A DNA stretch of 36,762 nucleotides from a bacterium (lineage in GTDB: Bacteria; Patescibacteriota; Minisyncoccia; Minisyncoccales; UBA10102). The DNA is taken from assembly GCA_030699785.1 (NCBI GenBank), contig JAUYLB010000040.1, forward strand, positions 1-36,762. The letters are read 5' to 3'. How positions within the stretch are numbered: position 1 is the first letter of the stretch; each line of letters begins with the position of its first letter. The notes beneath the pieces were generated by a model that did no database searches, was not told the DNA's origin, and was given only the letters and a program-made list of their open reading frames with translations. The position numbers were made by a program, and so were the translations under genes. This document shows, piece after piece, positions 1 through 36,762 of the stretch.

Positions 1-23
1 TATGCGTGTCACAAGACACCACG

Positions 24-94
24 AGCGGGGTAGTGTAGTAGTAGCATACGAGGCCCATAACCTTGTGGCGCCGGTGCAATTCCGGCCCCCGCAA
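24..94 (+). tRNA. tRNA-like gene with CAU anticodon (Met or initiator-like), atypical
   Basis: A cloverleaf can be drawn by hand. The acceptor AGCGGGG/CCCCGCA has an A1xA72 mismatch. The anticodon stem is CGAGG/CCTTG and the loop is CCCATAA. The T arm is GCCGG-TGCAATT-CCGGC. The D loop lacks GG, and positions 33 (C) and 55 (G) are non-canonical. Confidence 0.6.
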
Positions 95-109
95 CAAATA
101 TGACTACGC

Positions 110-186
110 GCCGGCGTAGCTCAGCTGGTTAGAGCGACGGACTCATAAGCCGTAGGTCGGAGGTTCGAGTCCTCCCGCCGGCACCA
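110..186 (+). tRNA. tRNA with CAU anticodon (elongator Met or Ile2), 3' CCA encoded
   Basis: Acceptor GCCGGCG/CGCCGGC, D arm GCTCAGCTGGTTAGAGC, anticodon loop CTCATAA, T arm GGAGG-TTCGAGT-CCTCC, then ACCA. Confidence 0.85.
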
Positions 187-383
187 ACCCAGCTATGCTG
201 GGAAATGTCTAATTAACCTAATTTCTCTAATTTTCTAATCAATGACCAACCTGTCAGAAATTTTAATGCGTGGATTGAGTTGTTTGTGTTTTGAGTAGTT
301 TGTGTTCTGTGTTTTATTTGTGTTTTGTGCTTTGTGTAATTTGATATTTGGAAATTGAAGCTTCCTGCCAAAGGCAGGTAATT

Positions 384-457
384 GCGGGCGTAGCTTAGTG
401 GTTTAAAGCGCTTCCCTGTCACGGAAGAGATCGCCGGTTCAAATCCGGTCGCCCGCG
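384..457 (+). tRNA. tRNA-Asp (GUC)
   Basis: Acceptor GCGGGCG/CGCCCGC, anticodon stem CTTCC/GGAAG with loop CTGTCAC, T arm GCCGG-TTCAAAT-CCGGT. CCA is not encoded. Confidence 0.9.
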
Positions 458-475
458 CCTCACATGGTTCAATTG

Positions 476-501
476 AAAACCATCCTAAAAGGGTGGTTTT
501 C
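476..501 (+). terminator. Hairpin plus T-run downstream of tRNA-Asp
   Basis: GAAAACCATCC-TAAAA-GGGTGGTTTTC, a 10-bp stem with one G.U pair that ends in TTTT. Confidence 0.5.
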
Positions 502-503
502 TG

Positions 504-532
504 TTGCTCTGAAAGTAAAAAGGTGATATAAT
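504..532 (+). promoter_or_regulatory. Putative sigma70-type promoter of pheST with an extended -10
   Basis: TTGCTC at 504-509, a 17-nt spacer, then TGaTATAAT with TATAAT at 527-532. The pheS ATG lies 13 nt after the -10, implying a very short leader. Confidence 0.4.
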
Positions 533-545
533 TGCTCAATAGCAT

Positions 546-1613
546 ATGGATCTAGACTCCTTGGAACAAGAGGTAACTTCTGCCTTATCGCACGCTTCTT
601 CCTTAGATAAACTTGAGGAAGTTTTTCGTGCGTATCTGGGCAGAAAAGGGAAGATAACATTTCACCTTCGAGAACTGTCTCATCTCTCACCAAATGAGCG
701 AGTGAAACAAGGAAAAGCTTTAAATAACCTGCGAGACAAGATTAAAGAGCTGTATGAGGAGCAAAAACTTAAACTTCAAAAACAAGAAGGAGAAGAAGGG
801 GAATGGACCGATGTGACCGTTCCGGGAAAGCGACTTCCCACGGGACACATGCACCCTTTGAGTCGTATTCAGATGCAAGCTCAAGAGATATTTCATGGTA
901 TGGGATTTGCGGTTGCTCATGGTCCCGAAATTGAGACCGAGTGGTATAATTTTGACGCTCTCAATATGCCCGTGGACCACCCTGCCCGAGATATGCAAGA
1001 CACCTTCTGGTTAAAAGGGGAGTTAGATAAACAAAAACCAGAAAACAAGAAATCGGGCAGACTCTTGCTACGCACCCACACAAGTCCTGTGCAGGTAAGA
1101 TATATGGAGAAAAACACTCCGCCCTTCCGCATTATTGCTCCGGGTAGGGCATTTCGACACGAGGCAACAGATGCCCGACATGACGCAAATATGCATCAGT
1201 TAGAGGGACTTATGGTTGGAAAAGATGTCTCTGTCACCAATATGAAGGCGGTTCTAGAAGAGTTCTTTCGCCTTTTCTTTGGAGAGGGAGTCACAGCTCG
1301 TCTGCGACCCAGCTATTTTCCTTTTGTAGAACCGGGGTTTGAAGTAGATATGAGTTGCGTAATTTGCAAAGGAAGGGGCTATGTGCTGAGCGAGTCGAAG
1401 CATTGTTCTACGTGCGGGCAAGCGGGATGGATTGAGATGATGGGAGCCGGCATGGTGCATCAGAACGTTTTTACTGCCGCGGGATACAAGCAGGGAGATT
1501 GGCAAGGATTTGCCTTTGGCATGGGGTTAGACCGGCTTGCTATGATGAAGTACCAAATTCACGATATTCGACTGCTGTACAGCGGGGACCTTTCACTTCT
1601 TGATCAGTTTTAA
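546..1613 (+). CDS. pheS: Phenylalanine--tRNA ligase alpha subunit
   Basis: 355-aa ORF with class II aaRS motifs (FRHEATDARH, GFAFGMGLDRLAM) and a CxxC..CxxC knuckle as in Firmicute PheS. It sits immediately upstream of pheT. Confidence 0.95.
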   Translation: MDLDSLEQEVTSALSHASSLDKLEEVFRAYLGRKGKITFHLRELSHLSPNERVKQGKALNNLRDKIKELYEEQKLKLQKQEGEEGEWTDVTVPGKRLPTGHMHPLSRIQMQAQEIFHGMGFAVAHGPEIETEWYNFDALNMPVDHPARDMQDTFWLKGELDKQKPENKKSGRLLLRTHTSPVQVRYMEKNTPPFRIIAPGRAFRHEATDARHDANMHQLEGLMVGKDVSVTNMKAVLEEFFRLFFGEGVTARLRPSYFPFVEPGFEVDMSCVICKGRGYVLSESKHCSTCGQAGWIEMMGAGMVHQNVFTAAGYKQGDWQGFAFGMGLDRLAMMKYQIHDIRLLYSGDLSLLDQF

Positions 1614-1618
1614 CTACT

Positions 1619-5619
<4,001 letters not shown>

Positions 5620-5690
5620 CTAAAATTGACAAGAAGCCTTCTTTCTGGTAGTCTTACCAGGAGATGGCCTAAGGGCTGTTTTTTAAAATC

Positions 5691-5885
5691 ATGGAAAAAT
5701 CAACAACAAAGATATCAACCTTTTTTAGAGAGGTAAAAATGGAGGCAAAAAAGGTGAGCTGGCCCACTCGGGAGCACGTAGTACGCAGCACTCTTATTGT
5801 ACTTGGATTCGCTATTGCAATTGCTGCTTTTCTTGGGTTTCTTGATTTTATACTTACCCGTATCTTGCAACGCTTCTTTCTTTAA
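5691..5885 (+). CDS. secE: Preprotein translocase subunit SecE
   Basis: 64 aa with FFREVKMEAKKVSWPT followed by a single TM helix. The conserved position directly upstream of nusG supports the call. Confidence 0.85.
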   Translation: MEKSTTKISTFFREVKMEAKKVSWPTREHVVRSTLIVLGFAIAIAAFLGFLDFILTRILQRFFL

Positions 5886-5890
5886 TTTTC

Positions 5891-6436
5891 ATGGCAAAGC
5901 AGCAGCTTACTCAAGAAAAGAACTGGTACGTTATTCATACCTATTCAGGGTATGAGGATGCCGTTGCTCGCAATTTGCGTCAGCGCATTGAGTCTCTGGG
6001 CATGGAAGAGAAAATCTTTACTGTCTTGGTTCCCAAAGAAAAGAAGATAAAGATAAAAAATGGAAAGCGCAAGTTGGTGGAAGAAAAGATCTATCCAGGA
6101 TATGTGCTGGTGGAAATGATCGTAACCGACGACTCCTGGTATATTGTGCGCAACACGCCAAATGTAACTGGATTTGTGGGGTCGGGCACCACGCCAATCC
6201 CTGTTTCACTAGAAGAGATTGAACAGCTTAAGAAGCGCATGGGAGAAGATACTCCCAAATATCATATCGAAGTGGCAGAAGGAGATGCCGTGCAAATCAT
6301 CGATGGCCCATTCAAAGAATTTGACGGAAAGGTTTCGGATGTTGACATGAAGCGGGGAAAGATCAAGGTGCTTATCAATATGTTTGGCAGAGACACCCCC
6401 GTAGAACTTGATTCTCTGCAGATAAAGAAATTATAA
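5891..6436 (+). CDS. nusG: Transcription termination/antitermination factor NusG
   Basis: 181 aa with WYVIHTYSGYE at the N-terminus and a C-terminal KOW region (GDAVQIIDGPFKEFDGKV). Confidence 0.95.
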   Translation: MAKQQLTQEKNWYVIHTYSGYEDAVARNLRQRIESLGMEEKIFTVLVPKEKKIKIKNGKRKLVEEKIYPGYVLVEMIVTDDSWYIVRNTPNVTGFVGSGTTPIPVSLEEIEQLKKRMGEDTPKYHIEVAEGDAVQIIDGPFKEFDGKVSDVDMKRGKIKVLINMFGRDTPVELDSLQIKKL

Positions 6437-6443
6437 CAAATTT

Positions 6444-6866
6444 ATGGCAAAGGCAATCAAAAAAATCATAAAACTGCACATCAAAGCGGGGGAAGCCACA
6501 CCAGCGCCTCCCGTGGGTCCGGCGCTTGCTCAACACGGCGTGAACATTGGCGAATTCTGCCAAAAATTCAACGCGCTTACCAAAGAAAAGCAGGGATCAA
6601 AAATCCCAACAGAAGTATTTGTATACGGAGATCGCACATACGACATTGTATTGCATGAACCTCCTGCTTCCGAACTCCTAAGAAAGATTGCGAAGATAGA
6701 AAAAGGATCCGGTCAGCCAAACAAAAAGAAAGTTGCCACTATCACCCAAGAGCAGCTGCAAGAGGTGGCTCAGCAAAAGATGCCAGACTTGAACACCACA
6801 GACATCGCGCAAGCCATGAAAACGGTTGGGGGCACGGCAAAGAGCATGGGCATTGAGGTAAAGTAG
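6444..6866 (+). CDS. rplK: 50S ribosomal protein L11
   Basis: 140 aa with KLHIKAGEATPAPPVGPALAQHGVNIGEFCQKFN. Confidence 0.96.
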   Translation: MAKAIKKIIKLHIKAGEATPAPPVGPALAQHGVNIGEFCQKFNALTKEKQGSKIPTEVFVYGDRTYDIVLHEPPASELLRKIAKIEKGSGQPNKKKVATITQEQLQEVAQQKMPDLNTTDIAQAMKTVGGTAKSMGIEVK

Positions 6867-6904
6867 TAGCAAAAAACCGAGCAATAAACTCGGTTTTTTG
6901 CTAC
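6866..6904 (+). terminator. Intrinsic, bidirectional-type terminator after rplK
   Basis: GTAGCAAAAAACCGAG-CAATAAA-CTCGGTTTTTTGCTAC, a perfect 16-bp stem with an A-tract and T-tract inside it. Confidence 0.8.
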
Positions 6905-6940
6905 TTGTTCTTCCGTAAAAAATTCGGTATACTTAGGTTT

Positions 6941-7453
6941 ATGGAACAACAAATCAGAAGATTTCCTTTATATCCTCCACGTCCCACCTGGGACGAGTAT
7001 TTTATGATGATGGCCAAGTTAGTTGCTGTGATGGCAACGTGCCCAAAGCGTCACGTAGGAGCAGTGGTGGTAAAAAACCGCCGCATTATAACCACAGGAT
7101 TTAACGGAGCTCCTCCGGGTCTTCCTCACTGCACAGAAGTGGGCTGTCTTATATTTGAAGACGAAGGGACATCCTGTCACCGTGTTCTTCACGCAGAACA
7201 TAATGCCGTACTGCAGGATTCCGGAAAGCTAGAGGGGGGAACTCTCTACACCTCGTACATCCCTTGCTTGAATTGCATGAAGGCAATAATTGCCGCAAAG
7301 ATCAAAGAAATTGTATACGAGAAAGAAACTCCTAATGCCGCAAAGCGTTACGAAGAAGCCCGCACATTTGCTTCTCAAGCAGGCATTGCTCTTAGAAAAA
7401 TCCCTCCCGTGGATATTGCAGGCTATCTTGCAAAGCACGAACAAACCCACTAG
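6941..7453 (+). CDS. Deoxycytidylate (dCMP) deaminase, ComEB/Dctd family
   Basis: Zinc motifs HAEHNAV and PCLNCMKAI. The ATG at 6941 is preferred over the TTG at 6905, which lies inside the rplK terminator. Confidence 0.88.
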   Translation: MEQQIRRFPLYPPRPTWDEYFMMMAKLVAVMATCPKRHVGAVVVKNRRIITTGFNGAPPGLPHCTEVGCLIFEDEGTSCHRVLHAEHNAVLQDSGKLEGGTLYTSYIPCLNCMKAIIAAKIKEIVYEKETPNAAKRYEEARTFASQAGIALRKIPPVDIAGYLAKHEQTH

Positions 7454-7464
7454 GTGTTTGTCTA

Positions 7465-7524
7465 CCTTGATTCGGTTAAGTTATCCACACCTTGTCCGAA
7501 TCAAGGAAATATTGTGCGACATTA
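7465..7524 (+). repeat. DnaA-box hairpin repeat, copy G1
   Basis: The CCTTGATTCGG / CCGAATCAAGG stem encloses AAGTTATCCACACCTTG, with TTATCCACA at 7481-7489, and is followed by AAATATTGTGCGACATTA. It is related to 18878-18952. Confidence 0.7.
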
Positions 7525-7550
7525 TGTCATTTCCAACCATCCGTGTCATT

Positions 7551-7582
7551 CCCTGCCAGGTACTATTTAATACCTGGCAGGG
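7551..7582. other. Perfect 12-bp stem hairpin in the convergent intergenic region
   Basis: CCCTGCCAGGTA-CTATTTAA-TACCTGGCAGGG. Its 3' arm overlaps an alternative stem, CAGGGTA (7578-7584) with TACCCTG (7593-7599). Confidence 0.6.
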
Positions 7583-7671
7583 TATAGTATTGTACCCTGC
7601 TTGACTGGGAATCCAGTGATGGGGTCAAAGTACTGGATCCCCGCTTTCGCGGGGATGACAAAACAGGGCTT

Positions 7672-8664
7672 TTAATTCAAAGATTTCACAAACTTTTTGT
7701 GAGCTTCGGTAACAACACCTCCAGAAACAGTAAGATCTCCTTTAATGGCGGGGTGTGGATCGTAGCCTTCAAGCGTAGCGTGCTCTGGCACAAAGGAGTT
7801 TATGTCTTTTGTCTCATCGCTAATAGAAACTTTAGGGAATGGACGTGGCTCTCGTTCTAGCTGAAGGAGAGCAGCTTCTTTATGGTTGTCATATATATGC
7901 ACATCACCAAATGTGTGCACAAATTCTCCCGGCTTATACCCTGTGATCTTCGCGGCAACGGCAAGTAAAAGAGCGTAGCTTCCGATATTGAACGGAACTC
8001 CAAGAAAAATATCCGCGCTCCGCTGGTAAAGTTGAAGACAAAGTCTGCCATCTTTCACATTAAATTGAAACATATTGTGACAGATAGGGAAGCGAGAAGC
8101 CTTTTCCGGCGTTGCCATTTTATAAAGATATTCAGGATTCCATGAGGTAACAACGGCGTTATGGCAAGCAGGATCTCTCTTCACCTCATTCAATGCCCAA
8201 GAGAGCTGATCAATAGTACGTCCGTCTTGTGTTGGCCATGCCCGCCATAACTCTCCATATATGTAGCGGAGTGTCCCGTGTTCTTTGGCAAAGACTTCAT
8301 CTTGTGAGATTTTTTCAATGAATTCTTCTTTCTCAAGCTTTTTGTTCGCTCCACTCTCTATTTTTTCCAAGTACAATTTATACGGATAATCATCCCAAAT
8401 ATGCACGTTATTATCTACTAAATACTTTATATTATTTTGTCCCGAAAAGAACCAATAGAGTTCTTGAAGAACTCCCTTCCAGTATACCTTTTTTGTCGTC
8501 AGCAAGGGAAAGCCGTCTTTTTCTAAATCGAAACGAATTTGGCGCCCAAAAAGACTCCAGGTAACAGCTTCTGTATGCTCATCAATCTGTTTGTCTCCAT
8601 GCTCTAAAATCTCTCGCATGAGGTTAAGATACTGGTATTCCGGATGTTGAGTATTGTTAGTCAT
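7672..8664 (-). CDS. thyA: Thymidylate synthase (ThyA type)
   Basis: Contains LQELYWFFSG, the active-site region RFPICHNMFQFNV, QRSADIFLGVPFNI and GYDPHPAIK. The start is taken at MTNNTQ (8664) rather than the ORF-track 8718. It carries a Lactobacillus-like internal insert and a roughly 18-aa C-terminal tail. Confidence 0.93.
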   Translation of the reverse strand: MTNNTQHPEYQYLNLMREILEHGDKQIDEHTEAVTWSLFGRQIRFDLEKDGFPLLTTKKVYWKGVLQELYWFFSGQNNIKYLVDNNVHIWDDYPYKLYLEKIESGANKKLEKEEFIEKISQDEVFAKEHGTLRYIYGELWRAWPTQDGRTIDQLSWALNEVKRDPACHNAVVTSWNPEYLYKMATPEKASRFPICHNMFQFNVKDGRLCLQLYQRSADIFLGVPFNIGSYALLLAVAAKITGYKPGEFVHTFGDVHIYDNHKEAALLQLEREPRPFPKVSISDETKDINSFVPEHATLEGYDPHPAIKGDLTVSGGVVTEAHKKFVKSLN

Positions 8665-8710
8665 TATGATAGGATACCAAGTGAAAAAGGGAGAGTCAAT
8701 ACTACGCACA

Positions 8711-9211
8711 ATGCACACATTTCTTATTGCTGCAATTTCAGCAGACGGATTTATTGCCCCATCAGATGGTATTTCTCAACCCTCTACGGCATGGACAAGC
8801 GGAGCCGACAAGAAATTCTTTACTCAAAGAACAAAAGAGGCCGGAGTCATGATTATGGGGTCTCGCACCTACGAGACTATTGGCAGACCACTCCCGGGCC
8901 GTCATACAATTGTGTACTCAAAAAACAAAACATACGGGGAAGTTGAAACAACCAGTCAAGACCCAATGACTGTTCTTGAAGATTTAGAAAAGAGAGGGTA
9001 CAAGGAGGTGGCCATATGCGGAGGAGCAAGTATCTATACCCTGTTTATGGAGGCAGGTCTTGTGCAGACGCTTTATCTTACTGTGGAGCCTATTGTGTTT
9101 GGACAAGGAGTCTCCCTGTTTTCAAAACCAATATTTGCAAATCTTGCGCTACGAAAGATAATAACACTAAAAGAGCATTCACTCCTCATTGAATATGGTA
9201 TTGGGAATTAA
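8711..9211 (+). CDS. folA: Dihydrofolate reductase (FolA / RibD_C superfamily)
   Basis: MHTFLIAAISADGFIA ... IMGSRTYETIGRPLPGRHTIVYS ... ICGGASIY ... LYLT. It is divergent from thyA across a 46-bp spacer. The start is taken at 8711 within ORF 8654..9211. Confidence 0.75.
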   Translation: MHTFLIAAISADGFIAPSDGISQPSTAWTSGADKKFFTQRTKEAGVMIMGSRTYETIGRPLPGRHTIVYSKNKTYGEVETTSQDPMTVLEDLEKRGYKEVAICGGASIYTLFMEAGLVQTLYLTVEPIVFGQGVSLFSKPIFANLALRKIITLKEHSLLIEYGIGN

Positions 9212-9734
9212 AGAACTTCATAGGCTAGTAAAAGAAGAAAACCTTGTGGAAGGACTGTCCAACAGGGAACTTGAGAATCCGGAGGGTGCTGGATTTGATC
9301 TGCGCATCGGAGAGCTTTTTGAAATCTCTGGAAAAGGATTTCTTGGTGTGGATGAGAGAGAAACCCCCAACATGATTTCTGTCGCAACATTTAAAGAAGG
9401 AGACAGGATCAAAGTCTCTCTCAAACCAAACACATACTACCTTATGAAAACCGTTGAGTCGGTTACAATGCCAGAAGACCTTTTGGCCATGATGACTCCT
9501 CGCTCTACATTGTTTCGCTCCGGTGTGTATTTATTTGGAGGACAAGTCCCCCCTGGCTATCAAGGCGGACTCAATATGGGACTCTATAACTTTCGAAATG
9601 AAGAGTTTGAGCTAGAGATGGGAGCTCGTGTCGCCCATATTATGTTCTTTGAGGTTAAGGGAAAAGGAAATCTCTATCGGGGACAATGGCAGGGCGGCAG
9701 AGTTACTACAAAAGAAAAGGAGCAACAAGTATAA
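9189..9734 (+). CDS. dCTP deaminase-like protein (dUTPase superfamily)
   Basis: 181 aa showing the dCTP deaminase pattern: GFDLRIG ... YYLMKTVESVTMPEDLLAMMTPRSTLFRSG ... PPGYQGGLNMGLYN ... GARVAHIMFFEV. Confidence 0.75.
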   Translation: MNMVLGIKELHRLVKEENLVEGLSNRELENPEGAGFDLRIGELFEISGKGFLGVDERETPNMISVATFKEGDRIKVSLKPNTYYLMKTVESVTMPEDLLAMMTPRSTLFRSGVYLFGGQVPPGYQGGLNMGLYNFRNEEFELEMGARVAHIMFFEVKGKGNLYRGQWQGGRVTTKEKEQQV

Positions 9735-9738
9735 TTCC

Positions 9739-10413
9739 GTGAAAAAACATCAGCTCGAAGGAAAACTGATCGTGTTTGAGGGGATTGATGGCTCAGGAAA
9801 ATCAACTCAAGCAAGGATGCTTCTGGATCGTTTGGAACGCGAAGGATACGAAGCAAGACATATTCATTTTCCGCAGTATAAAACCAAAGCGGGAGGATTG
9901 GTAGAAAACTATCTCGAAGGAAGGTATGGCAATGCCGACTCCTATCAAGCATCTCTATTGTACTCTGTAGACAGATTTGACGCAGGATTCAAGATGAGGG
10001 AGTGGCTTAAAAAAGGATTTGTTGTGGTTTCCGACAGGTATGTCGCTTCAAATATAGGACACCAGGGCGGCAAAATAAAGAACAAAGAGAAGAGAGAGGA
10101 ATTTTTTCGATGGCTATATCATATGGAGTACCTATTATTGAAGGTGCCCAAACCGCAAAAATCCTTCCTGTTGATGATGCCTCCAAATATAGCTCATCGG
10201 CTCACACTTGATCTGGCAAAGAAGGTCGGGAAAAAACTGGATATTCATGAGAAAAGCATCGTTCATTTGAAAAATGCGGAAAAAGCATACGTTCATTTCG
10301 CGAAACTGTTTCCAAAAATATTCCATATCATAAACAGCATAGATAAGATGGGTAAGCTTCTTTCTCCTCAAAGCATTCACGAAGAAGTATGGAAAAATAT
10401 ATTCCCACAATAG
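9739..10413 (+). CDS. tmk: Thymidylate kinase
   Basis: P-loop FEGIDGSGKSTQ, DRY motif SDRYVASNIGHQ. A GTG start at 9739, just after the dcd-like stop, is preferred over the overlapping ATG at 9628. Confidence 0.85.
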   Translation: MKKHQLEGKLIVFEGIDGSGKSTQARMLLDRLEREGYEARHIHFPQYKTKAGGLVENYLEGRYGNADSYQASLLYSVDRFDAGFKMREWLKKGFVVVSDRYVASNIGHQGGKIKNKEKREEFFRWLYHMEYLLLKVPKPQKSFLLMMPPNIAHRLTLDLAKKVGKKLDIHEKSIVHLKNAEKAYVHFAKLFPKIFHIINSIDKMGKLLSPQSIHEEVWKNIFPQ

Positions 10414-11840
10414 GTCTTGAAATCCACGCAGAACTCAATACCAAGAGCAAGATGTTTTGTTCGTGTCCAAACACGTCGCTGGAAAACGAGCCAAACACAA
10501 ACATTTGCCCCGTATGTATGGGACACCCCGGCACTCTTCCGGTTGCAAATATTGAGGCTATCCGCAAGATCCTGCTGGTAGGCAGGGCGCTTGAGTGTGA
10601 ATTGGCTTCTGTATCCAAATTTGACCGTAAGCACTACTTTTACCCCGATCTGCCAAAAGGATATCAAATTTCTCAATATGATATGCCTTTGTGCGAAAGA
10701 GGAGTCTTGGATATTGAGGGAAAGGTTGTGCGAATCACTCGTATTCATTTAGAAGAAGACGCGGGAAAGCTTTTGCACCCGTCAGGCTCTTCCCATACCC
10801 TTGTAGATTACAACAGAGCAGGCGCCCCATTAATGGAGCTGGTAACAGAACCCGATCTCTCGTCGGCAAGCGAAGCTCGAGTGTTTGCCCAGGAGCTACA
10901 ACTTGTCTTGCGCTACTTAAAAGCATCGGATGCTGATATGGAAAAGGGGCAAATGCGTATCGAAGCAAACATCTCAATCCGCCCCAAAGGAACAGAAACA
11001 TTAGGAACAAAAGTAGAGGTAAAAAACCTCAACTCATTCAGAAATGTGGAACAGGCAATATCCTACGAACTAAAACGTCAAGAAGAACTTTTAAAGAGTG
11101 GGGGAGTAATCATTCAGGAAACAAGAGGATGGGATGAAAAAAAAGGAGAAACATACCTTCAGCGCGAAAAAGAAGAAGCTCATGATTATCGATACTTCCC
11201 TGAACCCGACCTTCCTCCCATTATGATATCTGAAGATGAATTGAACGGCATTTCAGCCCTTGTGCCCGAACTTCCCGTTGCTCGCAGAAAACGCTTTCAA
11301 GAAGAGTTTAGTATTTCAGCAAGCGAAACCGAACTCTTTGTTCAGCTCAAAGAACTTGGAGAGTATTTTGAAAAAGTAGTGAGCGAATTCGGAGAACAAC
11401 TCTCTTTTGGTATTCTTTCCAGGCAAATTCACCTAGCCGTAAACTATATGCAATCCGATCTTATCGGCATTCTAAGGGGAAGAACTGTTACTGACCAGAG
11501 CGTGCGCCTTACCCCAGAAAATTTTGCCGAGCTTATTATTCTTCTTCAAGAGGAAAAAATTTCCAGCGCTATTGCCAAATCTCTACTCAAAGAGATGGTA
11601 GAGACGGGAGCTGACCCAAGTAACCTCCTTGAAGACAGAGGTATTGCGCTTATCAAAGACAAAAACGAGGTAGAACACATTGCTAAAGAGATTATTGTTA
11701 AAAACCCCAAGGCAGTAGAGGATTTTAAGAACGGAAAAGAAAACGCCCTCCAATTCTTGGTAGGGCAGATGATGGGCGCCACAAAAGGAGCTGTAAGTCC
11801 CGAAGGCGCGAGAGACATTCTTAAAAAACTATTGATTTAA
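10389..11840 (+). CDS. gatB: Asp/Glu-tRNA(Asn/Gln) amidotransferase subunit B
   Basis: 483 aa with IGLEIHAELNTKSKMFCSC, PVCMGHPGTLP, DRKHYFYPDLPKGYQISQ and a C-terminal YqeY-like domain. Confidence 0.95.
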   Translation: MEKYIPTIGLEIHAELNTKSKMFCSCPNTSLENEPNTNICPVCMGHPGTLPVANIEAIRKILLVGRALECELASVSKFDRKHYFYPDLPKGYQISQYDMPLCERGVLDIEGKVVRITRIHLEEDAGKLLHPSGSSHTLVDYNRAGAPLMELVTEPDLSSASEARVFAQELQLVLRYLKASDADMEKGQMRIEANISIRPKGTETLGTKVEVKNLNSFRNVEQAISYELKRQEELLKSGGVIIQETRGWDEKKGETYLQREKEEAHDYRYFPEPDLPPIMISEDELNGISALVPELPVARRKRFQEEFSISASETELFVQLKELGEYFEKVVSEFGEQLSFGILSRQIHLAVNYMQSDLIGILRGRTVTDQSVRLTPENFAELIILLQEEKISSAIAKSLLKEMVETGADPSNLLEDRGIALIKDKNEVEHIAKEIIVKNPKAVEDFKNGKENALQFLVGQMMGATKGAVSPEGARDILKKLLI

Positions 11841-12779
11841 GAGAAAGGATGCCACAAGACAAGAGGCTTCGTTTTTGTTTGATACCCAATGGACACGCTT
11901 GTCTTTTGTAAACCATCCAAGCTGTCTTTTGACAAAACGCATAGTATCTTGTTCCAATTTCAGAAGCATCTGCTCTTTGGAAATTTTATTCCGAAGAAAG
12001 CGAGACATCCATCGATACTCAAGCCCCAGTTCTTCCATTCTTTTCCAGGAGAGCCCTTCTTTGTGCAGTTTTTTAACTTCTGCAACCATTCCTCCTCTTA
12101 CTCGTTTTATAAGTCTGCTATGTACACGATTAAGCAGCGTTTCCCGTAACATATCAATGCCTATAAATAGCGCAGAGAAGAGGGGTAAAGAACTACAAAA
12201 CGGAGGAACAGGTTTTCCCGTTTCTAGAACAATTTCAAGGGCTCTTGTGAGCCTTCTTTTGTTCTTGTCCTGGCCAGAGCTATCCTGCAAAGAGTGCGCT
12301 CGTACGGGGTCAAGCTCTTTGAGCATCTCGTGGAGCTCTTGAGCAGAATATTTCTCAAGTCTGGCGCGAAGAACAGCATTTGGCTTCACCTCAGGAAGAA
12401 TAAGGCCGTCGCATACGGTGTACACATAGAAGGGGCTTCCTCCAACAAGAAAAGGAGTGTTTCCTCTTTGCTGAATAGTTTGAATTGCTTTATTCGCAAG
12501 CTTTTGGTACCGCGCAACCGAAAACGTTTGTTTTGGAGAAGCAATATCCAGAAGATGGTGGGGAACTCCCTTCTGCTCTTTTTTGGTAATTTTTCCCGCC
12601 CCAATATCTAATCCTCTATATACCTGTCTTGAGTCTGCCGAAATAACCTCTCCTTGAAATTGTTTTGCCAAAAAAACACCAAGGTCGCTTTTCCCCGAAG
12701 AGGTGGGGCCAACAATGGCTATGAGTTTCTTTTGAGATTCAATTTTTGTTTTTAATCTCGTCATGCAAGAGAGTGGCAA
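11829..12779 (-). CDS. miaA: tRNA dimethylallyltransferase
   Basis: IAIVGPTSSGKS P-loop and SADSRQVYRGLDIGAGK. The start could instead be 12764. The gene overlaps the thrS 3' end and is convergent with gatB, overlapping it by 12 nt. Confidence 0.9.
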   Translation of the reverse strand: MPLSCMTRLKTKIESQKKLIAIVGPTSSGKSDLGVFLAKQFQGEVISADSRQVYRGLDIGAGKITKKEQKGVPHHLLDIASPKQTFSVARYQKLANKAIQTIQQRGNTPFLVGGSPFYVYTVCDGLILPEVKPNAVLRARLEKYSAQELHEMLKELDPVRAHSLQDSSGQDKNKRRLTRALEIVLETGKPVPPFCSSLPLFSALFIGIDMLRETLLNRVHSRLIKRVRGGMVAEVKKLHKEGLSWKRMEELGLEYRWMSRFLRNKISKEQMLLKLEQDTMRFVKRQLGWFTKDKRVHWVSNKNEASCLVASFLLNQ

Positions 12780-14481
12780 GCTCCTCTATCTTCATTTCGC
12801 CAACATCTCCTCCACCTCTTTTTCGAACGCTTATGGTTCCATTTGCCTCCTCCTTTTCTCCCACAACAAGAAGGTAGGGGATTTTTGCCTTCTCTCCTTC
12901 TCGAATCTTCTTGCCAAGCGTTTCGGAATCATTTCGCACCAAAAGGCGCAGAGAAACGCTTGAAGTATCTTGCAATGTTTGGGCAATTTTTTCTCCCAGC
13001 TTATTCCACTTATCTGAAACAGGAAGAATCCATGCCTGCTCGGGAGAAAGCCAGAGAGGGAATGCTCCGGCGTAGTGTTCAATAAGAACTCCCAAGAAAC
13101 GCTCCGCGGATCCCGCGATAGCGCTATGAATCATAATGGGGGTACGGCGGATTCCTTCTTCGTCAATATATTCAAGCTGAAAGCGCTGGGGCATAGTAAA
13201 GTCCAGTTGCACGGTAGATAGTTGCCACTCACGACCCAGGGAATCTTGAGCAATAAGATCCATTTTTGGGCCGTAAAAGGCAGCCTCTCCTAGAGCTTCC
13301 TTGTATGATATTTTTTGCTCGCGCAAGAGTTCTCGCATCAAATGCTGGGACTTTTCCCACACAATATCATCTCCCAGGTAGTTTTCTTTTTTTGCTTCGT
13401 CTCGCAAGGAAAGTCTCATCCAGTACTTCATGCCGTATGTTTCCATGGTTTCGCGTATAGCATGGAGCAGTTTTGAAAATTCCTCTTGTATCTGATCTTC
13501 TCTGCAAAAACAATGGGCATCGTCTTGGGAAAAAGCGCGCAGTCTTGTAAGTCCGGAGAGTTCTCCCGGCTTTTCGTCACGATACAGATTGGCAAAGTCC
13601 GCGATACGAACAGGAAGGTCACGATAACTTCTTGTGCGGGAAGCATAAATCTGTGTGTGCTGAGGACAATTCATGGGCTTAAGAAAATACTCCTCTTCTG
13701 TGTAGTTGGAATATACGCGGAACATGTCGTCTTTGTATTTCTCGTAGTGTCCAGAAACTTTAAAAAGTTCCGCCTTGTTTATTTGGGGGGTGTGCACCTC
13801 CTGATAGCCCATCTTTTTTCTTAGCTCTCTTGAGTAGTCTCGTATCGCCTGCAAAAGAACCATGCCTTTGGGGGCATACAAGGGAAGTCCGGGGCCAACA
13901 AGCTCTGAGAACACAAACAGATCCAGCTCTTTTCCAAGCTTTCTATGATCGCGTTTTTTTGCCTCTTCAAGCATTTCTAGGTGAGAAAGAAGCTCTTTTT
14001 TTGTCTGAAACGCCATGCCATAGATGCGCGTAAGCATGGTGTTTTTCTCGTCTCCTCTCCAGTAAGCTCCCGCCAGGTGGGAGAGTCTGAAACTTTCAGG
14101 ATCAATAGAGCTCATATCATCCACGTGTCCACCTCGGCACAAATCGGTAAAAGAACCGGAAGTATAGAGAGTAATGGGGGACCCCTCTTTAACAATGCCA
14201 TCAATAAGCTCAAGCTTGTACGGGTTGGTTTTAAAAAGCTCTCGCGCCTCTTGTTCTGAAACTTCTCTGCCGGAAAACCCTTTCCAAGTTGGCAGAAGCT
14301 CTTTCATCTTTGCTTCTATTCTGGGTAGATCATCCTCTCCAACAGGAGAAGAAAATTCAAAGTCATAGTAAAAGCCGGTCTCGATAGCGGGCCCTAATGT
14401 TGGTTTTGCGTTGGGGTACAAATCCAATACGGCGGTGGCAAGCAGGTGAGCCAATGAGTGGCGAGTATGTTCTATGTTCAT
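12739..14481 (-). CDS. thrS: Threonine--tRNA ligase, lacking the N-terminal TGS domain
   Basis: 580 aa that starts directly in the editing domain (HTRHSLAHLL, DLCRGGH). Class II core motifs include FRDEKPGELSGLTRLRAF, and an anticodon-binding domain follows. Confidence 0.95.
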   Translation of the reverse strand: MNIEHTRHSLAHLLATAVLDLYPNAKPTLGPAIETGFYYDFEFSSPVGEDDLPRIEAKMKELLPTWKGFSGREVSEQEARELFKTNPYKLELIDGIVKEGSPITLYTSGSFTDLCRGGHVDDMSSIDPESFRLSHLAGAYWRGDEKNTMLTRIYGMAFQTKKELLSHLEMLEEAKKRDHRKLGKELDLFVFSELVGPGLPLYAPKGMVLLQAIRDYSRELRKKMGYQEVHTPQINKAELFKVSGHYEKYKDDMFRVYSNYTEEEYFLKPMNCPQHTQIYASRTRSYRDLPVRIADFANLYRDEKPGELSGLTRLRAFSQDDAHCFCREDQIQEEFSKLLHAIRETMETYGMKYWMRLSLRDEAKKENYLGDDIVWEKSQHLMRELLREQKISYKEALGEAAFYGPKMDLIAQDSLGREWQLSTVQLDFTMPQRFQLEYIDEEGIRRTPIMIHSAIAGSAERFLGVLIEHYAGAFPLWLSPEQAWILPVSDKWNKLGEKIAQTLQDTSSVSLRLLVRNDSETLGKKIREGEKAKIPYLLVVGEKEEANGTISVRKRGGGDVGEMKIEELATLLHDEIKNKN

Positions 14482-14506
14482 ATGTCGCAGTTATTGTATC
14501 CTCCAA

Positions 14507-14641
14507 ATTACGTAACTTTTTGCTCGGATATATTTTTGCCGCGGACCGTCATAAAATCCTGCTGGATTTTTGACTCGCTCTCGCGCCGTCGCGCTTCCGA
14601 GGGCCGCTACAAAAACATATTCCTCACTAAGTTTCGTAATT
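14507..14641 (-). repeat. ~135-nt hairpin repeat, copy A (inverted orientation)
   Basis: The reverse complement reads ACGAAACTTAGTGAGGAATATGTTTTTGTAGCGGCCCTCGGAAGCGCGACGGCGCGAGAGCGAGTCAAAAATCCAGCAGGATTTTATGACGGTCCGCGGCAAAAATATATCCGAGCAAAAAGTTACGT. It lies between the dnaE stop and the thrS start. Confidence 0.9.
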
Positions 14642-14650
14642 TGGAGTGTA

Positions 14651-17600
14651 TCATATTTCTTTAAGTTCTTCCACTTCGTCGGCAACAAACTTGCGCTCTC
14701 CATTTCGCGTGTCGGGCCTTCCCACAATAAACAGAATTCTGTCGGGCTGAAGAATCTCGGACTTCTCTTCAAATAAGCTCGAAAAGATAACCACTTCAAT
14801 TTTATTGGTAAGATCTTCTAAAAGCAAAAAGAGCATGGGTTTTCCTGTCTTGGTTATTACCTTCTTGGCGCTTGAAACAATGCCACATATGCGAATCTTT
14901 CCTGTTATGGGGAGCTGACCGTCGTCTTCGTACAACGTGCTGATCGGAAAAGCCTTTTGCGCTATCTGAGGCGCAAGGCGTTTGAGGGGATGGGAAGTAA
15001 CATACAATCCCAGAAGCTCCTTCTCCCACCGCAGGATTTCTCGCTCACTCGCGGGGGAAGCATCTTCAAGAATCGAAGAAATAGATGACTGCATGCTCGA
15101 ACCAAAAAGAGACGTTTGGGATCCATTCTGCATTTTTGCTCCCTCTCTTGCGATACTCAAGAGCCGATCGCTGTTGCTTAAGAGACGATTTCTCTCACCA
15201 AACTGATCAAAAACCCCCGCTTTTACCATGCTTTCTAAAGATTTTTTATTCAGATCGCGGGAGCTTACACGAGAGACAAAATCCTGAATAGACAAAAAGC
15301 GACCGTTCGCCTTTCGTTCTTGAATGATACAGTCGACAATTTTCTCTCCCACGTTTTTAATGGCAGATAGCCCAAAACGAATTTGACCCCTGTCTGACAC
15401 CACACTGAATTGACTGAAACTCTCATTAATATCGGGAGAAAGAACCTCAACACCCATTTTTTTGCATTCATCAATCAAAAACGCGACTCGTTCTACATCT
15501 CCTCGTTCCGCCGTTATGAGGGCAGACATAAACTCAAGGGGATAGTGAGCCTTTAGCCAGGCGGTCTGGTAGGCGATAATGGCATAGGCGGCCGCATGAC
15601 TTCTATTAAATCCATATTTTGCAAATGGAAGTATCCACTCCCAGATCTGCTCTGCCACCTGGCGGTTAATACCGTTTCGGGTCATACCATCAATAAATTT
15701 ACCCTTTTGTTCTACAAGAAGCTTTTCTATCTTTTTTCCCACCGCTTTTCTTAAAACATCCGCCTCACCAACAGAAAATCCCGCAAGACTCGTTGCAATG
15801 TGCATAAGTTGTTCTTGAAAGATGCAGATACCTTGAGTATTTTTTAAAATTGGCTCCAGGGCAGGATGCAGATATTCGATGGTTCTTCTCCCATGTTTGC
15901 GAGCAATATATTCAGGAATGAGCTCCATGGGACCGGGACGATACAAAGCTATCATAGCAATTAAGTCTTCAAACTCTGTAGGTCTCATCTCTCTAAGGTA
16001 CCTGCGCATACCAGACGACTCTACTTGAAAGATGCCTATGGTCTCGGCTTTCCGAAGAAGTTCAAACACCTTTGGGTCGTCGTGAGGAATCCGCTCTATA
16101 TCCACATTCACTTTGTGAATGGCGTACACGCGCTTGAGTGTGTCTTCGATAATACTTAAGTTCTTTAGTCCTAAAAAATCCATTTTGAGAAGACCTATGT
16201 CTTCAACACTCTTCATGTCGTACTGTGTCACAATGTTCTGATCCGTCTGCGTGGGACGCTGAACAGGCACAAGTGTTCGCAGAGAATCAGCTGAAATCAC
16301 AATGCCACACGCGTGCGTAGAAGCGTGCCTGGCAACCCCCTCCAGTTTTTTCCCAAGATCAATAAGACGACGAGCTTTTTCATTTGAATCATAAAAATCT
16401 CGAAATTCTTCCACGTTATCCAGCGTCATTTGCAATGTATGGGCAAATGGGATCATCTTTGCTGTCTTGTCGCAGTAGCTGTACTCATATCCCAAGGCTC
16501 TTCCAACATCTCGAATGACTGCGCGCGCAGCCATGGTTCCAAAAGTTATAATTTGAGCAACATGATCTCTCCCGTATTTGTCGGCAACATAGTTTATAAC
16601 TTCATCACGACGATGGTCGGCAAAGTCTAAATCAATATCGGGCATGGAGATGCGCTCACGATTTAAGAATCGGTCAAAGAGCAGGTTATACTGCAAAGGG
16701 TTAACGTTGGTAATACTCAAAACATATGAAACAAGAGACCCACCCGCCGATCCTCTCCCTGGTCCCACCACAATGTGCCTTTTCTTGGCCCAGTTCACCA
16801 AATCCTGCACAATAAGAAAGTAAGTGGCATATCCTGTTTGCGCGATAACTTGCAGTTCATCTTCTAGACGCTCTTTTGCGGCTTGGGATCCATTAAATTC
16901 GGATTTCATGGCCAGACCCTCAAACGCAAGCTCTCTCAAAAATTCATCTGCTGTTTTCCCATTTGGAAGAGGATAGGGAGGCAATTTAATAGTACCCAAC
17001 TCCAGCTCAAAAGAGCAGGAATCAGCAATTTTGCAAGAGTTCTCAAGAGCTTCTGGAACATCTAGAAAGTGTTCTGCCATCTCTTTGGGTCCTCGCATAG
17101 AGAAATCATCGTGACGCAAAGAAAGGCGCTCTTCATCGTCATGTTTTGCTCCCGTGTTGATGAGCATAAGAACGTCTTGCGCTTCCGCGTCTTCGGGACG
17201 CATATAGTGACAGTCTGCCGTTGCTATGAGTGGAATACCTGTTTCTTTTGCTATTTTTTTAATTTCTTTGTTCACTTTTGCCTGCTCGGGAATGTTTGCG
17301 TGGTGCTGAATCTCAAGGTAGAAGTTGCCCTTGCCAAATAGTCCTTCGTATCGTATCGCGAGCTTCTTGGCGTCTTCCAGACGACCCGAGAGAATCAGTT
17401 GAGGAATTTTTCCTTTTAAACAACCCGAAAGCGCGGTAATGCCTTCCGCGTGTGTATCTAAGAGTTCCTCATCTATTCTGGGTTTGTAGTAGAAGCCATT
17501 CAAATGAGCTTCTGTCACTAATGCAACAAGGTTTTGGTATCCTTGCTTTGTGCGAGCAAGCAAAAGAAAATGGTAACTCTTGTCATCAATGCCCGAACGC

Positions 17601-17854
17601 TTCTGCTCCCTGCCTTCTTGCGCAACATAGACTTCGCACCCAATGATTGGCTTAATGCCTCGCGCGCGCGCCTTCTTGGAAAATTCTACCGCGCCGTACA
17701 TTACTCCATGGTCGGTCAGAGCAACGCTATTCATGCCCAGCTCCTCAACCCGATCCAATAACTGATCTATTTTTGCCAAACCGTCCAGCAAGGAGTAGTG
17801 CGAATGAACATGAAGATGAACAAATGAAAGTTTAGACATACAATATTTTGTCAT
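14651..17854 (-). CDS. dnaE: DNA polymerase III alpha subunit
   Basis: 1067 aa with the PHP domain (FVHLHVHSHYSLLDG), the polymerase core (PDIDLDF, GLLKMDFLGL) and a C-terminal OB fold. An alternative start is at 17839. Confidence 0.96.
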   Translation of the reverse strand: MTKYCMSKLSFVHLHVHSHYSLLDGLAKIDQLLDRVEELGMNSVALTDHGVMYGAVEFSKKARARGIKPIIGCEVYVAQEGREQKRSGIDDKSYHFLLLARTKQGYQNLVALVTEAHLNGFYYKPRIDEELLDTHAEGITALSGCLKGKIPQLILSGRLEDAKKLAIRYEGLFGKGNFYLEIQHHANIPEQAKVNKEIKKIAKETGIPLIATADCHYMRPEDAEAQDVLMLINTGAKHDDEERLSLRHDDFSMRGPKEMAEHFLDVPEALENSCKIADSCSFELELGTIKLPPYPLPNGKTADEFLRELAFEGLAMKSEFNGSQAAKERLEDELQVIAQTGYATYFLIVQDLVNWAKKRHIVVGPGRGSAGGSLVSYVLSITNVNPLQYNLLFDRFLNRERISMPDIDLDFADHRRDEVINYVADKYGRDHVAQIITFGTMAARAVIRDVGRALGYEYSYCDKTAKMIPFAHTLQMTLDNVEEFRDFYDSNEKARRLIDLGKKLEGVARHASTHACGIVISADSLRTLVPVQRPTQTDQNIVTQYDMKSVEDIGLLKMDFLGLKNLSIIEDTLKRVYAIHKVNVDIERIPHDDPKVFELLRKAETIGIFQVESSGMRRYLREMRPTEFEDLIAMIALYRPGPMELIPEYIARKHGRRTIEYLHPALEPILKNTQGICIFQEQLMHIATSLAGFSVGEADVLRKAVGKKIEKLLVEQKGKFIDGMTRNGINRQVAEQIWEWILPFAKYGFNRSHAAAYAIIAYQTAWLKAHYPLEFMSALITAERGDVERVAFLIDECKKMGVEVLSPDINESFSQFSVVSDRGQIRFGLSAIKNVGEKIVDCIIQERKANGRFLSIQDFVSRVSSRDLNKKSLESMVKAGVFDQFGERNRLLSNSDRLLSIAREGAKMQNGSQTSLFGSSMQSSISSILEDASPASEREILRWEKELLGLYVTSHPLKRLAPQIAQKAFPISTLYEDDGQLPITGKIRICGIVSSAKKVITKTGKPMLFLLLEDLTNKIEVVIFSSLFEEKSEILQPDRILFIVGRPDTRNGERKFVADEVEELKEI

Positions 17855-17905
17855 TTTACCTTAGTATGGCACAGAAGACAACTTCGCCTTTTTTACTTTT
17901 CTTGA

Positions 17906-17911
17906 TAGAAT
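17906..17911 (+). promoter_or_regulatory. Extended -10 element (TGaTAGAAT) 6 nt upstream of the rnhB ATG
   Basis: CTTGATAGAATGACGCAATG. The distance from the -10 to the ATG implies a leaderless or near-leaderless rnhB mRNA. Confidence 0.35.
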
Positions 17912-17917
17912 GACGCA

Positions 17918-18526
17918 ATGAAAAGAAACGTGATGTATGTTGACGAGGTGGGGAGAGGAGCGTTGGCAGGACCTGTTTTGGCCTGCGCCGTTTGTATTCC
18001 GCTTCTTACTCCCCAGCTTGCGCAATTTGGGAAGAAAGATTCAAAACAGCTCTCTCCAGGCAAAAGAGAAGAAATTTACAAAGCTATCATTCAACATTCG
18101 GGCGTTCTGTGGGGGCTTGGTGTTGCCTCCTCTATGGTAATAGACAAAATCAACATCCACCAGGCAACAAGATTTGCCATGAAGCAAGCGGTGCAATCTC
18201 TTAGGCAAAAACTCAAAAAGAGGGGAGTAACGGCGCTTTCTCTCGTGATTGATGGTACATCTCTTTTGGATATACAGCTTCCCCAAAAAGCGATTCCAAA
18301 AGCCGACGCTCTCTTTGCTCCCTGCGCGATTGCCTCTATTATCGCCAAAGTAAAGCGCGATCGTCTTATGGTAGCGTACCACAAGAGACTACCAAGCTAC
18401 TGTTTTCAGAAACACAAGGGGTACGGGACTGCAGAACATCTCATGGCTATTTCCAGTTACGGACCATGCGCGATTCACCGCATGTCTTTCTCTCCCATCA
18501 AATCACGTGATACACTGTCTGTATGA
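17918..18526 (+). CDS. rnhB: Ribonuclease HII
   Basis: VDEVGRGALAGPV, DSKQLS and HKGYGTAEH motifs. Confidence 0.92.
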   Translation: MKRNVMYVDEVGRGALAGPVLACAVCIPLLTPQLAQFGKKDSKQLSPGKREEIYKAIIQHSGVLWGLGVASSMVIDKINIHQATRFAMKQAVQSLRQKLKKRGVTALSLVIDGTSLLDIQLPQKAIPKADALFAPCAIASIIAKVKRDRLMVAYHKRLPSYCFQKHKGYGTAEHLMAISSYGPCAIHRMSFSPIKSRDTLSV

Positions 18527-18855
18527 ACCGTGAAGATCTAGAGCGCGATACCACCATAGAATTTTTTAGAGCATCGGGTCCCGGAGGCCAACACCGCAAC
18601 AAGAGAGAAACGGGCGTGCGTCTTACGTACACCCCATTGAATATTGTTATTGAGGCAACAGAAGAACGGTCTCAAGCTCAAAATAGGGAAATAGCCTTTA
18701 AACGGCTTGGGGAGAAATTAGAAGAACTCTCCCGCCCAATAAAATCCAGAATTCCAACACGGGTCTCCAGGGCAAAAAAAGAACAACGACTCAAAGAAAA
18801 ACACCAAGTAACAGAAAAAAAGAAGCTACGTAAACCCCCTGAAGTCAATTTATAA
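18523..18855 (+). CDS. arfB: Peptidyl-tRNA hydrolase ArfB-like (GGQ / RF-1 domain protein)
   Basis: 110 aa with ASGPGGQHRNKRETGVRL plus a basic C-terminal tail (RVSRAKKEQRLKEKH). It overlaps the rnhB stop by 4 nt. Confidence 0.8.
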   Translation: MNREDLERDTTIEFFRASGPGGQHRNKRETGVRLTYTPLNIVIEATEERSQAQNREIAFKRLGEKLEELSRPIKSRIPTRVSRAKKEQRLKEKHQVTEKKKLRKPPEVNL

Positions 18856-18877
18856 AATTTGGTTTTTGCCACTCAAA

Positions 18878-18952
18878 CTTGCCGTCGGCAAGTTATCCAC
18901 ACCTTGCCGAGGGCAAGGAAATACGAGGGCAAGGAAATATTAAGCGACATTA
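18878..18952 (+). repeat. DnaA-box hairpin repeat, copy G2, with an internal 16-nt tandem duplication
   Basis: CTTGCCGTCGGCAAGTTATCCACACCTTGCCGAGGGCAAGGAAATA CGAGGGCAAGGAAATA TTAAGCGACATTA, with TTATCCACA at 18893-18901. Confidence 0.7.
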
Positions 18953-18973
18953 AAATAATGCAATATAAATTAT

Positions 18974-19531
18974 ATGAGATGTCCATGGTCTGAAAAAAGC
19001 GATACAATGCGGTCTTATCACGATACAGAATGGGGCACTCCTCAAAGAGACGATCAAATCCTTTTTGAATATATTCTGCTTGACTCCTTTCAAGCAGGAT
19101 TAAGTTGGGCAACCATTTTGAACAAAAGAGAAAACTTTAGAAAAGCATTTGATTCTTTTGATCCAAACAGCATTGCTTTGTATGGCAAAAAGAAAGTCGA
19201 TTCTCTTTTAAAAAACGAAGGAATCGTGCGCCACAGAGGAAAGATTGAGGCCACCATTGGAAACGCAAAAACATTTCTTACTATCCAAGAAGAGTATGGG
19301 AGCTTTTCTGCGTACCTTTGGAGCTGGGTGAATGAAATCTCTATTCAGAACCAATGTAAAAACGAACAAGATGTACCCACCCACACGGAACTTTCAGATA
19401 CGATAAGCGCGGATCTCAAAAAGAGGGGATTTCGCTTTTTTGGGTCTACCATCTGCTATGCCTTTTTGCAGGGGTGCGGGGTTGTAAACGATCACCTCAC
19501 AACTTGCGATAGGTTTAAAAGTCTTTCATAG
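18974..19531 (+). CDS. tag: DNA-3-methyladenine glycosylase I
   Basis: MRCPW..YHDTEWGTP..LFEYILLDSFQAGLSWATILNKRENFRKAF, with C-terminal Cys/His ligands. Confidence 0.92.
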   Translation: MRCPWSEKSDTMRSYHDTEWGTPQRDDQILFEYILLDSFQAGLSWATILNKRENFRKAFDSFDPNSIALYGKKKVDSLLKNEGIVRHRGKIEATIGNAKTFLTIQEEYGSFSAYLWSWVNEISIQNQCKNEQDVPTHTELSDTISADLKKRGFRFFGSTICYAFLQGCGVVNDHLTTCDRFKSLS

Positions 19532-19619
19532 AAGAGCGCACTATATTGCGAGCAGAAAAGAAATATGATACACTATTGAATTCCAAGTTATGAAACTTGG
19601 AAAGAAGGGGGATGAGCAG

Positions 19620-20102
19620 ATGAGCATGAGAGTTATTGACATGACTCGAGAACAGATCCTAGAAACGGTTTATAATGCTCTTTGGTGCGAAGTGAAAAAA
19701 CACAAGGATGCGATACGAAGTTTAGGAGGGCCACCATCTACGGTTGAGCTAGACGGTGGACTATTATTGAAAGTCTCTCCAAGTCCAGAAGATTGTCACA
19801 GGGACAATCTGATGAGATTGAGAGAAGTTCTTCACGAGATCGACGCATTGCAGAAGAAGCCTTGCAAGATCATTGTCGCCACTATCCGGTGGCAAGATAG
19901 CGACAACGATCTCTGCCCATCCAACATTATTGTTTTCCCTGCTTCCATTCCTACTATTCCCATGGGGGATGGCGACCTCGTCCTTTCCAAAGAAACGACT
20001 ATCGGTGAGATCCTGCAAAGAGCAATTCAGAAGAAAGGAGAGGCAATCACGGAAGACGTAGGATTCGATATCTTAACGCTGACTACCATAGGAATTGCGT
20101 AA
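19620..20102 (+). CDS. Hypothetical protein (orphan, no recognised domain)
   Basis: 160-aa ORF taken from the ATG at 19620, preceded by an AGGGGGA Shine-Dalgarno site. It has its own downstream terminator. Confidence 0.6.
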   Translation: MSMRVIDMTREQILETVYNALWCEVKKHKDAIRSLGGPPSTVELDGGLLLKVSPSPEDCHRDNLMRLREVLHEIDALQKKPCKIIVATIRWQDSDNDLCPSNIIVFPASIPTIPMGDGDLVLSKETTIGEILQRAIQKKGEAITEDVGFDILTLTTIGIA

Positions 20103-20119
20103 AAGTGGGTAGAAAGAAG

Positions 20120-20150
20120 AGCCCTACTGATATCATCGGCAGGGCTTTTT
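20120..20150 (+). terminator. Intrinsic terminator after the orphan gene
   Basis: AGCCCTACTGAT-ATC-ATCGGCAGGGCTTTTT. Confidence 0.65.
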
Positions 20151-20204
20151 CATGTCCGTTTCAACCTTTGACCATAGGGGCAAAGTGTGGTAGAAGGGAC
20201 CATT

Positions 20205-20762
20205 ATGGAGAGGCAAATACGAGTAAAAAACGCACGAATTCAATACGCGGTCAAGAGGACTTCTGCGGTAAAATCGCCCAGTTTAAGGGCATATCGCAAC
20301 GGACGATTTGTGGTGCTCGCTCCTATAGGCATGAGGTATGACCGTATTCAGGAGTTTTTAAGAACCAAGGCCGACTGGCTGTTAGAACAGTACCGTTTTT
20401 TCCTTCGCTTTCAGGACAGGCTTTTATTTATGAATGGCAGAAAAACCTATCTGGCTCATAAAGAAGAAGCGCGAGCTTTTGTAGAAAACAGACTTGCGCG
20501 CTACGCAAAAATATATGGGGTTTCTCCAAATCAGGTTCGCATAAAGAACCACAAGGTAACATGGGGAAGCTGTTCTGAAAATGGGAATTTGAACTTTAAT
20601 TACAAACTTCTTTTTCTTCCTTCTAGACTGGCAAACTACCTCATTGTCCATGAGCTCTGCCACCTAAAAGAGTTTAATCACTCTCTTAAATTTTGGAAGC
20701 TAGTAGAAAAAAGCTTCCCGGACTACCAAAAGCTCGAGCAAGAATTAAGATACCGCTACTAA
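20205..20762 (+). CDS. YgjP-like metal-dependent hydrolase (DUF45 / M48-like, HExxH)
   Basis: IVHELCHLKEFNHSLKFW motif and a WGSCS segment. The start is taken at MERQIRV. Confidence 0.8.
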   Translation: MERQIRVKNARIQYAVKRTSAVKSPSLRAYRNGRFVVLAPIGMRYDRIQEFLRTKADWLLEQYRFFLRFQDRLLFMNGRKTYLAHKEEARAFVENRLARYAKIYGVSPNQVRIKNHKVTWGSCSENGNLNFNYKLLFLPSRLANYLIVHELCHLKEFNHSLKFWKLVEKSFPDYQKLEQELRYRY

Positions 20763-20820
20763 GCCCATGACTTCCTCCAAAGAAGATGGGGGACTAGCAT
20801 GTTTATTTATTTTCCAATAA

Positions 20821-20858
20821 TTGCGTCAAATTTCAACCATGGTTGAAATTTGACGCAA
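20821..20858. repeat. 38-bp perfect palindrome, family P, copy 1
   Basis: TTGCGTCAAATTTCAACCATGGTTGAAATTTGACGCAA. It is flanked symmetrically by the direct repeats CTAGCATGTTTATT (20793-20806) and CTAGCATTGTTTAC (20871-20884). Confidence 0.85.
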
Positions 20859-20957
20859 ATGTAAATCTGGCTAGCATTGTTTACCTTGACGACTCTGTAG
20901 CACCGCGGTACCATAGACTCATACAAAGGGTCTTAATAAATATAACATAGATATACT

Positions 20958-21662
20958 ATGATAAATCTAGAAGAACTTCAGGAATCTCAGCCCGTTTCAG
21001 AACCCATAAAAACACGACCACGTGTTGGAAACGACAAGACAATACTTGCAATCGTTGGTATTGTATTGCTCCTTGCGACCGCAGGAGCAGGATACATGTA
21101 CTTTGCTGGATCAGCCAAAAACAATGTTGCGGTTGCGCTTGTGAATGGCGAGGAAATCACAAGAGGAATGCTCAATAATCATATCAAAAAGGTTGCCGCC
21201 GGAATGGACCTGACCACAATAACCGAAGAAGAGCGAAGAGAGATAGAAGAATACACGCTTGACCTCATGATCAGTGAAAAGTTGCTTCTGGAAGAAGCAA
21301 AGGCTCGAGGCATCAACGCCTCCTCCCAAGAAGTAGAGGCACAGATTGCTTCTATCAAGAGTGGGTACCCCGGAGATGCCGAATTCAACCAAGCGCTTAA
21401 AGACGCAAACATTACGGAACAGGAACTTCGAAAAAGCATTGAGCAACAGAACATATTTTTTCAGCTTGCCAATGTAAGCATATCAGAAGAAGAAATAGTA
21501 GCTCTCTATGAAAGCGAGATGAAGGGAGAAGAAGGAGATCCGGGATACGAAGCAGCACGACCTCTTCTTAGGCAAAACATTGAACAACAAAAGCTTTCCG
21601 AAGCGATTCCCATTATTCTTGGAGAAATTCGAGAAAACGCGGATATCCAAATCCTTCTCTAA
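20958..21662 (+). CDS. Membrane-anchored SurA N-terminal-domain chaperone-like protein
   Basis: An N-terminal TM helix is followed by a SurA_N-like segment (VNGEEITRGMLNNHIK ... LISEKLLLEEAKARGI ... FNQALKDANITEQELRKSIE). No parvulin PPIase domain was seen. Confidence 0.65.
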   Translation: MINLEELQESQPVSEPIKTRPRVGNDKTILAIVGIVLLLATAGAGYMYFAGSAKNNVAVALVNGEEITRGMLNNHIKKVAAGMDLTTITEEERREIEEYTLDLMISEKLLLEEAKARGINASSQEVEAQIASIKSGYPGDAEFNQALKDANITEQELRKSIEQQNIFFQLANVSISEEEIVALYESEMKGEEGDPGYEAARPLLRQNIEQQKLSEAIPIILGEIRENADIQILL

Positions 21663-21667
21663 TCATT

Positions 21668-22435
21668 ATGGGAATCCAAGCAAAGAACGCTCTTCTTGCC
21701 ACAGGAATTCTTGCAACCATTGCATTTGCATATGCTGCGGTACAGTTCTCTGGCGCGTACGCGCAGGGGATAGACCCTGCTTCTACAAGAAGTTTTTCTG
21801 TTCTGGCAGAAGGCAAGATTGTGGCAGTTCCTGACACGGCCGAGTTTACATTTGGCGTCATAACGGAAGGCAACAAAGCCCTGAGTATACTCCAAGAGGA
21901 AAACACAACCGCCATGAATAACATTCTTCAGGCCATGAAATCGGTGGGAGTAGAGGAGAGAGATCTGCAAACAAATTTTTACTCTATTTCACCGCGCTAT
22001 CAGTACATTCCATGTTACTCCGAACGAGACACCTGCCCTCCTCCCGACATTTCAGGATATACCATCTCGCAAACCGTTCAAGTCAGGGTACGGGACCTTG
22101 CCAAAACAGGAGAACTCCTTGCTCTCGCAACAAGCAAAGGAGCAAACAGCATTTCACAAATTTCTCTTATCGTTGATGACCGTGAAGAGCTTGAGCAAAA
22201 AGCAAGAGAAATCGCAATTTCTAAGGCTCAAGAAAAAGCTAAGAATATAGCAGTGGCGGCAAAAGTTCGCCTTGGACGTCTCTTACAAATCGAAGAATAC
22301 AACACATATCCCGGTATATACCCTTCTTATCTCAAAGAAGGCATGGGCGGAGCCGAAGATATGGCAATCCCATCTATTGAGCCGGGAACACAAGAGATTA
22401 CGATTCAAATAATGCTTCGATATGAAATAAAATAG
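21668..22435 (+). CDS. SIMPL (DUF541) domain periplasmic protein
   Basis: A signal/TM segment is followed by GYTISQTVQVRVRDLAKTGELL ... ELEQKAREIAISKAQEKAKNIA ... GRLLQIEE. Confidence 0.75.
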   Translation: MGIQAKNALLATGILATIAFAYAAVQFSGAYAQGIDPASTRSFSVLAEGKIVAVPDTAEFTFGVITEGNKALSILQEENTTAMNNILQAMKSVGVEERDLQTNFYSISPRYQYIPCYSERDTCPPPDISGYTISQTVQVRVRDLAKTGELLALATSKGANSISQISLIVDDREELEQKAREIAISKAQEKAKNIAVAAKVRLGRLLQIEEYNTYPGIYPSYLKEGMGGAEDMAIPSIEPGTQEITIQIMLRYEIK

Positions 22436-22440
22436 TAATT

Positions 22441-22893
22441 ATGGATAAAAAATACTCTATTGTTCGTACGCTTTACCTCTACCTGTTTTCTTTGGTAGGG
22501 CTTGTTATGCTCACTATTGGAGGTGTGCAGCTTGTTGATCTTGCTTTAAAAACCTATGTCTTCCCGGGATCTGATATTTATGAATACTATCCGGATCGAG
22601 CATTTATTCCCACCAAAGATGGGATGACAACAATTACAGAAGAGGATTTTGTGCGGGCAATGAAAAACTGTACAGAGGCATGTGAGCTTTCAAACGAGGA
22701 GCGAGCATCTCTGGTAGCTTGGCTTCAAGACTATGAAACGCAAAGAGAGATTCAGGATGCAATGCCGGAAAAAAACGCTCAAAGAGAACGGCAACGTCAG
22801 GCCTCTCGCGCTTTAGCCTCAATCATTGTTGGTATGCCCATATTCTTCTTTCACTGGAGAGTTATTCAGCAGGACCACCGCAATCTTTCTTGA
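22441..22893 (+). CDS. Hypothetical membrane protein with 2 TM helices flanking a soluble loop
   Basis: 150-aa ORF with hydrophobic segments LYLYLFSLVGLVMLTIGGV and ALASIIVGMPIFFFHW. It is tightly spaced after the SIMPL gene. Confidence 0.6.
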   Translation: MDKKYSIVRTLYLYLFSLVGLVMLTIGGVQLVDLALKTYVFPGSDIYEYYPDRAFIPTKDGMTTITEEDFVRAMKNCTEACELSNEERASLVAWLQDYETQREIQDAMPEKNAQRERQRQASRALASIIVGMPIFFFHWRVIQQDHRNLS

Positions 22894-22901
22894 TTTTATT
22901 G

Positions 22902-23036
22902 AATTATAAAAATCAGTGAGGAATATGTTCTTTGGAGAGACCCTCGGAGCGCGACGGCGCGAGAGTGAACCAAAAATTTAGCAGAATTTTATGGTGTTCT
23001 CGGAAAAGAATATATCCGAACGAAAAGTTTATAATT
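22902..23036 (+). repeat. ~135-nt hairpin repeat, copy B (most diverged)
   Basis: AATTATAAAAATCAGTGAGGAATATGTTCTTTGGAGAGACCCTCGGAGCGCGACGGCGCGAGAGTGAACCAAAAATTTAGCAGAATTTTATGGTGTTCTCGGAAAAGAATATATCCGAACGAAAAGTTTATAATT. Confidence 0.88.
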
Positions 23037-23081
23037 AAAAACAATAAAGGTCGGATTATAGGTCTAAAACCCATCGCTTCC

Positions 23082-23336
23082 ATGAAACCAGTCGGCAAAG
23101 TGACTCACTATTACAGGAAAGCAGGGGTGGCAATCGTAGAATTGGCACAAAGCCTTAAGGTTGGGGATCGCGTGCGTATAGAACGGGGAGATCAAGTATT
23201 TGATCAAAATATATCCTCTCTCCATAAGGATCTCAAGTCTATTGAGCATGCGGGAAAAGGAGATGTTGTGGGAATGAAGGTTGATCAGAAAGTAAAGGAG
23301 GGGTCTCTTGTGGCTCTTCTTGAAGAGGGCGGGTAA
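23082..23336 (+). CDS. Small beta-barrel protein, possibly EF-Tu domain-2-like
   Basis: 84 aa starting at MKPVGKVTHYY, with VGDRVRIERG and GDVVGMKV. The upstream part of ORF 22932.. lies inside repeat copy B and is rejected. Confidence 0.5.
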   Translation: MKPVGKVTHYYRKAGVAIVELAQSLKVGDRVRIERGDQVFDQNISSLHKDLKSIEHAGKGDVVGMKVDQKVKEGSLVALLEEGG

Positions 23337-23435
23337 AAGGACACTTGGGGTATAGTCTTGGTGGGGCACAAAACCCTGTTGCAAAGAACAGCATTCTCTG
23401 GTATGCTGTATGCATTATCCGAACAGCATATTTTT

Positions 23436-23675
23436 ATGGCCGTACCAAAACAACACCGCTCAAAATCTCGACAAGGACAAAGCAGAATGCACAAGAATAT
23501 CACGGAGCCCTCTCTGGTGTCTTGCGCAAAGTGCAATAAACCAATCTTATCTCACCGCGCCTGTCCTTTTTGTGGCACATACAGAGGAAAAGAGATTGTG
23601 AATGTTCTTGCTGACTCAAACAAGAAAGAGCAGAAACAAAAGGATCGAAAGGTGGCGCGAGAAACCGGAAGGTAA
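23436..23675 (+). CDS. rpmF: 50S ribosomal protein L32
   Basis: MAVPKQHRSKSRQGQSRMH ... C..C ... CPFCG. The start is taken at 23436 within ORF 23358... Confidence 0.88.
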   Translation: MAVPKQHRSKSRQGQSRMHKNITEPSLVSCAKCNKPILSHRACPFCGTYRGKEIVNVLADSNKKEQKQKDRKVARETGR

Positions 23676-23684
23676 CCATTTTTT

Positions 23685-24131
23685 ATGGCAAGTAGGCACC
23701 TCTCCAGATCTATTGTCATGCAGTCCCTGTATGAATGGGATTTTCAACACAATCGAGATCCCAACATGCTCGAAAAAGTTTTAGAGCGCAACCTAGAAGA
23801 GTTTGGTCCTGGACTTGAGGAATCCAATCAACAGTTTGTCCGCTCGCTTGCGCAAGGAGTTTTGGAGCATATTTCACAGCTGGACACCATTATTGAAAAA
23901 GCGGCTCCCGATTGGCCACTCGACCAGATTACTGTGGTAGATCGCAATGTTCTGCGCCTGGGTCTTTTTGAGCTTCTCTATAGCAACAAAGACGAAGTGC
24001 CTCCAAAAGTAGCTATCAATGAAGCCATAGAGCTTGCCAAGAACTTTAGCGGAGAGCCGTCCGGAAGATTTGTAAACGGGGTACTCGGAACTGTGTTTCG
24101 AGAACTCCAAGAACAGAATAAAGAATCATGA
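23685..24131 (+). CDS. nusB: Transcription antitermination factor NusB
   Basis: SRSIVMQSLYEWDF, VDRNVLRLGLFELLY, INEAIELAKNF and FVNGVLG. Confidence 0.9.
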   Translation: MASRHLSRSIVMQSLYEWDFQHNRDPNMLEKVLERNLEEFGPGLEESNQQFVRSLAQGVLEHISQLDTIIEKAAPDWPLDQITVVDRNVLRLGLFELLYSNKDEVPPKVAINEAIELAKNFSGEPSGRFVNGVLGTVFRELQEQNKES

Positions 24132-24841
24132 TCAGTCGCCTGTACGAATCATACAGATTCAATATACTTGAAGAGAACCTTCAGGTCTCATTTATTCAAA
24201 AAGACCTGCTTGTGCAGGGATTTGTGCACCGCTCTTACTTGAATGAAAATCCTGCTATTCCCGTTTCCCATAACGAACGACTGGAGTTCTTGGGAGACGC
24301 CGTGCTAGAGCTTGTGGTAACCGAATACCTTTACAAACACTACCCAGACAAAACTGAAGGAGAGCTGACTTCCTGGAGAGCCGCTCTGGTAAACACCAAG
24401 ATGCTTTCCTCTCTTGCCCGAGATCTGGGATTCAACGATTACCTTCTGCTCTCAAAGGGAGAACAGAAAGAAGAGGGGAGGGCTAGAGAGTTTATTCTTG
24501 CCGATACCTTTGAAGCTTTCACGGGAGCGCTTTACCTTGACCAAGGACTCCAGGTGTGCAAGGATATGATGGTCCGCACCCTCTTGCCTTGTTTGTCTGA
24601 TATTATAGACCAAAAACTGTTCCAAGACGCAAAGTCTCGCCTGCAAGAATTGGCTCAAGAAAGGCTTAGCGTCACCCCAACATACAAAGTGATTCAGGAA
24701 ACAGGGCCCGATCACGCCAAGCGCTTTCAAGTAGGCGCCTACCTGAATGGCGACATGATCGCGGAAGGAGAAGGATTCTCTAAACAAGAAGCAGAAGAAG
24801 AAGCGGCAAAACGAGCCCTTGAAGTAAAAGAGTGGAAGTAA
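24128..24841 (+). CDS. rnc: Ribonuclease III
   Basis: Signature ERLEFLGDAVLELVV plus a C-terminal dsRBD (GPDHAKRF ... GEGFSKQEAEEEAAKRAL). Confidence 0.95.
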   Translation: MISRLYESYRFNILEENLQVSFIQKDLLVQGFVHRSYLNENPAIPVSHNERLEFLGDAVLELVVTEYLYKHYPDKTEGELTSWRAALVNTKMLSSLARDLGFNDYLLLSKGEQKEEGRAREFILADTFEAFTGALYLDQGLQVCKDMMVRTLLPCLSDIIDQKLFQDAKSRLQELAQERLSVTPTYKVIQETGPDHAKRFQVGAYLNGDMIAEGEGFSKQEAEEEAAKRALEVKEWK

Positions 24842-24853
24842 TACGCGAACTAT

Positions 24854-25210
24854 ATGTTAAAAATAAGATTGTTTCGTACAGGAAAAAAAAATCAGCCGTC
24901 GTTTAAGGTTGTTGTGACAAACAAAACAAACGCGCCCGCGGGAGGACGCTATTTGGAGCAGGTTGGATTTTCTAATCCGCTCACCAAAGAAAAAAACTTA
25001 AACACAGAGCGCATTCAATACTGGATCTCAAGAGGAGCAAAACCCTCCGATACCGTGCATAATATGCTTGTGAGCGGGGGAGTGATAAAAGGTAAAAAAA
25101 TTCCCATTCACACAATTGTTCCCGTGCAAGAAAAAGCTCAAGAGACTGTTCCCACGGAGCCCAAAGAGAAGTCCACCCCAGAACCCAAAGAAGAAGAGAA
25201 AAGTGCATAA
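24854..25210 (+). CDS. rpsP: 30S ribosomal protein S16 with a K/E/P-rich C-terminal extension
   Basis: MLKIRLFRTGKKNQPSFKVVV ... GAKPSDTV. Confidence 0.93.
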   Translation: MLKIRLFRTGKKNQPSFKVVVTNKTNAPAGGRYLEQVGFSNPLTKEKNLNTERIQYWISRGAKPSDTVHNMLVSGGVIKGKKIPIHTIVPVQEKAQETVPTEPKEKSTPEPKEEEKSA

Positions 25211-25257
25211 AGGTCGATTGATCATTTTGCATTGAAATCCGTGTATTCAACAGAACT

Positions 25258-25566
25258 ATGGCAGAAGAGAAACCGACATATCAGGACTTTCTTGAATATG
25301 TGATAAAGTCCCTTGTAGATCACCCCGACGTTGTGGAAGTGAGTCGCAAGGTAGATGAAATGGGAGTGCTCTTAACACTAAAAGTGCACCCAGACGATAT
25401 GGGACAGCTTATTGGACGACAAGGATCCACTGCAAGGGCCATTCGAACACTTGTGCGCATTGCCGGCATGAAATCCCAGGCGCGTGTCAATATGAAGATT
25501 GAAGAACCAGAAGGAGGACGTGGAGAAAGCCACAGAAAGGAATCTTTTGACTCGCTTAATTTCTAG
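25258..25566 (+). CDS. KH-domain RNA-binding protein (YlqC / UPF0109 family)
   Basis: LIGRQGSTARAIRTLV (GxxG KH motif). The position after rpsP is conserved. Confidence 0.85.
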   Translation: MAEEKPTYQDFLEYVIKSLVDHPDVVEVSRKVDEMGVLLTLKVHPDDMGQLIGRQGSTARAIRTLVRIAGMKSQARVNMKIEEPEGGRGESHRKESFDSLNF

Positions 25567-25573
25567 ATATATT

Positions 25574-25711
25574 GAATCGCGAAACTCTTTACTCGGATAC
25601 GCTTTTGGAGAGGCACGCTGTAAAATCTTGCTAGATTTTCAGCTCGCTCTCGCGCCGTCGCGCTCCGAGAGGCCCTCCAAAAGCATATCCTTCGCACAAG
25701 TTTCGTGATTC
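25574..25711 (-). repeat. ~135-nt hairpin repeat, copy C (inverted orientation)
   Basis: The reverse complement reads GAATCACGAAACTTGTGCGAAGGATATGCTTTTGGAGGGCCTCTCGGAGCGCGACGGCGCGAGAGCGAGCTGAAAATCTAGCAAGATTTTACAGCGTGCCTCTCCAAAAGCGTATCCGAGTAAAGAGTTTCGCGATTC. Confidence 0.9.
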
Positions 25712-25732
25712 AAAAAATGGATATATTATACC

Positions 25733-25772
25733 ATGAAAACGGAGGCGCCCTATGCGGGCGCACCGTTTTCAT
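25733..25772 (+). terminator. GC-rich hairpin with flanking A- and T-tracts, 13 nt upstream of trmD
   Basis: ATGAAAACGG-AG-GCGCCC-TATG-C-GGGCGC-A-CCGTTTTCAT. Confidence 0.55.
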
Positions 25773-25785
25773 TTAAAATAGCGTT

Positions 25786-26445
25786 ATGAGATTTGATATT
25801 CTTACCATCTTTCCCCAACTATTCTCCTCATTTGCGGAAGAGTCTCTTGTAAAATGCGCAAGAGAAAAAAATAAACTCTCTCTTGAGGTTCATGATCTTC
25901 GATCTTGGACAACAGATGCGCACAAAACCGTTGATGACAAACCGTTCGGCGGGGGACTGGGTATGGTTATGAAGGTAGAGCCCATTCATGGAGCAATCAA
26001 GGATCTCAAGCGCAAAGGTGGAAAGGTTGTGCTCTTTAGTCCTCGTGGTAAAAGATTCACACAAAGTATGGCACAGGAGTTTTCTCGCCAATCTCAACTC
26101 ATTCTCGTGTGCGGAAGGTACGAAGGAGTAGACGAGCGAGTTGCAAAACACCTCGCCGATTATATTGTTTCGTTGGGTCCTTTTGTGCTCATGGGAGGAG
26201 AAATACCCGCCATGGCCATTATAGAAGCAACATCCAGACTTATTCCGGGAGTCGTAGGAAAAGCAGATTTTCTCAAAGAACACATACCCGCAACCGGGGG
26301 ATTTATTGAGTATCCCCAATACACCAGACCAGAAGAATACTCTCCGGAATCAGGAACTGTTTGGAAAATTCCCAAGGTACTTATCTCTGGAGATCATAAA
26401 AAAATAGGGGAGTGGAGGAAAAAGAAAGGAAAGACCCTTCGCTGA
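25786..26445 (+). CDS. trmD: tRNA (guanine37-N1)-methyltransferase
   Basis: MRFDILTIFPQLF, DDKPFGGGLGMVM, VCGRYEGVDERV and SLGPFVLMGGE. Confidence 0.95.
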   Translation: MRFDILTIFPQLFSSFAEESLVKCAREKNKLSLEVHDLRSWTTDAHKTVDDKPFGGGLGMVMKVEPIHGAIKDLKRKGGKVVLFSPRGKRFTQSMAQEFSRQSQLILVCGRYEGVDERVAKHLADYIVSLGPFVLMGGEIPAMAIIEATSRLIPGVVGKADFLKEHIPATGGFIEYPQYTRPEEYSPESGTVWKIPKVLISGDHKKIGEWRKKKGKTLR

Positions 26446-26454
26446 ATTCTTTCT

Positions 26455-26587
26455 ATTGTAAAACTCTGTGAGGAATATGTTTTTGAAGCGGCCCTCGGAG
26501 CGCGACGACGCGAGAGCGAGTCAAAAACTCAGTAGAGTTTTATGACGGTCCGCGGAAAAAATATATCCGAACAGAGAGTTTTGCAAT
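26455..26587 (+). repeat. ~135-nt hairpin repeat, copy D
   Basis: ATTGTAAAACTCTGTGAGGAATATGTTTTTGAAGCGGCCCTCGGAGCGCGACGACGCGAGAGCGAGTCAAAAACTCAGTAGAGTTTTATGACGGTCCGCGGAAAAAATATATCCGAACAGAGAGTTTTGCAAT. Confidence 0.92.
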
Positions 26588-26642
26588 TCAGTATGAATCT
26601 GTTGTCAAGGCGAGTTCTTTGTGGTACAAGAAAGGAGTCATA

Positions 26643-26727
26643 TGGGTCGGTGGCAGAGTGGACAATTGCACGTGGCTGTAAACCACGCGGCCTTGCGCCT
26701 ACGGGGGTTCGAATCCCTCCCGGCCCA
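26643..26727 (+). tRNA. tRNA-Tyr (GUA), long variable arm
   Basis: Acceptor GGGTCGG/CCGGCCC, anticodon stem ACGTGG../CCACG with loop CTGTAAA, a long variable arm, and a T arm containing TTCGAAT. Confidence 0.88.
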
Positions 26728-26758
26728 CATTCGTATCAATGCGTGCGCGCCCGAGTAG

Positions 26759-26829
26759 TTCAACGGCAGAACGGATCCATGGTAAGGATCAAACAGGAGT
26801 TCGACTCTCCTCTCGGGCTCCCGGCAAGA
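26759..26829 (+). tRNA. tRNA-Thr (GGU)
   Basis: Acceptor GCCCGAG/CTCGGGC, anticodon stem GATCC/GGATC with loop ATGGTAA, T arm AGGAG-TTCGACT-CTCCT. Confidence 0.88.
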
Positions 26830-26840
26830 TTCATGGTTGT

Positions 26841-26880
26841 GGGTTATAAGTTATAAGTCATTAGTTATAAGTCATCTATT
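26841..26880 (+). repeat. C-depleted GTTATAAG tandem tract immediately upstream of rpmG
   Basis: GGGTTATAAGTTATAAGTCATTAGTTATAAGTCATCTATT. It shares GGGTTATAAGTTAT with 29308-29321. Confidence 0.7.
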
Positions 26881-27054
26881 ATGGCAGCAAAAAGAAAAAA
26901 GGTATTCGTAAAGCTTAAGTGCGAGACATGCAAGGATGTGAACTACTTCACCAGAAAATCCAAGATACTCACATCAGAAGGAACCAAGTTAAATCTCAAA
27001 AAATTCTGCGCCTCTTGCAGAAAGCACGTCAAGCATGCTGAATCAAAGAAGTAG
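26881..27054 (+). CDS. rpmG: 50S ribosomal protein L33 (57 aa, below the ORF-track length cutoff)
   Basis: My translation is MAAKRKKVFVKLKCETCKDVNYFTRKSKILTSEGTKLNLKKFCASCRKHVKHAESKK, which shows the CxxC..CxxC L33 pattern. Confidence 0.88.
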   Translation: MAAKRKKVFVKLKCETCKDVNYFTRKSKILTSEGTKLNLKKFCASCRKHVKHAESKK

Positions 27055-27078
27055 TATTCCTGTCATACAGCAGGAATT

Positions 27079-27151
27079 GGGGATGTGGTGTCAATGGCTA
27101 GCACAACGGTCTCCAAAACCGTTAGTCTAGGTTCGAATCCTAGCATCCCCG
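27079..27151 (+). tRNA. tRNA-Trp (CCA)
   Basis: Acceptor GGGGATG/CATCCCC, anticodon stem ACGGT/ACCGT with loop CTCCAAA, T arm CTAGG-TTCGAAT-CCTAG. Confidence 0.9.
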
Positions 27152-27156
27152 CTCCT

Positions 27157-27654
27157 ATGCAGCATTATCCGCTCTTGCTATATCCCAATCCCATCTTGCA
27201 TAAAAAGGCCCTTGCGGGAGAGGGGTTTACTCAAGAGGTGCACAACCTTATATCTCATATGCAAGACGTTATGAAAACACATAACGGAGTTGGTCTTGCT
27301 GCTCCCCAGGTTGGGATTTCTCTTCGGCTTATCCTTGTACAGAATGGAGAAACCGTTGAAGCCTGTATGAATCCGCAGGTTCTCTCTTCAAGCAAAGAAC
27401 GAGAAGTAGATACAGAGGGTTGTTTGAGTATTCCGGGATTATGGATTCCTATCTCTCGTCCCGCGCGTATCTCCGTTTCCTACCTTGCCAAAGATGGAAA
27501 AGAGGTAACACGTGATCTAAAAGGATTTCTTGCTCGCGTGTTTCAGCATGAAATTGATCACATTAACGGTAAACTCATTATTGATCATTTGGGATTCTGG
27601 GAAAGATTTAAATTAAGGAAGCGCCTAAAAAATCTTGGGGAAAAATCTCTATGA
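27157..27654 (+). CDS. def: Peptide deformylase
   Basis: GVGLAAPQVG, EGCLSIPG and HEIDHING. The start is set at MQHYPLL (27157) because the ORF-track start at 27085 lies inside tRNA-Trp. Confidence 0.93.
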   Translation: MQHYPLLLYPNPILHKKALAGEGFTQEVHNLISHMQDVMKTHNGVGLAAPQVGISLRLILVQNGETVEACMNPQVLSSSKEREVDTEGCLSIPGLWIPISRPARISVSYLAKDGKEVTRDLKGFLARVFQHEIDHINGKLIIDHLGFWERFKLRKRLKNLGEKSL

Positions 27655-28658
27655 AACATCTTCTCTTTGTGTTTGTGGGGGGAGTTGTTGTGTTTTTGGG
27701 CGGATTTTTATATACAAACACTCCTGCTAACCCTTCATCAGATGGAATACGGGAGGTACATATCCTTTCTGGGATGAAGGGATCTGCCATTGCAAACCTT
27801 TTATACAAAGAAAATCTTATTCGATCTCCTTTTGCTTTTCGTGTCTTCTCTATAGCAATGCGGGTAAACTTTCGCCTTCAGGCTGGAACCTATGACCTGT
27901 CTCCTTCTATGAGTACCGTGGAAATTATACATATGATTGAGCAAGGTACCATTGCCACAGAAACCTTTACTATTCGTGAAGGATGGGGACTGGAGCAGAT
28001 TGCCGACATGCTTGTTGCAAAAAATCTTATCCCAACACAAGAAGACTGGTACAATCTTGTTGGAAAGCCAAGAGCTAATGGGGGAGTGGATTTCTCTCAA
28101 ACATTTTCCGTTTTAAATCACAAACCCCCAGAAGCAAATCTTGAGGGATTTTTGTTTCCTGATACGTACACCATTCCTCGATACTCATCACCCGAATATA
28201 TTCTTGCTCGTATCCTCACAAGAATGCAAGGAAAATATGAGGCAAATATACTGTCAGAATTAGGTGATCGCAACCTGTTTGAAGTGCTTACTATTGCCTC
28301 CTTACTAGAACGAGAAGTAAAAACCACAGACGACAAGCGCATTGTCGCCGGAATCATACAGAATCGGTTACAAGCCGGTATACTCCTGCAAATTGATGCC
28401 ACAATAGCCTATATTACAGGTAAAACAGATTTTCGCACCGCGCCCGAAGATCTGCGCATTGATTCTGCATATAACACATATCGCTATGTCGGCCTGCCAC
28501 CAGGCCCCATTGCAAATCCAGGCATGCAGAGCATATGGGCAGCGCTAAATCACAAAGATACTCCGTATTTCTTCTACCTGTCCACCCAGGAAGGAAAAAC
28601 CATATTCAGCCAAACTTTTGAAGAGCACCGCAAAATGATACAAGAACATCTTAAGTAG
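27651..28658 (+). CDS. mltG: Endolytic murein transglycosylase MltG (YceG family)
   Basis: An N-terminal TM helix is followed by LEGFLFPDTY, ASLLEREV and YNTYRYVGLPPGPIANPG. Confidence 0.9.
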   Translation: MKHLLFVFVGGVVVFLGGFLYTNTPANPSSDGIREVHILSGMKGSAIANLLYKENLIRSPFAFRVFSIAMRVNFRLQAGTYDLSPSMSTVEIIHMIEQGTIATETFTIREGWGLEQIADMLVAKNLIPTQEDWYNLVGKPRANGGVDFSQTFSVLNHKPPEANLEGFLFPDTYTIPRYSSPEYILARILTRMQGKYEANILSELGDRNLFEVLTIASLLEREVKTTDDKRIVAGIIQNRLQAGILLQIDATIAYITGKTDFRTAPEDLRIDSAYNTYRYVGLPPGPIANPGMQSIWAALNHKDTPYFFYLSTQEGKTIFSQTFEEHRKMIQEHLK

Positions 28659-28698
28659 GACTCTTGCCTCTCTCACGGTTAAAGGTAATAATAGAAAA

Positions 28699-29004
28699 AT
28701 GAAAGATTTTTTAACATTTATACGAGAACGAGGGGTTGCAGGGTTTGCAATTGGCTTCATTGTGGGGGGAGCGGTCTCCAAGCTGGTTACTGCGCTTGTT
28801 GTTGATATCATTAACCCCTTGCTGAGTCTTGTTCTTCAAAACACGGGTCAGCTTGCGCAAGCAAAGTTTGTTATTGGAAACGCCGAAATCCTCTGGGGGC
28901 ATTTTCTCATGGCCCTCATTGACTTTCTTATCCTTGCATTTGTTGTATATTTTCTGTTCAAAAAGCTTGGACTTGAACGGCTAGACGCAAAAAAGAAAAC
29001 ATAG
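28699..29004 (+). CDS. mscL: Large-conductance mechanosensitive channel
   Basis: MKDFLTFIRERGVAGFAIGFIVGGAVSKLVTALVVDIINP. Confidence 0.9.
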   Translation: MKDFLTFIRERGVAGFAIGFIVGGAVSKLVTALVVDIINPLLSLVLQNTGQLAQAKFVIGNAEILWGHFLMALIDFLILAFVVYFLFKKLGLERLDAKKKT

Positions 29005-29062
29005 CGAAACTATTTTTGGGGTGTGATCTTTGCAATGCCGTGCCCGTCACAAAAAAGTAAGC

Positions 29063-29100
29063 AGTACAATACTGTATACAATTGTATACAGTATTGTACT
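29063..29100. repeat. Unique 38-bp perfect palindrome
   Basis: AGTACAATACTGTATACAA|TTGTATACAGTATTGTACT, with 19 + 19 nt and no mismatch. Confidence 0.9.
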
Positions 29101-29121
29101 TTGGTAATGAGAATATCTTTA

Positions 29122-29150
29122 CCGGGCAAAAGAATATTGTGCGATTTATG
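29122..29150 (+). repeat. Partial third copy of the G-family 3' motif, abutting the rplJ -35 box
   Basis: CCGGGCAAAAGAATATTGTGCGATTTATG compared with G1 CCGAATCAAGGAAATATTGTGCGACATTATG. Confidence 0.55.
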
Positions 29151-29153
29151 TTC

Positions 29154-29182
29154 TTGACATAGCAAGAGTGAGATGCTAGAAT
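29154..29182 (+). promoter_or_regulatory. Sigma70-type promoter of rplJL
   Basis: TTGACA at 29154-29159, a 17-nt spacer, and TAGAAT at 29177-29182. Confidence 0.6.
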
Positions 29183-29188
29183 GTTTAT

Positions 29189-29345
29189 ATATCCGCAGAC
29201 AGCAGGCACCCCGTAAGACCTGCCGAGGATAAGCTTTATCTGTGTTGGTAAGCTTATATTGTCTGCGAAAGCAGGCTTTTTTGTTTAAAAATCTAGGTCG
29301 CAGTTCTGGGTTATAAGTTATCAGTTGTTCGTTAATAGTTAATGT
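29189..29345 (+). promoter_or_regulatory. Structured rplJ 5' leader, a possible L10-leader-type autoregulatory element
   Basis: Closing stem CGCAGACA (29194-29201) with TGTCTGCG (29260-29267). Inner hairpins GCAGG/CCTGC and ATAAGCT/AGCTTAT. A second GCAGGC (29271-29276) is followed by T6. Confidence 0.45.
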
Positions 29346-29861
29346 ATGCCAAAAACAAAAGCGCAAAAAGAGGGGATTGTAGAGCAAATTCGGGGCCTGT
29401 TAGACAAGAATCCTTCGGCTCTGGCCTTTGTAGATTTTAAGGGGATTCGGGTTAAGGAATTCTCCCGACTTCGCAAAGAATTGCAAGAAAGTGGTGGAAA
29501 GCTCATGGTAGCCAAAAAAACACTCCTTGCAAAGATATTTAAAGAAAAGGGAATACATGTAGATCCGCACATCCTAGAAGGACAGCTTGCGCTTGCGCTG
29601 GCATTTCAGGATCCCATAGAAGTTATAAAGCGCGTACACGAATTTAAAATTGACAAAGAAACCCTTAAAGTTCTTGGAGGATACATGGAAGGGGAGTGGT
29701 ACGCTCCTGAACAGGTACAGGCAATAGCTTCGCTGCCACCACGGCAGGCTCTATTGGCCCGACTGGTTGGCACCATTGCCTCGCCTCTTTCCAATACCAT
29801 TGGTGTCCTACAAGGAACCATCAAAGGTCTGATAACCGTATTAAGTAAAGCAAAAGCATAA
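29346..29861 (+). CDS. rplJ: 50S ribosomal protein L10
   Basis: 171 aa with the typical L10 N-terminus ([12 protein letters not shown] ... [19 protein letters not shown]). It is followed 4 nt later by rplL. Confidence 0.93.
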
Positions 29862-29865
29862 CATC

Positions 29866-30297
29866 ATGACAGAAGAAAAAGAAACAACAACCAAAGAGGT
29901 AGTTGAAGTACCGGAAAAGTTTAAAAAGTTGGTTGAAACCGTAGAGCAAATGAGTGTTCTTGACCTTTCCGAACTGGTAAAGGTTCTTGAAAAGAAGTTT
30001 GGCGTTTCGGCAGCAGCCCCTATGGTAGTCGCGGCAGCGCCCGCGGGAGCAGCAGCTCCAGAAGCAGAAGAAGAGAAGAGCGCTTTTGACGTTGAACTCT
30101 CTGCCGTGGGAGACCAGAAAATTGAAGTTATCAAGATTGTGCGCGATGCCACGCAAAAGGGATTAAAAGAAGCAAAAGACCTTGTAGACGCGGCGGTAAC
30201 AGCCCCTCAAATGCTCAAGGAGCAGGCCAAGAAAGAAGATGCCGAAGACCTCAAGAAAAAGCTTGAGGCGGTAGGAGCAAAAGTAACACTCAAGTAA
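29866..30297 (+). CDS. rplL: 50S ribosomal protein L7/L12
   Basis: Ala-rich hinge [23 protein letters not shown] and C-terminal domain [24 protein letters not shown]. Confidence 0.95.
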
Positions 30298-30306
30298 ATA
30301 TTTTGT

Positions 30307-30440
30307 ACTACAAAACTCGGGCGAGGGATATGTTTTTGAAACGGCCCTCGGAGCGCGACGGCGCGAGAGCGAGTCAAAAACTCAGTAGAGTTTTATGACG
30401 GTCCGTGGAAAAAATATATCCGAGCAAAGAGTTTTGCAAT
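30307..30440 (+). repeat. ~135-nt hairpin repeat, copy E
   Basis: ACTACAAAACTCGGGCGAGGGATATGTTTTTGAAACGGCCCTCGGAGCGCGACGGCGCGAGAGCGAGTCAAAAACTCAGTAGAGTTTTATGACGGTCCGTGGAAAAAATATATCCGAGCAAAGAGTTTTGCAAT. Confidence 0.92.
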
Positions 30441-30459
30441 GCGTAAAAGATGGTTTTGA

Positions 30460-32346
30460 TTACCGCAGTGAGAGGGCAAAGACTCCCGTTGAGGTAGAGA
30501 ACAGCAGCATAGAGTCCGACAGCAGAGCAATGCTGTTGGCTCTTTTGTTTGGAATCTCAATCTGGCGTATACCTTTTGCATCTTTTTGAGCAATAACCAC
30601 CCTTTCTCCTTCCTGATCTAAAAGAGCAAGGAAAGGAAGATCTCTTTGTGTTTGTATGGCTGATATGAATAGGGGAGGAACAGAAACAATATTCATGTCT
30701 TCCATATACGCGCCACGGTAGTAGCGTTGTAAAAGACTGCCCCCAGTTGCTACCCAGATATTCCCATCAATGGCCATATCTAACGCTCCCACAGGACGAA
30801 AAGCCGATCCCGAATGAAGCCAAGGAGTAGGAAAAGAAAAAGCAGGGTCTTCATAGCGCTGAACATTACCATTTGTTGCATCTAGAATATACAGATAAGA
30901 AAGATACCCCACGATAGAGCTTGGAATAAAGTTAGAGGGAAGTCCAGACTCTCTATTTTTTACCTCTTTTCCCTCTATCCAGTAGAGGCGTCCGTCTTGC
31001 CCCAGAAAAAACCCAATCTCTTCTACAAAGGAAACAGAAATCATGGGGGTGTCTGTTTCAAACACAAAGGGATCTTTTTCTCCCTTTTCCCACGCAAGAA
31101 TATGAGAAGTCGTGGGGGAAATAGCATATACAACACGTTCGTTGGCTGCAATAGAATATGATCCTTCTTTGGGAAAAGAGAAGAGAAGCTCCACGCCCAA
31201 CGGTTTTTCTATGCCCGTTACAATGCGGATACGCTCTTCGGCTAAAGAAAGAAGATTGAGCACGCTTCCACCACTTTCTTTATAGGGCAAGAGAAAGCCT
31301 TTTGCTTCTTGGAGCTTCTTGTACGCTTCCATTTTATTTTCCTGCTCATGATCTTGCAAGGCCAGGTCAATAAGTTCTTCTGCCATGGCAACAGCTTGTC
31401 TTGCCTCTCTTTTTTCTTTGTACCCGTCAACCCATCCAAAAAACAAAGATCCTATAAAAAGAACAACAACAAAAGTAAAGAACAAAGAGAGTGGGTGACG
31501 GTATTCCCGTATTTTTTGGTACCAGCTGTGCTTCTGTACCAAAGACGCTAGTGAAAGATTTGTTCCCTTCTTTTTGTTTCCAAATTTCCACAAAAGAGGT
31601 TTGCGCAACAAGAGAGCAGCTTTAGAGAGCGGAGTTTCGGGAGCCAATGCGTCTTGCACAAACATGGTAGTAAGAGTACCCGGAACACCAGCCACTTCTT
31701 TTCTGCGCTCTTGAAAAATTTCGTGGAGCTGTTTTTCGTTTTGTACAGAAGGAAGCTGTTCTAAAATACCCTGCTTGGTACACTCTTGGTAGAGGTTGTG
31801 AGTTACCACCAGCACTTTGTCTCCGGGTAGCGCGGACCCAGAGACAATACTGCCAAATGACGGCCCCACACCGGATTCTTTTTTAGAAGATTCTACGGTT
31901 TTTTGAATATCAATAAGAGAAGTGCTTCTTGCCATAAGCACCTTTATGTTACCCATTGTAGAGAAACGAAAAGGAGAGCTTGACTGATCTTGGCTTGCCG
32001 TAAACACAAGAACGGCCACGTGCAGGTTGCCAATCCAGTCCACGCTTCCCTTTTTTACCTCTGCTTTAAGGTAGGCATTTCCCGCCCGAAGAGCAAGCTG
32101 AAAAAAGGTTTCTGGCGTTTCTTTTTTCTTTACCTTCTTGCCGGCATTTTTGTAATACTCGTCTCGAACAACATGGGCAAGACGATCCACAAAACGAGAA
32201 TGAGAAGCAAGCGCGCTTGTTACTTCAACAACAAAGTACATGCTCCCCGCGGACTTTTCTTGATCCGTTTTTCCTTCAAAAGAAAAGCTCTTTGATATTC
32301 TATCTTTTGCCCGAGGGTTAAAAAGAAGTTCAACAACTTTTAGCAT
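30460..32346 (-). CDS. Large hypothetical single-pass membrane protein
   Basis: About 628 aa, with the start set at MLKVVELL (32346) because the ORF-track start overlaps tRNA-Val. It has a central TM helix (LSLFFTFVVVLFIGSLFFGWV) and a C-terminal half with repeated beta-strand-like segments. Confidence 0.7.
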   Translation of the reverse strand: MLKVVELLFNPRAKDRISKSFSFEGKTDQEKSAGSMYFVVEVTSALASHSRFVDRLAHVVRDEYYKNAGKKVKKKETPETFFQLALRAGNAYLKAEVKKGSVDWIGNLHVAVLVFTASQDQSSSPFRFSTMGNIKVLMARSTSLIDIQKTVESSKKESGVGPSFGSIVSGSALPGDKVLVVTHNLYQECTKQGILEQLPSVQNEKQLHEIFQERRKEVAGVPGTLTTMFVQDALAPETPLSKAALLLRKPLLWKFGNKKKGTNLSLASLVQKHSWYQKIREYRHPLSLFFTFVVVLFIGSLFFGWVDGYKEKREARQAVAMAEELIDLALQDHEQENKMEAYKKLQEAKGFLLPYKESGGSVLNLLSLAEERIRIVTGIEKPLGVELLFSFPKEGSYSIAANERVVYAISPTTSHILAWEKGEKDPFVFETDTPMISVSFVEEIGFFLGQDGRLYWIEGKEVKNRESGLPSNFIPSSIVGYLSYLYILDATNGNVQRYEDPAFSFPTPWLHSGSAFRPVGALDMAIDGNIWVATGGSLLQRYYRGAYMEDMNIVSVPPLFISAIQTQRDLPFLALLDQEGERVVIAQKDAKGIRQIEIPNKRANSIALLSDSMLLFSTSTGVFALSLR

Positions 32347-32418
32347 AATTCTAGTATACAGAACTTTTAAACATTTGGAAAATATGATACAGATAGAGAA
32401 AGTACATTCCGCCGGCTG

Positions 32419-32490
32419 GGGCACTTAGCTCATCGGTAGAGCGCTTCGTTCACATCGAAGAGGTGACAGGTTCGACACCTGTAGTGCCCA
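32419..32490 (+). tRNA. tRNA-Val (CAC)
   Basis: Acceptor GGGCACT/AGTGCCC, anticodon stem CTTCG/CGAAG with loop TTCACAT, T arm ACAGG-TTCGACA-CCTGT. Confidence 0.9.
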
Positions 32491-32550
32491 CCCCGTTAGA
32501 GTTTGACTCTGTAATGTGCAATAACCCCGCCTTAATGAGATTAAGGTTTT

Positions 32551-32580
32551 ATATAATTCTCACATATGTGAGAATTATAT
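32551..32580. terminator. 30-bp perfect AT-rich palindrome followed by a T-rich run
   Basis: ATATAATTCTCACAT|ATGTGAGAATTATAT followed by TTGTTTTTGTT. It is a possible tRNA-Val terminator. Confidence 0.5.
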
Positions 32581-32650
32581 TTGTTTTTGTTGTCTTAACT
32601 CAATACTGTTTTGTATCGCTCTGACTGCCAATCGGTAGCTGTATCTAAAA

Positions 32651-32688
32651 TTGCGTCAAATTTCAACCATGGTGAGAATTTGACGCAA
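32651..32688. repeat. 38-bp palindrome, family P, copy 2
   Basis: TTGCGTCAAATTTCAACCATGGTGAGAATTTGACGCAA, with 2 mismatches to perfect symmetry and to copy 1. Confidence 0.85.
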
Positions 32689-32811
32689 AAGATTTTCTGA
32701 GACAGTTTTAAGATAACGTGTTGGTTCTTGATGTTTGCCCTTGATGATTCTATTGGGGGCTGTTTTTGTTTGGCTTACATTGCCTGTGCATAACCCTTGC
32801 ATAACGGGTAC

Positions 32812-32841
32812 TTGACGGGGTGCTACGGAGTGGGATATAGT
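32812..32841 (+). promoter_or_regulatory. Putative promoter of the mraZ (dcw) operon
   Basis: TTGACG at 32812-32817, an 18-nt spacer, and TATAGT at 32836-32841. Confidence 0.45.
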
Positions 32842-32876
32842 AATAACCAGATGGAAAAAAGTGGAAAGAAGTGGGA
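32830..32876 (+). promoter_or_regulatory. MraZ-box-like direct repeats (GTGGRA at about 10-nt phasing)
   Basis: GTGGGA at 32830, ATGGAA at 32851, GTGGAA at 32861 and GTGGGA at 32871. The last three are exactly 10 nt apart and lie between the -10 and the mraZ ATG. Confidence 0.55.
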
Positions 32877-32879
32877 AAT

Positions 32880-33308
32880 ATGTACATTGGAGAATACCGA
32901 CACACCATAGATGAAAAACGCCGCCTTTCTGTTCCTTCTAAGTTTCGGAAGGAGTTGGGAAGGGGAGCGGTTATCACAAGAGAGCTAGACAACTGTCTTG
33001 TTATTTTTCCTATGCGTGTATGGGAAGAACGGGCAAAAAAAATTGGCATGCTCTCCGAATCCCGCAAAGAGGCAAGGGGATTTGGACGTATCAAACTTGC
33101 GGGGGCGGCTCTTGTAGAATTCGACAAGCTTGGACGCATTCTGGTACCCAGCCACCTGGCAGAGTACGCGGGGCTGGAAAAAGATGTGGTGGTGGCGGGA
33201 ATCTACAACCGGCTAGAGGTATGGGACTCCAAAAGGTGGGAAAAGTATCAAAAAGAAATGGAAAAGAATATGGAGCAGATGGCTGAAACATTAGGAGAAC
33301 AGATATAG
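32880..33308 (+). CDS. mraZ: Transcriptional regulator MraZ
   Basis: MYIGEYRHTIDEKRRLSVPSKFR and a second SpoVT/AbrB-like half (DKLGRILVPSHL). The ATG at 32880 is preferred over the GTG at 32871. Confidence 0.92.
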   Translation: MYIGEYRHTIDEKRRLSVPSKFRKELGRGAVITRELDNCLVIFPMRVWEERAKKIGMLSESRKEARGFGRIKLAGAALVEFDKLGRILVPSHLAEYAGLEKDVVVAGIYNRLEVWDSKRWEKYQKEMEKNMEQMAETLGEQI

Positions 33309-33310
33309 GC

Positions 33311-34204
33311 ATGCACATTCCCGTTCTTTTACAAGAAGTGTTGGCCCTGCTGGACCCAAAAGAAAACCAGCATGTTATTGACTGCACCGCCGGAGAAGGA
33401 GGACACGCCCTTGCTATTCTTGAAAAAACAGCTCCCAAGGGAAAGGTGCTTGCCATTGATTGGGATACCGAGTCAATCGCCAAACTAAAAAAGAAGATAG
33501 CGAGCGTGCCACAGGCAAAAAATCGAGTTGTGTTTGTAAACGACTCCTACGCGTCTCTTGCCAACATTGTAGAAAAAGAAAAGTTTGGGCCCGTACACGG
33601 TATTCTACTGGACCTTGGCTTCTCTTCTTTTCATTTAGACGAGAGCGCCAGGGGGTTTGCCTTTCGTAAAGAAGAACCCTTGGATATGCGGTACAATCCC
33701 CACAATCCCATGACTGCCGCCAAGCTGTTAAATTACCAGAGCAGGGGAGACCTGGAGTGGATATTTAAAAAGTATGGGGAAGAGAGATACGCGCGCCGTA
33801 TTGTGGAAGAGATTGTGACAACCAGAGCAAAAACTCCCATTGAAAAGACCACACAGCTGGTAGAAATTATTGAACGCTCCACCCCCGCGACATATCGCAA
33901 ACAGCGACTACACGCGGCAACCAGAGTGTTTCAAGCTCTTCGCATAGCGGTAAATAATGAGCTAGAAAATCTTGAGGCCGTTCTACCCCAAGCAAGAGAT
34001 ATTCTGGAACCGGGAGGCAGATTGGCCGTTATCTCGTTTCATTCACTGGAAGATCGCATTGTAAAACACTTCTTTAAAAACGATCTAATTTTGACCCCAC
34101 AAACAAAAAGACCCGTTATGGCAACACAAGAGGAGGTTGATTCAAATCCCAAATCAAGGTCGGCAAAACTTCGAGTGGCGATAAAAACAGCAAACGCAAC
34201 CTAG
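33311..34204 (+). CDS. rsmH: 16S rRNA (cytosine1402-N4)-methyltransferase
   Basis: MHIPVLLQEVL, DCTAGEGGHA, LLDLGFSS and ISFHSLEDRIVK. Confidence 0.95.
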   Translation: MHIPVLLQEVLALLDPKENQHVIDCTAGEGGHALAILEKTAPKGKVLAIDWDTESIAKLKKKIASVPQAKNRVVFVNDSYASLANIVEKEKFGPVHGILLDLGFSSFHLDESARGFAFRKEEPLDMRYNPHNPMTAAKLLNYQSRGDLEWIFKKYGEERYARRIVEEIVTTRAKTPIEKTTQLVEIIERSTPATYRKQRLHAATRVFQALRIAVNNELENLEAVLPQARDILEPGGRLAVISFHSLEDRIVKHFFKNDLILTPQTKRPVMATQEEVDSNPKSRSAKLRVAIKTANAT

Positions 34205-34205
34205 T

Positions 34206-34526
34206 ATGAACACCAAGAACGTATCTGTTTCATTCCGATTTCTTCCCCTAATCACAAAATTGGGCATGGTCGCGCTATGTGGAAGCATTTTACTATACGT
34301 CTTTCAGGTAAGTTTTTTAACCCAGCAGGCGTATCACATTTCTTCCTTGGAGCGCGACATTGCCAAAACACAGGAACATCTTAAAACCCTGTATGTTTCA
34401 AATACAAAAAGTCTCTCCCATACAGAACTCCAGGAAATGGCAGAGCAACGCCAGTTCACACGCGCCGAACGCATTGTCTACTTGCGCCTCTCAGACAGCA
34501 CAGTTGCGCAGGCGCTCCAACAGTAA
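34206..34526 (+). CDS. FtsL-like small bitopic cell-division protein
   Basis: 106 aa with one TM helix followed by a coiled-coil-like segment. The call rests on its conserved position between rsmH and ftsI. Confidence 0.6.
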   Translation: MNTKNVSVSFRFLPLITKLGMVALCGSILLYVFQVSFLTQQAYHISSLERDIAKTQEHLKTLYVSNTKSLSHTELQEMAEQRQFTRAERIVYLRLSDSTVAQALQQ

Positions 34527-36233
34527 ATGACAAGAGGTCTTTTTGCGCACTGGAGGGAGTATCTTGTTCTTGCATGCATCATTATGTTTGGATTTATGGT
34601 GATTGCCAAGCTTGCCTCCCTTCAAATTTTCAATCACGGATTATATAAAGCTCTGGCGCAAGGCCAGCAACAAAAAAGTTCCCTTCAGGTAGGGGAGCGA
34701 GGCACTATCTATATGCAAGACAAGCAGAGAAGGTTGGTGCCCCTGGCAACCACACATGATATTTCATTTCTCTATGCTTCTCCTCAAGATGTTGAGGATA
34801 CCAAAAATACGTCTACCGCTTTGGCCATTATTTTAGAACAGAATCAAGAAACTATCTTTTTGCGCCTAGAGCAAAAAGATCGTTTATTCTCTCAACTTTC
34901 GCGCCAACTCACCCAAGAACAAGAAGAGATGGTGCGCGTAGCAAACCTTCCAGGCATTCATATTGGAAAAGAAGCAAGGCGCCTCTATCCTCAAGGAACG
35001 CTTGCCTCTCACGTGGTTGGGTTTATCAATCAGGACGGCATGGGACAGTACGGATTGGAGGCCTACTACCACGAAATTCTTCAGGGAAAAGAAGAATTAT
35101 TAGACATGACTCAAAATCCCGCAAGATACCTTAGACAGGCATTTGGATCAACCCCAGAACGAGGCGCCTCTCTTGTTCTTACCATTGATTCAGGAATCCA
35201 GTCATTTGCCGAAACAGCTCTTGATAAAACTGTAGAACGTTTGAACGCCAAAGAAGGAACCATCATTGTGGCAGACCCTTTTACCGGAAAAATTCTCGCT
35301 CTTGCCACAACTCCTCGATATGATCCAAATGAGTACACCATGGTCTCAAACTTTTCTCTGTTTATAAATCCTGCCACGCAAAATCTGTATGAGCCGGGTT
35401 CTGTTCTTAAGGCACTCACCATGGCAGCCGCGCTGGACAGAGGTGTTATCACTCCAGATACTCTATATAAAGACACGGGAAGTGTGCGCATTGGAGGAAG
35501 AACAATATCAAATTACAACAATAGGGTGTTTGGAGAGCAGACCATGACACAGGTACTGCAATTCTCTATTAATACGGGAGCAGTATTTGCCCAGCAACAA
35601 CTCGGAGACAGCGCGTTTATGGAGTACCTGGAGCGGTTTGGCATTTTTGAAAAAACAGGCATTGATTTATCGGGAGAAGCATTTTCTCGAAACACCGAGT
35701 TTAAAAAAGGATACGCGATTAATTTTGCTACTGCCTCGTTTGGACAAGGAATTGAAATGACCGCCATGCAAGTTGTGCGCATATATAGCGCGTTTGCCAA
35801 TGGAGGATTTTTGGTGCAACCTCACCTTGGAGAAAAGATTATTGTAAACGGAGAAGAACAAGTCTTGGAATATCCTGTGTCTATAACCGCTGTTCTCTCT
35901 CCAAAAGCAAGCGCGCAGATTACCCACATGCTTGAACGCGTATTAGAAGACGGATTTGGCAAACAGGCTCGTATCCCTGGATATAAAATGGCAGGAAAAA
36001 CAGGAACTTCTCAAATTGCCTGGTCGGCCCTGGGAATTCAAAAACCAGGATACTCCGATCAAAGCATACAGTCATTTGTGGGATATGGGCCCACGTCCAA
36101 CCCACAGTTTGTTATTCTGATTTCTCTAAGAGACCCCCAAACCAAGACCGCCGAATACTCCGCCATGCCTCTTTACAAAGAGGTGGCGCAATATATTCTT
36201 GATTACTACGCTATTCCTCCAGACGCTGACTAA
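34527..36233 (+). CDS. ftsI: Penicillin-binding protein, class B transpeptidase (FtsI / PBP2-like)
   Basis: An N-terminal TM helix, a PBP dimerisation domain, SxxK (GSVLKA), SxN (ISNYNN) and KTGT (GKTGTSQ). Confidence 0.9.
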   Translation: MTRGLFAHWREYLVLACIIMFGFMVIAKLASLQIFNHGLYKALAQGQQQKSSLQVGERGTIYMQDKQRRLVPLATTHDISFLYASPQDVEDTKNTSTALAIILEQNQETIFLRLEQKDRLFSQLSRQLTQEQEEMVRVANLPGIHIGKEARRLYPQGTLASHVVGFINQDGMGQYGLEAYYHEILQGKEELLDMTQNPARYLRQAFGSTPERGASLVLTIDSGIQSFAETALDKTVERLNAKEGTIIVADPFTGKILALATTPRYDPNEYTMVSNFSLFINPATQNLYEPGSVLKALTMAAALDRGVITPDTLYKDTGSVRIGGRTISNYNNRVFGEQTMTQVLQFSINTGAVFAQQQLGDSAFMEYLERFGIFEKTGIDLSGEAFSRNTEFKKGYAINFATASFGQGIEMTAMQVVRIYSAFANGGFLVQPHLGEKIIVNGEEQVLEYPVSITAVLSPKASAQITHMLERVLEDGFGKQARIPGYKMAGKTGTSQIAWSALGIQKPGYSDQSIQSFVGYGPTSNPQFVILISLRDPQTKTAEYSAMPLYKEVAQYILDYYAIPPDAD

Positions 36234-36267
36234 GCCTTTTCAAAAGCCAAAATATAAGGTATCTTGA

Positions 36268-36353
36268 ACTACGAAACTCGGGCGAGAGATATGTTTTTGA
36301 AACGGCCCTCGCAGCGCGACGGCGCGAGAGCGAGTCAAAAACTCAGCAGAGTC
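36268..36353 (+). repeat. ~135-nt hairpin repeat, copy F, left part (truncated after the apical loop)
   Basis: AACTACGAAACTCGGGCGAGAGATATGTTTTTGAAACGGCCCTCGCAGCGCGACGGCGCGAGAGCGAGTCAAAAACTCAGCAGAGTC. Confidence 0.88.
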
Positions 36354-36621
36354 GGGGCGCAAAGTACATACAAACATAAGATTTAGAAGCTTCTGCGTGA
36401 TATGATTTCAAGGCGCGACGACGATGGAGTAGCCAGAGCTACTTCAAGGAGGAGCAACGCAGAAATCAGTCACGCAGGAGCTTCCCAAAGGGCGGGCCTC
36501 TTTTACCCATCTTCTGCGTTGCTTGTCGCTCATGTGCCGTTTGGCACACATTACTCCTCGCGCCTTGAAGCTGGATAAAAGAGGCTCCGCTAAACTAATG
36601 TTTGTATGTGCTTTGCGCCCC
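36354..36621 (+). repeat. 268-bp element bounded by terminal inverted repeats, nested in repeat copy F (MITE-like or structured RNA)
   Basis: The terminal inverted repeats are GGGGCGCAAAGTACATACAAACATAAGATTTAG and CTAAACTAATGTTTGTATGTGCTTTGCGCCCC. The interior holds two inverted modules and no ORF. Confidence 0.75.
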
Positions 36622-36723
36622 CAGCGGCTCTCGGAGCGCGGCGGCGCGAGAGCGAGTCAAAAACTCAGCAGAGTTTTATGACGGTCCGCGGAAAAAATAT
36701 ATCCGAGCAAAGAGTTTTACAAT
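36622..36723 (+). repeat. ~135-nt hairpin repeat, copy F, right part
   Basis: CAGCGGCTCTCGGAGCGCGGCGGCGCGAGAGCGAGTCAAAAACTCAGCAGAGTTTTATGACGGTCCGCGGAAAAAATATATCCGAGCAAAGAGTTTTACAAT. Confidence 0.88.
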
Positions 36724-36733
36724 GAAGAACACC

Positions 36734-36762
36734 ATGAAGACTCTTGTTATTGTTGAGAGCCC
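36734..36762 (+). CDS. topA: DNA topoisomerase I, 5' end only (runs off the window)
   Basis: MKTLVIVESP matches the characteristic TopA Toprim N-terminus (LVIVESPAKAK). An in-frame ATG at 36722 overlaps the repeat end. Only about 10 codons are visible. Confidence 0.5.

Follow-up and report, generated by a model that had tools for sequence, protein, structure and literature searches.

A Class-Wide Palindromic Repeat of Paceibacteria with a Conserved One-Strand Core: A Candidate Non-Autonomous Mobile Element

Introduction

In a stretch of bacterial DNA of 36,762 nucleotides (here called the window, which means the whole stretch at its full length), one long hairpin recurs at six loci, and the question raised by these loci is what kind of element has multiplied, or has been maintained, between the genes of this organism. 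A preliminary description of the DNA named three candidates: a structured sRNA or 5'/3' UTR module, a protein-docking site, and a non-autonomous mobile element. Paceibacteria and other bacteria of the Candidate Phyla Radiation have genomes of about 1 Mb, and we know of no repeat families described for them. No published description of the repeat or of its core sequence was found, and Paceibacteria are absent from a 2024 review of prokaryotic MITEs (PMC10969869). In this work, we describe the copies in the window, the fold that they share, and the wider family to which they belong, and we compare the explanations that have been or can be proposed for them.

Copies of the Repeat in the Window

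The 23-nt core of the repeat, CTCGGAGCGCGACGGCGCGAGAG, was matched in the window with up to three mismatches at positions 22943, 25647 (minus strand), 26494, 30347, 36308, and 36630; no match was obtained in a control of 100 dinucleotide-preserving shuffles of the window. A degenerate 28-nt pattern adds copy A, with its one inserted A, which brings the count to seven copies or part-copies at six loci, with a chance expectation of 0. A repeat search paired the same loci as direct or inverted repeats of 82-143 nt, and R1, a covariance model derived from nine copies, scored 130-158 bits on the five intact copies and 60 and 92 bits on the two parts of the sixth locus. Neither the repeat search nor the R1 scan yielded further copies in the window. 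Core matches, repeat search, and R1 thus confirm the six dispersed hairpin loci first reported, while their length, given as ~135 nt, becomes ~143 nt once the outermost arms are included.

Copy E, the locus originally noted, is located on the plus strand at 30303..30445 (R1 158.4 bits; fold -54.6 kcal/mol, z -7.0), with the stop codon of rplL (L7/L12) on one side and the stop codon of a convergent ORF of 654 aa on the other. Copy D (26451..26592, plus strand; R1 156.7 bits; fold -55.1 kcal/mol), found in the spacer between trmD and the tRNA-Tyr gene, is 95 % identical to copy E over 118 gap-free nt, and a G->A substitution affects the closing pair of its core mini-hairpin. Copy C (25571..25713, minus strand; R1 146 bits; fold -72.6 kcal/mol, z -9.4) lies in the khpA/trmD spacer, antisense to both genes, and has arms that are unlike those of the other copies, yet complementary. 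The most diverged copy in the window is B (22899..23040, plus strand; R1 130.5 bits; fold -40.1 kcal/mol, z -5.2), which is preceded at 5 nt by the stop codon of a DUF5671 gene and followed by rpmF (L32); its core, at 22943-22965, is exact. Copy A (14502..14644, minus strand; R1 152 bits, E 3e-37; fold -54.3 kcal/mol, z -7.0) carries one inserted A in its core (CTCGGAAGCGCG...) and is flanked, according to Pfam assignments, by the start codon of thrS (14481) and the stop codon of dnaE (14651), the latter 6 nt from the high-coordinate end of the copy. The sixth locus, F, is located between ftsI and topA.

All five intact copies adopt the fold drawn in the preliminary description, with energies of -40 to -73 kcal/mol and z scores of -5.2 to -9.4, and the core changes claimed there (G->A in D, G->C in F1, A->G in F2, and the inserted A in A) are present. 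The copies occupy nearly the whole of their spacers. B to E begin 4-6 nt past the stop codon of the gene at lower coordinates, and F begins 30 nt past it. C apart, the loci (five of six) share the orientation of the neighbouring gene after whose stop codon they lie.

Locus F had been characterized as a split copy. It does consist of two parts; what lies between them is a separate 270-nt element inserted in the apical hairpin. F1 (36264..36351, plus strand; R1 59.8 bits) comprises the 5' arm, the core, and the 5' half of the apical hairpin, within which it breaks off after ...CAGCAGAG. The nested element (36352..36621, with no strand assigned), detected by an inverted-repeat search, is bounded by terminal inverted repeats of 30 bp (GGGGCGCAAAGTACATACAAACATAAGATT) and has no match in Rfam (locus F scanned at E<=10). 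F2 (36622..36728, plus strand; R1 91.8 bits) resumes just upstream of a second core and includes this core, a complete apical hairpin, and the 3' arm, the end of which overlaps the start codon of topA (36724). In the window, the nested element is flanked by an imperfect 49-nt duplication of the core region. In a related metagenome-assembled genome (MAG), an element 96.6 % identical to it (L005, 3422-3689) is situated at the same apical point of another copy in the opposite orientation, where it simply takes the place of TTTT.

Fold, Conserved Core, and Boxes

Each copy consists of a long imperfect outer stem leading to a three-way junction, which is formed with a core mini-hairpin and an apical hairpin containing a bulged A. 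Across the family, the unit is a quasi-palindrome of 115-150 nt, in which the long stem is free in sequence but complementary, and a fixed module is present on one strand only. In copy E, the elements of this module are all on the plus strand: the 5' GCGAG box at the foot of the main stem (30321..30325), the core (30347..30369), the apical hairpin GTCAAAAACTC-AGTA-GAGTTTT(A)TGAC with its bulged A (30373..30399), and the 3' CGAGC box right after the main stem (30421..30425). The boxes were placed by family box counts, the core by its exact match, and the apical hairpin as helix 9 of the model.

The core is built of a 3-bp CUC/GAG closing helix, a GNA/GA purine internal loop, a 4-bp GC stem, and a GACG loop (GNCG). 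It had been called near-invariant, which holds for the loop and the flanking purines; the 4-bp stem, in contrast, can covary. Its pairing GCGC/GCGC is replaced by GCCU/AGGC in one copy (L013) and by GGCC/GGCC in another (L018), and it reads GACC/GGUC, GGCC/GGCC, GAUU/AGUC, and GGCU/AGCC in four copies located in pcrA genes, while the closing helix CUC/GAG is replaced by CGC/GCG in L083. All these core variants retain the flanks CUCGNAG...GAGAG and the GACG loop. Since the compensatory variants (L013, L018, L083, and L131-L134 from pcrA) support the core register GCGC-GACG-GCGC, the alternative register CGCG-ACGG-CGCG was dropped. A kink-turn reading of the core loop was also rejected; kink-turns require a 3-nt bulge plus a G-A step, and on the 5' strand of the core the CUC helix and the GC stem are separated by just 3 nt.

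In the apical hairpin, the sequence is free but the layout is constant, with 4 pairs, a bulged A, 7 pairs, and an AGCA-type loop; among the 104 listed copies, helix 9 is 97.5 % paired, with double changes in 11 of 11 pairs. The boxes are likewise a property of the core strand. On the sense strand of the 5' arms, GCGAG was counted 32 times against 3 for its complement CTCGC, with a peak ~26-30 nt 5' of the core, and in the 3' arms CGAGC was counted 30 times against 9 for GCTCG, with a peak ~50-55 nt 3' of the core. Both boxes occur in many subfamilies, at the two feet of the main stem. They are consensus-like and not identical in pairs. In the subfamily of the window, extra paired arms reach past the boxes, and therefore the boxes are not the ends of the element there. 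That they represent target-site duplications was considered and rejected, since within one element the left box differs from the right and, in the window subfamily, both lie inside longer arms.

The Family Beyond the Window

The strict 28-nt pattern was found in six copies among species-representative genomes; a Candidatus Yonathbacteria MAG accounts for one, and the other five belong to a fragmented MAG from the species of the window. The metagenome collection gave 0 matches to this pattern. A relaxed core pattern was present on at least 120 metagenome contigs, and R1 gave at least 104 matches at E<=1e-8 from 99 sources, among the matches listed. The covariance-model search proposed at the outset as a check has thus extended the copies of the window to about 100 full elements on the listed metagenome contigs. 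Most listed loci share the layout described above, with arms unrelated in sequence and a G+C content of 0.33-0.73; the copies in other genomes have only the module in common. Hosts could be named as Kaiserbacteria (through the RsmH of L087) and as Nomurabacteria, Paceibacterota, and the Parcubacteria group (through the PcrA of L101), and the TrmD of the window is closest to Paceibacteria proteins. Many of the sampled metagenomes are 0.1-µm groundwater fractions. The repeat, taken in the preliminary description for a feature of one streamlined genome, is therefore better regarded as a family across the class Paceibacteria, of which the window holds a local subfamily. The density differs as well: 7 copies are found in the 37 kb of the window versus ~12 extra copies in ~670 kb of flanks elsewhere.

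The genes next to the copies are ordinary housekeeping genes. No family occurs more than three times among 150 small flanking ORFs analyzed with Pfam, and clustering of 840 flanking ORFs returned housekeeping genes only. A phage origin was rejected, since both the core and the terminal repeat of the nested element are absent from IMG/VR viral contigs.

No copy matches an Rfam family at gathering score, and the whole window gives no match at E<=5, in agreement with what had been stated earlier. When 20 diverse loci were searched at E<=1, the sole overlaps were with MIR8562 (33 against 211 bits) and Pedo-repair (28 against 150 bits), neither of them close to threshold.

Covariation and Folding of One Strand

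In the alignment of 104 sequences, 94.9 % of the cells in modelled pairs are paired, compared with 60.2 % in column shuffles and 37-49 % with slid partners. Double changes occur in 49 of 49 modelled pairs, and the covariation score is 0.677 versus 0.159; the alignment was fitted to the model, which favours structure, but the margin is nevertheless very large. RNAalifold on MAFFT alignments gave the same picture. The proposal of covarying arms in a real dispersed family with an asymmetric conserved core is thereby supported at every modelled pair.

Which strand folds can be read from the mismatches. The 5' arm was aligned to the reverse complement of the 3' arm, with all mismatches scored alike, and on the core-bearing strand 125 G·U-type mismatches were counted versus 38 of the A·C type (108 versus 22 when the family of the window is left out). 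G·U-type mismatches are in the majority in 47 elements and A·C-type ones in 7. A feature acting only as a duplex would yield equal counts of both types, and for this reason it is one strand that appears to fold. In tandem gene contexts, 16 copies are co-oriented with their flanking genes and 24 are anti-oriented, and the bias is 20:11 in the co-oriented and 44:9 in the anti-oriented copies. As the bias holds equally in anti-oriented copies, read-through mRNA does not explain the excess of G·U. A promoter inside an arm would be unable to yield a transcript with the whole stem, which, together with a bias that is independent of orientation, makes read-through mRNA unlikely as the folded form; this candidate was rejected because a reversed gene orientation leaves the bias unchanged. 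Folding most likely takes place as single-stranded DNA, with RNA also possible. The core strand lies on the C-rich strand at 43 loci and on the other at 25 (p = 0.04, the loci not being independent).

A UTR module co-oriented with genes, which the window itself suggests, was rejected on the orientation counts of the family. No promoter consensus is present on the window copies, and all 27 terminator-like sites in 22000-36762 lie outside the elements. These results, along with the undiminished bias in anti-oriented copies, weaken the earlier sRNA or 5'/3' UTR candidate.

Empty Sites, Spread, and Copies Inside Genes

The closest relative available for comparison (L007, with a TrmD 77 % identical to that of the window) has a khpA-trmD spacer of 64 nt (219 nt in the window), and its trmD/tRNA-Tyr spacer is too short for an element. 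Given these short spacers, both comparable sites, C and D, are empty there. L007 is too diverged to define exact insertion junctions, and no target-site duplication was seen with it as the only source of empty sites. Within the species, copies of the window and of MAG C24 are up to ~92 % identical (A and L006), and this value, considered with the identity of D and E, points to recent spread or homogenization.

Contig ends provide further signs of activity at the repeat. Three assemblies have contigs that end inside copies, and the other contigs encoding the L7/L12 and KhpA proteins of the window all stop inside the repeat; for the exact PBP2 sequence of the window, no record was found elsewhere. 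At locus F, positions 36622-36762 (141 nt, including all of F2) match the end of L003 exactly, which has an intact element in an mfd/topA spacer. The window ends exactly 141 nt past the junction of the insert and F2, and L002, a contig of a related MAG, begins at this junction. The difference between the three contigs indicates that the population holds alternative arrangements meeting at this element.

All window copies are intergenic, as had been noted, but strict intergenic location is not a rule of the family: 13 of the 104 listed copies are embedded, in one orientation or the other, in uninterrupted ORFs of 107-1178 aa. The host ORFs encode DnaE, PolA, PcrA/UvrD, a class I aaRS, and an LTD protein, and the copies are in frame. 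They add 40-50 residues in DnaE, PolA, PcrA, and the class I aaRS; in DnaE, where the copy splits the HHH_6 domain, the addition is ~50-88 residues when reckoned against the DnaE of the window. The core is translated in several frames, as SRSATARE, SRADALR, and LAPSRCE, from which it follows that its conservation is at the level of nucleic acid.

Copies in two of these genes deserve separate mention. In five PcrA orthologues from different genomes, the element is found at the same position and in the same orientation, with four of the proteins 62-64 % identical to the fifth; the nearest PcrA relatives are only ~62 % identical. Comparison of these copies shows compensatory double changes at 21 of 50 pairs, three of which belong to the core stem; one further PcrA orthologue contains a decayed relic with the outer arms only. 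The site near residue 820 of DnaE is occupied in at least four lineages, by copies with unrelated arms and in both orientations. The PcrA pattern looks like long-term structural maintenance in place, unlike a purely selfish dead copy, and could reflect either an advantage for the host or gene conversion with other copies as donors. More generally, the in-place pattern may be due to selection in place, renewal by gene conversion, or repeated hits on tolerant protein loops. That any of the three may apply is the main reason why confidence in a purely selfish reading is only moderate.

A Probable Mobile Palindromic Repeat and Its Alternatives

Of the three candidates named at the beginning, a non-autonomous mobile element fits best, considering the empty sites, the copies inside genes, the nested insertion, and the contig breaks. 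We favour, with moderate confidence, the explanation that the six loci are copies of a non-autonomous palindromic repeat defined by structure, similar to REP, BIME, and the Rickettsia palindromic elements (RPE), which belongs to a class-wide family and has multiplied in this genome. Its spread is most likely that of selfish DNA. An enzyme encoded elsewhere would copy or move the repeat in trans and would recognize the module on the folded core-bearing strand, namely, the GCGAG box, the core, the hairpin of fixed geometry, and the CGAGC box. The substrate would probably be single-stranded DNA, as for TnpA of IS200/IS605, RAYT on REP, and IntI on attC. New copies would land in short spacers just past stop codons and occasionally in tolerant protein loops, where they would be translated, and recombination, as well as insertion of a second small element, may take place at copies already present.

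The absence of a transposase from the window, noted at the start, was borne out, and none adjoins ~100 other copies either. Among the 150 small flanking ORFs, Pfam revealed no transposase, and tblastn of ~1 Mb of flanks with IS200 TnpA and E. coli RAYT as queries (a weak test) returned nothing better than E=0.3. In the one oversized copy examined for an autonomous version with a gene between the arms (L085), there were extra hairpins only. Tentatively, and as less an expectation than a suggestion, the core, the CGAG boxes, and the hairpin might form the module of a new structure-specific enzyme, common to Paceibacteria, that acts on one strand of DNA or RNA. If true, this would mean a new system of single-strand transposition or recombination, or a domesticated version with a role for the host; such a role would explain the compensatory upkeep in place inside the essential genes pcrA and dnaE.

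The strand bias and the covariation are also in line with a structured RNA serving the host and transcribed together with its neighbouring genes or antisense to them, with the core docking a conserved RNA-binding protein or nuclease, the duplex acting as an RNase III substrate, and mRNA stability or operon punctuation as the outcome. G·U-type mismatches are favoured 3:1 on one strand, covariation is very strong in all helices, the structure is kept in place in the PcrA orthologues, and the purine-rich internal loop and fixed loops would resemble protein-binding RNA motifs; five of the six window loci follow their gene in its own orientation, and RNA of Correia and ERIC elements is known to be processed by RNases (PMC10969869). 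We nevertheless consider such an RNA unlikely, because the family as a whole shows no co-orientation with its flanking genes, the bias is unflipped in anti-oriented copies, the window copies have neither promoter nor terminator consensus, no gene is a consistent partner, in-frame copies occur within essential genes whichever way they point, the nearest relative has empty sites, and Rfam has no match. An RNA step is also part of a retro-mobile, SINE-like scheme, in which the sense RNA would fold, a reverse transcriptase would read the core, and the copy would return to DNA. Candidate enzymes would be those of diversity-generating retroelements or group II introns, both of which have been reported to be common in these bacteria, and an Avd-like gene is annotated in L131 (20598-20978). 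The strand-specific G·U bias and an invariant recognition module on one strand only are in line with the scheme, and the three-way junction may be compared with the layout of retron non-coding RNAs. It is improbable in our view: the families listed for the flanking ORFs include no reverse transcriptase, a poly-A tract or another 3' priming feature is lacking, a full-length sense transcript needs an outside promoter, yet the orientation of copies relative to genes is random, and no datum demands an RNA step.

The protein-docking site of the preliminary description would work as DNA in duplex or cruciform form, bound by a chromosome-organizing or topology protein to the benefit of the host, with the CGAG boxes and the core in the role of iterons. 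BIMEs bind IHF and gyrase, and the repeat offers 3-4 CGAG boxes on one strand at fixed spacing, a core invariant over class-level divergence, and a conserved position in PcrA and a recurrent one in DnaE. Binding to a duplex, however, would not give the excess of G·U over A·C or compensatory changes in the stem, sites are absent in the nearest relative, and the density is uneven between the window and the flanks elsewhere, so that docking has little probability as the main explanation. The mobile palindromic repeat accordingly remains the reading that we prefer.

This reading has practical consequences. Since contigs of three assemblies end in copies, the repeat limits genome reconstruction; copies inside genes affect the annotation of DnaE, PolA, PcrA, and class I aaRS, and copies in general are junctions for structural variation in Paceibacteria. 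The family is also a natural experiment, with free arms, a fixed 23-nt module, and about 100 diverse copies that give saturating covariation. The combination of free arms and a fixed module provides a handle for finding the protein that reads the module. Moreover, the family allows mobility of folded single strands, as in REP/RAYT, IS200/IS605, and integrons, to be tested in a large uncultured bacterial lineage.

Comparison with Known Repeats and Single-Strand Substrates

REPs are imperfect palindromes of 20-40 nt with a 5' GTAG, and the gene of RAYT, a Y1 HUH protein, is typically flanked by REPs. The Paceibacteria repeat resembles REPs and BIMEs as a high-copy, extragenic hairpin with a short conserved single-strand motif beside a variable stem, which is a target for insertion of other small elements and probably acts as a folded single strand. 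It differs from them by its size of 115-150 nt, its branched core, its CGAG boxes, and the lack of GTAG, and the strictly extragenic rule is broken by the copies found inside ORFs.

The attC sites of integrons carry R''/R' core sites (RYYYAAC / GTTRRRY) at their stem foot and occur in cassette arrays next to intI. With attC, the ends of IS200/IS605, and the attP of CTX phage, the Paceibacteria repeat shares the conservation of structure over sequence, the folding of one strand, fixed bulged bases, and lengths of 60-150 nt. Its stem feet carry GCGAG and CGAGC, in contrast, and its neighbours are housekeeping genes, with no cassette arrays. The weak preference of the core strand for the C-rich strand runs counter to that known from IS608-type elements and speaks against the explanation favoured here.

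The likeness to MITEs of the Correia, ERIC, and bcr1 type lies in size, long inverted arms within one hairpin, and location at gene ends, and also in inversion, nesting, and effects on transcripts (PMC10969869). These MITEs are defined by conserved terminal inverted repeats and target-site duplications, whereas the arms of the Paceibacteria repeat are not conserved between genomes and its conserved part is internal and on one strand. Descent from a DDE insertion sequence, as in classical MITEs, is not what was found: the arms differ between genomes, and no parent insertion sequence is among the flanking ORFs.

The RPEs are palindromic repeats of ~100-150 bp in a reduced genome, located in spacers and in frame in unrelated housekeeping genes, where they are translated, and have no known mobilizing enzyme (PMC10969869); none was found for the Paceibacteria repeat either. 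The latter likewise combines spacer palindromes with in-frame genic ones (in DnaE, PolA, PcrA, aaRS, and LTD); host phylum and composition are different, and the likeness, set beside RPE by description, is one of functional analogy. In contrast to RPE, an invariant asymmetric 23-nt core and a three-way junction are kept across the class, the arms are free to covary, and orthologous copies inside genes keep their structure by compensatory changes. The Paceibacteria repeat is not a REP, a classical MITE, an attC site, or an intrinsic terminator, and it is distinguished from all of them by a class-wide module on one strand.

A Second Element Nested in the Apical Hairpin

At the split locus between ftsI and topA, the two parts of the hairpin repeat (36264–36351 and 36622–36728) are separated by a second small element of 270 nt, located at 36352–36621 and bounded by 30-bp terminal inverted repeats. 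This element has a strong secondary structure and no match in Rfam. Another copy is found within the apical hairpin of a hairpin repeat on a contig of a related MAG (L005, 3422–3689), and the insertion point is identical in the two host copies, while the orientations are opposite. In L005, the TTTT of the apical hairpin is replaced by the 270-nt element; in the window, an imperfect 49-nt duplication of the core region of the host element lies on both sides of it, for which a simple staggered-cut model of insertion fails to account.

The window ends exactly 141 nt past the junction between this insert and the second part of the host repeat, and 141 is the k used by the assembler. The same 141 nt (36622–36762) form positions 1–141 of two other contigs, L002 and L003. 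In the related MAG, L002 begins at the insert junction, and L003 links the shared stretch to mfd via an intact hairpin repeat. The gene preceding topA is therefore ftsI in one arrangement and mfd in the other, which reflects either structural polymorphism or a join that the assembler made at the repeat.

Variant and Decayed Family Members

A member with an enlarged central part occurs on contig L085 (13620–13815), where the sequence from the core to the 3′ arm includes two additional hairpins and the stem is flanked by the usual GCGAGC boxes. The enlarged part contains no ORF, and its presence indicates that the apical region tolerates expansion. A decayed relic (L135, 4043–4117) occupies the conserved site in a pcrA orthologue (P0148); its outer arms still pair, a plain hairpin stands in place of the core and apical hairpin, and it scores 7.9 bits with R1, the covariance model built from nine copies. 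A single dnaE gene on L088 carries two hairpin repeats (3755–3879 and 5885–5993): an intact copy directly follows the PHP domain, and a degenerate copy occupies the common HHH_6 site.

Other Repeats and the rplJL Region

Distinct from the hairpin repeat, a 41-nt near-perfect palindrome, AATTGCGTCAAATTTCAACCATGGTTGAAATTTGACGCAAA, occurs twice in the window (20819–20859 and 32649–32689), each time in an intergenic position and with 93% identity between occurrences; it may serve as an operator or represent another small family of repeats. Short GTTATAAGT-type repeats follow the tRNA-Thr gene (26836–26886) and lie just upstream of the L10 gene (29303–29339).

The gene following rplL is not rpoB, and a convergent ORF of 654 aa (30460–32424, minus strand) has no Pfam match. 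Upstream of rplJL, the stretch 29154–29291 contains a promoter-like site, TTGACA-17-TAGAAT with a TG extension, that ranks best in the region scanned; a perfect 38-nt palindrome (29063–29100) lies a short distance before this stretch. Downstream of the promoter-like site are an L10 leader match just under threshold (40.9 vs. 44 bits) and a terminator-like hairpin (29261–29276); the region 29154–29291 is probably the rplJL leader.

Follow-up and report, generated by a model that had tools for sequence, protein, structure and literature searches.

At the end of a contig from the Patescibacteria, the spacer between a penicillin-binding protein (PBP) gene and topA holds one copy of a ~140-nt intergenic hairpin repeat that is split by a non-coding insert of 268 nt. 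Very probably this insert, nested in the host repeat, belongs to a widespread family of structured, MITE-like elements. The 50–52 nt found on both of its sides are the core of the host repeat itself. The reading we prefer, with a probability of roughly 0.5, is that of a non-autonomous, hairpin-rich mobile element nested in one repeat copy, the overlap having arisen in that single copy. All positions refer to the window, i.e. the whole 36,762-nt stretch of DNA that was analysed.

The composite locus between the PBP gene and topA

The window contains five intact copies of the repeat, recognised by repeat families, alignment and fold, and a sixth, split copy at 36264–36723. The relevant features are:

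14500–14645, minus strand: intact host repeat copy
22900–23040, plus strand: intact host repeat copy
25572–25718, minus strand: intact host repeat copy
26455–26600, plus strand: intact host repeat copy
30305–30445, plus strand: intact host repeat copy, the closest to the split copy
34527–36233, plus strand: class B PBP gene (FtsI/PBP2-like; Pfam Transpeptidase match, 4.5e-66)
36264–36352, plus strand: left partial repeat copy, with the 5' arm, the 5' strand of the inner stem, hairpin 1 and hairpin 2 to AGAGT (alignment A1; families D1/I7/I12/I17)
36301–36352, plus strand: left core of the overlap (the 50 nt first noticed are 36303–36352), 48/52 identical to the right core and 50/52 to the unlinked copy at 30305
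36623–36723, plus strand: right partial repeat copy, with the complete inner three-way junction and the 3' arm, only the 5' arm being missing (alignment A1; families D1/I5/I6)
36623–36674, plus strand: right core of the overlap (the 50 nt first noticed are 36625–36674), 48/52 identical to the copies at 30305 and 26455
36722–36762, plus strand: topA start with two in-frame ATGs (36722 and 36734); the contig stops at 36762

The intact copies fold into a long stem leading to a three-way junction with two small hairpins (z = −4.9 to −9.0), and in the copy at 25572 the inner stem is preserved through compensatory changes. The core is the best-conserved section in all five of them, being identical to the left or right core at 42–50 of 52 positions. 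No Rfam match was obtained with the two copies tested (25572–25718 and 26455–26600), the core was not found in any of 140 fetched loci, and viral contigs gave no match to either the repeat or the insert. After rplL, where the window has the copy at 30305, a relative of 72% identity (L121) has a plain hairpin; compared with this relative, the host repeat itself is an insertion.

The sequence-only reading had described a repeat copy split by a 268-bp insert, with 50 nt recurring at 47/50 identity on either side, and this was confirmed by direct reading and local alignment of the two 50-mers, CGGCCCTCGCAGCGCGACGGCGCGAGAGCGAGTCAAAAACTCAGCAGAGT (36303–36352) and CGGCTCTCGGAGCGCGGCGGCGCGAGAGCGAGTCAAAAACTCAGCAGAGT (36625–36674). 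In register the overlap comprises 52 nt (36301–36352 against 36623–36674; 48/52), with a longest identical run of 32 nt between the cores and differences at 3–4 positions. The left part, 84/89 identical to the copy at 30305, ends at AGAGT (36352), having passed the second small hairpin's loop by 4–5 nt. The right part (95/101 to the same copy) sets in again with the first inner-stem strand, AGCGG (36623). Between them lie the 268 nt of the insert (36354–36621) and, on each side of it, one C of ambiguous assignment (36353 and 36622). Excision of the insert together with one 52-mer gives back the consensus repeat. Neither junction (AGAGTC/GGGG and CCCC/CAGCGG) shows a TA/TWA or any other short target duplication, and hence what flanks the element today is not the unaltered outcome of a transposition.

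The PBP gene and topA lie on the plus strand with the composite locus as their spacer, in which neither a terminator nor a good promoter was predicted; transcription would therefore run through all 460 nt of the composite, as a spacer or leader. The first topA ATG (36722) is built from the last bases of the repeat and is preceded by AAAGAG 8–13 nt upstream. That it is in frame with the ATG at 36734, as had been proposed, is borne out by direct reading. The genes of the window are a housekeeping set plus one DUF5671 protein and include an RNase III gene (24128–24841). No integrase, recombinase or transposase was seen among the 30 larger ORFs scanned, all of which are housekeeping or unassigned. 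A search for an empty or unsplit version of the locus, which had been suggested as a check, found none in the nearest relatives (L121–L123, PBP 68–72% identical). Their DNA downstream of the PBP gene is not syntenic and consists of tRNA-Glu, other hairpin repeats or a Mur ligase.

Structure, distribution and mobility of the twin-hairpin element

The insert is divided as follows:

36354–36621, unstranded: twin-hairpin element, non-coding, with a basal stem, two long hairpins and a short central hairpin
36354–36383, plus strand: left terminal arm GGGGCGCAAAGTACATACAAACATAAGATT, pairing with 36592–36621 (inverted repeat I14, 30 nt, 90% complementary)
36384–36488, plus strand: hairpin 1, type A unit CAAGGCGCGA-CGACGA...GGAGGA-GCAACGCAGAA (pattern match 36409–36464; R1 73.2 bits, E = 2e-18)
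36484–36492, plus strand: short central hairpin CCC-AAA-GGG, conserved in alignment A3 and in the unit flanks of other phyla
36488–36591, minus strand: hairpin 2, type B unit CAAGGCGCGA-GGAGTAATG...GAGCGACAA-GCAACGCAGAA (pattern match 36512–36567; R1 81.5 bits, E = 1e-20)
36592–36621, plus strand: right terminal arm (inverted repeat I14)

Structure prediction suggests as the general architecture of the element a basal stem of 25–45 bp carrying two ~100-nt hairpins in convergent inverted orientation. The outer 24 nt of the arms are fully paired except for one G-U, and the RNA of the element has a minimum free energy of −142.1 kcal/mol (z = −12.9; opposite strand z = −12.3). A variable stem-loop tops the irregular helix (TT)CAAGGCGCGA...GCAACGCAGAA that each hairpin contains and that is conserved. 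The unit pattern CAAGGCGCGA-N35-GCAACGCAGAA has two matches in the window against 0.00 expected. A covariance model of the unit (R1) finds the same two units at 73 and 81 bits, with the next best hit in the window at 14 bits; on the opposite strand the region of hairpin 2 scores only 7.5 bits. By pattern and R1 the element is present once in the 36.7-kb contig. R1 matches no copy of the host repeat, and a relationship between that repeat and the unit was thus rejected.

The element has no credible ORF, the longest being one of 58 aa which spans the hairpins. Rfam 15 gave no match at E up to 10 in 36200–36762 and only tRNAs at gathering score in the whole window. Four known structures were compared by eye and rejected: the hairpin ribozyme (AGAA is present without the N-GUC strand or loop B), the kink-turn (the positions of bulge and G-A do not fit), the integron attC site (the AAC triplet has no GTT partner) and the retron ncRNA (there is no reverse transcriptase, and the element is multi-copy).

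A genome scan with the exact unit pattern, using one genome per species, listed at least 120 loci in more than 10 phyla, often with several copies per genome, against a chance expectation of ~8 matches for the whole scan (uniform-composition estimate). Groups among the matches listed are Myxococcota, Gamma-, Beta- and Deltaproteobacteria, Planctomycetota (Brocadiaceae), Verrucomicrobiota, Bacteroidota, Gemmatimonadota, Elusimicrobiota, Atribacterota, Firmicutes and Patescibacteria. A few of these matches look spurious (L079, L092, L119). Seventeen metagenome loci were added with a narrower pattern. The 268 bp are consequently neither unique to this locus nor without relatives, which occur in more than 130 loci. 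The earlier view of them as an insert in a repeat copy holds, and the insert is foreign to the repeat. At least 9 copies are present in Halomonas 2-214 and at least 11 in one Brocadiaceae MAG. Carriers that can be cultivated are Halomonas, Colwellia 75C3 and Endozoicomonas elysicola DSM 22380. In related contigs, copies of the element often lie at contig ends. A blastn search of plasmids with the window element and the gammaproteobacterial form found nothing. A description of the family was found neither in the literature, searched by sequence strings and by concept, nor in Rfam 15.

The same architecture of ~270 nt is seen again in, among others, Patescibacteria, Halomonas, Verrucomicrobiota and Brocadiaceae. 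Seventeen full-length patescibacterial sequences (the window element and 16 further copies) can be aligned over the entire ~270 nt with fixed polarity (alignment A3), in the order type A unit (CGACGA...GGAGGA), central CCC-TTCG-GGG hairpin and, on the other strand, type B unit (GGAGCGA...AGCGACGA). The central hairpin of relatives reads CCC-TTCG/GAAG-GGG. The consensus structure of this alignment (RNAalifold) has 83 pairs, 65 of which are kept via compensatory double changes, and the basal stem covaries across relatives (columns 6–31 with 264–290). The window arms, GGGGCGCAAAGTACATACAAACAT..., are a diverged form of the common arms, GGGGNGCAGGATTCGAAC..., in which both sides have been altered together. 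In every lineage the unit sits on top of a stem whose sequence varies between lineages while its pairing stays, and 13 pairs of this outer stem (P2) covary among 57 diverse units. R1 searches across loci showed that a second, more diverged unit abuts the first, always in the order '+ then −'. What is conserved in the element is its internal module and not its ends.

In P2, 113 G-U pairs were counted against 25 A-C mismatches. Neutral decay of a duplex would produce both types in equal numbers, and hence the unit is under selection as one folded strand of fixed polarity, be it RNA or single-stranded DNA. Compared with its complement, the sense strand gains on average 6.4 kcal/mol in stability and is the more stable of the two in 60/74 units (p = 2e-10). 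A crude test revealed no orientation bias of the units relative to neighbouring ORFs, so that a role at the RNA level stays putative.

Marks of transposition are found among the relatives. In Halomonas, eight copies with more than 98% identity over ~265 nt have exact ends, GGGCCTGTTGACG...CGTCAACAGGCCC, that adjoin TA within YTAR. In Brocadiaceae, seven near-identical copies with the exact ends GGGTGCGG...GGGCCC have TAA or TTA on their flanks. A single-unit form of ~190 nt, present as near-identical copies in gamma- and deltaproteobacterial MAGs, ends exactly in AGGAACCTCTGAT... and has TA flanks, as does an unannotated relative on a P. aeruginosa IncP megaplasmid. The clean ends and TA or TAA/TTA duplications indicate that in the multi-copy lineages the element behaves as a MITE. 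Transposases of the IS630/Tc1-mariner kind typically leave TA duplications, and those of the IS5/PIF-Harbinger type leave 3-bp TWA/TNA duplications. A transposase with matching ends was found in none of the loci examined, and no protein family recurs beside the units, the ORF clusters near them being generic paralogues (response regulators, ABC transporters). One additional match to the Halomonas end, located within a gene, is spurious.

Patescibacterial copies are single per genome among those found, and some occupy RNA genes. Two lie at helix tips of 23S rRNA, the helix being lengthened by the long basal stem of the element: in the 23S rRNA gene of L134 a 15-nt loop has given way to a 287-nt insert, and in that of L128 an insert of ~310 nt takes the place of 34 nt. 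Four Saccharibacteria copies are located directly upstream of tRNA genes; the arms of several Saccharibacteria relatives near tRNA genes resemble the tRNA 3' end. A survey of rRNA insertions in the CPR reports many short unclassified insertions, taken as RNase III-type intervening sequences, and does not describe the twin-hairpin element (PMC11270868).

Origin of the duplicated core

The sequence-only reading had regarded 50 nt as far too long for a usual transposase target duplication. This is supported. The multi-copy relatives carry 2–3-bp TA/TWA duplications. A long direct repeat abutting the element is absent from all 22 other testable copies (~18 distinct loci), in which the best flanking direct match reaches 43 at most vs 85 at the window copy; the overlap is therefore not how this element family inserts. 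The match between the 50-mers is far beyond chance but does not count as independent evidence for duplication, the core being the best-conserved section of the five other repeat copies as well.

Several observations argue that left and right parts derive from a single copy. The two parts complement each other, the 5' arm being confined to the left one and the 3' arm to the right one; they share one orientation, are exactly in register, and each borders an end of the element with no other DNA intervening. The family member nearest to either arm is one and the same, the copy at 30305 (34/37 and 47/49). Three of the four differences between the cores are private to one side and not shared polymorphisms of the family, and the left core has a CTCGC change at a position where all other copies agree. 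Finally, the whole locus is predicted to fold with the outer arms of the repeat (left 5' and right 3') paired and with the element as a separate domain (z = −12.5). Other points tell against the preferred reading. The duplication would be a one-off, as no other family member has a long flanking repeat, and the cores are not closer to each other (48/52) than to unlinked copies (50/52 and 48/52). The junctions bear no short duplication, a transposase with matching ends turned up in none of the loci, and in this genome one copy of the element was seen, with no empty site among the relatives found.

The strongest of the rival readings, though a rather unlikely one, starts from two separate insertions at different positions of the repeat (after AGAGT in one copy or allele and before AGCGG in another), the flanks of which were joined by homologous recombination across the 268-nt element. 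An apparent 50-nt duplication would thus be obtained without a long target duplication, in keeping with the absence both of short target duplications at the two junctions and of long flanking repeats from the family. It also agrees with the base of the inner stem, where each part fits a different repeat variant: the left ACGG is that of the copy at 30305, and the right GCGG, which matches its own CCGC partner, is that of the copies at 26455 and 14500. Mispairing between the left ACGG and the right CCGCGG had been used as an argument for two juxtaposed copies; the mismatch is present but amounts to a single A-C. The argument from the termini likewise comes down to one base: the left terminus CTACGAAACTCGGGCGAG differs from CTACAAAACTCGGGCGAG of the copy at 30305 by one G/A change, which still permits a G-U pair with the right arm. 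Moreover, two independent insertions in the same orientation into the same repeat family would be needed, yet the 36.7 kb hold no second element. A rearranged chromosome would also be expected if distant loci had recombined, but the window is an ordinary housekeeping run. The private nature of three of the four core differences and the shared closest copy of the two arms likewise speak against separate origins.

An assembly chimera is improbable. Here two elements in two repeat copies would have been crossed by the assembler inside the identical 268 nt, a length above that of a short read. The contig is metagenome-assembled and stops 39 nt past the composite locus, and related contigs often break at such elements. 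Against this, assembly ran smoothly across the five other copies of the repeat, and the cores, sharing only a 32-nt identical run and differing at 3–4 positions, are not collapsed copies. A second copy of the element is not known, although one could lie on another contig.

Still less probable is the view that no insertion took place and that the 460 nt evolved as one structured RNA with modular hairpins, serving as a topA leader or as a PBP–topA processing site. The predicted fold of the locus as one multi-branch structure (z = −12.5), the plus-strand orientation of both flanking genes with no predicted terminator, and the possible Shine-Dalgarno sequence and start codon which the repeat offers to topA would all suit it. 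It is opposed by the recurrence of the 268-nt module, identically bounded, in phyla and contexts that are unrelated, by the flanks being copies of a dispersed repeat, and by the different DNA that relatives have downstream of the PBP gene.

That the 50-mers are attL/attR of a small element bearing the repeat core, integrated by a tyrosine or serine recombinase encoded elsewhere, as had also been suggested, is highly improbable: the direct repeats are att-like in length and directly adjoin the insert, and several Saccharibacteria relatives with arms like the tRNA 3' end adjoin tRNA genes, but the window has no recombinase, flanking repeats occur at 0 of the 22 other testable copies (~18 distinct loci), the TA/TWA duplications and inverted ends of relatives are marks of transposition, and the 50-mer is not junction-specific, being the generic conserved core of a dispersed repeat. 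The lack of long flanking repeats in the family, of TA/TWA at the window copy and of a recombinase removes this reading. Our order of preference is accordingly a one-off duplication in a single copy, recombination between two insertions, mis-assembly, a leader RNA and, last, att sites.

With a single-copy origin, the course of events may be pictured as follows. The insert would have been moved in trans by a DDE transposase of the TA/TWA-duplicating kind. The flanking 50–52 nt would be the host repeat's core on both sides, neither an att site nor a normal target duplication, most likely derived from one repeat copy in which a non-canonical event, during insertion or later, produced the duplication. 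Such an event could be repair synthesis or template switching where two hairpins are stacked, and the redundant left core would have been decaying since. As the dimer has one sense unit per strand, any transcript through the element would carry one functional unit. The long stems would supposedly make its RNA a substrate of RNase III, which is encoded in the window.

Nested repeats are ordinary. What is unusual is the module of the insert, in which nearly every base is shared by Patescibacteria, Halomonas, Verrucomicrobiota and anammox bacteria, as well as the tolerance of the insert within 23S rRNA genes. A speculative and rather doubtful explanation is that the ~55-nt irregular helix is a functional RNA module, self-processing or recruiting a universal host factor, which renders its carrier harmless where it is transcribed. 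This would explain why the module is kept by carriers with differing terminal repeats and TA vs TWA duplications, why dimers have one sense copy per strand, and how the element lives in 23S helices, tRNA leaders and operon spacers across more than 10 phyla. If this were true, the 50-nt overlap would be the record of a hairpin-directed, non-transposase insertion route. A module with a function of its own would be an overlooked, widespread structured nucleic acid and a handle on small elements colonising essential RNA genes. For annotation, the element accounts for contig breaks and for unannotated ~270-bp spacers in many genomes, including the P. aeruginosa megaplasmid.

Comparison with known mobile repeats and intervening sequences

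Bacterial MITEs available for comparison are Correia/NEMIS of Neisseria, ERIC/IRU and RUP (Delihas review, PMC2229807). The element resembles them in being short (268 nt vs a limit of ~600 bp), non-coding and intergenic, in forming a long hairpin when transcribed, in its terminal inverted repeats (36354–36383/36592–36621) and in being nested in another repeat; its relatives, too, occur in several copies that have exact ends and target duplications of TA or TWA. It differs in that known families are each confined to one genus or family, whereas the ~55-nt module is nearly unchanged across more than 10 phyla, and in that its terminal repeats differ between lineages while the internal module stays. 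It furthermore shows strand-specific covariation of a single strand, has no parent insertion sequence in the loci examined and, in the window copy, lacks a target duplication.

Classical intervening sequences of 23S rRNA are insertions at helix tips, namely of helices 25 and 45, and are removed by RNase III. The relatives in L134 and L128 are similar in replacing the loop of a 23S helix, and the window encodes RNase III. Unlike these sequences, the window copy lies outside rRNA genes, in the PBP–topA spacer, and the same element is also a dispersed transposon; to our knowledge the classical intervening sequences have no sequence in common with it.

Insertion sequences that target palindromes offer a further parallel. 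IS1397 and ISKpn1 insert in REP loops and elements of the IS110 family in REPs; such elements are autonomous, make short or no duplications and use a defined position of the palindrome. The window likewise has a mobile element inside a dispersed intergenic hairpin repeat, near the hairpin loop. In contrast to them it is non-coding, and one such insertion was seen.

REPINs/BIMEs are inverted REP doublets moved by RAYT transposases, and Y1 transposition makes no target duplications. They share with the element two inverted, hairpin-forming units and strand-specific folding as a single strand. The units of the element are, however, ~100 nt long and each forms a hairpin of its own, a GTAG/CGTC tag and an associated RAYT gene are absent, and its relatives have target duplications.

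Host-repeat structure and distribution

The window's intergenic host repeat is about 140 nt long and structured, with a long stem leading to a three-way junction in which a GCGC-GACG-GCGC hairpin is invariant. The intact copies are as follows.

14500-14645, minus strand, host repeat
22900-23040, host repeat
25572-25718, minus strand, host repeat
26455-26600, host repeat
30305-30445, host repeat

In every case the window copies lie directly after genes. Copies 25572-25718 and 26455-26600 gave no match in Rfam, no host repeat was found in viral contigs, and it was absent from all of the loci retrieved from other genomes. The region after rplL (window 30298-30459) was compared with the corresponding region of L121 (696-741), a relative whose penicillin-binding protein (PBP) is 72% identical to that of the window. 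In L121 the place of the window's 140-nt host repeat is taken by a plain G+C-rich hairpin (AATCAAACCGCCCGC...GCGGGCGGTTTGATT). Judged by this sequence comparison, the repeat at 30305-30445 is evidently a lineage-specific insertion in a terminator-like position.

Other repeats were also seen. A 41-nt near-perfect palindrome (AATTGCGTCAAATTTCAACCATGGTTGAAATTTGACGCAAA), unrelated to the host repeat, has two intergenic copies in the window (20819-20859 and 32649-32689; 93% identity), and short direct repeats of the GTTATAAGT type occur at 26836-26886 and 29303-29339, near the tRNA cluster at 26644-27151. In the relatives L122 (3520-3583) and L123 (1670-1800), hairpin repeats of a different family (ACACCCGGGG...AACGGCTCCGCGGGAG) are found downstream of the PBP gene together with a tRNA-Glu gene.

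Start of topA

An AAAGAG contributed by the 3' arm of the split host-repeat copy precedes the ATG at 36722 by 8-13 nt (window 36709-36736). This motif makes an earlier start conceivable, and topA may begin at 36722, 12 nt before 36734, on repeat-derived sequence.

Element relatives beside tRNA and in 23S rRNA genes

Relatives of the element, the 268-nt insert in the split copy, lie immediately upstream of tRNA gene 5' ends in Saccharibacteria, at these positions.

L106, 1214-1288/1290
L095, 1421-1506/1507
L120, about 230/235
L037, 2373/2481

The common terminal arms of the element (...TAGTTCGAATCCTGCNCCCC) are similar to the final ~20 nt of tRNA; no T-stem can form in them.

The Patescibacteria 23S rRNA gene of L134 (1-3376) holds further insertions (173, 60, 36 and >100 nt) beyond the 287-nt element, which is flanked on both sides, at a distance of ~200 nt, by a 24-nt direct repeat (ATCTGACCTCCGAAGTCCGACATC). 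In the L128 23S gene, which also contains the element, the 23S rRNA match is followed directly on its 3' side by a group I intron match (574-792; 70.8 bits).

Plasmid-borne relatives

A diverged relative of the multi-copy Halomonas element, itself related to the window element, is present at 8549-8819 of the P. aeruginosa plasmid NZ_CP017294.1, a 398-kb IncP megaplasmid (L141). It is unannotated; its neighbours are genes for an acyl-CoA dehydrogenase and a CoA-transferase, one on each side. Relatives also occur on Azotobacter chroococcum plasmids.

Follow-up and report, generated by a model that had tools for sequence, protein, structure and literature searches.

A two-armed non-coding element at the end of a metagenomic contig is probably one copy of a widespread, MITE-like mobile DNA family

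The locus and its parts

The window, i.e., the whole stretch of DNA analysed here, is an entire contig of 36,762 bp that forms part of the metagenome-assembled genome of a Parcubacteria-type bacterium close to Wildermuthbacteria. A spacer of ~490 nt follows the genes mraZ-rsmH-ftsL-ftsI, and within it lies a 268-nt non-coding element (36354-36621), ending 141 nt before the contig end. The element splits one copy of a ~130-nt imperfectly palindromic repeat (hereafter the host repeat), of which five more copies are present in the contig. The arm scores in the following list were obtained with the covariance model R1, built from 52 diverse arms; a search of the window with R1 gave nothing else convincing beyond the two arms of the element.

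36264-36353, + strand: interrupted host repeat, left portion as far as about repeat position 80, placed by alignment; target context, outside the element
36354-36383: left terminal inverted repeat (TIR), the 5' strand of the closing stem on the + strand; 27/30 complementary to 36592-36621
36386-36484, + strand: hairpin arm with a box pair (R1 67.0 bits, E 3e-16), seen also from its outer stem and the fold
36407-36418, + strand: box 1, TTCAAGGCGCGA; string located, conserved in relatives
36426-36445, + strand: variable apical hairpin, GGAGTAGC-CAGA-GCTACTTC, from the fold and the alignment of relatives
36453-36464, + strand: box 2, AGCAACGCAGAA; string located, conserved in relatives
36484-36492: small hairpin CCC-AAA-GGG between the two arms
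36491-36590, - strand: hairpin arm with a box pair (R1 76.6 bits, E 7e-19), seen also from its outer stem
36512-36523, - strand: box 2, reading TTCTGCGTTGCT on the + strand
36533-36548: right-half hairpin, different from the left-half one and flanked by the reverse-complement boxes
36558-36569, - strand: box 1, reading TCGCGCCTTGAA on the + strand
36592-36621: right TIR, aligned to the closing stem found in candidate phyla radiation (CPR) relatives
36622-36723, + strand: interrupted host repeat, right portion from about repeat position 27 onwards, up to the repeat end, placed by alignment; target context
14480-14670 (-), 22880-23060 (+), 25550-25740 (-), 26430-26620 (+) and 30290-30470 (+): the uninterrupted copies of the host repeat, the interrupted copy (36264-36353/36622-36723) being on the + strand

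An earlier note on this DNA had described inverted termini of 32-33 nt enclosing two inverted box-hairpin-box modules, and all the strings it singled out, together with their reverse complements, were located where it had placed them. The TIRs are 30 nt long and 90% complementary; when one indel is allowed, the pairing extends to TTTAG/CTAAA, which explains the greater length given before. The terminal 24-mer GGGGCGCAAAGTACATACAAACAT has only two sites in the window, one in each TIR, with 0 expected from 100 shuffles.

Either strand, folded alone, prefers a closing stem, two arms of ~100 nt and the small CCC-AAA-GGG hairpin, with a minimum free energy of -142.1 kcal/mol (z -12.9) for the + strand and -134.9 kcal/mol (z -12.3) for the - strand. 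The outer stem of the left arm pairs 36386-36400 with 36470-36484 (15 nt, 93%), and that of the right arm pairs 36496-36514 with 36567-36585 (19 nt, 89%). These stems had been listed in the earlier note as alternative local pairings, which are thus real and belong to the preferred fold. The long rod with side hairpins that it had proposed can also form, but comes second to the two-arm fold supported by covariation (see below), since the two halves have outer stems and apical hairpins with no sequence relationship to each other. A reading as a cruciform-forming site is not needed for this element.

The apical hairpin of the left arm is flanked by CGACGA and GGAGG, which make up the tandem G.A motif described below. 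An 11-nt string in the element, GCGCGACGACG, had been taken as an echo of the host repeat core. The string is indeed present, but the resemblance is probably due to chance: in relatives from genomes without the host repeat, the same segment is part of the tandem G.A motif and alternates with GGAGG. The earlier note saw no ORF in the element. ORFs of 58 and 35 aa can be called mechanically within it, but no reading frame or strand is conserved among 24 relatives, and the changes in apical length are not multiples of three. Some CPR copies (L130, L132, L147 and L172) are stop-free in one frame across the whole ~270 nt; because frame and strand differ between these copies, this is no evidence of coding.

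Junctions with the host repeat

The left junction, ...CAGCAGAGTC|GGGG, falls at about position 80 of the host repeat (flank ..GAGTC|), and the right junction, CCCC|CAGCGGC..., at about position 27. A 50-nt direct repeat therefore brackets the element (36303-36352 and 36625-36674, 47/50 identical), which formally resembles a target duplication of 50-54 nt. The two flanks more likely came from two different copies of the host repeat, because they differ in the way such copies do; their union at the end of the element would then result from an adjacent deletion or from recombination. The alternative is a merging of two element copies by the assembler. One later substitution would make the right junction compatible with insertion at TA in a variant of the repeat that reads GTAGCGG (cf. 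14480-14670). TA or TNA duplications were absent from the flanks of the window copy, and the 36.7-kb contig holds only this one copy of the family. With TIRs matching at 27/30 positions, no TA duplication and its nesting in another palindromic repeat, the copy is probably old and immobile, i.e., an ordinary, probably dead family member despite its intact arms and boxes.

The TIR of the element gave no match among metagenome contigs, and therefore neither close relatives nor an empty site were found there. Retrieval by FtsI did not provide an empty site either, since the nearest relatives (71-72% FtsI identity) carry different DNA after ftsI. The contigs of the two nearest FtsI relatives end 74-106 nt past ftsI (L121 7705-7778, L122 3478-3583), one of them inside a tRNA gene.

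The host repeats themselves (~125-140 nt) are intergenic and fold as DNA into an outer stem with two inner hairpins (z -6); one copy lies ~50 nt upstream of tRNA-Tyr. The core of this repeat was absent from the 122 relative loci in which it was searched. The contig also carries a separate small repeat family, a 41-nt near-perfect palindrome, AATTGCGTCAAATTTCAACCATGGTTGAAATTTGACGCAAA, in two copies with 93% identity (20819-20859 and 32649-32689), and short tandem or dispersed repeats of the GTTATAAGT type at 26836-26886 and 29303-29339, beside a tRNA cluster.

Relatives and their distribution

Relatives were sought with a box-pair pattern consisting of TCAAGGCGCGA, a variable gap of ~34 nt and AGCAACGCAGA; with 22 fixed bases, about one chance match was expected by our own estimate. 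The pattern matched at least 120 stretches in a collection of species-representative genomes, from at least 10 phyla. According to record titles, the listed matches include Planctomycetota, Verrucomicrobiota, Acidobacteriota, Bacteroidota, Gamma- and Betaproteobacteria, 'Deltaproteobacteria', Elusimicrobia, Oligoflexales, Atribacteria, Oscillospiraceae, Saccharibacteria and Staskawiczbacteria. Another 54 metagenome loci came from a second pattern tailored to the CPR form, and BLAST located copies on plasmids of Halomonas sp. PA16-9, P. aeruginosa PA83 and Azotobacter chroococcum. The homologous loci thus number more than 170, which removes the doubt raised earlier that the element might have no further copies or homologues. 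The box pattern had no match in viral contigs, E. coli genomes likewise gave none, and the flanks of the P. aeruginosa PA83 copy, searched in other plasmids, gave no empty site.

The searchable literature, queried with a sequence string and keywords, yielded no description of the family, which together with its absence from Rfam 15 is not proof of novelty. A MITE described from Thiomargarita has different ends and a TATAG direct repeat (PMC4853749).

Architecture of the family and marks of mobility

In every copy inspected, the boxes top a long hairpin inside a small TIR-bounded element, and TIRs could be delimited in most of the relatives tested. The elements fall into size classes of ~160-170 nt (one arm), ~216 nt and ~260-300 nt (two arms and a small CCC-NNN-GGG hairpin). 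Read on the - strand, the window element is collinear from end to end with 23 two-arm elements of the CPR in an alignment of 24 sequences: its arm at 36491-36590 corresponds to arm 1 of the CPR relatives and the arm at 36386-36484 to arm 2. The CCC-NNN-GGG hairpin was seen in most of the printed two-arm relatives as well as in the consensus of the full-length CPR alignment.

The copies are intergenic, with 5 of 122 lying inside a crudely called ORF, and the orientation of the boxes is random with respect to neighbouring genes (15 co-directional, 18 antisense) and to local GC skew (50 versus 47). The AT skew of the 8-kb flanks was positive in the box-sense orientation at 64 of 97 genome loci (L001-L120; versus 33; Wilcoxon p 0.002). 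One Brocadiaceae metagenome-assembled genome has at least 11 loci among the matches listed; the seven copies compared within it are ~92% identical, and their flanks are unrelated (~50%). This genome and the Acidobacteriota record OY970224.1 both hold many recent copies. Many copies are situated at contig ends.

By a crude automatic test, 41 of 94 elements have a TA or TNA duplication, and manual reading of TIR ends and flanks gave a TWA (TTA/TAA) duplication in eight Brocadiaceae copies. Outside the CPR, the ends are typically C-TA-[G...C]-TA-G, with TA recurring also outside the CTAG context, and in CPR relatives the target duplications are inconsistent. Duplication of TA is a hallmark of IS630/Tc1-mariner elements (PMC2170065), while CTAG/YTAA or 3-nt duplications have been described for IS5-family elements and their MITEs (PMC3189936).

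The TIRs fall into several unrelated classes: TA|GGAGCC..., TA|GGGCCTGTT..., TA|GTGYC..., GGGTGCGGAAAG... in Brocadiaceae, GGAGYGCAGGATTCGAACC... in most CPR copies, AGTGCCTCATTT... in L172 and GGGGCGCAAAG... in the window. Across all these classes, the arms are recognisably alike. This swapping of TIRs over persistent arms argues against the arms being simply additional sites for a transposase that reads the TIRs, and for a separately constrained module.

Several further observations concern the CPR copies. In six independent loci, the gap between an element end and the 5' end of a tRNA gene is 1-6 nt, with random orientation of the element (L125 5341/5348; L149 1307/1309; L164 ~8497/8500, identical to L102; L113 1288/1292; L151 504-778; and L176), which by our own rough estimate is many times the chance rate. 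TIRs of CPR copies read GGTTCGAATCCTGCNCNCC, resembling the T-loop and the 3' strand of the acceptor stem of tRNA. Tiny palindromic inserts, e.g., TCCCCCCACTTAATCTGTACAGATTAAGTGGGGGGA, are nested in the conserved module of L133/L136, L145/L168, L165/L170 and L173, so that CPR genomes appear to hold several miniature hairpin element families which insert into one another. On the Saccharibacteria contig CAYUSS010000015.1 (L049 2481-8000), two inverted family elements bracket a 23S rRNA gene (2986-7706, - strand), with 5S downstream. This gene is 4.7 kb long compared with the 2,925 positions of the bacterial model, and the excess length suggests insertions; the two elements could pair in the precursor transcript like an rRNA processing stem.

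Compensatory changes and the conserved module

In the 24-sequence full-length alignment, RNAalifold predicted 86 consensus pairs, 66 of them with changes on both sides. The proportion of paired cells was 93.7%, as opposed to 77.4% after column shuffles and at most 41.3% with slid partners; the corresponding covariation scores were 0.463, 0.168 and at most 0.109. In the closing stem (helix 1 of the alignment), 22 of 24 pairs had changed on both sides, which could merely reflect the binding of the two ends by one transposase. This explanation does not apply to the hairpins within each arm. Indeed, the outer stem covaries freely among the 52 diverse arms: one of its pairs is GC in 14, AU in 14, CG in 14, UA in 6 and UG in 4 of them, and is broken in none.

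Beside the boxes lies a motif 5'-SGAS-3'/5'-SGAS-3', whose two sides swap between GGAG/CGAC and CGAC/GGAG. Alignment columns 34-74 and 37-71 covary in the 52 arms, with G.A and A.G between them, and this pattern indicates putative tandem G.A pairs flanked by covarying G-C pairs. The 11-nt boxes 1 and 2 are invariant in the same arms. For the first set, this invariance exists partly by construction, because the search pattern required the boxes; arms retrieved without that requirement still keep most box positions. A predicted pair between box 1 and box 2 shows a double change from G-C to A-U in the second arms of Saccharibacteria. The core of the module consists of box 1, the tandem G.A helix, the variable hairpin and box 2, carried by a long stem.

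Mismatches in the outer arm stems are unequally divided on the box-sense strand, with 81 G.T versus 36 A.C. Within the CPR set, the counts are 29 versus 10 for arm 1 and 15 versus 13 for the closing stem; the 66 versus 17 for arm 2 come mostly from two columns, and RNAalifold favours G.U. From these comparisons of aligned sequences, we conclude that the arms are probably selected as hairpins in a single-stranded state, with which RNA and ssDNA are alike compatible.

Search for a partner transposase

An all-against-all ORF comparison of 120 + 54 loci revealed no transposase or other recurrent protein near the ~175 loci, and no full-length IS with matching TIRs was found at these loci or in 72,556 plasmids. 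Nor was a partner enzyme detected by looking for pairs of TIRs on either side of an IS, or by tblastn with the sequence of an IS630 transposase. On the Azotobacter chroococcum plasmid NZ_CP066311.1 (L179), an annotated IS630-family IS (1312-2506) abuts a family element (2502-2770) with a CTAG common to both, and the ends of this IS, TA|GTGTC..., are like one of the TIR classes of the family. The CDS of this IS has in-frame stops on translation.

Interpretation

The best explanation, to which we assign a probability of about 0.7, is that the element belongs, as one copy, to a widespread family of miniature mobile DNA of the MITE type, non-coding and bounded by TIRs. The earlier note had named a MITE among its candidates; at the family level this is supported by TIR-bounded, non-coding, multi-copy elements with TA/TWA duplications, whereas the window copy itself has no duplication. 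At 268 nt the element lies well within the size of MITEs, under about 600 bp. In its behaviour the family is a MITE and stands closest to the IS630 type (RUP, Stowaway-like) or the IS5 type (MITEPsy1, Tourist-like). A DDE transposase, either of the Tc1/mariner/IS630 type or of the IS5 family (IS427/IS1031/ISL2, Harbinger-like), would recognise the TIRs and move the elements in trans, making cuts at TA with a stagger of 2-3 nt. The arms would act in single-stranded form, as read-through RNA or transient ssDNA, and would serve as a protein-recognition module independent of the TIRs; this independence is drawn from the exchange of TIRs between sublineages while the arms persist. Several points count against the MITE-like reading: a DDE transposase acting on double-stranded DNA does not alone explain why the hairpins are conserved, no transposase was found near any of the ~175 loci, the window copy is the only one in its contig, has no TA/TNA duplication and carries a TIR without a match among metagenome contigs, and the target duplications of CPR relatives are inconsistent. 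A stronger version, which we hold only tentatively, would make the core a functional module of structured RNA or ssDNA that has its own protein partner or activity and rides on TA-targeting ends swapped several times, those of the CPR mimicking tRNA 3' ends. The family would then represent a mobile structured nucleic-acid module across at least 10 phyla rather than the debris of one insertion sequence.

The strength of the fold (z -12.9), the many compensatory changes found in every helix, conserved boxes that stay unpaired and look like a bubble, and the excess of wobble pairs on one strand would all suit a structured RNA gene of the host, be it a 6S-like rod, as suggested in the earlier note, or another regulatory RNA, with the inverted termini as its closing stem. 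Such a gene would hardly be expected in several copies per genome with unrelated flanks, TA or TWA duplications at the ends and random orientation to neighbouring genes (15 versus 18), nor would its closing stem, here the TIR, be replaced wholesale between sublineages. The element also has no sigma-70-like promoter and no intrinsic-terminator-like site inside it. Rfam release 15 gave no match for 36200-36762 at E<=10, with no tRNA or Rfam family overlapping the element, and at the gathering score only tRNA and rRNA were detected in the window and 18 relatives' loci, none covering the element. We therefore regard a host RNA as improbable, and the 6S-like candidate, multi-copy and in either orientation, is set aside. 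Strand-specific hairpins with conserved asymmetric loops, and the failure to find a DDE partner at ~175 loci and in 72,556 plasmids, could also be read as signs of a transposon that moves as ssDNA hairpins, derived from IS200/IS605 or REPIN-like, in which an HUH/Y1 enzyme (TnpA/RAYT) recognises and moves the box hairpins; two inverted modules would then offer one active hairpin on either strand. IS200/IS605 elements and REPINs, however, lack TIRs and target duplications, both of which the family possesses, the TIRs being long. Its box orientation is unbiased with respect to GC skew (50 versus 47), and no Y1 or RAYT gene recurs near its copies, so that we consider this origin very improbable.

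A different doubt concerns the window arrangement alone: repeat collapse during assembly could have created, in whole or in part, the bracketing of the element by 50-nt repeats close to the contig end. In favour of this, 141 nt separate the element from the contig end, the flanking repeat has six copies in the contig, the two 50-nt stretches show 3 differences, as separate repeat copies do, and a break shortly after ftsI is also seen in the contigs of the nearest relatives. The contig path nevertheless requires k-mer coverage of both junctions, and the element itself is not artefactual, since the same full-length architecture recurs in independent assemblies; an artefact at this site is rather unlikely on balance. 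Bridge or seek RNAs of IS110/IS1111 lie beside a recombinase gene and have variable, programmable loops on conserved stems; they were rejected, as there is no adjacent recombinase and here the loops are constant and the stems vary. Retron ncRNAs, single-copy and with an adjacent reverse transcriptase gene, were rejected as well, given the multi-copy element and no recurrent adjacent ORF. Other likenesses, to XerCD/dif sites (TIR), AAV-ITR/Rep sites, oriT nic sites, 16S helix 31 (box 2), the T-loop (box 1), SRP or k-turn motifs and an ssDNA promoter, were short resemblances at chance level that passed no test.

As a rule, MITEs are lineage-specific leftovers of a resident insertion sequence that do not persist for long, and what is conserved in them is the transposase-binding end. 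The MITE-like family described here reverses this usual pattern: its ends vary, and a two-box hairpin module is kept from the CPR to Pseudomonas plasmids. If this is true, the module would be read by an unrecognised factor, either a transposition cofactor or an RNA-binding/processing protein. Should the pattern hold, annotators would gain a covariance model with which to recognise a repeat that interrupts metagenome assemblies across many phyla. Halomonas, P. aeruginosa PA83, Azotobacter, Gilvimarinus xylanilyticus HB14 and Methylophaga sp. OBS4 are cultured hosts available for direct tests.

Comparison with known systems

The family resembles the IS630/Tc1-mariner MITEs, such as RUP of Streptococcus pneumoniae and the plant Stowaway elements, in being small, non-coding, TIR-bounded, multi-copy and intergenic, in duplicating a TA target, often at CTAG, and in its presumed mobilisation in trans. 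Known IS630-type MITE families, however, occur within a single genus or species and have TIRs like those of a resident IS, whereas the present family spans at least 10 phyla, no matching IS was found, and its TIRs differ between sublineages while the internal structured module is constant. With the Correia elements of Neisseria (CREE/NEMIS), it shares TA duplication, long TIRs and a stable hairpin fold. Transcripts of Correia elements are processed as RNA hairpins, and we know of no cognate transposase for them. They measure 100-155 bp, are found only in Neisseria and have no sequence relationship to the present family; neither invariant asymmetric internal-loop boxes nor a two-arm form have been reported for them.

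Dispersed intergenic hairpins with conserved motifs are likewise typical of REPINs or REP sequences with RAYT and of IS200/IS605-derived elements, and the inverted doublet of REPINs resembles the two arms. In contrast to the present family, these elements have no TIRs or duplications and are tied to a Y1 transposase gene. With 6S RNA the element has a rod-like fold, a similar size and a conserved internal bubble in common, but 6S RNA is encoded by one gene copy and transcribed from its own promoter, while the family is multi-copy, shows insertion footprints and has no match in Rfam. To our knowledge, the family differs from every MITE family in its phylogenetic breadth, its constant asymmetric internal module and its interchanged ends.

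Finally, the MITEs of the IS5 family (MITEPsy1, PMC3189936; plant Tourist/Harbinger) have similar ends of the G(A/G)G..C.GT type and TNA or CTAG/YTAA duplications, comparable to the TTA/TAA of the Brocadiaceae copies. Unlike them, most copies of the present family, including those at non-CTAG sites, duplicate TA alone, and no IS5-family parent was identified.
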